DNA from: Candidatus Omnitrophota bacterium
GTDB lineage: Bacteria > Omnitrophota > Gorgyraeia > Gygaellales > Profunditerraquicolaceae
Reading direction: 5' to 3'
Length of the DNA stretch: 64,000 bases
NCBI GenBank assembly: GCA_022710715.1
Contig: JAKLGJ010000002.1
Location: forward strand, 309,453-373,452
The translations under genes and the position numbers were made by a program. The notes beneath the pieces are model-generated. The model saw nothing but the letters and a program-made list of their open reading frames with translations, was not told where the DNA came from and ran no database searches. Shown here one piece after another: positions 1-64,000 of this stretch. Numbering within the stretch: the stretch's first letter is position 1; every line of letters starts with the position of its first letter.

Positions 1-1599
1 CTGCCGGTCCTGGCGGTCGTGCTCGGCGCAGTCAACCTTATTGCTTTGTTCCGGTATGGTCTGTTCGTGACCCACGCTTATACTATCCTGGTGGGTATCT
101 TCATCGCTTCCCGCGTGATCCCGGGTATGTTCTTCTACCGCATGCCGAAAGACAACGGGATCATGCCGACCATCTCGATGGTCATCCCTGCGTATAATGA
201 AGAAGAGTCCGCCGCCGAAACCATCGACCGGGCGCTGGCCACCGGGTATCCCATGGATAAAGTGGAAGTGATCGCGATCAACGACGGCTCCCAGGACAAA
301 ACCCTTGAGGCGATGCAGGAAGCCGCCGCGCGGCATCCTGCTAACGTCAGAGTGATCGATTTTAAGCAGAATCGCGGAAAAAGAGAAGGTTTGTATGCCG
401 GCGTCATGGCTGCCGGCGGAAATATTATTGTGGTGGTGGATTCCGATTCGTACCTGCAGCCGGGCAGTTTGTATCAGATCGTGCAGCCGTTCGCCGATCC
501 GGCGATACACGCGGTTTCCGGGCACACCGATGTGCATAACGCGGATACGAACCTGCTCACGCGCATGCAGCAGGTCTGGTACGACGTGATGTTCCGCGTC
601 TTCAAGGCGGGGGAGAGCGTGTTCGGCCTGGTTTCCTGCTGCCCGGGGTGTTTCTCCGCCTATCGCAGGGAAGCGTTGCTTAACGTGCTGGAGGATTTCC
701 GCAACCAGCAGTTTGCCGGCACGCGCTGCACCTACGGCGACGACCGCAGCTTGACCAATATGATCCTGCGCAATAACGGTAAAGTCATCTACCACAGCGG
801 CGCCCGGGCCACCACCATCGTCCCCGATAAATTCAACGTGTACCTGCGGCAGCAACTCCGCTGGAAACGTTCCTGGATCCGCGAATCGCTGACCGTGGCC
901 AGCCGGTTCATGTGGCGCAAGAACCCGGTGATCGGCTGGACGTTCTATATCGCCATCCTGGTGGCTTTTATCTCGCCGCTGGTGGTATTCTATCATGTAA
1001 TCTGGATGTCTATGATGTGCGGCGTTTCTATCTGGCTGTATGTGCTGGGCGTGACCATGGTGCCGGTAACCTGCTCGCTGTATTATCTTATCCGCCACCG
1101 GCACGATCCGCGGGGCAATAATTTCATTCACGGCTTGATGGCGATGTACCTGTACCTGGCGGTGCTGGGATCGCTTAATTACTACGCGTTCTCGACTCTG
1201 GTCAATACCACCTGGGGTACCCGCGCCGTGCAGGATGCCAAACCGTCGCTGCTGGGCTCGTTCAAAAAACGCCTGGCTGACCGGCGCGCGGCCCGGCTGT
1301 CCTCCGGCGCAGGCAGAACCGCGCATCCGGTACTCTCCAATGTAGTGATGTCCGGGTTTCTCATCGCTCCGGTGCTGGCTGCGGCGTTCTTTATTTTCCA
1401 GCATCCCGCAGCGATCCTGGGAGCGGACGTTTTGAACGCGGCGCAGTTCTTCGCTTTCACCAATACGTCCATTTCGGTTATCCTGCAAGTTTTCCTTCCG
1501 GCGATCGCGGCATTCATCGGCGCCTACTGGCTGGGTATTATCGGCGCCGTGATTTTTGTGGCCGGAATGTATTATATCTGGAAACGCGTTTCGCAGTAT
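1..1599 (+). other. Domain: GT2 processive beta-glycosyltransferase (hyaluronan synthase/NodC/chitin-synthase type) with flanking TM helices
   Basis: GT-A core begins at about 160 with IMPTISMVIPAYNEE. DGSQDKT, VVVDSDS, YGDDRSLTNM and the QQLRW motif (about 851-865) are the D,D,D,QxxRW signature of processive synthases. Hydrophobic helices lie before it (1-150) and after it (900-1600). Confidence 0.8.
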
Positions 1600-4500
1600 C
1601 AGGGTGCAGGTGAAACCGGCTTTATGAAGATGCTTGAGCAGCGAACCGAGGGATTGGACGGCGCTTTGAAAAAGCGAATTGCGGTGCTGGCTGCCGGGAA
1701 GCTGCGCTCGATCCTGACGCAGGATCAGGCTTTGACTTTGTCCCCGGGCAAGCTTGCCGCCCGTTTGCCGGTCATCGGCGCTCTGGTAGAGCGGTATGGC
1801 GAAACCCGGATCGGGACTGTAGCGGGCAAGCCGTTAGCCTGGGTATTCGATATCCTGACCATGATGATCGTCTACCGGTTCTTCCTGAAGCATTTCCTGC
1901 TTCCCATGGGCCTTGCCGCCGAGGCCGGCGCATCCGCGTTGCCGCAGGAATTGGCGTTGAGGATCATCGATGAGAGCATTGCCGAAGCGCAGTCCAGGCA
2001 GACCGGCAGGATCGTGAAGCGCGCCGCGTCCGCGGCAATCCGAACGATCACTTTACGCGGTATCGCCGATAAGCTCGATTACAAAGTGCTCGCAGCGGGT
2101 GCCGACCACGCCCGGCGACAGAGCTTCCTGATGAATGGGATAGATGCTGCGCGCCTGGGTTTTTGGGTGACGATCAGCGGGACTTTGTCGCTTTTGACCC
2201 AGAGGGTGATCATCGCGGTAATCGCTTTGCGCATTGCCCCGTTTATCCTGGGCATGGCTTTGCCGGCCGCGATCCTTCAGATCGCGCTTTTCTCCATTCC
2301 TCTGCCCGGGACGGCTGCGTATCTTGTTACCGCCGGGTCGGTACTCAACAGTATGCTGGTTGTCCTGGCCCTTGACATGTCGCGCCTGTATCAGCACGCC
2401 CGGGACGCGTGGCAGCGTAAGATACGGCTTACCCGGGCCCTGGGATTGGCAGCGGTCATGCTTGCCGCAGACACCATTTCCATGGAACTGGTCGGGCCGG
2501 AGATCGCGATTGCGCTCTGGCTGACTGCCGGCATTCCGGTGCTCGGAGACCTGATGCGGCTCATCGAAGAGGTGATTTACGGGGCTAACGGGAAGAGAGG
2601 CATCGGCGCGGCGATCGTGGAAACCGCAGAAGTTGTCATTGGCAGAGCGCCGGCGGCATTCGTTGTCGGCAATTCGGAAGCCTGGGGATGGAATGTGCCC
2701 GCGCAAGGGTGGACTGTCGACTCCAACGGGAAAGGCGTGTATCCTTCTGCGGAAAATTCCTTGAAAGTCGCTGCGGCCGGCATCGGCAATTCCGATTTCG
2801 CGACCGTGGAGCCGGGCAAGCAGTATGTGCTGGAATTTCTCGCCGATGTCCAATCCCTGCCGGACGGCCGGGTGAATGTCGCCATCCAGGAATATAATAT
2901 CGATAATCGCGGCGCCGCATTGATCAATACTGTCGATTACGGCGCCTATACCGCAACAGGTATCGACTACGTCACCAGTCGGTATGCGCCTACCAGCGAA
3001 AATGTCAACGCCGTCTCGATCCAGATCCGCGCGGACACGATCCAACCCGGGGTGCTGGCTTACTTCGACGGCATCCGGCTCTCGGAAATCAAGGAAAGCG
3101 AAGCATTGCGGCAGCTGCAGCAGCCGCACGTGGTGCTGCGTTTCGACGACGGGTGGAGAAATGACGCCATCTGGCAGGACGATTCGCTGCACTATCCTTT
3201 TGTCACCAACGTCATTCCCGAAGCAATAGGTTTTTCGGATAACGAAGACAGCGCCGTCTCGAAGATGTATGTTTCCCAGCCCAACATCCTGCGGTTGAAA
3301 ACGGAATTCGGCGCGCAGATCGGCGCGCATTCCGCGGCGGACGATATCGTGAACCTCTCGCTGCAGGACAAGTTCGTAGAGACCGCAGGGAGCAAGAATC
3401 GGCTGAATGCTCTGGGGTTGAGAACGGATACCTACGCCTCTCCGAGATTCCTGTACAACAACGAAACATTGAGGTTCATCTACCGCAATTACAACTCGCA
3501 TCAGCTCGGCGAGACCAACAAACTGGCAAGCAGCACCTTCCCCTTTAACCGCTATAAATTCTATGTTGCCGTTGAGCCGAAGGAGCTGGGCAGCACGTCG
3601 GAAGCGGCTACGCGCTCCACCGCTGCCGTGCTCGACCAGGCGATTGCCGCCAACGCCACGGCTACCGTGCTTTTCCATAAAGTGAATGCGGATAACGACG
3701 CGTACATCTCATCCGCGACGGAAATATCCCGGGAAACGTACGAAGGGATACTGATCCATATCAAGGATAACGAGAAAAGGATTACGCCGGTGACCTACGA
3801 TCAGCTTCTGGCCTGGCAGGAAGAAGCGCTGGAGCCGGTGGGATTGAACGCGGATTTCAATGCTCAATCCTGGGGAGCGACCAGCCGGTTGATCCCGTTC
3901 TCGCAGCGTGACCATATGCCCGGCCAGGCCGCGGTCAATCTGGGTCAGGAATCCCTGGCGGCTATACGCGCGATCGAGCCGAACAATGCCCAAACGTTAT
4001 TCGGGCTGCCGGCGCCGTTGATCAAATCCCCCGTACGTCTGCCTGTCGCCGGCGGCGCGTTGAAACAGGAAATATATGTTTCCTATCCGCACGCGGACCT
4101 GGGGCTGGGCACGATCCCCGGCGGCCTGGGCGGCACCAGAGCGTACGTTATCGACGAAACCGGGAATTTCTATCGCACCAGCGATATGGGAACGGATTCC
4201 AGCACTCCTCTGGTCTATTCCGGCGAAGATACGTTTGCCGATGAGACCGTCTATAAACTCGACTTGGCGATTACCCGGCCCGGGACGTATTACGTGGTGC
4301 TGCAGACACCGTCAGGTCTTTTGTTGAAGTCGCACGCCTTCGGCGTAGCGGAGGATCCGTTCAGCGATATCGGCGCAGCGATGGTTCAATCCTATCAAAA
4401 CACGAATACCGCAAATCATCCGGAGGTCTCGCGCACTGTGCGCGTGGTCGATGTCAATGATACCCTGATCCGGGTCATACCCGGGATGCCGGATACGATG

Positions 4501-7500
4501 ATGCCGGAAGGAAACGTATTCGCTACCACCGGCTATCTGGCGACTATGTACAATACCTGGGATGTGTTTCTGGAGAAGGATTCGCCTCTTGCCATCAATG
4601 AAAGAGAGCCGATGGAGCAGCTCCTGATGAATCAGGCGCCCTGGATGCTGGCCATGCAGGTGCCGGACGGGAATTTCACCGGTTCCGTTTACCAGGATGA
4701 GGGGGATATCAAGCGATTTATGGGTATTAAATATGACTTTTCCAAGAATCAGCGGGTGGTGCGCGATTTGCGCGACGATCATTACTCTACGGCAGTGACC
4801 GGTCAATATGCCGCGGCGATGAGCAGCGCGGCAGATATCTACGCGCAGCATGGCAACAGCCAGATGGCGGTCGAGTGCACCAAAGCGTCTTTACGCGCCT
4901 GGCAATTCCTGCAGACCCATCCTAACTTCTCCCGGTTCAAGGTCGGCGGGCCGTGGGACGGCGTGGATGTGGATGAACGCGTGCTTACTGCCACCCGACT
5001 GCTGGAAATTTCCTATAATTACCCGGATATTTACGCGCAGGCTCAAGCCGAAACCGGAATTTCTACCGCAACGCCCCGGGACCTGGCCTGGTACATCACC
5101 GTGTATACGCCGCAGTTACGGCCGTGGCTGACCTTTGAAGGCGACCGCCATGACGCCATGGCGTACTGCCATATCGCGTTGTTGCCCGATGGGCTGGTGG
5201 AAAGAACCGGGTTGACTGCCACCCGCGACCTGGCGCAAAAGAAACTGGTGTATTCGTTGGGCGACGAAATTCTCAACCTGGCGGAAAGCCATCCCATGCA
5301 TCAAGGCGTAATGAATGACGAGCACGACGCCTGGGCCTGGGGTTCGACCAGGAACAAGATGGATAAGGCCCGCTGGCTGCTGGTGGTTGACGAGATCTCG
5401 GCGCGTCGGGATAAGGAAGAATACGATGGCCGGTATTTGCGCGCGGCTTATGACATCTGGAGTTCGGTGGTCGAGGCGAGGAATATCTACAGTCGGTCTT
5501 TTATGATCGGTTATTCCGACCGTTCGCCCAGGCAGCCGCACGATGTATTCCATTACAGCGGGTACGTTTCGCTGGATGCGCTTAATGGCAGGATCGTCAA
5601 CGGGCCTTCCAAGTTGCGCGATGATCCGACGATACCCGGTTTATACGAAGTGTACCAGGATATGCCCGATGACGTAAAGATATGGTATGTCAACGAGCCG
5701 ACTTTCCAGGAAAGTTACAGCGCCACCATTTTTGCCAACGCGATCATGCCGGCTCTGGCAACGCGCCAGTTGCTTCCTCCGGGCGTGCAGCTCAATGTTT
5801 CTTCACCTGCGGCCGACACCGCTGTCTTCACGGCCACGCCGGACTCGATCCCTGCCAATGAAGTGGTCACGCTTAGAGCCGCGGACGCGTATAAGGTTTT
5901 ACAATCGATAGTCGGCCCGTACAATCAGAAGTTCGAGTTTCAGGACGATATGCGGCCTGTCGACCCCGGGGGAAATCCTGTGGATCAGCAATTCCAGGTT
6001 GGTTTGGAAAATCTCGATCCTTTCCTGGGATGGGTCCCGGGAGACGTATTGCCGAGCAGACGCATCGTGGAAAGAGCGATACGCAACGCAGACGGCACCT
6101 GGACGGTGCGGGTTCAAGGCAACGATGTTTACAGTCAATTACCCGCGCCTGCGGATTCTCCGGAAGAACGCGCCGCCCGGCGCATTCACGGTAATTTTAT
6201 CGCAGCCGTGCTGTCCCCGAAAGGATACCGGCAGTCCGGAGCCGGTTCCGCCACGCAGATCTGGTATCCGCCGTCCAATCGCCCCGATCTGAAAACGATC
6301 GAGATCATCTATAAAGATGATCTCGACGGAGGCAAGGACAAAGAAATTCGCGGCCCGCCGCAGGCGCCGATGGTTTTGAGCGCCGGACTGACGGCAGTAA
6401 CCGCCGCGTTACTTTCCCCAGGCGAAATCCTGTCGCAATGGGTTGCCCGCCAGCGGGCGCGTAACCGCAAGATCGTCGTAGTCCAGGGGCTTGGTTTTGT
6501 CGGCCAGGCCATGGCTTCAGTGATCGCCACTGCCGACCGCGGACAGGAGTACGCGGTGATCGGAGTGGACCTGCCTTTCAACCAGTCCAAGATCGACTTG
6601 ATCAACCAGGGAATTTCTCCGATCAAAGCCGCAGATCCCAAAGTGGAAAGTTATTTGCGCAGGGCCGTAGTGGAAAGAGATTCGTTGATCGCAACTACAT
6701 CCGCCGAAGCCTACAAGTTCGCCGATATCATCGTGGTGGATGTGCCTTTCGAAGCGAGCAAGCCGGCGATGAGCGCAGTGCTGGATATCGTAATGCGCGA
6801 GAACGATCCTGACAAATGGCTGGAAACGTCCACTATGGATCAGGTGGTCGATCTGTACAGTAAAGAAGGCACGATGTCCCTGAAGGTGTTTACCAGCGCC
6901 ATAGAAGATGTGGCGGCTCATATGAAGGAAGACGCGCTGGTGATCATCGAGACTACCGTCCCGCCCGGCGCCACGGATCTGATCGCCATGCCCATATTCA
7001 ACCGGGTCCGCGCCCAGCGGGGATTCCGCGAACCGGTGGTGGTGGCGCATTCCTATGAGCGGGTCATGCCCGGTCCGGATTATCTGGATTCCATCGCCAA
7101 CTACCCGCGTCAGGTTTCCGGCGTGAACATAGAAAGTCTTCTTAAGGCAACAGCATTTTTCAAGACCATCATCGACACCGAAAAATATCCGCTCAACGCC
7201 CTGGCCAGCCCTACCGAGACCGAGTACGCCAAGATCATCGAAAATACCTACCGCAGTATTCTTATCGCCATGACCCATGATTTCGACCTGCTGGCCGAGC
7301 ATATGGAAGTCAATTACTGGGATGTGCGCGACGGCATCCGGGTGCGGCCGACGCACAATAACATGCTTGCGCCTACATTAGGCGTGGGTGGTTACTGTCT
7401 GCCCAAGGACGCATTGCTGGCTTTGTACGCGGCTAACGAATTCTTCAATATGAGCCCGGATAAAACCGTTTTGATCCTGCGTTCGATCGTGATCAACGAT

Positions 7501-10500
7501 CTGCGCGCTTTACGCTCGGTGCAAATGGCTTTGCAGGGACTCGCCCGGCAGCAGAAGAGGATCGAGGAGGCGCACGTTGCAATTATGGGCGTTTCCTATA
7601 AATCCGGGGTGGATGATACCCGCTATTCTCCGACGGAGACAGCGGCCCGGGCTTTCTTGAAGCTGGGGGCTCAAGTTACGGTGCATGATCCTTATGTTGA
7701 AAGATGGCAGGAGATGGAGCGGGATAGAACGCTGGCCGTGAATTTCCTTAACCATAACGATATGTATTCCGCGTCGCAGGATGCGGATGTGGTTATCTTT
7801 GCCGTGGACCACCCGGAATACAAAAACTTCAATTTTGATTCCTTTACCGACGCCAGGAATAACCGCAAAGCAGTGTTGATCGACGCTTATAACGTGATCA
7901 ACGATGACACTATCCTCAATTTGCTTAGAATGGGCCATGCGGTTTATGGTTACGGCAAAGGGCATATCAAGCGGCTTGAACGTCAGGTTCAGGAGATGCA
8001 GGAGTTGACGGCTGCTCAAAACGGAGAAAGCGCGGATAAGGATCTGGACGGCGGACAAAGCGTTGCGCTTGCGCGCGATGCGGGACCGGTAATCGCCCGG
8101 ATACTGGCGCAGGAAGGAACGGTAGACCTGGCGTGCGCGTCGGGTGAAGTATTTACGCTCGATTACGCCGCGCAGGGAACAACGTATGTCAAGCACCGGC
8201 TGGTCATCTCGCAGGGGGATAGAGTCCGGGGGTATTCTGACGTCGAAGCGGATGTCCAGGTCGGTTGCTACGCAGTTATGGGATGCGGATTCGATCCCAA
8301 GCCTTTTTATGCCGGGAACTGGAAAGAGCTGGCCTGGAAGGAGAGCCGTCATTACGCTTTGCAGTCCCATAGAACAACTTCTCTAGGCTGCTATTCAGGT
8401 ATTGGCCGGACCCTGATGAGCGCGATGCTCTCTCTCATGCGGGATGCGGGAGTGAAAACATTCTTTATCCGGGAGGTTGACCGCAAGGCCGTAGGTTTCT
8501 ACGACGCTCTGGGCTTCGCGGAGTATAAAGATACGATCTATGCCGGCAACGGCGCATCGCTGGGTTACGAGCTCGATCTGGAACGCATCGTGTATCCTTC
8601 TCCGGGCATCGATTTCGTCCCCCTGAAACAGCCGGTTGCGTATCGCATCTCTCCGGCAGCAACCGCGTCGGACGGCGGCGCGGTTACCGAAACTGAAGTG
8701 CTGGAGCAATTGACCGTTCCGCAGACCGGCTGGGAATTGGCGCAAAGCCTGAAGATAAACTCGATCCCGGACGCAGCCCGGTTGTTCAGGATTTGTGCCG
8801 GCAGCCAGGGAATAACCAGCAGGTTCGCCGGGAAGCTCTATGTGCGTATCGCGCAAAAGGAAAACCGGCAGCATACCTTGTCGCCGGCGCTGCTGCGCAG
8901 TTTCCTGGATTACACGGTTATCGCGCGCAGGCAGGATGCGCGCCTTAGGGAAGCGGCTGGCGCCTTGCGCGCTGCCCAGGCTCAAGCCAGCGCCGCTAAG
9001 CTGGGTCTGGCCAGATTTGAGATGACCGATGCCTGGAAGGATATGAATATGTGTCCGGGGATCGCTTTCCTGATCAACGGGGATACCTCCATGGGCATGA
9101 CCAATACGCATAAACGCGAAGAGCTTTTTTCCGGTGAGCTGTTCAACGGATCGGATCTCGACGTGCTCGTGCTTGTCAATGAGCGGCAGAATCCGTTCGT
9201 TGTCGATACGCTGATGCAGAATTTGGAAAACCGTAAGCAGAATCTATTCACCTTCTGGCACGAATCCCTGGATTATACCCTGTATACCCGCAGAGCCTTT
9301 CTTGCCGCAATGGAATCGTTCGATCGCCAGACTGCGGTGAGTATGAGCCAGTTTGCTAAAGCCAGGTTCCTGTGCGGTGACCAGGCGCTGGCTACGGAAG
9401 CGTTCCATGCGCTGGCCCACAGCCGCTGGCAGCGTTATTTCAAAGAGGCTTCTGACGCAGCAAAGCATTCGCGCGCTGCGCTCGTCGCCGCGATGCTGCA
9501 GATACCGGTCGAGGAGTGGAGCAAAGAAATGGTCCGGCAGTTCATGGGGCCGGGCGAGCAATACTGGGAGCTGGAAAGTGCTCACTTCTTCCCGGACGCG
9601 TTCGATGCGGACGGAGGCAGGAATATCGCCGCCGCTTTCTTCGATCTGCGCAAGACCATGCATTCGTATATGTACTTCCCGGGCAAGGAAAAAGATATGC
9701 GGCCGCTGGACCGGAACTGGATCGTCGCATCGCTCGCGGGTGTGGGGGTATTCTATCTGATCGCCGCCTGGTCCAAAGGGCCGCTGGTCATCCTGGGTTC
9801 CTGGGCTGCCTGGCATATCGCGATATTCCTCCGTTCGTATCTGGTCGACCAGTTGCATTATAACCGCAGGCACTGGCGCAAGTGGAGCATGGCGGATTTC
9901 CGCTATCCAAAATTTGCCGGAGCGTTGAGCATGTCCCTGAACAAGATGCTGATCCTGAACGTGTTTGACCTGCTGGTGCTCGGCGCGCTGCTGTTGTTTT
10001 TTCCCGGGGTTTATTTCGGGATTCCCGGTAAATATGTGGCTCTGGCAATCCGCACTGCGATCACGCTGGTATTAAGTTCGTACGTTACCTGGGCGCAGAA
10101 AGGGTTTAATTTCACGCGCAGCGCGGCGCAGGAAGAGGTGATCAAGAATATCGGGTTAAGCCTGTTCTCCACCGCAGTCGGCGCGCTGTACCTTAACGCC
10201 AGCCCCATGGCGTTCGTGGCCCTCTATTCAATCGTGTACAAAGTATTCAGCGAAGCCATCGGAGCCTGGATCGATTACCGCCGTCCCAAACCGCCGCATT
10301 TGTTCCTGCGGCCGGGTGATTATGCCGATATGCCCGCTGAAATCACCGTTCAAGGGCAGCAGCTTTATCCGATGAAGATCATTCGTCAGGTGGAGCGGAT
10401 GGTTAACCGCGATACGCAGCGGATGGAACTGCGCTATGGAATAAACGTCACCGAACCGGCTACTGCGGATAAGCTGATCGTTCCCATGTCCCGGTCCCTG

Positions 10501-13500
10501 GATTTTCTCATCGAAGAAGGCGGGCGGTTCAGCACCAATAACCCGGAGCATCTCAAGAAGCTGGTAGCGTTCGTCCGCGCCGAATTGGAGCGCCAGAAGA
10601 TCGACGCCAATGCCTGGTCCCTGGATGAGCAGCGGCTGGAGAGCGACATACTCGGGAAACTTCCGCTGGAAATGCAGGATTTTGCCGACCAGCTACCCAA
10701 GTTGAACCGGCACATTATCAAACATGGCACGTTGCGCACCCTGGTTACCTACGCCAGCCTGCTGGAAGGCCGGCCGTCGGAAGCTGTTCTCGATGAGGAA
10801 GAGACGATCTTCAGCCGTATTCTGGGCGGGCAGCCGTTCAAAGATCCGGGATTCTGGCACGCTTTACGGCCGGAACATTTCCTCCGCCAACCCATAGAAT
10901 TCGTCATTGCGCAGAAGGATTATTTTGCGGAAGCGGGGAAAGAACGATTGCTCGATCAGATGGAGAGGAAAGTCGAACGCAACCGACTCACCGGGCAGAT
11001 CGTGATCATTCCGTATAAAGGCGGCAATCCGTTTGAGTTGCTGCTGGAGATCATGGAGAATTTTTACTGGCTGCGTTTCAATTCCGCAGTGATCAATCAT
11101 TTGAGGCAGAACGTTGCCGGGGAGTCGTTCGGCAAAGAATTGATCGACCGCTACATTATCAGAAGCTGCTGGCAGCATGCGGATATCTGGAGCTGCAAAA
11201 AAGTCCAGGGAGGCCTGATCGCCGAAAAAGTGCTGCAGTCGGTATCGCGGATGCAATTCAGGCTCTCGATGGATAAACGCGTAATACAATCCCTGTATAC
11301 CCAGCATGACCGGTCCTGGCGGCAATTCTTCTATCCGGTTGCTCACCCCAAACAGACCCAGCTGGTGTTTAAAGACGAGTTCGAGCGGTTGATGGAAGAT
11401 CCTAACCGGCAGGTGCAGGTCAAGCATGTGCGGTTGCTGGAGATCTGGCAGGTCCAGCAGGAAGTCCGCTTGTTCATGAAACAATTGAATAACTACTCGT
11501 TGATTCCGGTTCTGGACGAACGCATCGGGCTTCCTTTGAAAAGCATGGTGAGTTATCTTCTGGCGGAGAGATCGCTGCAGGATATTCTGGAGAAAATGGG
11601 GATAGTGGTTTCTTCAGATGACATCGATGCGCTGATCAAATCCATTATCGTAAAAAAGGCGGCAACCGGCAAGCTGCCGGATGATTTCTTCAAAGCGCTG
11701 GAAGATGTGGATTTGCGAAAGACGATACTGGAACTTCACGACGGCGGCAGCCGCCCGGCAAAGATCAACAGGGAATTGAGGAAGAAAGAGGCAGTCGCAT
11801 CTACCGTGGCAGGTGGCGCTGCCTCTTCCTCAATACCTGCGGTGCATTACGAAAAGACCGGGCGGGTGATCAAAGTATTCGCGCCCAGCGGGTCGCTGCT
11901 TGCCGTGCTGCGCGCTTTTGCCCTGACCGCGGGGCCGGAGGTGAACCTGCCGTTCACCCGGGGTATTTCCATGCGGGTGGCGCCGGTAGGATTACATCAC
12001 CGCGCTTCGGTACTGGAGAAGCTGATGCTGGTGTACAAAGATCACTATTGCCCGGGTGATAAATCCTTCGGCATACGCGAAAACGATATTGTTGCGGTCT
12101 TGTGGGAGAACGAATCGTTCGGCAGAGGACAAGCCTTGAATATGCGGGCGGTTCCGGTCTGGGAATTTGTGCGCACCGGTAAGGGCACAGAGGTCTGGTC
12201 CGAAGCGCTGCCCATGCTGTCCTCAAGAAAAGCGGATATGCGCACAATCATGGTGTTGCTGCTGTTGATACGCAAAGAGCAGGCCAAACTGTTCGATTCC
12301 TACCGGTTCAACGAGCAATTCCTGCAGAAGATCAAAGATGGCACGCGTTGGTCGGACTGGGGAGCGTTGAAGGTACGTAATGCGCAGGAGACAGCGTTAT
12401 TGTTGCATAAGCCGTTGTGGGAGGAATTCCACCGGTCATACTGGAGCATGAGCCGTGAATTGTCCGTCGGGCAGTGGCATGCCGATTCCCTGTTGCCCGA
12501 CGTGTTGTCCAGGCAGGCAGTGTTCGCGGATCTGGGGATGGAAGAGAAGCTGAAACAGGCGCTGGTTGAGCCGCGGCAAAGAGACTTGCTCGAAGCTGTT
12601 CCCGGCAAGAATGCGATCGGCCGCCGCGTGCGCCGGCATATCCGCAGCGCCGGTTTCGACCAGGTCCGCCTCGACGCGTTCAATCTGGACGGCGGCAAAC
12701 TGGTGATCGGCACAATGGACCAGATCAAACAGCAATTCGATCTGTCCGCAAACAAGGCGGTGGTTTACGACGCCGCCGGCGTGCTCTTCGATTGCGATAA
12801 GGAAAAAGTGGTCGATCATTTCCTGGCCATCATTGAGCAACGGATGAAAAAATACGTCGCCCGGCAGGCAGTGGACGAACTGTTCTTCAGCGGAGAAGAA
12901 GCGGGCCGTTTGAGATTAACCCTGCCCATGGAAGCATTTGTGCTTTGCCTCAATGAGGCTCTGCGGGCGAAGGGCTGGCCGGTATCTTTTACCCGGGAAG
13001 AAGTCGAGTATGGATTGACTCTGGGGCATACTCCGATTCCGCAGACCCAGGAGTTCAGCCGCCAGGCGCAGGAGCGGGGCATGGAGCAGTTTGTCCTTTC
13101 CAATCATTTCAAAAGCAAAGACGACCGTCTGCGCAAACAGTTCTACGTCATGGTCAAGCTGCATTATCCGCATATCCCCTCCGATCATATTATTGTTTCC
13201 GAAGAAATCGGTCTGGCCAAGCCGAGCGAAGCGATCTTTCGTCTATTGTTGAACCGTTTCGGGCTGTCTGCCGGCAGTACCCTGTTCATCGACGATCAAC
13301 AGCGCAACGCATTTGCGGCGTACCTGCTGGGCATGAACAGCTGCTGGTTCACTAAACAAACAGACAGTAAGCAGGTGGGCAAACATGGCCTGATCATGAA
13401 GCGCAAGGGCATGGATCTGTATGCTCCCCGGGAGCATCCGGAAGGGGAGGACGTCCTGGTGGATACCGTGCGTATCGCTGACGGTAAGACCGTGCCATTG

Positions 13501-16500
13501 CGAGCCGAATATCCGGCATCCGGGCAGATCGATGAAGCCAGCCAGATCTGGGATATCGAAACCAAACGCCTGCTCGATGTATTTATGCTCGATCTGTCTG
13601 CCCGCAAGCTCGCTCGTTACGCCCAGGGCAGGGAGATCCTTATGCGCAAGGTTTTTCTTGATAAAAATGGGCAGCTTATTCTGGGCGGCCGGCCGTGGGC
13701 TACTTTCTCCGGCGTTCCCGAGGCCGAAGTTGAAGTATACATGAAGAACGGGATCATCCGTAACGTGCTTTTTGTCGGATCCGGCACGCGGGTTGATTTT
13801 ATCCTGCTGCGGGACGCTGCCAGCAACAGGATCGTGGATTCCTACATCAACAAGCTTTTCGCGAAAAGAGCCCGCCGGTACAGACATTTTTACATCGAAT
13901 ATATTGAAACTGATTCCAAGGGCGGATTTTGCGCTTGCGGCCGGGAATACCAGTGGGTGTTCCCGGAACATCCCCGTTCCCGGCTGTCGGTAGAGGTGAA
14001 GCTGGGATTCAGGTATATTCCGGTTCCTGTTGCCGCACGTATTATCGGAGATAACAAACAGATCATTGCCACCCGCGAGCTCAATCTGCTCTGGGATATG
14101 CGGGACAGGTTGATCGGGTCGTTCTTCAAACGACTGGACCCGGCTGCGGTCGCGGCGCGGGAATTCATTATCGAGATGAAAAACGATATTCCGGAATGGG
14201 AACGGTTCAAGGTGAGCGCGTCCAGTTTCAAAGGCCGCAGATTCAAGGATTTGAAAGGGCAGCAATCGCGCGTGTTTGTCAAGGATCTGATCCCGCTGTT
14301 GATCCGGTTCGAGAAGGGAGTGACGTTCGCCTATGATCCGGAGAAGAATTTCCTGTCGCGGGCAAAAAATCAGGATCAGGCCGACCGTTTCCTCTATGCG
14401 CTGGCCTGGGAAGGTTTAACCCCGAACGAGCGGTTGATCTTAGCCCTTGCCGCATATCAAAAGAAAAAAGAATTCAACCTGAAAAGCCTCAAAGAGACCA
14501 ATCTCGGGTACGCATTGTTGAAGCAGGAAGGCAAGAATTCGCTCACCGAGCTCAAACGCATACTGGAAAGATATGAATGGGGTCTGTTGCTGCGGATTAA
14601 CAGTCATTATGTCCTCAAGGGGGGATTCAGGGATTTTATCCGAGAAAAGGAGTCAGTTGATCCGGCTGCCGAGGAGTTTTATTCCGCGCGCGATCTGCAG
14701 AAAGCCCTGCAGGAAGCAGTCAAGCAATCCGACCTTATTCAGCCTTCCCGCGAAGCAATCCGGGAAAAATTCCCCAATCTGGTCCGGGATTACGACGTGC
14801 TCAAGGCGGTCGGCAAGATCTCCTCCGGCTGGAATCAGTTCGTTATTCCCAGGAGCAAACGCGGCCAGGCCCGGGAAGAAGCGGGTAACGGTCAGGCGCA
14901 GGACGGCGGTAAGTCATTACTCGCAACCTGGGATACCATGCTTGATTCCGGGCTGGTCGGCCGGATCTTCGCTTTGCGTCTGCCTTTGCCCGGCCTCGAC
15001 AGGGCGCTGGCGGTGCGCGCTTTATTGCCGGCCGGGGCGGCAAAAGGACTGCAGGACATATTCTTCGAGGATGATCTGATCATCCTGGTTTACAAGATAC
15101 GCGGCCGGCTGCAGTTGTTCCGTATCGCCCCCTGCGATTTTACCGATTATCTGACCGATACCGCGAAAGTTCGCGTTTTTTACAAAGACGATTATAAAGT
15201 TGAAGTCATCGCGGATAATCAGGAGATCGAAGATATTCTTGCCGACCTGCGCTTATACCGGGCGTTCCCGGGATTGTATAATCTGGTATATGGTCTCAAC
15301 TCCGAAGATGTTCACGAGCAGTTGCGCGCCCTGCAAGCCATCAAGGGGCTCATGCGTAACAGCGCGGCTGCTCCGGAAGCGCAGCGGTTGCTTACCGCAT
15401 TGCTGGGCCATGAGAACCGTTATCTGCAGCTGCGGGCGCAGGAGATCCTTAACGCGGTGCACAGCGGACGTCCTGCTGCGTTCCCTGATTTCGAGCGCAT
15501 ACAGTTTGCGGCTCCCGGAGAAGCGATTTCGTTGCCGGAGACAGTCTTGAACGTGGGATTCAATCCTAACGCGCAAACAGTCGCTTTGCGCGGTTTCAAG
15601 GCCCGCCTGGCGATCAAAGACGCAGCATCGGAAAGGTTGCGCTATCGCAATTTAACCGCGACAGCGTATACCGAGAACAGCGTTACGCTCAAGGTCAAGC
15701 CTCACGCGCGCCATCTAAAAGTGTCTGCCGGGATGGCGCATATCGCGTTACAGATTAAACAGCCGGGCAGCCGGTCCTGGGAATTTGTCGATCATCCGAC
15801 AGCCAATCAGCTGGTCATTGTTCAGCCTGATCTGCGCGGCGCGATGATCTATCAGCTCTGGCCGGCGTACCTGGGGGTCTATGATGAGGACGGGCAGGTT
15901 CGCTATGACCATACCGGCAGGGCTATTCCCGGCACATTCAAGGACGCGCAAGACCTGCTGCCGGCGCTTAACGCGCAGGGGTACCGCTACATATATCTCA
16001 TGGGTATTTACCAGTTGGATAAACCCGAGAACATCATCGGACAGGTCGGGCCGGATGCTTCGTTATTCTCTCCGCTGTCATTCGCGGTCAGCCGGGAGTT
16101 GGGCGGCGAAGACGGCTTAAAAGCCCTGATCGATAAAGCCAGGGATGAATTCGGTATCGGGATTATCGTGGACTTGATCCCCCATGTGAACCAGAATTTC
16201 AACGATCTGCCGGAATGGGCCATAGTCAAAGCCAGAGGGTCCGCCGGCAGGGTTATTCGCAGGCTGGCCACCGACGGTTCGATCAACTTCGAGAATGGAT
16301 TACCGGTGGAATGGCATGATTCGGTGATGCTCAATTACCGGGATAACCGGGTGATTCAAGCGCAAGAACAATTACTGCGGCGCCTGGCGGCAATGGGAGT
16401 GCAGGGCGTGCGTATCGACGTAGCCCACAACTTCGGTTCCCTGCTGCCGGTCGACCCTTCTTTAAAGAGCAAGCAAAAGCTGTTCGGGCAGGTCACTTCC

Positions 16501-19500
16501 TGGCAGCGCAATGAACAGGGAGGTTTCAAGATCGTGAACAGCTGGGATGACGGGAAAGCCAATCCTTTCCTGGTCTATCTGGTCGCTGCCATAAGCGCTG
16601 ATTACCCGCACTTCGTCTTTATCGGAGAGAATTATGGAAAATATCTCCAGATCGTCAATTCCGGAGCCATCCCCATGGATTCCGGCACCCACGACGATAT
16701 GGAGAAAGTGATCTTAAAGGGCGGCTCTGCGGCGGATATACTCGGCGGGCATTTCCGCTGGCTGCTCGGCCGGCTTCCTGAAGGCGCGCAGGTCGCTTCG
16801 GCTCTGGAAACGCATGATTATTTCCGCCTGATGGACAGATGGCAAAGTTACGGTCCCGCGCGCATCAAAGCGCCGGTAATGACCTGGCTGGCAACTACCC
16901 GCGGGCCGCTCATGGTCTATAATCGCCAGGAGATCGGGGAGGTTCACCGCATCCGTATCGACAATTACACCAAACATAATTACCAGGAGGCCGACCGGCA
17001 GCGGTATTATGCCCAGCTTGAATTCGAGCGCATACACGGGGAGACCGTGCAGCAATTCTATCGGCGACTGTTTGATTTCTTCAGGTCCAATCCGCTTCTC
17101 TCCCGGGGAGAGAATTATATCCTTACGGTTTCTCCGGAGCAGGTATTCGCCATCGCCAGGTTTGATCAGGAGCAGGCCTTGATCGTGGTGGCGAATATGA
17201 GCTGGCAGACCGCGCTTGCCGAAATAGATCTTATGCCGCTATGGGAGAGAATGGGTCTGAAGGCATCACGGAATACATTCTACCAAATAAGCGATAGCGA
17301 AAGCGAAACACGGGAGATTTTCAGCGGCGAAGAACTTTTCGCGGACACAATCAAGGTCAGGCTGGAAGGATACCGGGCGACCGTGATCGGCTTGAGCGCG
17401 TATGCGCCGGATGGCGGCATCGAGCGCATTGCTTTCCGCGATGCTTTTGCGCGCTATACCCGGCAAGACCGTCCGGTGCGGATCAATGCCAATTTCGCTT
17501 TTGTTTCTCTGGAAGGAACCGTTCTTCGCAATGACCGCAGGTTATTCCATACGCTGTTCGTTCAACTGGCGCATGTAGTGGACGGCAACGATACATTGCC
17601 CGGACTGGTCGCGGGAGATCTTACCCTGCTGATGCATGAACTGCAGGCGAAGTATCCGCAGTTCAGCTGGAGGATCGAGTCGTACCTGGAAGCGCTGCGG
17701 GATGAGGGCGATGATGAAACTGTCCGGCGCGTCGCGGGAAAAGTTCTGCGCTGGGTGAAAGTGGGATCGGTAGTATTCGTTTCTCCGGAAGCTGCTCCGG
17801 TTTCCAAAGCCGGCGGCATGGCCAATGTGGTCGGCGAGCTGGCCGCGGAATTGGCTCAATCCGGCCTGAAGGTCTATGTGGTCAGTCCGTTGTACACCTA
17901 TGGCATAAGACCGCCGGGCTTGTATGAGAATATCAAAGAGGAGACGCGCAGGAAGTTCGATATTTCGTATACCGGCAAGACCATGCAGGTATATGCCGGA
18001 AGAAAAGGCATGGTTCCCGCAGGGTTGGCGCATGCGCAGATCAGCGGGGTCGAGTATTTATTGCTGGATCATCCGGAATTCGCGGATGCGTTGTACGGTT
18101 CTACCGACTCAAAAGAACATGAGCTTCTGCGTTCGATATTCCTCTCCTTCGGCAGCCTGGAAGCTTTGAAGGCCATGCACGTGTATCCGTCTTTGGTTAT
18201 CGGCAATGACTGGACCTGCGCGCCGCTGATGGCGCATCTGAATTCGGACAGGTCACTGTTCAAGCATGACCCGCATTTCAGCGCGGCCAGGACTATCGGC
18301 TGGGTGCATAATAACGGCCAGGATTACCAGTTCAAGGTCCCGCGTTTCGAGAACGGGCAGGACCTGCTCGGTAATCTCGGATTACCGGCTGAAGATTTCG
18401 GCTGGTTCACCGATCCGCATAACGGGAATCTGATCAATTTTACCGCGGCGTTCATCCGGCACGCGCAGTATGTGGTCGCGGTCAGCCCCGGGCAGATGCA
18501 GGATTATCTGCGTTCCGACGAAAAAGGCGGAGGAGAAGGGTTGAGTTTCATCTACCGGGAATTAATGGCTCAAGGCAGGTTATTCGCGGTCACTAACGGC
18601 GTGGCCCTGCGGGAGATCCAGCGCAGATGGTTCGGCCGGTCGATGTTCGATGTTTCCAACGAGCGTCAGCGGCGGGCATTTCTGGATCAGGCCAGGACGG
18701 TAAAAGAAGAATCGCGCGCGATCATCGCGGATACGGCGTTGTTCTGGCCGGCATCCAACGGGAAATCACCCTATTTCGGCCGGGAGCATATGGTGGTGAA
18801 CATGGTCTCGCGCATCACCGAGCAGAAAGGGATCAATTTTGTCGTTCCGTTTGTCCGTCGCGTGATCGAAAGCGGAATCTATCCTGACGTTGCTTTTGTA
18901 TTCGGCGGCAGCGGCGACCGTTTCTGGATGGATACATTGAACGAATTGGTATATGCCTTCCCGGGCAGAGTCGGGTATTCCAACGGTTTCCTCCCGGATC
19001 CGCATCCGCTTTCCATCTATCAGCGCACTTTTCTCGCCGGTGATCTGTTCATCGCTTTCTCGATATGGGAACCGGGAGGGATCTCTCCGATGGAGGCGTT
19101 GGCCTATGGCGTACCCTGCCTGGTCTCGGATAAACAAGGGCACAAATCAACCATAAAGACCATATCCATCCCGGGATTGAATCATCTTCTGGGCATTGAT
19201 GAGTCCGATCCGGGTTTTAACGGCGCGCGTACGCCGGTATATGAATGGGACGTTGATTACACCGTGGATATGATCATGCAGGCTTTTGACCGGATGTACC
19301 AACTGTGGAAAAATCGCGAGACAGACCCCGTATGGGGCCGGCTCGCGGAGAACGCGCTTTTCTCGGATAACAGCTGGGAGCGGTCGGTGAACGACGTGGA
19401 AATTCTCTTCAAGAATGCGCTGGATGGGGGAAAAGACCAGGAGTTGGCGCGGGCATTGGTCGGGTATAGTGCGCAGGAGCAGCCTGTCCGGACACAGCGC

Positions 19501-22500
19501 AATCCGGCATTCGCCTTTCTGGAAGAGCCAATCCTGAATCGCGATGCGTCCCGTTTTGCTTTGTCTTTTGAAGAACTGGTCGCGGCCATGCAAAGCGATC
19601 CGTCTTTATCCGCCGGAGACCTGACTTTGCTGACCCACGAGTTGTCTGTGAAACATCCCGAATCCGATACGGATATAGATCGTTTCCTGCAGATTGCGGC
19701 GCGCGATGCGCGCACTTCAGCGGGGCGCCTTGTTGCGGAGAAAACGCGACGCTGGTACCGTGTCGGTTCAGCCGCATTTGTTTCGCCGGAAGCCTACCCG
19801 ATCTCGTATGTGGGAGGCATGGCTCCCGCGGTGGGAGGGTTGAGCGCGGCTTTAGCCGACGACGGCCTGAAAATGTTCATCGTGACACCGACATATGATT
19901 ATCAGGTGAACGCCGCAGAGCGGATGATGCTCGATGTTCCGATTAATACGTTGGGCACGGTGCCCATGCAACTTCTCAAGCAGCGGTTCAACAGCGTGGA
20001 TTATCTGCTCCTGCATTACCCGATCTGGGACGGTATCCGTCAGAATGTGTTCGGCGGCTACCGCATTGACCAGACACCCGCGATCGGCGCTTTGAACGCG
20101 GTCGCTCTTTCTCTGGGCAGCCTGGAAGCGTTAAAGGCTGTTGGCGCGTATCCCTCGATCATGGCCGGCCACGACTGGATGGCCGCGCCGTTACTGGTGC
20201 ATCTGCGCTCTCCGTCGTCACCGTATAGCGCGGAAGATCATTTTGCCCGGGCCAGGACGATCGCCTGGGTACATAATACCGGAGCCGGGTATCAGTTTAA
20301 CGTGCCGCGGTCTTATGACGGAACAGATGTTTTGTCCTTCCTGGGGTTGCCCGAAACCGAACTTGCACCGTTCTATTCTCTTTGGGTCAAGCAGGAAGCA
20401 GCGATGCGCTACAGCAATTTTTTACTCGCCGCGATCCGCACCGCCGATTATGCGGTAGCAGTCAGCGATACCCAGATGCAGGATTACCTGAAATCCGATC
20501 TATTGGGAGAAGGCGACGGTTTTTCCTCTATCTTCCAGGAGCGAATGGCGCAGCGCCGGTTGTTTGCGGTGACCAACGGCATCGACCAGGCGCCGCTGCA
20601 GCGGCGCTGGTTCGGTAATTCTGCGCCGGGTCTATCTGCGATCGAGAAACAAGGATTCATGCGCGCGGCCACAGCCGCCAAACAGGCGGCTCGGCAGACA
20701 GTGGAGCAGGATAACTGGTTCTGGGCGCCGGATAATCTCGCGTTCTTCAGGGAGCTGGTTCCCTTACGGCATATCGACCGGGATTCTTTCGTCGTAGCCT
20801 CCATTTCGCGCATGACCGAACAGAAAGGTATACGGGAATTGGTCTCTTTCGCCGAAAGCGTGCTCGGGAATAGCGCTTATAAGAAAACGGTTTTCCTTTT
20901 TCTCGGGCATGGCGATAAGCAGTTGGAGTCTGAATTGCTTCGCCTTAGGGGGCGCTACCCGCGGCGCGTAGGGTATTACCGGGGATATTTCCCCGCTCCG
21001 GAAAGAGTGCGGGACAGCGTGTATCTTGCCGCTGATCTTTTTGTTTCTTTTGCGCTCTGGGAGCCCTGCGGTATCGCGGTAAAAGAAGCGCAGGCGGCCG
21101 GAGATGTGGCTTTAGTTTCCAATACCGGAGGACATAAAATGTCCGTCACCCCTGACGTGAATGGGGCCAGGTTCGATCTTTCCTACGGGTATCCGCCCAG
21201 GACTGTCGATAACGCTTTACGCCAGTTCGACCGTTTATATGTTCTGTGGAGAAAACGCGCCACTTCCGGAGAATGGAACAGCCTGGTAGAAAATGCTTTG
21301 TTCTCCGATAATAGCTGGAATGCGGCGGTGAAAGCTGCGCGCGCTTTGTTCAATTACGCGGTCACGGCTGATGAGGCGTATTACCGGAATTTCTATCCCC
21401 GCGGTCCCACTGCCGGCGACAGCCTTGACGGCGGTCAGCGTTTATCTTTCCAAATTCCTTTCCCCTTCCCCAATCTTTTCGATAACCAGCGCGGCTGGAA
21501 TGATCCTGAATGGCTCGAGGCGTATATTCTTACCTCCGCACTTCTCTCCCTGACTGATTCCATCGAAACACCTCTTACTGTTGCGGCGATCATCGATCAG
21601 GCTTCCCGGGTGTATGGCGATTACGGCCTGAATCTCGACCCGGCCAGGATCATTGTCCGGTTGGAGGGGTTGCGCCGAAGAGGGCTGGTGCGCAACAGCG
21701 ATAACAACTACAGCATCAAAGCGTCGGATAACGTGTATCTCAACGTCGATCCCCGGATGGCCGCTGTCTGGGCGGATGATTTCTATTATATCCAGCAGGA
21801 TATTGAACGCGCCGTGGCAGGCGGCCGTCAGGCGGTTTTTGCGGTCATTGACGCTTATGCCGCTGCGGTGGATCAATGGCCGAAGTATCCGGTGGAGGCG
21901 AAGTATCCGGTGCTGCGCGCGGTAGTCCAGCTGGATGCGCCGGCGCAGAAAAAACTTCTGGAATGGCTGCTAAGCCGCGGTCAGGCCGGCAGAACTGCCC
22001 TTGTAGATGCGATCGTACTGTTGATGGATTTTGAGCGGGGCAAACAGGGATGGCTTTCATTCCACGCGCCGCAGCTGGAAGGCCGCAGCATGTACCTGGT
22101 TGCCGCAGAGATATCCCTGCTTGCCGGCGGCTTGGGCCGGGTGATGCAATATCACGGAACCGCGATGTACCAACTGGGCGCGGATGTGGTGTATGTCGAA
22201 CCGTTCTATCCGATTACCAGGAATAAACAGGCTGACGTAGTGCCTCTGGATTACGCTGCGATCCCGCAGCCGCTTAAGGACATTAAGAGGCTGTCGCAGA
22301 AGTTCAATACTTTTGTGGGCGGAAATCCGGTCGCGTTCGACGTGTATACCGCGATCAATCCGCGCGGCATCCGGGTATACCTGATCAGGGATACTGCCGG
22401 CAGGTATGTAAATATACTCTACGAATACTCCACCGCGGATTCGCCCGCTTCCAATTTCGAGTTTACCGAATTTTTCACCAAAGCCACCCTGGAATTGATC

Positions 22501-25500
22501 CGGTATCTCGAGCTTCAGAAGAAAGAAGAAGCCCGGCGCAGCGGACAGGTGTATAAAGCGCCGCTGGTCGACGCCAACGACGGCCAGGTGTTGCCGATCA
22601 CCGCCTGGCGCAGGATCTTTTACGGAGAGCGTTCGGGGATAATGCGCGCCGGCAATACCGAGCAGCAGATCAACGATTCCTATGAAATATTCCGGGATGC
22701 GGTTTTTTGCGGCACCACCCATACCTATCGCAACCGGGTGATGATGGAGGATCTCAAGACATTCGGACTGCCTTTCCTGAAAGCGGCCGGCGTGCCTGAT
22801 CAGTGGTTGTGGTTATTCCTGCGGCAAGAGCTTAACGGCAGCAAACTCTGGGATTTTACCAGCGCAGGATTGCGCAGCGCCGATGTAGCTAAAGCGGTGA
22901 GCGCTATCCATGGCGCGGAAATGAATGCCCGCGATCCGGGAGTGGATTTGATCGGCATCACTAACGGCGATGACCGGCTCTATTCTGCGGAGTTCTTCCT
23001 GGAGGCTTTGCGTAAAGTGGGGTGCCGGGATTGCGCGCAGCCTTCTCCTGAAGAGGTGTCTGCGGCCAAGCAGGAAGCCAAGCGGTCGATCGGATTAAAT
23101 CCCAACCAGCTGGTCATTTCCTATTCGGGAAGGCTGGTGAGTGAAAAGGCGGGCAGGGATCGCGCGTTTACCGACGCCACCATCGAAACGCTGGTCGCCA
23201 ACGGTATGCAGGTAGTTATCTACGGCAATGTTCAGCCCTATGAGGCCAGTCAGCGTATCGGGATGCAACTCTCGATGCTCGAGCGCCGCCTTGCCCAGTC
23301 CGGATACAGCGGCACATTTATCTTCCGGCCTAAATTCGATATCAATGACCAGCGGCGGTTACTGGCGGCATCCGACATTCAGATCCAGGATTCCGACCGC
23401 TATACCGGCGCTTCCGAATATACCGAGGCGGATGTTTCGGCCAATGCCGGCTTGCAGATGGGGCCGCCGTTCTGGGAAGGTATTATCCAGCATCAGGGAG
23501 CAGTAGTGAATCGCAGGTTGCTCAAAGGCAACACTCTGGTTCCGGCCGGAGCGTCCCCGGGCGATTACCGCGACGTTCTGGTCTGGGTCAATGAACAGTT
23601 CAAGAACGGCACGCTTGGCATCTATCAGGCCCAATCCATCCGGTTCAGCGAAATACTCACCGCGTATCTGACCGCAGCCGAGTATCTGCGCTTCTGGAAC
23701 AATGCTTTTTATGGCCGGCAAGTTCCTGCGGCGCATCCCCGGATCCCCGGCGAGGTCTTTCAGGTCGAATCCATGACCATGACCTCTTACCTGGAAGAGG
23801 GAGAGTTGAGTCTGGAGCGGCAGGGAAATGATTTCTATCTGCGGGGTAAAGTCGACGAACTGCGCGAGAATCTCGAGTTCTCGGCGGTGATCAATCTGGA
23901 AACCCTGGATTCGGTTTATTATGAAACCGGCAAGCGCGGGGTGGTACCGTTCGAGATGATCAAGGCGCGGCTGGTAAATGAATATGGGGTGGCCGTGCCG
24001 CTGGCTATTAAGCGTTTGATCCAGAACCGGGCGGAATATTTCACCATCATTCCTCAAGATGTACCTTTCCCGTTCGAAGGGGTGTTAGAGATCACTTCCG
24101 GATTATGGACGGTTACCCAGCCGGTGCGCATTGTCGCTCAAGAAACCCATACCATGTGTCTTCTGCCGCAGCAGCCGGTTTCCGCTCAACACGAAGTGCG
24201 TTATTCCGAACTGATCGAGATGCTGCAGTCAGCGGCCAGCAGATTCTTCTATTTTGATCCGCAGCTGCGCGGTTGGACTTTGATCACGGGTTGTCCGCAT
24301 TTTGACCAGCGGCAGAACGCGTTCCTCTATAACTGGGGAAGAGATACCATGGTCGCTTTACCCATGACCGTACTCTGCGGCAGACCGGAGATGTTCAAAG
24401 CGGTGCTGGCCAATTACCTGCGTTTTGTACGAAACGGCCTGTTGCCGAATCTGATCGGCAATGGCAGCAATCCCCGCTATAACAGCGTTGATTCCACCCT
24501 GTGGATGTTCTGGGCGCTGCACAAATACCTGGACATTACCCGGGATTTTTCTATCCTGGATATTCCTGTCGTCAGAAGTCAGGGAGAGAGCGCAACCGTG
24601 CTGGAGATACTCGAAGAAGTGGTTCAGGCGTATATCGCCGGTATTCGCGGCGTGGATAGCTGGGAAGAGGATGGCAATAACAGGCAACAGCATATCGATA
24701 TTTTTATGGATCAAGATGGATTGATATTCGCCGGGAATAAAGATACCCAGTTGACCTGGATGGATGCCCAGCCTAAAGGCGGCTCTCCCGTGACCAGCCG
24801 GTACGGAAAAGCGGTTGAGATCAATGCCCTCTGGTTCAATGCTCTGCGTTTGATGGAACAGGCGTACACCCATAAAGAGCGGGAAGCCGAACGGGCCGCG
24901 ATGCAGGAGCTTAAAGAGCAGGTGCGGGCGAATTTTACTAAATTCTGGAACGAGGAGAATAGCTGTCTTTTCGATACCATTGAAGGCGACCCGGCTGCCG
25001 GAAAGAAGATCCGTCCCAACCAGGTCTTTGCCATTTCTCTGGGGTTGCTGGATGAAGTCAAAGCCGGGCAGGCGCTGGATGTGGTGAGAAAAGAGTTACT
25101 CACGCCGTACGGCTTGCGCACCCTCAATATCACCGATCCGGATTATCATCCGGTGCACGCAAATGAATTATCCTACCACCAGGGCACCGTCTGGCCGTGG
25201 TTGATGGGCGCATTTATCGAAGCGGGTATACGGGTGTATGGCCGGGAAGAGACCGCGCATCTTCTGGCGGAATACCGGTATTTCAGCACTGTACATGATC
25301 TGCTTACCCATGGCCAGGATCATTCCATTCCGGAGATTTACGACAGTAATTGCGAAGCGGCTTTGGGCTGGAATGCCAAAGGTTGTTACGCTCAAGCCTG
25401 GAGCGTGGCGGAAACCCTGCGCGGCCTGGCGCTTTTGTTCCCGGGAGTATTCATTACGGGCTATGCCGGCGAAGAGAGCAAGAGCGGCTTGATCTATGAA

Positions 25501-28500
25501 ATGGTTATCCGGGATTATTACGCGCGAGACAGCGCAGTTGCCGGGCTGCAGGCGGCATTGGCGGAGCTGCCGTATCTTTCCCGAATCGGCGTGGAGCATA
25601 TCGTGCTTATCGGTTTGATGCAGCATACCGGCAGTCCGTATGAAGTGCTTGATCCTCGCCGGATCGACGAGCGCGCCGGCACTCCGGCTGATCTGGAACG
25701 GTTTGTCCGATCCGCGCATCAACTCGGGATCAAGGTGTTGATCGATTGGCTGGCTAATCAGCATGTCGCCAAGACCAGCCCGCTGGTCCAGGAATTTCCG
25801 GAGCGCTTCCTGTATACCACTGCCAGCGACGGCAATTATTTCAGCGAAGAGCGTCTTGCGCTGGTCAGGGGCAGCGATCTGCCCCGCGATGAGCTGATCA
25901 GTTTGATACAGACAGGCAAAGCCTTAAACGCTCACATCCAGGCCGCGGGCATGCCCCTTGATGGAATCGTCGATCTTGGCGGCCGCCGGATAAAAGTTAT
26001 GCCGGCGCGTCGCGATCTGCGGGAAGTCATCGGTTACCGTAATGCCGATAAGGAATTCATCGCTCCCGAAGCAGCTCTTTTTCCCGTATCGGCGACCGAT
26101 GAAGTGCCTTTACGCTGTTTCCCCAGAAGATGGGGCTCGTTAGCTCAACCCGATCTTTCTTATCTTGAGACGAGAGCCGCGGCTATAGCTATCGGCGCCT
26201 TCTGGCTGGATAAGGGTATCGATGGATTCCGTATTGACGCCGCGCTTTCCACTTTTCCGGATAAAATACAGGAGAATTGGGGGCTGGAGGTAGCGGAGAA
26301 CCTGTCCCGCGATTTCATACTGGCAATGCGCGAGATCGTTCCGGAGGCGTTCATCCTCTTTGAGGGTTTTGAGCGGCATTCCGAATTGCTGGAGATCGCC
26401 GACCGCAGATATACCGGTGTTTACAACTGGAAGCCGCGCAATCTGGTTACGGAAGCATTGACGGATCGCACCAGGCTGGCAGCGCTGGGCGGGTATATCC
26501 TGGAGCTCGAGGGTATGCCGCAGCATATCCAGACGCATGAAGTCAGCCTCGGTCCGGAACATGACGCGTATGATTTCGGCGACGCCTGGGCCCGGCTGGA
26601 CGCTGCTTCCAAGCAACTGATGTATTTTCTCTATCAGGTGCTGCCCGGTTACCTGCTTGTTTTCAACGGCCAGGTTTTCGGCAGGGATCACCTCTATAAG
26701 GGAGTGTACGAGCTGTCCGCGGAAGTCCCCCGGTTCGAGACTATTCCCGCGCAGGAGCTGGCTTCCTGGGAACAGCTCTTCTCGCTGCGCAAGCGGTATC
26801 CGGCGCTGGTCAGAGGAGAGTATCTGGCGCTTTCCGATAAGAACGCGGATGTTTTTGTCGTGGCCAGATTCGATGAAAAAGAGATCGTTCTGGGGTTGCT
26901 TAATCTTACCGCGGAAAACAGATCCGCGGAAATTTCTCTTGAATCGGTGATCGCGCTGCAGGCTACCGGACCGGCCGGAGAGATGTCTTACCGCGTGTCC
27001 ATGGAAACCATGGGGAGGGAGAACAGCGAGAGCATGATCTTCTCATCGAAGTTCAGCCTTACCGTGCCGGCCAGGTCCGCCATGATCATTCGTTTCGAAC
27101 CTGTCCCGCAACCGGAGGGAGTTCCCGACGGCGGCGCGGAATTCCGTCCGGTTAAAGTGGGCGTGATCGGCGCCGGATATATGGGATTGATTACCGCGGT
27201 GTGCCTGGCCGACATGGGGCATACTGTTGTATGCATGGATATCGACAAGGAAAAAATCGGTCAACTGAATAAAAAGACCGCGTATTTCTATGAGCCCGGC
27301 CTGGATGATCTGCTCGGGAAGAACATGGAAACGGGCGCCATCAGATTTACCACTGACATGGCGGATACGGTTCGGTCCAGCGAGATGCTTTTGTTATGTA
27401 TCAATACTCCGGTCAAGGATGACGACAGGATGGATTATGCATATATTGAATCGGCAGCCCGGGATGCTGCGCGGTTTATCCGGGAGCCGAAGACCATTGT
27501 TGTCCGCTCTACCTGCACGGGCGGAGCAACCAGACGCCTGCAGGAGCTCATGAATACATTGACGGATGCGAAGCTCACCATGGTTTTTAACCCCGAGTTC
27601 TTAAGCGAAGGGACCGCGATAAGGAATTTGATGGAGCCGGACCGTATCGTCGTAGGCGTGGAGGATGAACCAGGTCGCCGGGCAATGGAAGAATTGTACG
27701 CGCCGCTTATCGATCGGCGAATCCCGTTCATCGTTACCAGCATTCCCAGCGCGGAAGTGATAAAATTGACGTCCAACCTGTATCTTACCGCCAAAATCTC
27801 TACCATCAATGCGATTGCCAGGCTGTGCGAAGAGACGGGAGCGGATATTACCGAGGTTTCCCGGGCCGTAGGGCTCGACAGGCGCATAGGCGTGGCATTC
27901 TTGAATGCGGGCCTTCCCGCGGGAGGGTCGTGTCTGCCTAAAGATCTGCGCGCCATGGTGCAGATGGCGCAAGATTCAGGATGTGAGTTCAAGATCGGCG
28001 CAGCTATACGCGACTCGAGGGCACAGGAAATCGAGCGATTCATCGAACGAATCGTCAAATTTAACGGAGGCTTGTCCGGGAAAACCGTAGGTGTGCTGGG
28101 CGCGGCGTTCAAACCGCATACCGACGATATCAGGGGATCCGTGGGCGTGGATATTCTGAAAGTCCTGTCCGCCATGGATGTAACCGTCAAAGTGTATGAT
28201 CCTCAAGCGATGCCGAATCTTAAACAGCTGAATCTTCCGTTGAATTACGGTGCCAACGTGTATGATGTGGCCAGGGATAGCGACGCGCTTATTATCATTA
28301 CCAACTGGCCTGAATTCGGGAAGCTCGATCTGCAATTGCTGCGGAGCAAGATGACCAGGCCGGTGATCATAGACGGGTGGAATATGTATGATCTGCCGAC
28401 GATGGAACAGGCAGGCTTCACCTATATTTCCATCGGGAGGCCTGCGGTCATTCAGCCGCAGGCGGACGCTCGAAGAACGGAAGACCTGTTTTCGGACATC

Positions 28501-31500
28501 GTATGCATGCGTGGCGGGAATCTGGATGTCAATGGCACGCTTGCGTCGGCGAAGGGGAAAATCGACCTTGGAACATGGGTAGATATCGCAGGCTTCAGCC
28601 TGATGCGCGGCGTCCCGATGACGGATTCGTTATCCGCTTTGATGCGGTCGGGCATAGTGCTTCTGGATGCGTTTGACCAGCTTCCTCTTGCAAAGCGTCT
28701 TACTTTCTTAAAAGGTCTTACAGCGCTTGCCCGGCAATATCCGCAGGAACTCGAAGAGCTTCTGGCGCGGCTGAACGTACGATTGATCGATATCATTGAG
28801 AAAACGATGACATATCCACGGTCATATCCCCAGGCATTGCCTGAATTATACGAGGCATTGTATCAGGCGGGGTTGGATAACCCGAGGGGGTATCTACCCC
28901 GGGGCATTCCTGCCGGGATAAAAGTGCGCGCCGGACAGGTTTTGGTTGTCGGTGCAGGCAAAATGGGCACAATGAGCGGCGCTTTGATCGGCCGGATCAT
29001 TGCGGCATTGGGAGATGATTTCACTTTTCTGGGGGTAGTAGAGCCTCGGGAAGAGAATATCAGATCATTCACAACGCATTATCTGAAGAAGAACCCGGGC
29101 GCATCCTTGCCGTCATTTTTTGGCTCGATAGCCGAGTTCAAGGCCGCCTCTTCGTTCGATCCCGCGAAAACCGCAGTATATATCGCAACGCCCGACAACA
29201 CCCATTGTGCCGTTCTCAAGGAATTGGCCGCACTGGGAATTACCAGATTCATCCTGGAGAAACCCATAGCCGGTTCACAGGAAGATATCGATGCGATCAT
29301 CCGGCTGCGCGACGAAAAAGGCCTGCATATCGTTATCGATGAACAATTCTTGTATGCCCTGCCCATGCTGCAGGTTAAGGAATATTTGAAAAGGACAGCC
29401 CGCATACCGCTGATGGTCACTCAACTCGGCATAAAAGACCGGACAGCGGATTCGGCCAGCGGAAGAAATATCGAGACCGCCAACATTTTTTATTATGATC
29501 CTTTCCACGCCATATCTATGGCTAATGATCTTCTGGGCTCCGGAGCGGCCGAGGCGGTATTCATGACCGATATGGTCCTGGATGACCGCATCATCGCTTC
29601 CCACGGCTCGGGAGTGGCCATCATGACGCATGAGAAAGGAACGCAGAAAGCCACGGGTGTCATTGCGATGGAACACGAACGGCCGGGAAAGAATACGTTC
29701 GACAGGATACTGAACATTTACAGCAGGGATAGCGATTCGGCTGATTTGAATCTGGTTACCGTCAGCTTCGGTTTTGCGCGGTACTTATTCACCCATCTTG
29801 AGATTGTTGATCAGCACGGAAACGTATTGCAGACCAAAATCGACCAGGATGAAACGCTGACCCTTTCGCTGTATCATTGCCTCATCGGTTTATGGAGCGG
29901 CGCAAAGGTCGTTTCGGAAATAGATGCCATCCTTCTTACCCACGATGTTTTAAGCCAGACGGATTATTTGGCGAATACAGCCAGGCCTTCGGCAGGCTCC
30001 GTGCAGATGGCGGCTATTCATAACCGTGACGCCATGGACTATTTCGAAGATACCGTTTCAGGCATGGCGAAAGGGTATCGGTTCAGGACCGGCCAGGTAA
30101 ACGGCAATATGGAATTAGGCCAGCTGCAGGCCGTCGAGTTCCTCTGGGTAGTGCGCGGCGCGGCGAAAGCCGCTTGTAACGGGCGAGAAGCCATTCTGAC
30201 TGCCGGGGACCAGTTGACAGTGCGGCCCGGCGATCGCGTAGAATTGAGAGGAAGTTTTGATTACGCGCTGGTCGTTTTGTCGGAAACGGGCGCCCGGGCA
30301 TGGGAGACAGCCGTCACTTTCCTGAAAGACGTCCCCGATATCTCCGGCGGATGCAACATAGACCGGAAAAAGCCTTTTCGCAGGACACTCCTGGATGCCG
30401 TAGGAATCAACGGTAGCGACGGTATAAGAGCGCATGTGGTAAAGATTAACAAAGCTACGTCACATCCGCACGCGCATCCCTATTATGGAGCAGGCATATC
30501 TCAAATGGAGTTGTACGTTGTCCTTGATCCTGTCGAATTAGGCATGGCGCCGGAGTATAACCACGGCACTATCGATCTGCTGATCCCATCGTATGCCGGC
30601 GACGACGCAACATACAGATTGTTTAAAGTCGAGACTCAACCCGGAACAGCTATCGTGTTTCCCCCGGGCATCGGCCATCAGGCGGACGGGGTATACGCAT
30701 TGGTGCTCGCGCTCTTGCCCGGGAGCGTTGCGGAAGAGGCGATCGATCTTACTTCCGAGTTTGACGGCGGCGCGGCTCTCGGAGCGCCGCAGCCGGAATC
30801 ACCGTTTCATGTTGTGCACGTTTCTTATCAGGACCCCGAGCATATCGCTGGCGGCCAGGGTGAAGCGGTTCTCAATATCATCCGGGCCCAGGCAGACCTT
30901 GGATACTCGACGACCTGGATATCGCCGTGTGTTAATGACGAAATACCGGGGGAATATCTTTACAGCAATTATAATCTGCAATTGGTGAAGATCAGGATCC
31001 GGGATGACCCGGTAGCGACATTCTTCGATAGCACTGAAGAAACACAGGGTTGCCGCGAAAAATTCGGCAGTTTGTTCGTCGATTACATACAAGAACGATA
31101 CGACCCTTCCCAGGCCTATATTCATCTTCACGGATTTATTGAAGAACCCCGCCGCGCCGCGGCATTACGCAGTCTCGGTTTTAACGTTACTTCTACATTC
31201 CATATGTTTTTGTCGCCGCGCATGGATACGACCAGTGACCATAACGCGTTTTATCCGGAGCTCAAGCGTATCGAATATGAAGCGATAACCGCGAATTCCA
31301 AAGTTATTGTGAATAGCAACGCGATGCGGGAGGAATTGCTGGCGCTGGCAGGCGATTATGCGGGGGATGTGCATATGGTTCCCAACGGTGTCGGGGAAGA
31401 ATATTTCGTTTTATCCGACACTGAAAAGGATGCAGTTCCGCTGGTGACCACCTACGGCAGGATTTCACCCGAAAAGGGGTTCGATACATTTATCGAAGCA

Positions 31501-34500
31501 GCACGCATTATTACCGACAGGCGCCGGGCCCAAAGCAAAAGTCCGGTCAACTTCCTTGTTTTCGGAAAGAGCAATGATGCTATCTCTGCGCGTAAAGAGT
31601 ACCGGCTGAAGCTGGAGCGGCTGGCACGGGATTACGGCAATATTACTTTGAAGATGAGCGGTCCCGGGGTCAGCGATGCCGAGAAGCTGGAGTTGATGCA
31701 GAGAAGCTGGGTGGGGGTGGTTCCGTCGTTATATGAGCCGTTCGGCCTGGTGCTGGTGGAATATATGGCCCGGGGAGTGCCGCTGATTTCTTCCCTGACT
31801 CACGGGTCCAGGGATATCCTGGAGACGGCGCATCCGGGCAGGACGCCCTACGGCATTGTCGTGGATGTCGAGGCTCAGCAACTGGCCGACGCCATCGAAG
31901 AGCTGATTGACAAACGGTCATTAGCAGAAGAGTTGGCCGCGAATGCCCGTACCAAGGCTCTCCAGCAGTATCGCTGGATGCCTATTGCACGGAAAATTCT
32001 TGATATTTACGCGACCGAGAGCTTCTCGGATTTTGAACTCGCGCCGTTCACCCGGGAAGAAAAGCTGGATGCGGTGGCAGTGATGCATGCTATTGAACAG
32101 GCGGACGCGCAGGGCTACGTAGAATTCCTGAGGCCGCTGTTCAGGTCATCCCGCGGGCATAATCGCGCCCGTGATATAGAGCGCATGTTTGAGAACGGCC
32201 GGTTGTACCAAATCTTTCCCCATTTGAAGCTTCTCGCCAGCAAGGAGATGTCCGGCCATCCTGCGCCGCACGAGATGTTCCATGCCCTGGACAGCCTGGT
32301 CAGGCTTGATACTGCGGGGTATTCCGGCATGCGCAGGTTTACGTTCGAGCGCGCAGGCAAAAATGCAGGCGCGCTTCCAGAGGTCGATTTTACCGCGATC
32401 CCCGGGTTTACCGGACTAATCAAGAGAATTTTCTCCCGGACCGACGAAGAAATGCGGGAGATCCTGTTTCTGCTGCCGTTTATCGTGGATATCGGCAGAT
32501 GCGTCAAGCCCCAGGCGCATCCTGAAAGCGGAGCGTTCTATTTTGTAAGCCCGCTTTTAAGCAGGCTCGGCTTCAGCCGGCAGGCTATTGAGACGGCAGT
32601 TGCACTTGTCGGCAAGCATGTGGATATCGGCACGATCGTGACCACCGAAAGCACTCCTGACCGGCTGTTTGCCGGATGCCAGCTTTCCCGGGACGCCATG
32701 GATATTTTAACCCTGGTTGCTATCGCTGACAGAAGCTATGGGATCCGAGCCGATGATCTGACTGTTTTCGAATTCCGCGCCTACCTGGCTTGGGGCGATC
32801 AGGATTCGCCGGAGAGAAGCCAGTGGCAGAATACCGCTGACTGGCATCTGCGCAGGCTGGGCAGGTATTTGAAAATGACTCCCGGAGAAGCGCAGTTGAT
32901 GCTTGATGCCATGGTTGCCGCCGGCCAGCTGGACGCCCGGGATCTGGAGGCCATCAGGCATTTCTTCGGAATACAGATCGAATTTATCGATTACGGCGAC
33001 GGAGTATTTAAATATATGACCGGCAGGCCGGACGGGAAGGAGCTTTTTGTCAAGACGTTGGCTATCTACGCCAGATACCTGTCCGCGATCAGCGCGCCGA
33101 TTAACCGGGTCAACCTGGTTAAGGATAGGTTGTATGTCATGGCTTTGACCAATGCTATGCGCTCTCTGTCGTACTCTTCCTCTCCCGAGGAGATTGTAGA
33201 CCATCTGGCTGCTTACGGTATCGCCTTGGTTCTTGTCGGGAATACCACTCTGGTGACCAGGATTACCGATCCCATTGGCCATCTGCGCAGGTTATGCGAA
33301 GAGCGCTGGGATGCGCTGGTGAATACAGCCTTAGCCCGCCAGGTGCAGGAGCGCGGCATTGAGGAAGTCGAGCAGGCGGTTGATCTCGGGCAGGAACCCG
33401 GGATTATCTGGTTTGCCGAACAGATCAAGTATAAAGTGCTGGACGATCCCGAAGGTATAACGCAAGTGAAGGATATTCTTCCTTCGGCAGAAAGCAACTA
33501 TCAGGTTCAGTACAATGTCAGCCGGGGAGTTCAACGCGGTGTGGGAAGAGATACGGTTCCGGCAGCCAATCAATGCGATTTCTGTCGGATGGCTGTAGGA
33601 AAAGATACCGAAGGCCAGTTGCAGGATCTTGAGGAGGCGCTGGGCTTGCCCTATGTGCTGGTTGCCGACAGCCGTCCCTTCTTCGATCGGCACATGCTGG
33701 CGCTGGAAAAGGACCATACCGGAAAGATCACACAGGAAGGCATGCGGGATCTGTTGACCATCTTCAATACCCTCTTCCCGGGGAAAAGAGGCAATATCGG
33801 AACCGGGAATGCCGCCAGCCACCTGCATATCCATATTTACAATACGAGATTTCCCGTTGAGCGGCAGCCGCGCACCTGGTTGCGCGATTCCGGCGATGTG
33901 CGTGTGGGTGTATTTGAAAACGATGTGCATACCGCCGGATTTGTGGTGGAAAGCGCGGATATGGAAGCTTTATCGGCCCAATCTTACCGGATCGTCCAGG
34001 AAATCGAGTCAAAGGGCTGGCTGGTGATCCTGATCACCGCTCCCCATCAGGTGTACATTATCCCACAGCGGACCAAGGAGATAGGAAGCGATTATCCGGA
34101 TATATTCGACGGGTTCAAGAGAACGCGGCGCCCTGAAACCAGGCCGCGCTACGTGGGGCCGGTGGAGGCGGCAGGCATCTGGCTGTGCTACAGCCGGGGC
34201 AATATCCCCGCCATGTACGAGATGTATGACGCGATGAACCTGGAGATATTCCGCAACATCATCAGGGATACCGGCGTTAACCGCAATGATCCCCGGCTGG
34301 AAGAGATGCTTGCGGGATTGACTGTTGACGGAGGCACTGCGGATCCGGAGGCTCTCGCGGTTTTTAAAGAACAGATGGACGCCAAATGGGAGGCATTGCT
34401 GAACAGGGATCTGGAAGCCAGGGTTGCGCGGGAAGGCATGGCGCGGGTGGAAGCGGAATCCGATCTCGGCCATGAATCGGGGATCGTCTGGTTCCCGGAC

Positions 34501-37500
34501 GAGATAAAATACAAAGTTCTCGACAATCCGGAGGGTGTGCGGGAAATCGGCGGCGTGCGGCCTCCTGCCGACAGCAACTATATGGTACAGCATAACGTCA
34601 GCCGCGGCGTGGCCAAATATCATGACGGCGAAGGCTGCGGCTTCTGTGGAGTGGTCAGCGGCCGGAAAGATACGGATACTATCCTGGCCGATCTCGAGGA
34701 TGTTGTTGGCCTGCCGTACATGCTGGTTGCCGATACCCGTCCGTTTTTCAACAAGCATATGCTCGCCCTGGAAAAAGGCCATACCGGAAGGATTACTGCC
34801 AGCGGCATGCGTGAGCTGCTGACGATCTTCAATACCTTATTTCCGGGCAGAAGGGGTAATATCGGCACAGGCAATGCCGCGGAACACCTGCATATACATA
34901 TTTACGATACCGAATTCCCGATCGAACGCCAGGAACGCAGTTGGCTGGTTGACACTGGAAAAGTCAGGATCGGGTTGCTGGAGAGCGACGTGCATACCGC
35001 CGGCTTCGTAGTGGAAAGCGCGGATATGGATAAACTTTCAGACTATGCCTACCGCATCGTCTCCCGCGTCGAGTCCAACGGCTGGCTGGTGATCCTGATC
35101 ACCGCCCCCAACCAGGTCTATGTCATTCCCCAGCGCACCAAGGAGATCGGGGATAATTATCCTGCGATCTTCGACGCTTTCAAGAAGAGCCGGCCTGCGG
35201 GCTTGAGGCCGCGCTACGTGGGGCCGGTGGAGGCGGCAGGCATCTGGCTGTGCTACAGCCGGGGCAATATCCCCGCCATGTACGAGATGTATGACGCGAT
35301 GAATCTGGAGATATTTCGCAACATCATCAGGGATACCGGCGTTCCCACGGATGACGAAGCCCTGGGTGCAATGCTTGATGCCGTGCGATCCTACGGTCGG
35401 GAATTAAAATCGGATCAGCAGAAGCTGGCCTTTATCGATAACTCCCGGGTGGCGTACGTTGAATTACACCTGACCAATACCTGCCAGCTGAAATGCGGCT
35501 GGTGCGCATATAAGGGGGTGGATAAGAAACAGCATCTGCAGTTTGGCGACCTCGACAAGCTGCAGGAGTTGAATCCGGAAGAAATCCTTTTTGTAGGCGG
35601 AGGGGAACCCACGCTTTACCGCGATGCCCGGGCAGGTAAAGATTTCAACGATGCCGTTCTGCGTGTGCGCCAGCTGTGCCCGCAAGCCAAGCTGCGGCTG
35701 ATCACTAACGGCGTGGTCGTCCCTCCAGGCGAATGGGTCCGCGAGATTTCGGAGTTGAGCATATCCTTCGACGAGCCGACCCGTGAAGGATACCGGGAAC
35801 ATAAAGGTGCGGATAAGTTTGCAGATGTATGGGATAACATGGTCTATTATATTCGCGACAGCCCGATTCAGTCCAACCGTGTTACACTGATCTACAATAA
35901 AGAAAAACTCGAAGCTGCACTGATGTTCGCCGGAAAACTCTGGCGCATGTGGCAGGAAATGACGGATAAAGGGGCACTGTCGCAGGAAAAGGCAGACAGC
36001 TTCCGCTATATGATCTTTCCTATGGCCGATGACAGTAGCCCGGATGCGCCGTATGCGGAAACGAAGCTGACTGATCAAGAACAGCAGGAATGGCAATTGC
36101 GTATGGAGCGTATTCGCGGGGAGAATCCCCGCTGGTACCGGTTCCTGGCGGACCATACCAACCTCATTGTCCAGCCCTTAAGTGTTCTTGACGTGCCGTC
36201 GGTAACCCGCTGCCCTACGGTGACCAATTATCTGGTTATGGCTGCGGATAGACAGTATTATCCGTGTTTTGCCATGTGCGAAACCTGCAGCAAAGTCACC
36301 CTGGGGTCCGTTGAGCAGTCGATGCAGGAATTGGCAACGCGAAGGGCGGCGCTTTACCTGCATCCCGACGAGCGCTGTAAAGAAGGGTGTCGGCCCGGAG
36401 CGACTTTTTACGGGGTGCGCGCGCAGGGTCTTTTTGCCGAACAGTTCAGGAATCGGGTTTTTGCTACATGGCAGGGGCTGGTAGAAACCAAGCTGGCTGC
36501 GGATGTGGATCGGGCCGGCATAGAAACCGTTGAGAAAGAAACCGACATTGGCAGGACTCGAGGCATTGTCTGGTTTCCCAGCCGGATCAAATATAAAGCG
36601 CTGGGAGATGCGTTTACCAAAGAAATCCGGGCCGGGCCGCAGGCTCCGCCTGCCGGCTCATATCTAGTCCAATACAACGAGAGCCGGGGTACCAGCCGCA
36701 GCGAACCCAAAGGCTGCGTTTTCTGCCAGCCCAGAGAGAATCTGATCCTCGCCGACTTGGAAGATTATTTCGACCTGCCGTATATCCTCTACGCCGATTC
36801 CCGCCCCTTCTTTGATAAACACATGCTGGTTATTGCCAAAAGGCACACCGGTGTGATCACGTTGAACGTCCTGCGCGATTATCTCTGGATATTGAATACT
36901 CTTTTTCCCGGATTGCGTGGCAATATCGCAACCGGCAACAAGATGGCGCATTTTCACCATCATATCTATGACGTCGAATTCCCGGTGGAGAGAAGGCCCA
37001 AACGCTGGTTGATCGAATCAAAGCTGTTTAAGTTCGGCACCGTCGATAATGACGAGGATACCGCAAGCTTTGTGCTGGAAAGCGAAAACAGCGATATCCT
37101 GGCGCGCAAGGCTTTTATCGTGATCAAGGAACTTGAAGCCCGCGGTTTGCTTACCTGCGTCGTCGTCGCGCCTCATCAGGTGTATATCACTCCCCAACGC
37201 ACCAAGAGCATCGGTGACGATTATCCGGATGCCCTGGTGCCGTTTACCGCGCATGTTCCTGCCGGCGTGCGTCGCAGGTTTATCGGGCCGGTGGAGACCG
37301 CGGGAATATTCCTCTGTTACAGCCGCCCGGATATACAGGCGATGAAACAGATGTATGAAGGCATGGATTATAGTCTGTACCAGCGCATCCTGCGGGATGT
37401 CGGTGTTTCTCGTGGGGACCCGGCGATGGCTGACCTGGAAGCCCTGTTTGCTCTGGTGCTGGACGAGGAAAGATTTTTCATGAGCCTCTTCGACATGCAG

Positions 37501-40500
37501 GCGCAGAACAATGCGTTCTCCGGCGGCAAGGGCGCGAATTTAAGCCATCTGGCCGCATTGAGCGGTTTGCTGCGCGAGCCTTCGGCTGCGGATATCGATC
37601 TAACCGTTCCGATAAGTTACATTGTTTCTGCCGGTGTTTTTCAATCCGTGGTCTTGAGCCGTCCGGAAACAGCGGCTAAGATCGAGAAGTTGGAAGCGGC
37701 TTCGGCCGCATTGGAAACGGCTGATGTCATTGAGGCCGTACGCCTGGAGGAAGAGATTGTTTCTCTCGCCAGAGCGATTCGTAATGACATCCTCTCGGTA
37801 GAGCTGCCTGCTGAAGTCAAAGAGGGATTGGCTGTTATATTCGCTGCCGCGGGGTACCGGGCTGCGATGCGCAGTTCGGCGACCGTCGAGGATTCCGACC
37901 AGAATTCCTGCGCCGGTCAGGCGAAGAGCGCCTTGAATGTGATTACTGCGGAACAGGCGGAATCAGAGCTGAAGCAGGTGTGGGCAAGTCTGTATGACCC
38001 AAGTTTCGTCCAATACCGCAATGACCGGAATGTGGGGCATGCCGGTTCTTTCATGGCAGTGGTGGTGCAGGAAATGGTCGATGCGAAAGTCGCCGGGGTC
38101 ATCCTGACACTGGAAGAGCAGTCGAAACGGTCCGCTTTCCGCGTGACCGCTAACTGGGGGCTGGGAGAATCCGTGGTGCAGGGAGATACCCAGACGGATT
38201 CCTGGCTAGTCAGCCCGGATGCCCGGTACCTGCTGGAATCACGCATCGGGGTCAAACACCTGAAGACCGAATATGACCCGGAGCGCGGCGGGGTGCGATC
38301 GGTTGCAACCAATACTGATGCTGCGGTCAGCTCGTTGTCCGATCAGCACGTCCTGGCCATATGCCGGGTGGCTAGGATGATACGTGATCATTACCGCGCG
38401 CACCGGCAGGTAGCTCACGTGGACATTGAATTCGCGGTCAGCAAAGGCGATAATAAGCTTTTTATCCTTCAGACCCGGCCGGTGACTTCCGGCGATATCA
38501 AAGAAACAATAACGATAAATACGGTGATCCGGGACCGTCAGACGGAGCCTGTTGCGGAAATAACCTTCAAGCAAGGTCTGATATCCAATAAAGGAGCTGT
38601 AACCGGACGATTGCAGGTTGTCGAACGGGCAGACGGCTTCGATGAAGTGCAGGAGGGGGTTATCCTGGTAGCATCCGCAACGAATAACAACTGGAACGCC
38701 GCGTTCAAGAAGATCAAGGCAGTGATCACGGATTTTGGCGACAGTAACTGTCATGCGGCGATCGCTTCCCGGGATGCCAAGCTGGGGCTGGATATACCTT
38801 CGCTAGTCGGGGCTAAAGACGCTACCGCCAGGCTTAAGCCCTATGAAGGGCAGATCGTGACCATTGATTCCCGTCTGCGCACAGTATTCATCGGGGAAAT
38901 GCCCATCGAACCCCTGGAAGTTGAAACGGCTCTCTGGCTGGAGGAGGCTCTTGCGATACGCAGTCAGTTCGAAGGTACGATGTGGCAGCGGTTGAAGGGG
39001 TATGCTAATGCCATGAGCGATTTTGAAGGACACTGGTTTGGCCGCCCGCGTATTCCCTATAGCTTTTTCCAGCTTGATTATTATGACCGTGCGCATGAAC
39101 GGACCGATCGGATACATACCGTGTTCGACTGGCCGGAAAACTCCTTTGAGGGCCCTGTCCCCGCGGTGGAAGCCTGGGGCAGGAAAATAAAGGACGATAT
39201 TATGTATCTGGAGGTCCGGGATGAACCGTACGATGCCCTGGGCGATTTCTTGAGCAGGTTAACCATCGACGGTTTTGAGTATCTTTTTGACCGGCGCTGG
39301 GAAGAGATACAGCGGATCGAACAGTTCACGGTCGGCCTGGAAAAGATCACCGCTTCCAACGCCGCAGATGTGTCCGCCCTGCTGGTAGAAAGCCTCTTCT
39401 GGTCATCCCTGGCTTTTGCGATCAAGGACGCTTTGCTTGAACGCTATGTGAATCCGCAATTGCGCTATATTTCCGACGAGCGCGACGAATCGGGGTATTC
39501 CTACCAGGAGATCATGAAGGACCTTGCGCTGGAGCGCAGGTATCCCGATCGCACGCGCAGCATCGAATCCGCCTACGCCCGGGAACGGGAAAGTATCCTT
39601 CAGGAGATTTTCGGAAATCCCTCTGCCCGGGCGCTGCTGATAGCCGGAGACTACCAACGGTTTGCTGCCGGCTATCCGGGTTTCATGTCCCGGCTTGAGG
39701 CATTGTCCGCATCGTACAAATTCGGCACCGAGGACGTCAGGGTTCTTTCCGATACCCGCCGCTATCTTGAGAGTTTCAGGAATACCCTCGCCAACTACTC
39801 TCCGGATCGCAGGGCGTTGCAACCGGTCAGCCCGTTGAGAATGAACACCGCGGAAGATGCTCTGAAGACCTATCCCAGTCTGGAGAGGATCCTGGCTTTA
39901 GCCAAGCATAACGAGGATGTCAGGAACGATATGCACCACATTATTCTCAGGCTGCAGAGGAAGATCGCTCCCCTGATGACAGGGATAGCCGGGAGCTTTC
40001 CGGATATCTTCGATTCCGCGGAAGATATATTCAGGATCTCTACGGTTGAGCTCGAGGCTCTTCTGCACGATGATCATCCGTACTACCTGCGCCTGACTCC
40101 GTATCGATACAGCCTGACGACAGAAGCGGAACAGGCATTGGAATCAGCATGGTTCGAAAACAGGGCAGCGGCTTTAGAAGAGTACCGCACCTCGGTCGAA
40201 CGGATTGCGGTTATCCTGGAACAGCAGATCGGTCAGGCGGCATATCTGCCGGTCAAGGAGTATTATGCGCAGGAACGCGACCGATTGTATCGCCGCGTGC
40301 TGAGGCTGGAACAGCTTGATGGCGGAGCGGCATCCGGACGGCCGAACAACCGCATCCGGGTGCTGTGTCTGGGCGATTCCATCACCAAAGGTTCGCACGG
40401 CCGGCATCGGCCGGACGTCTTCGGTTACAGAAAAACGCTTCAGCGTTTGCTGGGGATGCAGGACTACGAGTTAGTCGGGCCGTACCGTAATCCGCCCCTC

Positions 40501-43500
40501 GAACCTGGCTATTTGGTCCGGCACGCCGGCAGGAGCGGAGACACCACCGCGGACATCCTGGACCGGCTCGAGCAAACTCTTGCGGATTATCTGCCGCCCC
40601 GGGCCGGCAGTCCGTCGATGATCCTGCTGCATGCCGGCACCAATGATTGCGGTCTGATGACTATGGGAGAGCCCGTTAGCGCCGGTCAGATAGCCGAAAA
40701 TCTCCGAACAATTCTGTCGACCATTGACCGTTTCGATCCGTCTATCGCCGTTTATACCGCTTCGATCGTGCCGAGTTCTTATCTGCCCATGGACCTGAAC
40801 ATCCGTGATTTTAACCGTGAGTTGGACGCTGTCATCAGCGGCATGCAGGTGCGTAAGAATAACCTTTATTCTGTTGACATGTACAGTGTTTTCGTAAATA
40901 ATGAAAGCTGGAAAACAGCTTATCTGGCGGATGCGATCCATCCGTCCGACGTCGGCTATGCGGTCATGGCCGGCGTATGGTATAAAGCAATTTGTCCCGG
41001 CGCTACCCTCGACTTCTACCTTACCGTGGCTGGTGGGGAAGTAGATGGTGTTCACAGCGCCGGGGCATTTTTATTCCCCGGCGATCCGGCTCCCGACGGC
41101 GGGAAGAACAGCGAAATTCCCCTGCTCTGGGAAGGCGAAGTGTTCTGGGTCGAACCGTTCTCTACGCGTGAAGTCCATTGCGCTCTCTGCGGCAAATATT
41201 CATTCTCTCCTCTCGGCTGTGTTGTGCTCAACCGCATCCAGATGTATATCGTAAAATGCGACAACGACGGTTTTATGTGGCTTAATCCCCAGCCCAACGG
41301 CCGCTTCTACGAACAGCTTCACGGCAAGGAATATTTTATTTCCTCCAACAAAAGCCCGGCGTTGATGGAGCAGGTCGGCATCGTCGAGATAGGCAATGAT
41401 GAAATGGCGGCGCAGCGCGCGCGCGTGGCCAGGATACGGGCGGATGAACTGGAAGCGGCCTGGGGAAGAGAGGGGAGCGCGCTTGAGATCGGCTGCGCCA
41501 GCGGCTTTGTGCTTACGGAACTGAAAGCCCGCGGCTGGAAAGTGCAGGGCGTCGATATTTCCGACTACATCATAAAAGTGGCCGGGCGCAGAGGGCTGAA
41601 AGGACTGGTGCATGCCGTCGAATTGAAGAATATGCATTATCCGCCGGATGCTTTCGATGCGGTGCTGATGTACGACGTGCTGGAGCATGCGCCGAATCCG
41701 TTTCAGCTGTTGAGGATCGTCCGGCGGATCCTGCGTTCATCCGGGGTATTGATCGCTCGTCTGCCCGAAACGCCGGAAAGCGGGCCGCAACTTCATTTGA
41801 TCGACCATATCAGCCATTTTACCCGCGGAAATATCGTCGAATTGCTGGAGAAAGCCGGTTTCCGCATCGAGTCGATAGAGAATTCCGGGCTTTTCCAGGG
41901 CAGCGCAGGAAGGACGATTCAGAATATCACGGTCATTGCCCGGCCGGGTCAGGATGGGGGTAAGAGCAGTGTCAGCAGGAAGAACCCCATACGTTTATTC
42001 GTCTATGGAACGCTTAAAAAAGGACATCACAACCATTCCCGTCTGGGTCCGGCCAGGCTGGTGGCGAACAATGCCCGCATGGAAGGGTTCATTCTTTACG
42101 AGCATATCCAGGGTTGGTATCCTTTCGCGGTCGTAGAAGAAGGATCGTATATCACCGGAGAGATCTATGAAGTGGGGCAACGGGAATATATGAATACCCT
42201 GGTCATCGAGAAAAGCGGCGGTTACGAGGTGTGGGAATCCGACGGTGTCAGGATGTTCTATCTGCCGCGGACTTTGCTGGAGTACTTTATCCGGGAAGGC
42301 CGGATCGCCGCCAAGCCGGTAGGGCATACCTGGACGGACCGTTACGATCCGGTGGGCTATCCGAATTGGTGGCGCGACGGCGGGGCGGATCCGGTAACGG
42401 TAACGGACATCCAGGATGTGTTGGCCATGCTCCGGCCGCGTATCACGGAGAAACGCCGGTATGCGAAAACCCCGTTTTTGATCTTTGTTGCCGGCAAGTC
42501 CTGCTCCGGAAAAACCTCGGTCGTTTCGAATGTGTTGAAGAAAGAGTTCCAGGCTAAGGTGCTCAATATGGATAGTTATTATCTGGGCAGAAGCTATATG
42601 AAGAAGAACGGCCTGGATAATTACGATGTTCCGGAAGTGTTTGACTGGAAGCTTTTCCGCAAGCAGCTGGAGCAGTTGAGCCGGGGCAAAACCGTGCAAG
42701 TCCCGGAATATTCATTCGCCAGAGGCGAGAGGGAAGGATATGTAAACTTTTCGCCTGCTCCGGTGATCATCGTGGAGGGGCTGTTCACCCTGGATAATTC
42801 CATCAGTCATCTGGGCGATTTCGGCATTTTCGTCGATGTGGGCAAGCTCGGCCAGTTGCTGCGCCGCGTCAATCGCGATGCGGCTGCGCAGGGGATCAGG
42901 TATGTTCTCAAGCAGATGTTTACCCAGGTAATTCCCGCCCAGGACGCGTATCTGGAACCGACCAAAAAGAATGCCGACGTTATTCTGCTCAACGATTACA
43001 ATGCGGATGAGGAAGCGGAAAAGATCGGTGTTTACGAATTGCAGGCCAAGGCTCGGATCGGATCCTCGATCGCCATCGAACAGGCTATTCGCGTTTTGGG
43101 CGCCAAACCGACGGCGCAGGCGCTCCAGGTGGATTCATATTATGCGCCCCGGGACAAAAAGCTGCGAGAAGCGCACGAGACGTTGCGTATACGCATCCAG
43201 GATCATCAGGTAAGCGCGACCTACAAAGGACCGCTCTTGCCGGCGGCGATGAGTTATCGGCCGAAACTGCTTTTCGCTTTTGAAAAAGAATGGATCCCTT
43301 ATGTGGAGAAGGATTTTTCTTTACAGGCCAGAGTGGTCAAGACCAGAAAGATCTTTACCTGCGGGGAGCTGTTCATTCACCTGGACCAGGTCGAAAATCT
43401 GGGCGCGTTTATCGAGATCGTCAGCACGCACCTCGGGTCCCAGCAAGCGATACAGGCGCTTCTGGCGAAACTCGGCATTGCGCAAGGCGCCCTGATCAGA

Positions 43501-46500
43501 GAAAGCTATTTCGAGCTTAGTCAGCGGCAGCGCAGTCAGGAGCAGGACGGCGGCAACGACGAATCGCACGCCCGGCTGGTTGAGACGCTGCGGATCATGG
43601 AACAGGCATACGGCATCGTGGGCAGGTCGGGTAAAAAACCTGACCGCGTCGCGCGCGTTTTCGCCGCAGCCGAAGAAGCGTTCTTTGCCGCGCAGAAAAA
43701 ACTTCCCGCTGCGCGCCGGCTGGCCTATCACGATCTGCGCCACGCGGCGGAAACGGCTTTGTTCGTGGCTCGCGCGCTTGAGCAGGAACGGTCTTTCCGG
43801 CAGGCGGGATTCGGATATCAGGTCATGGAGCTGGCGGTGATCGCGGCTCTGGTCCACGACAGCGGGTACTGGCGTCCGGAATGGTGGAAATGCGCGGCTG
43901 TCCACGAAGAAGAATCCAAAAAGTTCCTGGAGCGGCCGGATATGCGGCGCTTCTTTTCGGAAAAAGACCGCGCGATCGTGGCGGAGATGATCGAATTCAC
44001 CAAATTTTTCGGAGAGGAAAATGCTCCCGGCAGGATTTATTCCCGGGTGAATCTTTCGCCGACGTACAAAATCGCCGGGACGCTTCTGGGCATAGGCGAC
44101 CTGCTTACGGTGTACGGCGAGGACGCGATTATCGAGAAAGGAAAAGAGTTAAACCGTGAGATGGAAGCGTCCGGGCAGGGGATAGCGTCGGAGCGGTTGT
44201 ATGTGGAATGGAATGCATTCTTCGAGCAACAGGTCATTCTGCGGCTGGGGGCTTTCGGGAAGATCTACCGGAGAGAATACCTGCGTCCGTACCGGAACAG
44301 ATTGTGGATCAATCACCGCATGATCTCCGCGCTGGCCCGGATGCAGATTTTTCGCGGTAGAAACCCTTCGGATACGATCGCATTGTATCCGGGGTATTTC
44401 AACGGTCCGTCCGATTCGACGCGGGATGTGGTCAGGATCGCCCGGAGCATATTCGGCAAAGTCATCGTGGTGGTTTTGCCGGAAGGTCTGCAGGATGCGG
44501 AATCGCTTGAAGACAAAAGGCGCGCAATGGTCAAACTGCTGCAGCCGGATGACTGGAATTTCCGCTCGGTTCGGGTTATCGCTTTGCCGCGACCGGAACT
44601 GATCGAAGAGCTGGCCGCAGCGGTGAACGCGCGCATCCTCATCCGCCGGCTACGCTCCCGCGTGCCGCAAGAAAAGCTGGCTGCGGAGGCGGCGAATGCC
44701 AGGATCAATTATCAGCGGTTCGGGCTGGAGACCTATTTTGTGATCCCGGCGAACAGGTTCCTGATCATCGAGGATAACCTGCTGGCTAAATATCAGGCGG
44801 CATTCGAAAAAATGCTCGGGTTAGCCCCGGGCAGCCGCGATATCCGTTCGGATGAGTTCGCATCGCTTATCCGGGAATACAACCTGAACCGTTTCGCTCC
44901 CCGGGGATTGCCGGTCAGCGACAAAAAAGCATTCTATGTGGGAAGTTTCGATCCGGTCACTCTGGGGCATCTGGAAGTGATCAGGCGTCTGAAAAGGGAT
45001 TTTCACCGGGTTGCGGTGGGGATCGGGGTCAATCCGGATAAAAAAGAAAACGGAATGTTCGCGTCCGAAGAGCGGAAAGTCCTGATCGAGCGCGCCCTGG
45101 CCGATGCAGGGATAACCGGAGTGGAGGTGGTGATCTACGAGGGCAATACCGTTGACCAGGCGCGTAAGCTGGGCGCAGGAGTTCTGGTCAGGGGAGTGCG
45201 TTCGGTCAAGGACCTGAAAGAAGAGCTGGCCTGGAAATTCGCGAATGCGCTGCTTGACGACGGGATCAAATCCCTGATCGTGGTTCCCTATACCTATACC
45301 AGGGTCAGCTCGAGCGCAGTGAAGCGCAGTCTGGCCGCGGGGATGGATGTGGAGGATGTCGTTCCGGCTGCAGTGGCCAGAGCATTGCAGGTCAAACAGC
45401 GGTTTTTGTTAGATGATGACCAGCGTGATGGGGGAGAGTTTCTTCAGCAACAGATGGAAGAACTCAAGGCGCAGGCGCAATCGGATCCCGCGCATGCGGT
45501 AGCTATCCTGGAAGCACGGCTGACCGATAATAAAGCCCATCCGGATCTGCGCAATCTGGCCGCGGATATGCTCCTGGAATTCGGCGATCCGGCTGCTGTG
45601 GGAAGCCTTTTGATCGTTTTGCTCGGCGATACCGGCACGCAGCATCGCGTGCGCTCGCACGCTGCCGAGTTGCTCGGCCGGATGAAGGAGCAGGCAGCCC
45701 TGAATGCGCTGATCCGCTCGCTCGGGGACGGGAATAATTACGTGCGTTCCCGGTCGGCTTGGGCGCTGGGAGAACTGGGGATTGCCGGCGCAGGCCGCCC
45801 GCTGCACAGAGCTTTGCTTGCGGAAGATAATACCTACGCTATCCAGCAGATCATTTATGCTCTGGGCAAATTGCGTTACGCGAGCGCCTGCAATGATATC
45901 GTGCATATTCTGAAAACCGGACTGGCGCCGGTTCGTATCGCCGCGGCACAGGCGCTGGGAGAGATTCGCTGCGCGCAGGCGGTAAAATCATTGATCGGCG
46001 TATTGAGCGATCCGCATGAAGCATTCCGAACGAGGGCCAACGCCGCTTTCTCGCTCGGGCAACTCGAAGATTTGCGGGCGGTCGAACCGCTGATCGACGC
46101 TATCTGGTCCGAGCACGATACTACTATACGCAAACAGGCGGCCAGAGCGCTGGGTATGCTCAAGGATAAAAGAGCGGTCAGCGCTTTGATCACTGCGCTG
46201 GAAGACGAAAACCAATTTGTCCGGGAGAACGCTGCCTGGGCGCTGGGAGAATTAACGGACAGGCGGGCGCTGGACCCTCTGCGCGTCGCTTTGCGCGATA
46301 TGAATGATTTTGTCAGCGAAGAGGCTGCGCGCTCCCTGGGCCGGATGGCCAGGGGCGGCCATCCGCGGGCAGTGGACATCCTGATCCATGGATTAGCCGC
46401 GGATAAGACAGTCCACATTGCGTACGCGGCGCTGGGGCTGGGTTTAACCCGCAACAAGAGGGCGGTATTTCCTTTGATCGGCATGCTCAATCATCCCGAT

Positions 46501-49500
46501 CCCGATGTGCTTTTTTACGTTATCTCGTCATTGGGATCTTTGCGGGACCGCCGCGCGCTTGAGCCGCTGCTGGAGCTTCGAAGCAGGATATCCGACGAGA
46601 GGGTATTGTTCGCCCTGAAACGGTCGCTGGCGCGGCTTGATGCGCGCGCTCCGATCATGTCCGGCGAAGGGAACGACGGCGGAGCGGTTACCGTAGAGCG
46701 GTATTTCCAGGATAAGGGCAATTTCATCACTTTTACCACGCAGGAGCTCAAGGAGGGACGGCCGGTGCAGGTCGCGCCCGGCCAGATCGTTCTGATCAAA
46801 GCGTTCCCCCGGGCGTTCGACGAATACCCGCAGTTGGCGCTGCAGACCGAGCTGGCCGTAGACCAGGTCGCTTTTGCGACCCGGGCATTCACCCGGGAAG
46901 GGCAGGTCATTTTGATCCTGCGGCATCTTGATACGTTCACTCGCCAGCAAGACCTGTATGAAGCGCTGGAAGATATGTACGCCATCATGCGGGGTAAATC
47001 CGAGATCTCCGAAGACGAGCTGGAGACTTCGGAGGGGATGTTCTTCCCGAATATGTACGATCAGTCGCCGCAGGCACGCTGGCTGCGGGATCAGGCAGGC
47101 GCAGCGGTAAAAGTCAATTTTACGCCCCGCCAGAATATCAGCGTGAAAGTGGGGCTGGATGGCGCGCACATACGCGTTCGCGCCGCTATGGATTCGCAGG
47201 AAATGGCTATGGGCATTCATCAGTCGACCTATGAGTCCTGGTCCGGGCGAAAAGGGCTGTTGGTGCTGGACAACGGGCACGCTTATATTGCCGGCGGCCT
47301 GCCGGAATTCTACAAAGAGAAGATGCTGTACTTTTTCAATCAGAGGCTCCAGGCGATCAAAGGATTCCAGAATCAGGCGCCGCCGGCTTTGCGCGACCTT
47401 CCTCTGCCTGCCCGCGCCGCCATTCTTCTGACCACCAACGATAAATTCGTCTCCTCTTTCGGGATCGCCGACGTGAATATCCAGCAGCACATCACCGACA
47501 GCTATCCCAGCGACACCATCGTCATCCACATAAGCGCTTTTGACCTGGCCGAACCCTTGCTCGAAGATCTGCTGTTGCGCAAGCTTATCGCCGCCGGCAC
47601 GCAGGACAACCGCGCGTCTTACGAAGCGATGATGGCGTATCTGGACCTTGACCGGCCCGCGTTGGCCAGGCTCATCCAGGCGATACAGCAGGAGAAACGT
47701 TCGGTCGCGCCGTCTTATCAGCAGGCGCTGATCAAGCGCTTTTTGACGGGTAACGGACTGGTGCAGGCATTTGCCAGGGCGTATGCTTTCAAGTCCGGCG
47801 CCGGGCAAGACGCGGAGGCGGTTTCAGCGATGCTCGAAGCGGTGGTGGAATCATTCGTCCAGGAGCCCGATCCATACAGTCTTTCCGGCGCAGCGCTGGT
47901 GAGCGTGCGCGATGTTTCGGTTACCGCCGGCCGGTTGAGTTTCTCTTTACAGAAATTGCTCAAGCTGATCTCTCTGTCCGGCCTGGTCCATGACGCTGAT
48001 ACGGCCGGCGCTCCGGTCGATTCCATCAGGTTGTTTATCCCGGGCGCGCAGGCGGGCGCGTTCACGCTGATCAGGATCAGGAAAACGGAGAACGGGTTCT
48101 GGCAGGCCGAATCCCGCAGCTTCCTGAACGCCGAGATCATCAGCGAGGGCAAAGCGGTCCCGCTGGCCCGGATCGCAGAAAAGATTTTCAGCGCGGATAG
48201 AGTCCTGGATGGCGGCGTGCGGATCATCGACACGCAGGCGGTCGCGCAGGCGCTGGAGGAGAGCGCTTCGTGTTATTCCGATCATACCTGGGAGTTCGAA
48301 TTCGGGACACACCGGCCGGACGCCGAAGAAATCGGACAGTTCGTCCGGGGATGCGCGTGCGTTAATCGGCATCTGTATTGGGGCGACAGCGTTGATTTCG
48401 AAACGCTTCTTTTCAACCTGGCGTACATATTCCGGCTTGACCAGCGCCAGTCCGGCGCGGTCAGGCGGCAGAATCCTTACCGTCTGGTCCAGCGAAAAAA
48501 TCTGGGGGAATTTCAACGGTTAGTGCATGCGTACGGGATATTGTCCCGCGCAGATCCGCACTATCGCGCAGGGTATGTGTACGCCGGCATTTATATCCCG
48601 CAGATGTTCGAATCCGGGAATCATCGTATCGGTCTCCTTGCCGCGGACTATGTATTGTTGCGCGGGGCTCTGGAGCCGTATTCCCTCACCGGAGATTCGG
48701 CGGGAGCATTCTTCGATATCTCGGCAAGGATATATATGGATAACGATGTCGAGCTGGGGGCGCGGCGCTTCGCGGGATTCCTGCAGCAATACGGCTCGGC
48801 GCGTTTTATCTGCGACGGAGGCAGCGAGCCGGAGCCGCCGGTCCGCTCCATCATCCGCGGCAGAGTGGTAAATAATGAAGTGATCGTTGATCTATGCGAA
48901 ATCCCTGGGGTCGACCCGGACGAAATCTCCGAAAAAATGTCCGCCGTCCTGATGGTTTTGAAGAAACACAAGGTCTGGGGTTTTGTTTACAGCCGGACCC
49001 ATCCGGCGGATTTCGCCTTCATTTTCGACGGCAGCGAGAAGGGCGTTTTTACCACCTGCTCCAGCCCGGAGGGTATCTCACTGCCCGCAGCGGTGTTAAA
49101 GAATCAGGCCCTGCTGATGTTCGTCCTGCGTCATAAACTGCATTGCGACCGTTGCCTGATCACTGACGGCTGCGGGGCGGAAGTCCTGCACGGCGATATG
49201 TGTTTTTTCCTGCGCTTGCCTGCTACCGAGCGTCAGACGATTATTGACGGTCTGCAGCAGTATGCTTATCCCGCCCAGAAGAATCTTGAGCAGATACATG
49301 AATCCCTGAAGAGCCTGGTCACCGGACAGGCAGATGCGGTGATAGCTGTGGGCCGGATATTCCAGTTATTATACGGCAGTCCTTTGCGGGAGTTCTATCC
49401 GAATATGGAATATCTCAATCAGGCTGTTCCGGCAGTCTTCAAGGCTTTCGAAAAGAAACACGTAGAGATTCCCGAAGGAAGGATCGTCGGTCTGATCGTT

Positions 49501-52500
49501 AATCTCATCTATACCAACTATCTGGCTTCTTTCGAGTCCAAACAGCGCTATCGCCTCAAAGATCTCTTTAAAGGAATGGAGATGATCCCCGACTGGCAGG
49601 GCGAGATCTATAAAGCGAATATGGCGGTTTTTGCGGCTAAACTGGACGAGTTATTGACCGAAGGGATCATCGGCCTGGAATTCGACCAGAAAAAACCGCG
49701 GCGGATGCTGGTGGATGCGGTTAAACTCACGTTGCAGCGTTTCGGACAGGCCAGGCCCCAGAAGAAAAAAGGTAAAGAAGAGGCTAAGCCGTTCGCGAGG
49801 ATCAAGGGTATGCTGGGCGAAATATCCGGCCTGCATAAATTCACCTTTATCTTCGAGGATACCATAGAGTTTCTGCATTCGCTGGCCAATCTGGAAGAAT
49901 ATCAGCGCGTGTTCACCTCGGTACGCGGCTGCAAGGAAGTGGACGCGACCAGCCGCCGGACCATACTCGAATTCAAATATATGACGCATATGCGCGATCT
50001 CTATGAGCAGATCGCCGGGTACGGAAAAGATATCTCGGTATTCAGCATGCTTATTTCGGCGCACAAGCGCCGGGATGGGTTCTCGCGCGCCGATGATAAA
50101 GCGCTGGAAGGCGTGCACAATATCGTCTACTTCGCCGAAAACGACTGCCAGATGGTCGCGGCGGTCAACCGTTTTGTCCGGCGTTACTCAAAACGCCACG
50201 GAGATGAAGTCGATGCCCAGATGCATAAAACGCTCCTGGAGCGCACGATGAGCAACGGGGAAGGTTTTACCGTGCGCATGACCATAGATGAATTCCGGGC
50301 CTTGCTGCTTGACGATCGCGTCATGCAGTTATTTTTACGCGAGATTGAAGCCGGGGATTGGCAGTGGAAACGAAACGATGTTATCGCCGATATCAAGTTC
50401 ATATTCAGCCAGTTCAAGAAATACGTCCCGCACGATGATTTCGATATTTATTTGAGCGTGAGCAACCCCGCCGTGCCGGATGAGCAGCGGATACCTGCGG
50501 TCGCGGATACGGAACAGCCCGACGGCGGGTACAAAAAAGCGGTTGATAGCTTCTTCGAAAATAAGCTTCCTTTTGAGGATAACCGGTTCCGTCCTTTGAC
50601 CGCGGTCAAATTTATCCTGGGCAGCATTGCCACCGCGATTGGCATGGCGCTGGGCGGCATAAGCGCGTATATACTGTTGCAGGCGGCTGCCTGGATAGGA
50701 ATGGTCATCGGCAGGAACATCCTGGTGGATATGAAAGCCTGCCGGGAAGCCGAGAATAAAACAAGCTGCATGCGCGACCAGCTCTCGGCACTGGCTTCTT
50801 TCCGCAGGAAAAAACTCGCCAATGACATGTTTGTCAGCGGTTTTTCGAGTATTCCCATCATCGCAGTCAAGATGTTCGGTTCCAACTATCTGGCCGCCGA
50901 ATTTTTCCCCGGGCATGTCGCCGCGCAGATACTCCTGGATATCGCTATAGTCAGTCTGGTCGGAGGATTGATCAATTACTGGCAGCGCCTGGCGAGGGAT
51001 TATTCCGCGGCGGTATCACTGAAAGATTTCCGCCGAAGCTTGCTAATGAGCGCCGGCGCATACGGGATATTCATTATTCTGTTTGCCATCGGCATGACTC
51101 AAACACTGGTCTTCTCCGCGGTTATATTCGCCCTCACGCGCAAGTTCATCGGCGAAGCCTATGCCGCGTACGCGGAGTATCCCGAAGTCAAAGAAAATTA
51201 TGCGCGTAATTTCAACGGCAATAACGGCGGGAAAGAACAAGACGGCGGATTGCTGCAGTCCCGGATGGAGCGTCGGGCGTGGGGAGGGAAGATCCTGCCC
51301 TACGGTCAAGCGGCTGGTTTATTTAAAACTCAAGAATTTCACCGGTTGCGGCGCTATATTGCTCGCGCAGTTCGCAGTGGAGTAAGGTTCATTATTATCG
51401 GGGAGTCCCACGATATGGAGGAAATCAACCCGGTGGTTACCGGGATCCTGAACGCCGTCCGGGAGCAGGGCAAGCGGCCGGCTTTGTATCTGGAAGCCCT
51501 GACCAGCGGAAGGTATGATGAAAAGGGCGAGGTTCTGAAAGATCCCCGCCGGGTCTACGGCCACAATCCCTCCAAGTACGACCGGCTTATAGAGAGCGTG
51601 ACAAAGAAAGGGATCGACGTTTTCGGTATAGACGCCGCCTGGACCAGTACTTTTGATGCGGAACGGGTCCCTTACTGGGCAGAGTACATACTGGCTAATT
51701 CAGGCGAGGTGGCGGTTATCCTGGTCGGAGCGGGGCATGTCAATTATTGGCAGCAGTCTTTCTCCAAAAACCCGTTCTTCTTCCTGCCGGTTATGCTCGT
51801 GCAGCGGGGAGTGTCTGCTTCGGAGATACTCACGCTCACGTACGCCAAAGTGTATAATGCCGATGCCGCGGGAAATCTGGGGGCGGCATATCATCGCATT
51901 GCCCAGACACGGCAGCTCAACAGCTTCAAGGAGTCCCGCGAACATCCGGTTCTGCGTTATTTCCAGGAGCACGGCATTGCGGACGTCCTGGTGCTGGGGG
52001 TGAATATTTCCCATCACGCGCAGCCGGCGGAAAGCGACGGCGGAATAATTTTCAGCCATGACATCATTGAGAAATGGCAGTATACGGAGCAATCCGGCGG
52101 CGTAGAGATGCAAGGGGACTTTTCGGCGCTACCGGGTAACCGCGAAGTTTTCCTCGGCACGGTGAAGATGAAAATTACCGGCGACGCCGTGATCGCGGAC
52201 ATGTGCAGCGATATTCAGACACATATAGCCGGACAATACCTGGGTGAAGAGATGTTCACCCGGGCATATGTGCACGCCTATGGCGTAAGCCACCGGTGGG
52301 GGTTGTATCCGTCGAGCGCGCACGCGGGCTTTATCCTGGATATGCCGGAGATCGGAGAGCCTGATGTGGCGCTCAAGGTTTTGTTGAGGATGGACCGGTT
52401 CTTCAACCGTCTGCAAACCCATTATCTGGAAAAAGACGAGATTTCCTATGACGTGTTCCGGCATCACCCTTCCTGGGAGTATTATTTCTGGGAAGCGCCG

Positions 52501-55500
52501 CTGGAGGGTTTTGTAAAAGGGAGCTTGAGGAAATGGCAGAGGCTGTTCTACCGCGACCGGGTAATGACCTATTCCGCTCACCGGGGCCGGAATCCGGGGC
52601 AGCAATGGCGGCAAGTGAAAAAAGAAATCGATTGGCCGCAGGCTTCCGCGGTGTTATCGCGGCAGTTCGACAGCGCTTTGCTGCAATCTGGCTTATGGGA
52701 CTGGCAATTGCAGAAATCGGGCATGCCAGATGGCGGCATTCTCGATCAGCCGGTTTCTTTTCAAGAGTATCTCACCCCGGCATTAATCGTAACGCCTAAA
52801 TCCATTCCGGAACCGCGGCAGCGTTGCAGCGAAATTAACGCCGCCGCCAAAGCATTCTTTGCTGCAACCGGCAGGGGCGTTGCAGGAAAGTACGCGCGCC
52901 GGGAAAAGGTGAATATCGGCTGGTGCGAGGACGGAGCGACCAGGCTTGTTTTCGCCGAAGACGTTTCCGGCAGGGTGGTCGGCGCCGTGGTGATGATGCT
53001 CGGAGAGATGTACACTCTGTCGGTTGATCCGGCGTGGCGCGACAACGGGCTGGGTGAAGTCCTGTTGCGCGAGACCCTTATTCGCAATAAAGCGGCCGGA
53101 TACGACTATCTTAAGCTTGAAAGCACTTTTCTTGCGCTCAATTTCTATGCGAAATGCAATCAACGGATCCGGAGCATAACGGGCATACCCATTGAAGCCG
53201 GGTTGGCCGCAGACGGAAACATTGCGTATCGTTATGACCTGCAATCCGTCCCTGCCTCCGCATTGCTCGCGTTGCGGAATTATTCCCCGCGTATATCGCG
53301 CAGAGACAAGCTCGCTTACGCGCGCGCGTATCTGGACAGCCGGTCATGGCATGACGGAGGCATGGCGAGAAAAGAGGTGCGGCTTACTCTGGAGAGCGAT
53401 GAAGACTTTGAGAATATTCCCCATATCAATGCGTATGTGGCGACCATTAATATCGTTCGGGGATTGAAGACCACGGATGAACCGTTTATCGCCGGCAGGC
53501 TCTTTTTCGGGGAGTCCATCGCGGATTTCCTGCGCAGGATAAACAGGTTAGAAGGCGGCAACGCCTTGATTATCGGCGCAGGCGCAGGCATTATCGTAAA
53601 AGATATCAGAGACGCTTTCCCGCGCGTACGACTGTCTTTCATCAACAAAGAGCTTATCGCGCTGCCGATCGGTACGCTCTGGCACAAGCTGAATCTCAAG
53701 GGCGCTGCCTACGAGCAGCGGCTGCAGGAAGCGCGCGAGTTCGTACGATACTTTCACCGCACTGTCATCTATCACGATGTTGAGCACGGATTGCCGTTCT
53801 CTGACCGGACGTTCGATTGCGTCATCGTGCCCGATGCGGTTGACGAGTATATTGTGCATAAAGCAGAGCTTATCCGGGATGTTAAACGGGTATTGAAACC
53901 CGCCGGCGCGGCGTTCTTCAGCGATCTGGCCAAGTTCAACGTTTTCGGTTTTTATGCCGACGGGTTCTTTGAGCAGTTGAACAGAGCCGGACCCGTAGAA
54001 TACCGTTATCTTGCTTCCAGATCCTCTCCAGATCGCGGAACGCTCAAGATCAACAATATCCTGGCGCACAAGCCATTTCCCGGACTGTTCCTTATTCGAT
54101 CCGAAGAAATAAAACACCCTGAATTGCCATCCTCTTACGCGTCGTATTACCGATGGAATTCCAACGCCGAAAACGATAAATACTCTGACGGTGGTAAGAA
54201 TCCGCTGGTTGCTATTCTCATTAAGCTTCTGTCATTTAACCGCGGCAATCAGGAGCTCTCCGCTTGGGTGCGCGGGGCCGCGGCGATAATCCTGGGCAAG
54301 ATCGGAGATCCCCGGGGCATTGAGGCGCTGCTCGTGGTCTTCAGAGACGATTCGCGGCAGGAGCATGAACGGCTTATCGCTGCCCGGGGCTTGAATGAAT
54401 ATTTGAAGCGCGTATTCGGGGAAGCAGACGGCGGTAAGACAGTATTGTTGCGCAAAGGCATTATCGATACCAAAGCAGATCCGGAAGTCTTTACTCCGCT
54501 CGAGGGTTGGGAAGAAAAGAATTACGATCGCTTGGCCGAATACGTCAAGGCGATGTGGAGCCTCCCGGAATTGCGCCTGTACGATCATCGAGGGCAAAGG
54601 ATCTTTTATAATTATATTGACCGGTTGCTCTATGCGGGACACGAGATGTATAAGCCCGAACGGGAAGATCTCAAGCCCGGCGTATTCAAGGAAGTCGAGC
54701 TCAACGATAACGCCATAGCCATATTCGGCGATTTTGTCACAGCTCATCTGCTCACCCAGTGGCTGGAAGAAAGAGACGACGGTCCTCAACCGGACAGAGA
54801 GGAATTCATCACCTGGGTTTGCCGCAGGTTCAATCTGCAGGCGATCGGCGACCAGGCGGATATCCCGCAGGGATACTTCCTGCTGACGCGACAGCCCGTG
54901 GACTGGCCAGAGCCGTCGGACAAAGAAGTCCAAACCGCTGTTGACCCGCTGGATCAGGCCAGGCAGCTTTTGCTCGAATTCTCTTATCCGCTGCCGGAGA
55001 TTTCATTGTGGGGCAATCTGCCGAAATGGCGGGATTTTGTTTTCCCGGATGAGGAAGGACGGCTCTGGAAAGTGCGTTCCTGGAATACCCTGCCCAGGTT
55101 CTGGGTGCGGGGAGAAGTGCCGCAGTTCTTGCGTTTTGCCATCGAGGAATCCGGCCGGGAGAGAGTGCTTTTCGACCAGGAACAGGCAGCAGCCTATGAA
55201 CAAATACGCGAGGCCAGCCTGTCGAGGAACGGCTTGATCCTGGCGGAGATCAAAAATACCGGATTCGAGGCGTTGCGCCTGGATCCCCTGGAGACCATCG
55301 TCAGCATCCCGCGCAACCGCTTGCTTGCCGGCGCATGGGTGGTGGCCGGAGATGACCGGGAAGGCGCTCGCGCCTTCTATAAAGACGGGGATCTGCTCAT
55401 CTATGCCCGCGCCGGCAGCGAGCAGTTTATCACGCGGGCGGAGGATCTCAACAGGGTTCCGGAGATCTATGCGCAGCAGAAAGAGAACGAGCGCGCGTCT

Positions 55501-58500
55501 TTTGCGGCGCAAGGAGGCGGGTTTTTCCGTTATTTCCTGATGCAGCTGCCTGAAGAGCCGCGCAGGGCTCTGGCGATTAATGAAGAAGTGTTCGAGCTGC
55601 CCGGCGCGCAGGAAGCGTTGTATGCTCTGCTGGAGTTGAAAAATATCGCGTCGGTGTATCTCTTCGGTTCTGCCGCCCGGCACTGGAAAGAACATTTCGG
55701 AGACCATCGCCTGAAGATCGCGGATTCTCTGGATGATATCCGGCAGGAAAACGCTCAAGAGCCCGCGACGATTGCCATGCCGGCAGAGCGTGCAGAGCTG
55801 TTGTCTGCATTTGCCGACGCCCTGGCGCAGGTATATGGTGATGGCGAACGCCAGCAGGCGGTTCTGGACTATTTCAAAAACGCGCTGGCCTGCGCCGGCC
55901 GTTCGGCAGGCCGGTCTGACGGCGGAAGGCTTTATTTCTTCGACAACCGCATCGCGATAGAACCCGCAGCCGCCGATTTCCTGGAACGCACCCGGGGCCA
56001 CTACCGGATTTTCACTGCCTGCAGCGGCGCTGCCTGCGGGGAGACGGGGATCGGTAAGATTCGCCGTTATGGCTCGCGTAGCCCCAAGCGCAGCGATCAG
56101 CTTATCGAAATCGGCGGCGGCAAGATCTACGTGAGCGCGCATCAGCTCGATTTCGTGCTGCGCTACTTCGGGTCCATCGAGGTCTATTATGACCCGGATC
56201 AGGATGATCTGTCCATCCGTCCAGACGGAGGGCAAACAACCACCATCCGTTTCGATAAAAAGCTGGCCTACGTCGTCGTCCCGGATTACGAAGCATTGAG
56301 CGAAACGGTAACCGGGATAGTCCGCAATCTTATCCGCGAGAAACCCGATGCTGTACTCCTGGTGCCGGGATGCAATACGCCTATGGGATTCTATCGGAAA
56401 CTGGCGGTTTGTGTGCGTACGGGAGAAGTGGATATTTCGAATGTGCGGTTCGTGACCCTTGACGCGCCTATCGGCCTGGAGCTGATCGATTCCCGAAACT
56501 TCCGGATGTACATGTATAATTACTTTTACCGATTCATCTTCGGGGATATTCCGCAGGGGGCGGACAAAGAACAATTCCTGAAAAGTTTCTACAAGGAGCA
56601 TCCCAATCTCGTCGTAGCCTACGTCCCGCCCGACGCTTCCGATGCAGAGTCGGGGCGGATTGCCGGAGAATTCGGCGATACGCTTGCGCGTATGGGATAT
56701 GCCGATATGGCTTTCCTTGGATTGGGGCTGGCCAGGGAAAGAGCCGACGGTAGATTGATCGGAGGGCATATCGCTTTTAACGAGCCCGGCACTCCGCTTG
56801 AATCTCAAGCCAGGATCGTCGATCTGACCGAGCACAGCATAAGCACTAAATTCGTCAGTTGCAACGTATCTTTGTGGGACAAAGAAGATATGAATCGCGG
56901 CCCGCCGCAGCGGGCGATCACCGTGGGTGTTCAGGACATTCTGCGTTCCAGGATCATTCTCATCGCTGCTTCAGGCAAGAATAAAGCCCGGGAGGTGCAA
57001 TACCTCCTGGAAGGAGAGATAACCGACGATTTTCCCGCCACGTATCTTCATACCGTAAAAGATAAAACACTGTTAATTGTGGATAAAGAAGCTGCCGCTT
57101 TGCTTGATGATCGTGCCGAGCCGGTTGACGGAGGCAAGGATGAAGTTCTGGGCTGGGGGTGCTGCCTCGAGCCGGGCAGCCTTACCGCGCTGGTGAGGGA
57201 AGAGTATCCGCATAGTTTTATCAGCGGTTTATGCGCGCAGGGCGCGTGTATTTCCTGGAAAAGTCTGCGGGGTGCGACCAAAGAAATTCTTGAAAAGAAC
57301 CAGGGGCTCTATGACCGGATACGCACGGGCAGCATCAAACCGGTTATCGTCCATAATGAGGCTACGGGAAGAGACGGCGTTCCGATCATCTCGATAGATA
57401 AGAATACCGGGCATTTCATCATTGCCGCGCGGCATCGGGGAAGATTGTACGTATCCCTGGCGCTGCTGAAGCTTTTGATCGAAAAGGACCGTAGAGACGA
57501 AATAGAGCTGTTGTTGAATTGGGCCGACATGCCGATGGCGCAGCAGGATGCGCAGGGGGAGAAATCCTGGGAACGCTTCTGCGCCCTGGCGCTGCGCGAA
57601 TGGGCCATGGAGACCGTAAAGAAATGGTATATTCCTACCGAAGAACGGTTATTCGCGGTCAAATGCATACAATTGCTCCAGTCGGCGGATTACCTTACCC
57701 GCAGCACGGAAATGTCCGGCCGGGTCGATATGCACATTCATTCGGTCTATTCGGACGGATTCTTCACTCCTGCCCATCTGGTGGTGGAATACTGGCTGAA
57801 AGGCTGGTCAGTGATGTCCATCACCGACCACGACACGTTTGAAAGTCAGCCCGAAGCTATCGCGGCAGCCGAGATCCTGGGAGGGATACAATATGTTCCC
57901 GGCATCGAAATGACCATCTATACTCCCGAACATCTGGTGGAGAGCGTACATCTGCTCGGCTACTGGAGAAAGAATAACCGGGCATTCCTGCAATGGCTGG
58001 AGCGGGCCAGAGAACACGGATGGCTGGAGGGCATCGAGACCAATCGCCGTGAATCGAAAAGAATCACCGCCGCCATACTTGCTGATTTCAACCGGCGGCA
58101 GCCGAAATTGGCGGTTACCGATGACGACATTCGCAGGGTATTCCCCCGCGGAGAATTGTTCAATAAGAACGATATAGCCACGGTGCTTTATGTAACGCAC
58201 GGCCCGCCGGGAAGAGGAGCGGTCAAGGAAAAGGATATCAACGGTTTCAAGATCGGCTGTCTGACCAACCTCCCGGCATACTGCGACAAGACAAAATGCG
58301 CTTTCACTTTCGATGAAGCCATGGCTTTTTGTCTCGACCACGGATTCCTTCCCGTTTTCGCTCATCCTTTAAGGAGAGAAGGGTGGAATATGATCAAGGT
58401 TAAGAATGCGCTGGCCCAATACAGCCGCATCGACCGTAAGGGTAAACTGTGGCCGGGTTTCCGCGCGGTGGAATGCGTGCACAGCGGAGAGAGCGAAGCG

Positions 58501-61500
58501 AACATGCGCAAGCTTTTTGCCACGGTCGACCACTTCAACCGCAACTATTACTGGGCTTGTCCGCTGGCCGTGACCGTGGGCACGGATACGCACCGGGATT
58601 GGGACAAATGCTTCGGGATACATTGTCCTTCCTATACGCGCGAGGGGTTGTTCGCGATGAGGAAAGGCCTGCTTGCCGGTATATTATTGCCGATGCAAAA
58701 AAGGGTAAATTTCTTCGCCGACGTCCTGTTCTACTGGATACGGCTTACGGTTTTCGAGAAGCTGATGAGTCCCGTCAGCCTTGTCTGGAGTCCGGATAAT
58801 GCCCTGCTGGGCACGGAAAATGAATATCAGCGGATGGTTACGGTAGCCCCTCTGGTGATCAAGGAATTGGGCAGACGCATGCGCAGCGACCGGCGCAACG
58901 ATTTTCTGTACGGTTTTCTGGCCCAGGCGCTGATCACTCACAACGACATTCCGGAAACGTACAAAGCCGGAATCAAGGCGTTTGTCTCGGACATGTTCGA
59001 CCTGTCCCGCATCCAGGCGCAGGAGCGTTTCGTCACCGCCTGTCTTCTGGACAGGCATCTGTCGTCACCTTCCGGCTTCACTGAAACTCTTCTGCTCCAG
59101 GCGAAAGCGGCATATTTGGGGGCATGGGGAATTACGGCTGAAGAGCTGCCCGGCGTCCTGGAAAGCGCGGTAGAGAGCCGGTACCTGGAAAGGGACCGGC
59201 TGTTGCGGCCGGGATACCTGCGCAACGACCGTCAGGCAGAAGAGACGGTGTATTTGCTGGATAAGAGCTTTTGTGTGCTTTCGAACGAGAATACGCTTCT
59301 GGAGAGAGTCCGTGATGTCAATCCGGAAACGCGCATTGCGGTGCTCAAAACGTTGATCGATCAATTCTCGCTGCCCGGAGAGCGGACCCTGGCATTGCTG
59401 GCCGAGTTGCTGGTTAAGGATCCCGATGCCTATGTCCGTCGTCTCGCCGCCCAGACCCTGGGCAAGATCGGCGACCGCAGGCATCTGGCCGCGTTGAATC
59501 AGGCGGCGGTCATCGACACGGATAAGACCGTGCGCAGCGATGCGGCAACCGCGGCGGCAGCCGTCCAGAACGGCCAGAAAGGCCTGGACAAGATAAACGG
59601 CAGAATCAAGAGGGCCAGGAACAGCTCATCGAGCGCGCCGGACGGCGGCAGATTGTCCGATAGCGAAGCCCGGCAAACGATCGAACGACTTATAAAAGAA
59701 TTCCAGGAATTCGTCAACATCGTCAATGCCGATCTTGCTAAAATCGCCCCGGCGCTTAAAAATCGGACTCTTACGCTGCCGGAGGAAGCAGCATTCACTA
59801 TCGATGAAACAACCACGATGCAGGGATTAACCGAAGATTTCTGGCGGGTATACGCAGATAGCTATAACCGGCAGCTCATCGATTGGCACAGGGCGTTGAG
59901 CGAAAGCTCGGTACCGATAACCATCAACAGCGCGTACGAAGAATTCCTTAAAAATGAGTTTTTGCCGGACAACGCGGGGATAGCGGTTACGGCGCTGGAC
60001 GTCGGGACCGGGCCGGGAACCGTTGCTGCGTTGTTACTCAAAGCAGGCGTCCGCAATGTTATAGGGGTAGATATTTCGCCGGAAATGCTCCAAACGGCAG
60101 CCGCAAACACCGGATTTGCCGGGTCAAGAACCGATTTTATCGCTGCCAATGCGGTAAACCTGCCTTTGATGGATCATGCGGTTGATGCGGTATATTCGGC
60201 CTGGACGTTAAAATATCTACCGGATGTTTTACGTGTTCAGGCGCTTGAAGAGTTTTACCGTGTCCTGAAGGTTGGCGGCAGCATGCATCTCTTGAGCTTG
60301 CAGGAAATGGTGAATGAAACGTCCGCGCTCGGCACTCGGTGGAAGCCGACAACCGAGTGGCCGATGGACAAATATCGATCTATCCTTGAAAGGATCGGCT
60401 TCTCCGGGATCGCAATGGAAGATGTTGCCAATTGCCGCGTCGTGCTTGCGGCAAAAACAGCCGTGAGCGCCGACGGCGGAGCGCGCAGGTATTATAAAGA
60501 GTTTTTCGGGAAATATCCGCAGTTGAAGATGCTCAAAGCGATTGTCGCGGATGCAGACGATTCGATAATGCTCAAAGGTAAGCCGCTGGATGCGCCGATG
60601 AGCGCAGTCATCCATCAACTGCGCGTGGACAAGGGAATGCAATTCGCCCTGGTCACCGGCGATAGTTACGATCATATGCTCGACCGGTACGTCGCCGCGC
60701 TTTCCGCCCCGGCCAAAGCGGATCAGCTTTTGATCGTGGAGAACGGCGGCAGGATATTCAGATTCGATACTGCGGGAGCGCTCGATCCGGCGCCCGCGCA
60801 GGCATTCCCGGTTTTTGACCGGGAAGAGGACGTGCTGGCTCTTGTCGGCGCCATAGAATCGGCGGTAAGGAGCGTGTTCGAGGCTAACGGCGTAGATCCC
60901 GATCAGACCAATGTCTGGCCTATCCGGCGCAGGCCAGCCGACCGTCCCGACGAACTGAACATATCGATGCGGGATGCGTTGCCTCTACGGGAGCAGGTAG
61001 CCGGCGAGGTGCGCGCGCGCCTGGCGCTGGACCCGATCAGGTTCAAAGGGGTCAAAGTCTTCGTGTCTTCCGCTGCCGTGGAAGTGTCCCGCCAGGATAA
61101 GGGCGATGCGATGAATCATATTGTAGAGACGCTGGGTATCAAGCCTTCAGCCATACTTCTGTTGGTGGACAGCGAAATAGATGATCCGATGATGCTCGCT
61201 TTTAAGGATAGCGTGAAGCTCTGGCTCGGGCCGGAACCGTATGCCGGAAAAGCCGAAAATGTGATCAACGCGCGCATTCCCGGCCCCGCCGGCGCGCAGG
61301 AATTCCTGGACCTGCTGCTCGACGAGGAATTCCTCGCGCAGTCGTCTCTTCTGTGGGAAGGCAGGATTCCGTGGGTGGGCGATTTTGCGGTTGCGCCGGT
61401 CGGCTGCCCGTGCTGCGGCAGGCGCGACTATGATGTTTTGAGCAGGATCCGGGTCAACGGTCAGGAGCTGGAGATAGTCAAGTGCCGGGATGACGGATGC

Positions 61501-64000: not shown

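Follow-up and report, generated by a model that had tools for sequence, protein, structure and literature searches.

A radical SAM domain with a predicted Twitch-type auxiliary cluster in a giant Omnitrophota-type protein: a candidate editor of nucleotide-linked sugars

Introduction

What might a radical SAM enzyme be doing deep inside a predicted protein of more than 21,000 residues, and on which side of the membrane would it be doing so? The giant genes of Omnitrophota are among the longest known, and both the function and the membrane topology of their products are disputed. Radical_SAM has been listed among the recurrent domains of these proteins (West-Roberts et al., 2023, Nielsen and Lui, 2026). 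In the earlier study, most domains are predicted to be extracellular, with the authors flagging their own transmembrane predictions as unreliable (bioRxiv 10.1101/2023.11.21.568195); in the later one, Pfam co-occurrence puts radical SAM in a 'sugar metabolism' module of long Omnitrophota proteins (bioRxiv 10.64898/2026.06.07.730766). Here, we analyse one such domain in a 64-kb stretch of DNA (the window), for which a sequence-only reading had proposed an oxygen-sensitive radical SAM enzyme with a SPASM domain, embedded in a membrane-associated megaprotein.

Results

The window lies within a single giant open reading frame

The reading frame that fills the window (Table 1) extends past both of its ends; no other frame stays open for more than 655 codons. 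A Pfam search of the 64 kb recovered about 30 distinct enzyme domains, every one in + frame 1. They include GT5, GT1/GT4, HEAT, methyltransferase, PPDK_N, HAD, GNAT and Radical_SAM domains, accompanied by transmembrane (TM) clusters; SecA_DEAD, peptidase and NUDIX domains were not found by Pfam within the 64 kb of a gene that continues beyond both ends. A frame of more than 10,000 codons, TM helices and the combination of GT5, GT1, HEAT, methyltransferase and PPDK_N place the window among the giant multi-enzyme genes of the Archaeovorin type. In an index of 5.8 billion proteins the best match is 27% identical, and scans of genome and metagenome contigs yielded closest relatives at 45% and 27%, respectively. 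The closest relatives are themselves giant reading frames at 40-50% identity, residing in Omnitrophota metagenome-assembled genomes where these are named; one of them, L001, has a GC content of 41% versus 55% for the window. By its predicted product, the frame is a new example of a giant protein type known from Omnitrophota rather than a new class.

Table 1. Positions of the predicted features in the window
Feature	Position (nt)	Strand	Basis or remarks
Single open reading frame, 21,333 codons, fragment of giant multi-enzyme gene	1..63999	+	Stop-free, + frame 1
Hydrophobic (TM) cluster, N-terminal bound of TM-free segment, aa 3240-3340	9718..10020	+	Kyte-Doolittle 19-residue scan and inspection; 2 or 3 helices
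GT4 glycosyltransferase domain, aa 10271-10670	30811..32010	+	Pfam Glyco_transf_4 and Glycos_transf_1, 92 bits
Domain U, unannotated, ~410 aa, between GT4 and X1	32023..33252	+	Conserved in L001 (39.5% identity) and P0027
X1, first copy of unnamed ~335-aa HIT-like domain (putative)	33283..34293	+	CDFC aa 11192, HLHIHIY aa 11274
X2, second HIT-like copy (putative), ends ~14 residues upstream of radical SAM domain	34354..35400	+	CGFC aa 11546, HLHIHIY aa 11629
Radical SAM plus Twitch-type domain, aa 11814-12150	35440..36450	+	Pfam, conservation, AF2 model, Foldseek
CQLKCGWC, C-x3-C-x2-C triad C11828/C11832/C11835 (aa 11828-11835)	35482..35505	+	Predicted ligands of SAM-cleaving [4Fe-4S] cluster
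GGGEP motif, aa 11866-11870	35596..35610	+	'GGE' SAM-binding motif of core; conservation
Twitch-type auxiliary-cluster subdomain (predicted)	36211..36390	+	Four conserved Cys, model, profile alignment
X3, third HIT-like copy (putative), begins at radical SAM domain end	36445..37437	+	CVFC aa 12239, HFHHHIY aa 12317
PEP-synthase-like dikinase: PPDK_N ATP-grasp, mobile phospho-His domain, ~450-aa unassigned C-terminal part	37477..40275	+	Pfam, NCBIfam
Hydrophobic (TM) cluster, C-terminal bound of TM-free segment, aa 16866-17041	50596..51123	+	Kyte-Doolittle 19-residue scan and inspection; ~4-5 helices

A genuine radical SAM core

Residues 11824-11969 (nt 35470-35907) score 36.4-37.9 bits (E 3e-9 to 8e-9) with the Pfam profile Radical_SAM (PF04055), whose gathering cutoff is 29.5 bits. 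The cysteines of the CQLKCGWC triad are invariant in an alignment of 54 family members (30 giant-protein copies and 24 standalone copies), and the GGGEP motif is nearly so, with GGG present in all 54, E in 51 and P in 52; the 'GGE' motif of radical SAM enzymes binds SAM. Strings of the form C-x3-C-x2-C occur just twice in the 21,333 residues, as CQLKCGWC and CFAMCETC, where residue shuffles lead one to expect 0.005 per protein. The domain is also the most cysteine-dense 337-aa stretch of the giant protein, holding 10 of its 150 cysteines. An AF2 model (pLDDT 79, pTM 0.83) displays six alternating strand/helix units that form a (beta/alpha)6-type core, and all 50 matches listed by Foldseek for this model are radical SAM enzymes (best E 1.5e-10), with TM-scores reaching 0.5-0.6 at most. 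Because the Pfam score exceeds its cutoff, the motifs are conserved, the model shows the core and the Foldseek matches agree, we conclude that aa 11814-12150 belong to the radical SAM superfamily. The claim of a [4Fe-4S] radical SAM enzyme has thus survived the Pfam search that might have overturned it, and the motif and the downstream cysteine cluster lie in + frame 1 where they had been placed. The domain is 45% identical both to its counterpart in the Omnitrophota giant frame L001 and to a standalone gene, L007. Named radical SAM families (viperin, MoaA, HxsC, anSME, PapB and others) were rejected, as NCBIfam scores fell about tenfold below their cutoffs.

A predicted single auxiliary cluster of the Twitch type

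Is the cysteine-rich region downstream of the core a SPASM domain, as had been proposed? A full SPASM motif reads CX9-15GX4C-gap-CX2CX5CX3C-gap-C (PMC6231123). An auxiliary cysteine-cluster domain is present, but of the seven-cysteine motif it has the first element alone, as C-x12-[G/R]-x4-C; CX2CX5CX3C is missing, and only four cysteines are conserved. No PF13186 (SPASM) match was found in the window copy by HMM search even at E<=10, and the L001 orthologue scores 15.7 bits versus a cutoff of 21.5, some distant relatives coming near the threshold. A full SPASM domain was therefore discarded, and without CX2CX5CX3C no second auxiliary cluster is expected.

The four conserved cysteines overlap in part with those originally singled out. 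C12071 (nt 36211, at the start of CPTV...) and C12089, the first residue of CFAMCETC (aa 12089-12096, nt 36265-36288), belong to the conserved set, whereas C12093 and C12096 are not conserved across the family, which rules out CFAMCETC as a second functional C-x3-C-x2-C motif. The set is completed by two previously unlisted residues, C12126 and C12130, in 'CKEGC' (nt 36376-36390). The resulting pattern, C-x17-C...C-x3-C, is kept without exception in the 30 giant-protein copies, and its cysteines are found in 22-24 of the 24 standalone ones. The model places a beta-hairpin at query residues 278-281 and 286-288 (pLDDT 70-88) and a helix at 309-321, giving the order C12071, hairpin, C12089, helix, C12126-x3-C12130, with the final pair in a low-confidence region (pLDDT 42-59). 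In the Twitch domain of BtrN, likewise, one cysteine precedes the hairpin, one follows it and two lie past the following helix (PMC6231123). A C-x12-G-x4-C element is present in the family consensus (Gly in 42 of 54 relatives), and profile alignment matches the subdomain with the first half of the SPASM domain of CteB and with the SPASM regions of anSME and SuiB (C ... G-x4-C, then 'lGN'), although these enzymes also possess CX2CX5CX3C, a PF13186 match and an N-terminal peptide-binding domain, none of which is seen in the window copy. Cysteines on either side of a hairpin, further cysteine ligands after a helix and the lack of a second-cluster motif together indicate that the subdomain is of the Twitch type, predicted from sequence and model to bind a single auxiliary cluster.

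The radical SAM domain belongs to a shuffled four-part module

The domain is flanked by a GT4 glycosyltransferase, three copies of a domain that we call X, and a dikinase. GT4 lies beside or near the radical SAM domain in L001, P0019-P0021, P0023, P0025-P0027 and P0033, and it is a separate gene adjacent to that for the radical SAM protein in L007 and L009, directly upstream in L009, where a Macro domain is also nearby. Domain U gave no family match in Pfam or NCBIfam. X1 shares 66% identity with X2 and 47% with X3 by self-BLAST, and all three copies carry the signature CxFC ... HxHxH. X has no Pfam or NCBIfam match; its weak, non-significant matches among PDB profiles (E 0.02-0.13) are all HIT proteins, and on these and the motifs we tentatively call it HIT-like. 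AF2 models of the three window copies (pLDDT 49) were too low in confidence for a fold search. A word-index search with the X profile retrieved one protein, P0165, which led to an unfused operon.

The dikinase scores 197 bits for PPDK_N and 50 bits for PEP-utilizers in Pfam and has the His motif NCHAAIASR. The NCBIfam PEP synthase profile covers it only at positions 6-472 of 798, and a PEP/pyruvate-binding domain was not detected in it. It is collinear with its counterparts in L001, P0018, P0021, P0022, P0024 and P0027.

Gene contexts were compared with the exception of P0034, P0037, P0049 and P0052, whose contigs were too short or uninformative. GT4, X and dikinase adjoin the radical SAM domain in shuffled order in L001 and in P0018-P0027/P0033, and shorter fusions of 1,000-1,500 aa (GT4-dikinase-radical SAM and dikinase-radical SAM) also exist. 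In L007, the same parts are encoded by four overlapping but unfused genes, dikinase first, followed by GT4, X and radical SAM, with 27, 39, 41 and 45% identity to the window. GT4, X, radical SAM and dikinase thus constitute a recurring module that is shuffled among Omnitrophota giants and also occurs as an unfused operon. A Margulisiibacteriota operon has the order PHP, radical SAM, unknown, GT5/GT4, and more distant standalone homologues adjoin PNP_UDP_1 nucleosidase genes rather than glycosyltransferases. A known anti-phage defence system was rejected: PADLOC returned generic pVip core matches for the radical SAM domain and nothing for GT4, X or dikinase.

A long TM-free segment around the radical SAM domain

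The embedding in a membrane-associated megaprotein is borne out by the single frame and by the hydrophobic clusters on either side of the domain (Table 1). Between these clusters, from aa 3340 to 16866 (about 13,500 residues), hydropathy scanning and inspection revealed no credible TM segment; the stretches that were flagged there are strands of Rossmann or ATP-grasp folds, or bear charges. The same segment holds UDP-glucose dehydrogenase, GT5/GT4, ATP-grasp dikinase, SAM methyltransferases, a uridine-kinase-like domain and a cytidylyltransferase, so that NAD-, NDP-sugar-, ATP-, CTP- and SAM-dependent domains are all found in it.

Radical SAM enzymes depend on SAM, on a low-potential reductant and on Fe-S assembly in the cytoplasm, and for these reasons a domain with two conserved Fe-S sites is implausible outside the cell. 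Given that no TM segment intervenes and that NAD-, NDP-sugar-, ATP- and SAM-dependent enzymes lie alongside the domain, the TM-free stretch around it is probably cytoplasmic. TM helices were called from hydropathy only, which leaves 2 or 3 helices in one cluster and 4 or 5 in the other. Sidedness therefore rests on the logic of cofactors and not on helix counting, and an attempt to derive it by helix parity from the cytoplasmic GT2 catalytic domain was dropped for the same uncertainty in helix number.

The proposed constraint on topology thus holds, in that the domain shares its 13.5-kaa TM-free segment with cofactor- and nucleotide-dependent enzymes. The extracytoplasmic-type modules from which it was drawn fare less evenly. 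The SGNH match is real and lies within this segment; the GH9-like match, likewise real, falls into the adjacent one, which also carries an NAD-dependent UDP-glucose dehydrogenase. An extracytoplasmic placement of SGNH or GH9 is unsupported, and a Pfam search (E<=0.01) detected no CBM. The window, with no gene other than this one, offers no context from which to argue for anaerobic physiology, which had also been suggested; that the closest relatives belong to Omnitrophota is compatible with it. Likewise, an aerobic terminal oxidase has been reported absent, consistent with an anaerobic lifestyle (Nielsen and Lui, 2026).

Discussion

What might the substrate of this domain be? We somewhat favour a reading in which aa 11814-12150 form a catalytically competent radical SAM enzyme domain that carries one auxiliary Fe-S cluster on four cysteines, is of the Twitch type as in BtrN, and edits a nucleotide-linked sugar or glycoside. 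We envision that the CX3CX2C cluster would reductively cleave SAM to give a 5'-deoxyadenosyl radical, which would abstract hydrogen from a carbon in the sugar part of its substrate, a glycoside or nucleotide-linked sugar made or consumed by the neighbouring domains. The fully ligated auxiliary cluster would then receive an electron from the substrate radical, and the substrate would overall be oxidised by two electrons or rearrange (for example by dehydration, decarboxylation or epimerisation). Both the substrate class and the role of the cluster as electron acceptor are inferred. A sugar or nucleotide substrate is favoured by the lack of an N-terminal peptide-recognition extension in the closest relatives and by the 'sugar metabolism' co-occurrence module of long Omnitrophota proteins (Nielsen and Lui, 2026). 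Structural and sequence neighbours of the sugar/nucleotide type include BlsE, DesII, BtrN, viperin and MoaA. BtrN (2-deoxy-scyllo-inosamine dehydrogenase, PDB 4M7T) likewise combines a radical SAM core with a Twitch domain and a fully ligated four-cysteine auxiliary cluster (that of the window being taken from sequence and model), acts in a carbohydrate-type context and matches in Foldseek with E 1.5e-7. Yet identity is about 13% and TMq 0.40, BtrN is a small standalone enzyme of an antibiotic pathway, and the final cysteine pair of the window domain is spaced C-x3-C. BlsE and DesII (PDB 7VOB and 8HZV), editors of a nucleoside-sugar and a TDP-sugar, occupy ranks 2 and 4 of the Foldseek list (TMq 0.54-0.59), and BlsE is also found by sequence profile. 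Their pathways include a glycosyltransferase and nucleotide-processing enzymes, although identity is 13-15% and their operon partner families are not shared with the window.

Alternatively, the domain may be a SPASM/Twitch-type maturase that modifies the giant protein itself or another protein, by chemistry such as thioether or C-C crosslinking, formylglycine formation or epimerisation, as anSME, sactisynthases and SkfB do on their targets. Peptides are the substrates of most SPASM/Twitch enzymes that have been characterised (PMC9012708), the sactisynthase CteB tops the Foldseek list with SuiB, SkfB and anSME following, which counts against a sugar substrate, and the best NCBIfam match is the maturase HxsC, at 30 bits far below its cutoff. 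More distant standalone homologues also have an N-terminal extension of 100-125 aa, possibly a peptide-recognition element, and small unannotated reading frames nearby. The closest relatives lack such an extension: in the window copy, L001, the L007 gene, P0034 and P0039, the core begins no more than 22 residues from the domain or gene start. Neither an RRE-like N-terminal domain nor a precursor peptide, as in RiPP-type systems, was found, the core of the window copy starting close behind X2. Conservation extends to a glycosyltransferase, a HIT-like domain and a dikinase as partners rather than to a precursor peptide, protease or transporter, and neither a sulfatase nor a glycyl-radical-enzyme domain is detected by Pfam among the 21,333 residues; a maturase thus seems unlikely. 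We regard as distinctly unlikely an enzyme acting on a free NTP, in the manner of viperin (CTP to ddhCTP) or MoaA (GTP cyclisation), with the HIT-like domain and the dikinase processing the modified nucleotide. MoaA (E 3e-10) and viperins are the best sequence-profile matches in PDB over the radical SAM core, MoaA too has a Twitch domain, and nucleotide-handling neighbours are at hand (X, the ATP-grasp dikinase and, downstream, PRK/uridine-kinase, CYTH and cytidylyltransferase domains, together with the Macro domain near the radical SAM gene of L009). But the match to viperin (NF038283) reaches 25.9 bits against a cutoff of 180 and spans residues 21-125 only, that to PADLOC pVip 26 bits at profile positions 2-113 of about 260, and that to MoaA (TIGR02666) 25.4 bits against 284, all of them confined to the generic radical SAM core, and those to viperin and pVip to the N-terminal ~110 residues. 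Moreover, the auxiliary cluster of MoaA has three cysteines and an open iron for GTP, and viperins are not known to have an auxiliary cluster, whereas the window family has four invariant cysteines, and its tightest partner is a glycosyltransferase.

Radical adenosylation as by HpnH or MqnE, in which a 5'-deoxyadenosyl group would be added to the substrate and adenine later removed by a nucleosidase, would fit the standalone homologues P0001, P0002 and P0009, which adjoin genes of the PNP_UDP_1 family, that of HpnG and MqnB, and of which P0001 has a weak HpnH match (E 3e-4). It is very unlikely for the window copy, to which these homologues are just 25-27% identical: PNP_UDP_1 is absent by Pfam from the 21,333 residues and is also missing from the L007 operon, and the neighbouring nucleosidases could simply recycle 5'-deoxyadenosine. 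Given these neighbours, the family may not be confined to one substrate class. Giant genes have been described as mosaics in which many domains are divergent (West-Roberts et al., 2023), and the window copy has R for the conserved G of C-x12-G-x4-C, as might be expected if the domain were no more than a defunct passenger in such a mosaic. That view is barely credible, however, with the seven cluster-ligand cysteines and GGGEP intact here and in all 30 giant copies despite 25-50% overall identity; R at the glycine position recurs in 8 of the 30 and is therefore a tolerated variant.

How might a sugar-editing radical SAM domain fit into a protein of this size? The giant gene would represent once-separate pathway genes fused into one chain. 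It is possible, and we put it forward tentatively, that GT4, X, the Twitch radical SAM domain and the dikinase form an undescribed pathway whose product is a glycoside or nucleotide sugar edited by radical chemistry and perhaps phosphorylated, and that in the giants they are part of a glycan assembly line on the cytoplasmic face, encoded over tens of kb. The window evidence for a cytoplasmic face agrees with the more recent account (Nielsen and Lui, 2026) and departs from the mostly extracellular placement of domains, and from the gloss of Radical_SAM as a 'SAM-dependent methyltransferase', in the older one (West-Roberts et al., 2023). The unfused L007 operon offers a tractable four-gene system in which the function of the module can be addressed without expressing a chain that exceeds 21,000 residues. 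In the giant protein, the radical SAM domain may serve as an internal compass that assigns about 13,500 contiguous residues, including HEAT repeats, GT5, GDE, amylase and SGNH domains, to the cytoplasm. If true, a role in glycan assembly would overturn the view of such giant proteins as extracellular degraders of prey walls.

A radical SAM domain within a giant open reading frame

In a six-frame view of the 64,000 nt, positions 1-63999 of the plus strand form one frame of 21,333 codons without a stop, open at both ends; the other frames of the window stay open for at most 655 codons, and GC content is even along the length (0.52-0.59). The premise of the sequence-only reading, that the feature of interest sits in a megaprotein, is thus correct; we consider the frame here as a predicted single chain. 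The long minus-strand ORFs (at most 655 codons) all share one antisense frame and look like a codon-bias shadow, not real genes. A Pfam scan of all 21,333 residues yields a chain of enzyme domains, including the GH9-like and SGNH modules that had been proposed; the CBM proposed alongside them was not found, with no Pfam match at E<=0.01 anywhere in the window protein. The GT2/chitin-synthase-like region has about 10 hydrophobic helices and could be a membrane polysaccharide synthase/exporter unit. Within the glycogen-type series, the starch-synthase-like GT5 occurs in three stretches, and GDE_C of amylo-alpha-1,6-glucosidase scores 297 bits.

Features of the window protein, with window coordinates
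Feature	nt	aa	Strand	Evidence or content
GT2/chitin-synthase-like processive glycosyltransferase, truncated by window start	1-2550	1-850	+	Glyco_tranf_2_3 116 bits, Chitin_synth_2 72 bits
GH9-like			+	Pfam
Two UDP-glucose dehydrogenase units		~2157-2634 and 9052-9464	+	Pfam
HAD			+	Pfam
Glycogen-type fused series	16500-26500	~5900-8800	+	GT5, GT1, amylo-alpha-1,6-glucosidase, alpha-amylase
GFO/IDH/MocA oxidoreductase and cupin			+	Pfam
GT4, then Radical_SAM, then PPDK_N and PEP-utilizers, in that order			+	Pfam
GT4 domain	30811-32010		+	Pfam
X copies	33283-34293, 34354-35400, 36445-37437		+	unannotated ~335-aa domain
Radical SAM domain	35440-36450	11814-12150	+	PF04055
Dikinase region	37477-40275		+	Pfam
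SGNH, methyltransferase, GGACT, PRK/uridine kinase, CYTH, cytidylyltransferase			+	Pfam
HEAT repeats	~46000-46400 and ~59300-59550	~15345-15470 (first)	+	HEAT_2 208 bits
GNAT, PHP, additional methyltransferases			+	Pfam
TM clusters		1-50, 317-520, 723-848, 3240-3340, 16866-17041, 20953-21004	+	Kyte-Doolittle

The radical SAM (rSAM) domain is an open 337-residue stretch in frame 1 that carries CQLKCGWC followed by CPTV, CFAMCETC and CKEGC. Cysteine makes up 0.7% of the window protein (150 residues), and no other 337-residue stretch is as rich in it as this one; C-x3-C-x2-C occurs twice in the 21,333 residues, both times here, against 0.005 expected from shuffles. A radical SAM enzyme had been proposed from sequence, to be given up if no Radical_SAM HMM matched, and the proposal is borne out: PF04055 covers aa 11824-11969 at 36.4-37.9 bits, above its gathering cutoff of 29.5. 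Scanned exhaustively with HMMER, 1.84 billion representative proteins contained only 264 relatives (E<=1e-3); the ~30 best lie inside long proteins or fragments (600-6,400 aa), and the remainder are standalone (330-490 aa). In an alignment of 54 copies (30 from giant proteins, 24 standalone), no copy departs from the three triad cysteines or from the GGG of GGGEP. The AlphaFold2 model (pLDDT 79, pTM 0.83) has six alternating strand/helix units. Two ~4,300-aa relatives, P0016 (aa 1654-2331) and P0017 (aa 1981-2719), each carry two tandem rSAM/Twitch copies, and one of these two proteins is annotated at source as '3-dehydroquinate synthetase / MoaA-NifB-PqqE family'.

Every NCBIfam match to the domain (HxsC, viperin, MoaA, tungsten-cofactor maturase and others) lies about tenfold under its own cutoff and covers mainly the generic core, PADLOC gives nothing beyond pVip core matches at 26 bits, and Foldseek against the PDB retrieves CteB, BlsE, DesII, SuiB, viperin, SkfB, anSME, MoaA and BtrN at TM 0.4-0.6 and 12-17% identity. 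Because these matches are weak or distant, the domain is placed in the neighbourhood of the SPASM/Twitch enzymes and their relatives, outside every characterised family.

A Twitch-type auxiliary region

Downstream of the six strand/helix units, the model shows the order Cys, beta-hairpin, Cys, helix, Cys-x3-Cys, with low confidence at the last Cys pair (pLDDT 42-59). These four residues, C12071, C12089, C12126 and C12130, never vary in the 30 giant copies and recur in 22-24 of the 24 standalone copies. CFAMCETC (nt 36265-36288), the second C-x3-C-x2-C string, lies inside this region; its first Cys is family-invariant, its second (C12093) is present in 9/30 giant copies, and its third (C12096) is not conserved. 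The family consensus C-x12-G-x4-C corresponds to the opening element of the SPASM/Twitch motif, the glycine being replaced by R in the window copy and likewise in 8/30 giant copies. By family profile, the region aligns with the anSME SPASM region and, in CteB, with the first half of the SPASM domain. The arrangement matches that published for Twitch domains; Twitch is the truncated form of SPASM, with one auxiliary cluster, and BtrN has four cysteines at exactly the positions found here (PMC6231123; PMC9012708).

Judged from sequence and model, our verdict is that the auxiliary region is a predicted Twitch domain and not a full SPASM domain. The latter is ruled out by the absence from the rSAM domain of CX2CX5CX3C, the motif that builds the second SPASM cluster, together with the failure of PF13186 (SPASM) to match the window copy even at E<=10; in the orthologue on contig L001, PF13186 reaches 15.7 bits, short of its 21.5 cutoff. 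The auxiliary Cys-cluster domain of the sequence-only reading therefore stands as four conserved cysteines, and its SPASM label does not.

A recurring module with GT4, X and a dikinase

Three copies of X, ~335 residues each and 45-66% identical, surround the rSAM domain, two on its N-terminal and one on its C-terminal side, with linkers of at most 15 residues. CxFC and HxHxH motifs are invariant in X, which matches no Pfam or NCBIfam model and has a single database relative, the standalone protein P0165 (348 aa). A profile comparison with the PDB gave only three matches, all HIT-family and non-significant (E 0.02-0.13), over the CxFC-to-beta region, and the structure prediction for X has pLDDT 49; a possible HIT-like nature is a lead, not a result. 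The dikinase region comprises ATP-grasp, a mobile phospho-His domain (NCHAAIASR) and ~450 conserved residues of unknown kind, and matches only positions 6-472 of the 798 in the PEP synthase model. Since no PEP/pyruvate-binding domain was detected in the region, the interconversion of pyruvate and PEP ascribed to such domains in the literature is doubtful here; the architecture of the region is nearer the rifampicin-phosphotransferase or glucan-water-dikinase type.

The same partners recur elsewhere. In L001, an Omnitrophota MAG contig from a genome scan, a 45%-identical rSAM copy lies in an all-open frame of at least 7,017 codons (41% GC) that is collinear with aa 9540-13436 of the window protein, in the order GFO, U (a domain of ~410 aa), GT4, X, rSAM and dikinase. 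P0018-P0027 and P0033 (36-50% identity) have these partners in shuffled order (rSAM-X-dikinase, GT4-rSAM-X-dikinase, rSAM-GT4 or GT4-X-rSAM), and remoter proteins of 1,000-1,500 aa are fusions of dikinase and rSAM, with or without GT4. All close relatives with a source name come from Omnitrophota MAGs. The locus of P0165 (L007 nt 2894-9040, a metagenome contig of 60% GC) holds separate overlapping genes in the order dikinase (917 aa), GT4 (399 aa), X (348 aa) and rSAM. The last runs off the contig after at least 386 aa, and each of the four is 27-45% identical to the matching window segment. This predicted four-gene operon, apparently translationally coupled, mirrors the fused module of the giant gene; upstream of it are an Fe-ADH gene and a divergent gene for an unknown 388-aa protein.

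Two further loci again pair a GT with the rSAM. On L009 (nt 4884-9095), a GT4 gene is immediately 5' of the standalone rSAM P0039 (33% identical), preceded by ThsA_Macro-domain, 2-phosphosulfolactate-phosphatase-like and restriction-endonuclease-like genes, which could be a conflict-system context; PADLOC gives no support for such a system from the window's domains. A Margulisiibacteriota operon reads PHP, rSAM, unknown, GT5/GT4, and its PHP and GT5 genes have homologues elsewhere in the window protein. Remote standalone homologues on L002, L005 and L006 (25-27% identity), with a 100-125-aa N-terminal extension bearing RN..R.LNH, instead adjoin PNP_UDP_1 nucleosidase genes, a pairing that recalls HpnH/HpnG and MqnE/MqnB.

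Discussion

What might the rSAM domain do? We lean towards radical editing of a nucleotide-linked sugar or glycoside at one of its sugar carbons, for which the evidence is the intact radical SAM site, the intact four-Cys site and the conserved association with GT4, X and dikinase in both fused and operon form. We envision that the enzyme would generate a 5'-deoxyadenosyl radical, that this radical would take H from a sugar carbon of a substrate handled by the partner domains, and that the fully ligated auxiliary cluster might act as electron acceptor, as has been proposed for BtrN (PMC9012708), the net outcome being oxidation or rearrangement. Conceivably, the domain could instead mature a protein or peptide, but this is unlikely, and the RiPP-type variant is disfavoured because the closest relatives have no N-terminal peptide-recognition extension. 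Modification of free NTPs is quite unlikely, a radical adenosylating activity very unlikely, and decay to an inactive relic extremely so.

On which side of the membrane would such an editing enzyme reside? TM segments were called by hydropathy alone, and between aa 3340 and 16866 the flagged stretches are only Rossmann/ATP-grasp strands or charge-bearing helices. This TM-free segment of 13.5 kaa holds rSAM, GT5, GT1, GDE, amylase, UDP-glucose dehydrogenase, GT4 and dikinase as well as SGNH, methyltransferase, PRK, cytidylyltransferase and HEAT repeats. Radical SAM enzymes require a reductant and cytoplasmic Fe-S assembly. Because of this, and because its enzymes require NAD, NDP-sugars, ATP, CTP and SAM, the segment should be cytoplasmic, by cofactor logic and not by a topology prediction from helix parity. 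This disagrees with the TMHMM-based placement of most domains of Archaeovorins, the giant-protein class of Omnitrophota, as extracellular, and of HEAT repeats exclusively so (West-Roberts, 2023, bioRxiv 10.1101/2023.11.21.568195), whose authors flag their own TM calls as unreliable; here, HEAT_2 repeats share the segment with nucleotide-dependent enzymes. It agrees with the placement of the sugar-metabolism module, radical SAM included, at the cytoplasmic face (Nielsen and Lui, 2026, bioRxiv 10.64898/2026.06.07.730766).

An anaerobic physiology, as suggested in the sequence-only reading, would be consistent with the Omnitrophota affinity and with the reported lack of aerobic terminal oxidases in this phylum (Nielsen and Lui, 2026). 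Radical_SAM had earlier been placed among the top-20 Archaeovorin domains, glossed 'SAM-dependent methyltransferase' (West-Roberts, 2023), and was reported from 90 long Omnitrophota proteins, where it falls in a co-occurrence module for sugar metabolism (Nielsen and Lui, 2026). To this our analysis adds a predicted assignment as Twitch instead of SPASM, a list of the conserved Cys ligands, the definition of a GT4-X-rSAM-dikinase module together with its unfused operon form, and the use of the rSAM domain as a marker of sidedness.

What the first reader, a model, noticed from the sequence alone, without database searches (positions are those of the whole stretch)
40339..45402. Cluster of small-molecule and nucleotide enzymes (SGNH, MTase, GGCT, Udk-like, CYTH, HD, CoaD-like PPAT) inside a carbohydrate megaprotein
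The CoaD-like domain (GSFDPVTLGH ... VSSSAVKRS) is collinear with authentic phosphopantetheine adenylyltransferase. The Udk-like P-loop kinase is fused to a CYTH domain, then HD. A GGCT/AIG2 domain (FVYGTLKKG) sits after a zinc-ribbon methyltransferase. These are cytoplasmic nucleotide or cofactor-handling folds. Their presence hints at in-chain nucleotide-sugar or alarmone-like chemistry, or at domains exapted as binding modules. Each is delimited by DGG junctions.
Basis: partly seen in the sequence, partly recalled or inferred. Interest (0 to 1): 0.6.

Follow-up and report, generated by a model that had tools for sequence, protein, structure and literature searches.

The report
Enzyme cassettes inside a giant bacterial protein
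This stretch is part of one enormous gene (over 21,000 codons, probably from an Omnitrophota bacterium) that strings together complete, apparently working small enzymes, each separated from the next by the same three-residue tag, Asp-Gly-Gly, which may mark where the giant protein is cut up or hinged.

Summary
The whole 64-kb window is one stop-free + strand frame (at least 21,333 codons, both ends open). Window 40318-45435 holds five DGG-delimited cassettes:
- an SGNH esterase;
- a Cys-rich SAM methyltransferase;
- an AIG2/GGACT domain;
- a Udk-like kinase fused to CYTH (architecture of plant TTM1);
- a three-domain cassette.

Canonical catalytic motifs are kept everywhere except in the degenerate PPAT copy. 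So these are probably working enzymes, not binding modules.

Cassettes match full-length standalone proteins. Their cofactor needs (ATP, SAM) and a 13.5-kaa stretch without strong hydrophobic segments suggest a cytoplasmic face.

This fits the published "multi-enzyme metabolic" class of Omnitrophota giant proteins, so it is a new member of a known kind.

The new detail is DGG. It is the most enriched tripeptide (35 observed, 6.4 expected). None lies inside a Pfam domain. It sits at the same cassette borders in two independent relatives (46-53% identity) whose linkers are otherwise unconserved. I found no mention of it in the two giant-gene preprints. It may be a processing site.

The parts
1..63999 (+). 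Single stop-free reading frame (21,333 codons) that runs off both ends of the window. This is the giant multi-enzyme ORF that contains the finding.
   Evidence: six-frame stop scan. (about 35 Pfam families, all in this frame).
40318..40326 (+). DGG junction (aa 13440-13442) that opens the SGNH cassette.
40360..40971 (+). SGNH/GDSL hydrolase domain. Blocks GDS, G, GTND and DxxH are intact. The nearest solved structure is the C. thermocellum lipolytic enzyme 2vpt.
   Evidence: PF13472, 74 bits. (alignment to 2vpt). (weak match to AxeA1 acetylxylan esterase).
41095..41103 (+). DGG junction (aa 13699) that opens the methyltransferase cassette. A DGG sits at the same position in P0001.
41179..41268 (+). 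Cys-rich N-terminal element of the methyltransferase cassette (CxxC ... C-x2-D), a putative metal site.
   Evidence: C29, C32, C55 and D58 are invariant in three homologues.
41443..41874 (+). Class I SAM-dependent methyltransferase domain. Motif I (LEIGCASG), the acidic residue (GVD) and FDAV...LEH are present.
   Evidence: PF13489, PF08241..
41953..42375 (+). GGACT/AIG2-like cassette, opened by DGG at aa 13985. It has the YGTL motif and the conserved Glu in GEIYEV.
   Evidence: PF06094, 52 bits against a cut-off of 22.8. (alignments to 1v30 and 2qik).
42376..42384 (+). DGG junction (aa 14126) that opens the kinase-CYTH cassette.
42481..42987 (+). Udk/PRK-family P-loop kinase domain. Walker A (GKSCSGKT), catalytic Asp (MDSYY) and lid (RRVNRD) are present. 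The UCK2 base-reading His has no counterpart.
43033..43521 (+). CYTH (triphosphate tunnel) domain with an ExQxK signature. It is fused to the kinase, as in standalone 400-580-aa proteins and in plant TTM1.
   Evidence: PF01928. (58 two-domain homologues). (7z66 spans both domains).. (TIGR00318, 61.3 against 57.95).
43546..43554 (+). DGG junction (aa 14516) that opens the PDE-like/PPAT cassette. A DGG sits at the same position in P0063.
43588..44361 (+). Class-I-phosphodiesterase-like HD-superfamily domain. It is all-alpha, with YHDxxH ... HD ... HEE ... D. The family is rare: 9 relatives among 1.84 billion representative proteins.
44368..44784 (+). Degenerate PPAT-like nucleotidyltransferase copy. 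It lacks the TxGH His and the SSS motif, but its sequence is conserved in P0063.
   Evidence: 25% identity to the PPAT domain, E 8e-4. (TIGR01510, 34 bits, below cut-off)..
44920..45396 (+). Intact phosphopantetheine adenylyltransferase (CoaD-type) domain. It has GSFDPVTLGH, DKK, RGVR and VSSS.
   Evidence: 1od6 and 1vlh, E 1e-26, full length. (TIGR01510, 120.3 against a cut-off of 103.3).
45427..45435 (+). DGG junction (aa 15143) that closes the cassette and opens the HEAT-repeat cassette. A DGG sits at the same position in P0063.

Best explanation
Window 40318-45435 is a run of five enzyme cassettes inside one giant, membrane-anchored, multi-enzyme protein of the kind described in Omnitrophota. 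Each cassette corresponds to a complete standalone soluble enzyme that has been fused in frame and is bounded by an Asp-Gly-Gly tripeptide.

The five cassettes are:
1. an SGNH esterase;
2. a Cys-rich SAM methyltransferase;
3. an AIG2/GGACT-type cyclotransferase;
4. a Udk-like P-loop kinase fused to a CYTH triphosphate-tunnel domain;
5. a class-I-PDE-like metal phosphohydrolase, then a degenerate PPAT copy, then an active-looking PPAT.

The cassettes most likely act as independent catalysts on the cytoplasmic side, tethered to the chain or released from it. They would use ATP and SAM next to the glucan-building and glucan-tailoring cassettes that fill the rest of the ORF.

Shown: domain identities, intact motifs, correspondence of cassettes to whole proteins, and conservation of DGG borders.

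Inferred: catalytic activity, cytoplasmic location, Omnitrophota origin, and any pathway link between cassettes.
For: - The frame is a single stop-free stretch of 21,333 codons.
- All domains are confirmed.
- Catalytic motifs are intact: SGNH blocks; methyltransferase motif I; GGACT YGTL and Glu; Walker A, Asp and lid, with the CYTH residues that are invariant in the family; PDE-like H62, H66, H104, D105, H120, D185; PPAT His, Lys, RGxR and SSS, with the CoaD equivalog cut-off passed.
- Cassettes equal whole proteins. Udk-CYTH aligns over 95% of its length to standalone proteins of 400-580 aa. The query runs only about 9 residues beyond the homologues' C-terminus before the next DGG, and the shortest homologues' N-termini lie within a few tens of residues of the opening DGG. 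The PDE-like domain matches a 276-aa ORF. PPAT matches full-length CoaD.
- The tandem GT5 cassettes align end to end from DGG to DGG.
- The three-domain PDE-like/pseudoPPAT/PPAT cassette is collinear at 46% identity in an independent MAG protein, P0063.
- No strong hydrophobic segment lies between aa ~3335 and ~16866, apart from a Rossmann and a HEAT false positive. That stretch holds NAD-, ATP-, SAM- and radical-SAM-dependent domains, which fits a cytoplasmic location.
- The closest relative of the methyltransferase cassette comes from Candidatus Omnitrophota MAGs.
- The domain mix matches the published 'Archaeovorin' and 'multi-enzyme metabolic cluster' classes.
Against: - No activity, expression or topology data exist for this protein.
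- The transmembrane scan was a crude hydropathy window, not a topology predictor.
- Nielsen & Lui argue that in some giants with a signal peptide and transmembrane helices the multi-enzyme content faces outward.
- Both ends of the ORF are missing, so the signal peptide, C39 and SecA-like domains cannot be checked.
- Four collection scans found neither the source nor close relatives, so the lineage rests on one 53%-identity homologue. P0063 is labelled Deltaproteobacteria.
- The Udk-like domain falls below the Udk equivalog cut-offs and lacks the base-reading His. The CYTH has ExQxK, not ExExK. Their substrates are therefore unknown.
Confidence: 0.62

Rival explanations
1. The giant ORF is a polyprotein. 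DGG marks sites where a glycine-glycine-specific peptidase (such as the C39 domains reported in Omnitrophota giant proteins) or an Asp-specific peptidase cuts the chain and releases each cassette as a free enzyme. The 'cluster' would then be an operon written as one reading frame.
For: - DGG is the most enriched tripeptide: 35 observed against 6.4 expected, 5.4-fold, with the next best at 2.8-fold. Other xGG, DGx and DxG tripeptides are much less enriched or not at all; the highest is DGC at 3.1-fold on 2 occurrences.
- Synonymous codons vary at the sites, so selection acts on the protein.
- None of the 35 sites lies inside a Pfam envelope, although envelopes cover 27% of the chain (P about 1e-5).
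- Cassette ends coincide with the termini of standalone homologues.
- DGG sits at the same borders in P0001 (53% identity, GC 33%) and P0063 (46% identity), while the flanking linker residues are unconserved.
- Both relatives are also enriched: 5 against 0.64 and 6 against 0.32.
- Standalone homologues are not enriched: 3 against 15 expected.
- West-Roberts et al. report C39 and S8 peptidase domains in these giants, propose cleavage, and state that the cleavage points are unknown.
Against: - There is no proteomic evidence.
- No peptidase domain was found in the window at E<1e-3.
- The upstream hydrophobic pattern of classical double-glycine leaders is absent. Only position +1 (K or A) and position -1 (L, P or Q) show a mild bias.
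- Not every domain boundary has a DGG. For example, UDP-glucose dehydrogenase to GFO_IDH has none, and neither does the outer edge of the 335-aa repeats.
- Contigs from ERZ1286166 that carry PDE-like homologues have no DGG at all.
- P0001 (2,159 aa) has DGG sites but no peptidase of its own.
Confidence: 0.3
2. The domains are pseudo-enzymes, kept as ligand-binding or scaffolding modules of a carbohydrate-active surface protein.
For: - One PPAT-like copy is clearly degenerate yet conserved.
- The Udk-like domain lacks the base-reading His and falls below the equivalog cut-offs.
- The CYTH signature is ExQxK.
- HEAT-repeat scaffolds lie next door.
Against: - All other catalytic motifs are intact.
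- The PPAT passes the CoaD equivalog cut-off.
- The ExQxK signature and the kinase motifs are shared with all 10 standalone homologues in the alignment, so they are family traits, not decay.
Confidence: 0.1
3. The cassettes are extracellular effectors that act on prey or host surfaces, as proposed for Archaeovorin-type giant proteins.
For: - The literature proposes extracellular cell-wall-targeting roles, and outward-facing enzyme content in giants with a signal peptide and transmembrane helices.
- SGNH esterase, GH9 and the amylase-family domains could act on polysaccharides outside the cell.
Against: - PPAT, the Udk-like kinase, PPDK_N, the SAM methyltransferases, radical SAM and the NAD-dependent dehydrogenases need ATP, SAM, NAD or a reductant, which are not available outside the cell. 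This rests on established biochemistry of the domains found.
- Their nearest homologues are ordinary cytoplasmic enzymes.
Confidence: 0.12
4. The long frame is an assembly or annotation artefact, and the domains belong to separate genes.
For: The source contig could not be found in any collection, so the assembly cannot be inspected.
Against: - A run of 21,333 codons without any of the three stop codons cannot arise by chance or from a variant genetic code.
- All Pfam hits are in the same frame.
- Minus-strand ORFs are short and have no Pfam match.
- In-frame DGG-linked cassettes recur in independent MAGs.
Confidence: 0.02

Closest known systems
Omnitrophota giant proteins: 'Archaeovorins' (West-Roberts et al. 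2023, bioRxiv 10.1101/2023.11.21.568195) and the 'multi-enzyme metabolic cluster' class (Nielsen & Lui 2026, bioRxiv 10.64898/2026.06.07.730766)
   Same: - The ORF is tens of kb long.
- Many different Pfam families tile one chain: starch synthase, GT1, methyltransferases, GNAT, HAD, radical SAM and HEAT scaffolds.
- Transmembrane segments are scattered along the chain.
- The nearest homologue is from an Omnitrophota MAG.
   Different: - The termini are missing, so the hallmark C39 and SecA_DEAD domains could not be checked.
- The GGACT, Udk-CYTH, PDE-like and PPAT cassettes and the DGG border motif are not mentioned in the parts of those papers I read or searched.
Plant TTM1/TTM2 (PDB 7z66, 'inorganic pyrophosphatase TTM1') and standalone bacterial Udk-CYTH proteins
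   Same: - A P-loop Udk/PRK-family kinase is fused to a C-terminal CYTH domain.
- The match spans both domains (58 standalone homologues at 33-37% identity).
   Different: - Here the unit is embedded in a giant ORF between DGG junctions.
- Many standalone homologues (579 aa) have an extra N-terminal CYTH domain.
- The substrate is unknown.
Bacterial phosphopantetheine adenylyltransferase (CoaD; TIGR01510; PDB 1od6, 1vlh, 1b6t)
   Same: - It is collinear over the full length, with the catalytic His, Lys, RGxR and SSS motifs.
- It scores above the equivalog cut-off.
   Different: - It is not a free 160-aa protein. A degenerate PPAT paralogue and a PDE-like domain precede it in one conserved cassette.
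- The Tyr98 equivalent is Glu (read from the sequence against my recollection of E. coli CoaD).
Class I cyclic-nucleotide phosphodiesterase catalytic domain (PF00233; PDE5, PDE10, PDE1B, PDE4)
   Same: - The YH(N/D)xxH ... HD ... D metal and acid-base motif matches at profile level (E 3.6e-6).
- The whole-domain fold matches at TM 0.44-0.60, and all of the top 50 hits are PDEs.
   Different: - No Pfam HD or PDEase_I hit reaches threshold.
- The domain is about 260 aa rather than about 330, with 14-16% identity.
- The purine-clamping residues were not examined, so the substrate is unknown.
Double-glycine leader processing by C39 peptidases, and LXGG-type polyprotein processing by papain-like proteases
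   Same: - A strict Gly-Gly sits at inter-unit borders.
- C39 domains are reported in the same class of giant proteins.
   Different: - Asp is strictly required before GG, and no conserved leader-like hydrophobic pattern is present.
- Cleavage has not been demonstrated.

Membership tests
Omnitrophota multi-enzyme giant protein (Archaeovorin / class 1) | Single ORF of at least 10,000 aa | tested here: met
   At least 21,333 codons without a stop; both ends are open.
Omnitrophota multi-enzyme giant protein (Archaeovorin / class 1) | Many distinct enzyme Pfam families tile the chain and none dominates | tested here: met
   About 35 families, including GT2, GH9, GT5, GDE_C, UDP-glucose dehydrogenase, radical SAM, PPDK_N, methyltransferases, GNAT, HAD and HEAT.
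Omnitrophota multi-enzyme giant protein (Archaeovorin / class 1) | Transmembrane helices along the chain | tested here: inconclusive
   A hydropathy scan finds clusters at aa 3-850, 3240-3335, 16866-17045 and 20957-21005. No dedicated topology predictor was available.
Omnitrophota multi-enzyme giant protein (Archaeovorin / class 1) | C39 or S8 peptidase and SecA_DEAD-like domains | tested here: not met
   No such Pfam hit in the 21,333 aa of the window. The N- and C-termini lie outside the window, so absence from the whole protein is not shown.
Omnitrophota multi-enzyme giant protein (Archaeovorin / class 1) | Omnitrophota genome of origin | tested here: inconclusive
   The best homologue of one cassette comes from Candidatus Omnitrophota MAGs (53% identity). 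A second relative is labelled Deltaproteobacteria. The source contig was not found.
Phosphopantetheine adenylyltransferase (CoaD, TIGR01510) | Score above NCBIfam's equivalog cut-off over the full length | tested here: met
   120.3 bits against 103.3; profile positions 2-154 of 155.
Phosphopantetheine adenylyltransferase (CoaD, TIGR01510) | Catalytic T/HxGH His, the K42 equivalent, RGxR arginines and the ISSS motif | tested here: met
   GSFDPVTLGH, NPDKK, VRGVR and VSSS align with 1od6 and 1vlh.
Phosphopantetheine adenylyltransferase (CoaD, TIGR01510) | Adenylyl transfer to 4'-phosphopantetheine | not testable with these tools
   Needs an enzyme assay.
Uridine kinase (Udk; TIGR00235 / NF004018) | Score above the equivalog cut-off | tested here: not met
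   129.9 against 180, and 116.1 against 220.3.
Uridine kinase (Udk; TIGR00235 / NF004018) | Walker A, catalytic Asp and Arg lid | tested here: met
   GKSCSGKT, MDSYY and RRVNRD.
Uridine kinase (Udk; TIGR00235 / NF004018) | Base-reading His of UCK2 (in the YDFVSHSRK segment) | tested here: not met
   A gap aligns opposite that His in the UCK2 alignment. The role of that His is from my own knowledge.
CYTH / class IV adenylate cyclase (TIGR00318) | Score above the NCBIfam cut-off | tested here: met
   61.3 against 57.95, which is borderline.
CYTH / class IV adenylate cyclase (TIGR00318) | N-terminal ExExK signature | tested here: not met
   The signature is ELQAK (ExQxK), as in all 10 standalone Udk-CYTH homologues aligned.
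TTM1-like Udk-CYTH fusion | One unit made of a P-loop kinase followed by CYTH | tested here: met
   7z66 aligns over query residues 34-381. The 58 homologues cover up to 95% of the query.
HD superfamily / class I PDE | Pfam HD or PDEase_I score above the gathering threshold | tested here: not met
   No hit for the window sequence even at E<=10. Relatives score 14-20 bits against a cut-off of 22.
HD superfamily / class I PDE | Metal and acid-base residues H..H..HD..D | tested here: met
   H104 and D105 are invariant, and H62, H66, H120 and D185 nearly invariant (at least 90%), in a 10-sequence family alignment. They align to the PDE5 YHNWRH...HD motif.
HD superfamily / class I PDE | PDE catalytic-domain fold | tested here: met
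   AlphaFold model with pLDDT 88. All of the top 50 Foldseek PDB hits are class I PDEs, with TM 0.44-0.60.
SGNH hydrolase | Blocks I (GDS), II (G), III (GxND) and V (DxxH) | tested here: met
   LGDSITKG, RSGDT, GTND and DAIHPS align to 2vpt. PF13472 covers profile positions 1-178 of 178.
GGACT / AIG2-like | Pfam score above the gathering threshold, with the YGTL motif and the conserved Glu | tested here: met
   52.2 against 22.8. FVYGTLKKG and GEIYEV align to 1v30 and 2qik. The catalytic role of the Glu is from my own knowledge.
Double-glycine (C39) processing site | Gly-Gly at the border of the unit to be released | tested here: met
   35 DGG, none inside a Pfam envelope, at cassette borders that are conserved in relatives.
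Double-glycine (C39) processing site | Leader-like conserved hydrophobic pattern upstream of GG | tested here: not met
   No positional conservation upstream. Only weak L, P or Q at position -1.
Double-glycine (C39) processing site | Actual cleavage, and a cognate peptidase | not testable with these tools
   Needs proteomics and the missing ORF termini or the genome.

The most novel reading that the evidence does not exclude
Asp-Gly-Gly is a dedicated, protein-level cassette-border signal in one lineage of giant multi-enzyme proteins, and it is the long-sought processing site. The giant ORF would then be a bacterial polyprotein, cut at DGG by a Gly-Gly-specific (C39-type) or Asp-specific peptidase into dozens of ordinary enzymes, possibly including housekeeping ones such as CoaD. 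This would give a simple rule for parsing these proteins in silico and would explain why cytoplasm-type enzymes are written into one frame.
Probability: 0.3. Interest if true: 0.8.

Novelty: new member of a known kind. Interest (0 to 1): 0.5.

Why it matters
Giant Omnitrophota genes are among the longest known, and their function is openly debated. One question is whether they act inside or outside the cell. Another is whether they work as one chain or are cleaved.

This window bears on both questions.

- It holds a run of intact, cofactor-dependent enzymes of cytoplasmic type, including a bona fide CoaD-type PPAT. That argues against a purely extracellular adhesin or lysin role for this segment.
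- It has a strictly conserved Asp-Gly-Gly tripeptide at cassette borders. This is a concrete, testable candidate for the cleavage or hinge points that West-Roberts et al. said were unknown and that blocked domain-wise analysis.

If DGG proves to be a processing site, existing proteomes could be re-searched for DGG-terminated peptides, and giant ORFs could be split into cassettes for structure prediction.

The conserved PDE-like/pseudoPPAT/PPAT cassette also defines a rare family: 9 relatives among 1.84 billion representative proteins. It pairs a class-I-PDE-like fold with a CoA-pathway enzyme, and that pairing has no assigned function.

Tried and rejected
1. Finding the source or close relatives. 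Two scans of genome contigs, two of metagenome contigs and two of viral contigs returned no relatives, or only ordinary CoaD genes (L004, L005).
2. Whole-region protein search. It returned three hits, limited by the word index. Per-cassette searches worked better.
3. Two-sequence profile of the 'HD' region against the PDB. It gave only spurious hits to designed PPR repeats. The first AlphaFold model, built from two sequences, was poor (pLDDT 65). Both improved with the 10-sequence alignment.
4. DGG as a DNA-level signal, such as an internal Shine-Dalgarno GGAGG or a recombination scar. Rejected: glycine codons vary freely (GGC, GGA, GGG, GGT), only 7 of 35 sites contain GGAGG, and no start codon follows consistently.
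5. Preference for GAC over GAT at DGG. This is explained by general Asp-Gly codon context: 47:12 at other DG sites against 28:7 at DGG.
6. DGG as a classical double-glycine leader. The upstream pattern is absent.
7. DGG as a universal feature of relatives. Rejected: three ERZ1286166 contigs that carry PDE-like homologues have none.
8. The small P-loop cassette after PPAT in P0063 as a Udk-like counterpart. No significant similarity (E 1.0).
9. Genes on the minus strand, or RNA families, in the region. The four minus-strand ORFs have no Pfam hit, and Rfam has no match in 38000-48000.
10. AcpH-like phosphopantetheine salvage as a reason for the PDE-PPAT fusion. I considered this from memory only and could not test it, so I do not claim it.

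Full report
**Observation**

The whole 64,000-nt window is one stop-free reading frame on the + strand, frame 1, with 21,333 codons that run off both ends. The longest stop-free stretch in any other frame is 655 codons. The finding corresponds to aa 13447-15134 of this frame.
- Lipase_GDSL_2, E 2e-20.
- Methyltransf_23, E 2.5e-18.
- GGACT, E 1e-13.
- PRK/Udk, E 6e-23, directly followed by CYTH, E 7e-15.
- CTP_transf_like, E 2e-16.

The rest of the frame carries these domains:
- GT2/chitin-synthase-like, GH9 and UDP-glucose dehydrogenase (x2).
- HAD, alpha-amylase family, three GT5 starch-synthase units and GDE_C.
- GFO_IDH, GT4, radical SAM and PPDK_N with a PEP-utilizer swivel domain.
- HEAT repeats, GNAT, PHP and four more methyltransferases.

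'Carbohydrate megaprotein' is therefore a fair description. The four minus-strand ORFs under the finding have no Pfam match, and Rfam finds nothing between 38000 and 48000.

**Cassette by cassette**

1. *SGNH (window 40318-41094).* Blocks I (GDS), II (G), III (GTND) and V (DxxH) all align to the C. thermocellum lipolytic enzyme 2vpt. There is a weak match to the acetylxylan esterase AxeA1.

2. *Methyltransferase (41095-41952).* A Cys-rich N-terminal element (CxxC...C-x2-D; three invariant Cys and one Asp in three homologues) precedes a class I SAM fold with motif I intact. Distant matches include a D-glucose O-methyltransferase, 6uv6.

3. *GGACT/AIG2 (41953-42375).* The YGTL motif and the Glu of GEIYEV align to PH0828 and YkqA.

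4. *Udk-like kinase plus CYTH (42376-43545).*
   - This is an ancestral two-domain unit. Fifty-eight proteins of about 400-580 aa, one of them named from Candidatus Parcubacteria, match at 33-37% identity over up to 95% of the cassette.
   - The solved plant TTM1 (7z66) spans both domains.
   - Walker A, the catalytic Asp and the RRxxRD lid are kept. The CYTH signature is ExQxK here and in all 10 standalone homologues aligned.
   - The kinase is below NCBI's Udk cut-offs and lacks the UCK2 base-reading His. The CYTH just passes the class IV adenylate cyclase model, 61.3 against 57.95.

5. *PDE-like, pseudoPPAT and PPAT (43546-45426).*
   - A full HMMER scan of 1.84 billion representative proteins found only nine relatives.
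   - In a 10-sequence alignment, H104 and D105 are invariant, and H62, H66, H120 and D185 are nearly invariant.
   - That profile matches the PDE5 catalytic motif (VAYHNWRH...AALSHD) at E 3.6e-6. All 60 hits displayed, of 101 at E<=1, are cyclic-nucleotide phosphodiesterases.
   - An AlphaFold model reached pLDDT 88 and pTM 0.88. Its top 50 Foldseek PDB matches are all class I PDE catalytic domains, with TM 0.44-0.60 over about 300 columns.
It is 25% identical and collinear with the true PPAT (E 8e-4) and scores 34 bits on TIGR01510. It lacks the TxGH His and the SSS motif.
   - The last domain is an intact PPAT. It matches T. thermophilus and T. maritima CoaD over the full length at E 1e-26, keeps GSFDPVTLGH, DKK, RGVR and VSSS, and scores 120.3 bits against the 103.3 equivalog cut-off.

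**Relatives**

- *P0063* is a 1,094-aa ORF fragment that fills a 3.3-kb MAG contig. It is named 'pantetheine-phosphate adenylyltransferase, partial [Deltaproteobacteria bacterium]'. It carries the whole three-domain cassette collinearly at 46% identity, including the conserved but degenerate PPAT copy, with DGG at both ends.
- *P0001* is a 2,159-aa protein from Candidatus Omnitrophota MAGs with GC 33%. It carries the methyltransferase cassette at 53% identity, again with DGG at both borders.
- *P0062, P0064 and P0066* are PDE-like homologues called as short ORFs of 188-276 aa. They lie in tight same-strand gene arrays on long-read contigs from ENA sample ERZ1286166. Those arrays contain no DGG at all.

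**The DGG motif**

- DGG occurs 35 times against 6.4 expected. It is the most enriched tripeptide by a factor of two.
- The maximum in 2,000 residue permutations was 16. The Poisson p-value is about 4e-15.
- No other xGG is enriched, and a third of all GG dipeptides lie in DGG.
- Glycine codons vary freely, and the GAC preference is the general Asp-Gly context. Selection is therefore on the peptide, not the DNA.
- None of the 35 sites falls inside a Pfam envelope, although envelopes cover 27% of the chain (P about 1e-5). One caveat applies: I cut the query at DGG sites before scanning. Most hits nevertheless cover their profiles end to end.
- Cassette ends coincide with the termini of standalone homologues. 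For example, the standalone Udk-CYTH proteins end at ...SYFEM, and the cassette reads ...SYFEL-SQRQRSQEQ-DGG.
- The two tandem GT5 cassettes align end to end from DGG to DGG at 39% identity.
- The relatives are enriched too: P0001 has 5 against 0.64 and P0063 has 6 against 0.32. The 69 mostly standalone homologues and other hits fetched as controls have 3 against 15 expected.
- The flanking residues are not conserved, apart from K or A at +1 and L, P or Q at -1. Orthologous junctions share nothing but DGG.
- DGG is not at every domain boundary, and it is absent from one set of related contigs.

**What is known**

- West-Roberts et al. (2023) describe Omnitrophota giant genes of up to 85,804 aa. 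Their 'Archaeovorin' type carries glycosyltransferases, methyltransferases, hydrolases and NUDIX domains. They note C39 and S8 peptidase domains and propose cleavage, and they state that the lack of information on cleavage points blocked a domain-wise analysis.
- Nielsen & Lui (2026) define a 'multi-enzyme metabolic cluster' class, with starch synthase, GT1, methyltransferase, GNAT, HAD, radical SAM, HD-domain regulators and HEAT scaffolds. They debate whether the enzyme content faces the cytoplasm or the outside.
- Neither text contains 'DGG', 'double-glycine', 'polyprotein' or 'linker'.

**Interpretation**

The finding is a real and correctly read stretch of a giant multi-enzyme protein of a published kind.

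A cytoplasmic location is inferred from two observations:
- The cassettes depend on ATP, SAM, NAD or radical-SAM chemistry.
- No strong hydrophobic segment lies between aa ~3335 and ~16866. The prediction method was crude.

No pathway link between the cassettes can be shown. Several contexts are only suggestive:
- CYTH lies next to a PDE-like domain.
- The fusion of the PDE-like domain with PPAT is conserved.
- A sugar-type methyltransferase and an esterase lie among the glucan enzymes.

The most novel reading that the evidence does not exclude is that DGG marks processing sites of a polyprotein. I put this at about 0.3. It fits the reported C39 domains and the correspondence of cassettes to whole proteins. 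It lacks a leader-like context, a peptidase in the window, and any proteomic evidence.

**Verdict**

- Observation: confirmed.
- Novelty: new member of a known kind.
- Interest: moderate (0.5). It is carried mainly by the DGG border motif and by the rare PDE-like/pseudoPPAT/PPAT cassette.

Noticed in passing
window 1-63999 (+): The entire window is one open frame of 21,333 codons with both ends missing, so the real gene is longer than 64 kb. GC skew is positive throughout (cumulative skew +2.24 over the window).
   Followed up: partly
window 17410-21426 (aa 5804-7142): Two tandem starch-synthase (GT5+GT1) cassettes of 671 and 668 aa align end to end at 39% identity, each running exactly from DGG to DGG. 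A third, partial GT5 follows at aa 7367-7504.
   Followed up: partly
window 33304-34311, 34384-35376 and 36469-37443 (aa 11102-11437, 11462-11792, 12157-12481): A unit of about 335 aa with no Pfam match occurs three times (66% and 46% identity). Copies 1 and 2 are separated by a DGG. Copy 2 precedes the radical SAM domain and copy 3 precedes PPDK_N.
   Followed up: no
window 37522-38871 (aa 12508-12957): PPDK_N (E 2e-58) and a PEP-utilizer swivel domain occur without the PEP/pyruvate-binding domain, among starch-synthase, GDE and amylase cassettes. From memory, this resembles the layout of glucan-water dikinases. Not tested.
   Followed up: no
window 1-2550, 9718-10005, 50596-51135 and 62869-63015: Hydrophobic, transmembrane-like segments cluster at aa 3-850 (around the GT2/chitin-synthase-like domain), 3240-3335, 16866-17045 and 20957-21005. 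The 13.5 kaa between 3335 and 16866 has none that is convincing.
   Followed up: partly
window 61321-62166 (aa 20441-20722): A second copy of the Cys-rich methyltransferase cassette (38% identity to the one in the finding) also ends in DGG just after its last strand.
   Followed up: yes
L002 1-20831, L006 and L007 (ENA ERZ1286166 contigs): The homologues of the PDE-like domain sit in long same-strand arrays of short, overlapping, mostly unannotated ORFs. Residues upstream of the called Met of P0062 are conserved in P0066, and several domains are split across adjacent ORFs (AAA_11/AAA_12, Sigma70_r4/r2). These may be giant genes broken by long-read indel errors. They contain no DGG.
   Followed up: partly
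P0063 / L003 1-3281: After its PPAT cassette, this relative carries a small P-loop NTPase-like cassette and then Rce1-like/CPBP intramembrane-protease cassettes. One complete cassette begins DGG-AKTYWPFF. The ORF then ends at DGG-KKVYWPIFL, the start of what looks like a second one. A protease family linked to bacteriocin processing sits inside a DGG-linked protein.
   Followed up: no
P0004, P0025, P0043 and others (579-aa homologues): Many standalone relatives of the kinase-CYTH cassette carry an extra N-terminal CYTH domain with a canonical ExExK (EIEKKF). Their architecture is therefore CYTH-Udk-CYTH, with the second CYTH having ExQxK.
   Followed up: no
window 45427-46674 (aa 15143-15558): The cassette right after the finding is a pure HEAT-repeat unit (PF13646, E 9e-60, six stretches). 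More HEAT units occur at aa 18088-18121 and 19765-19851, and they may act as scaffolds between the enzyme cassettes.
   Followed up: no
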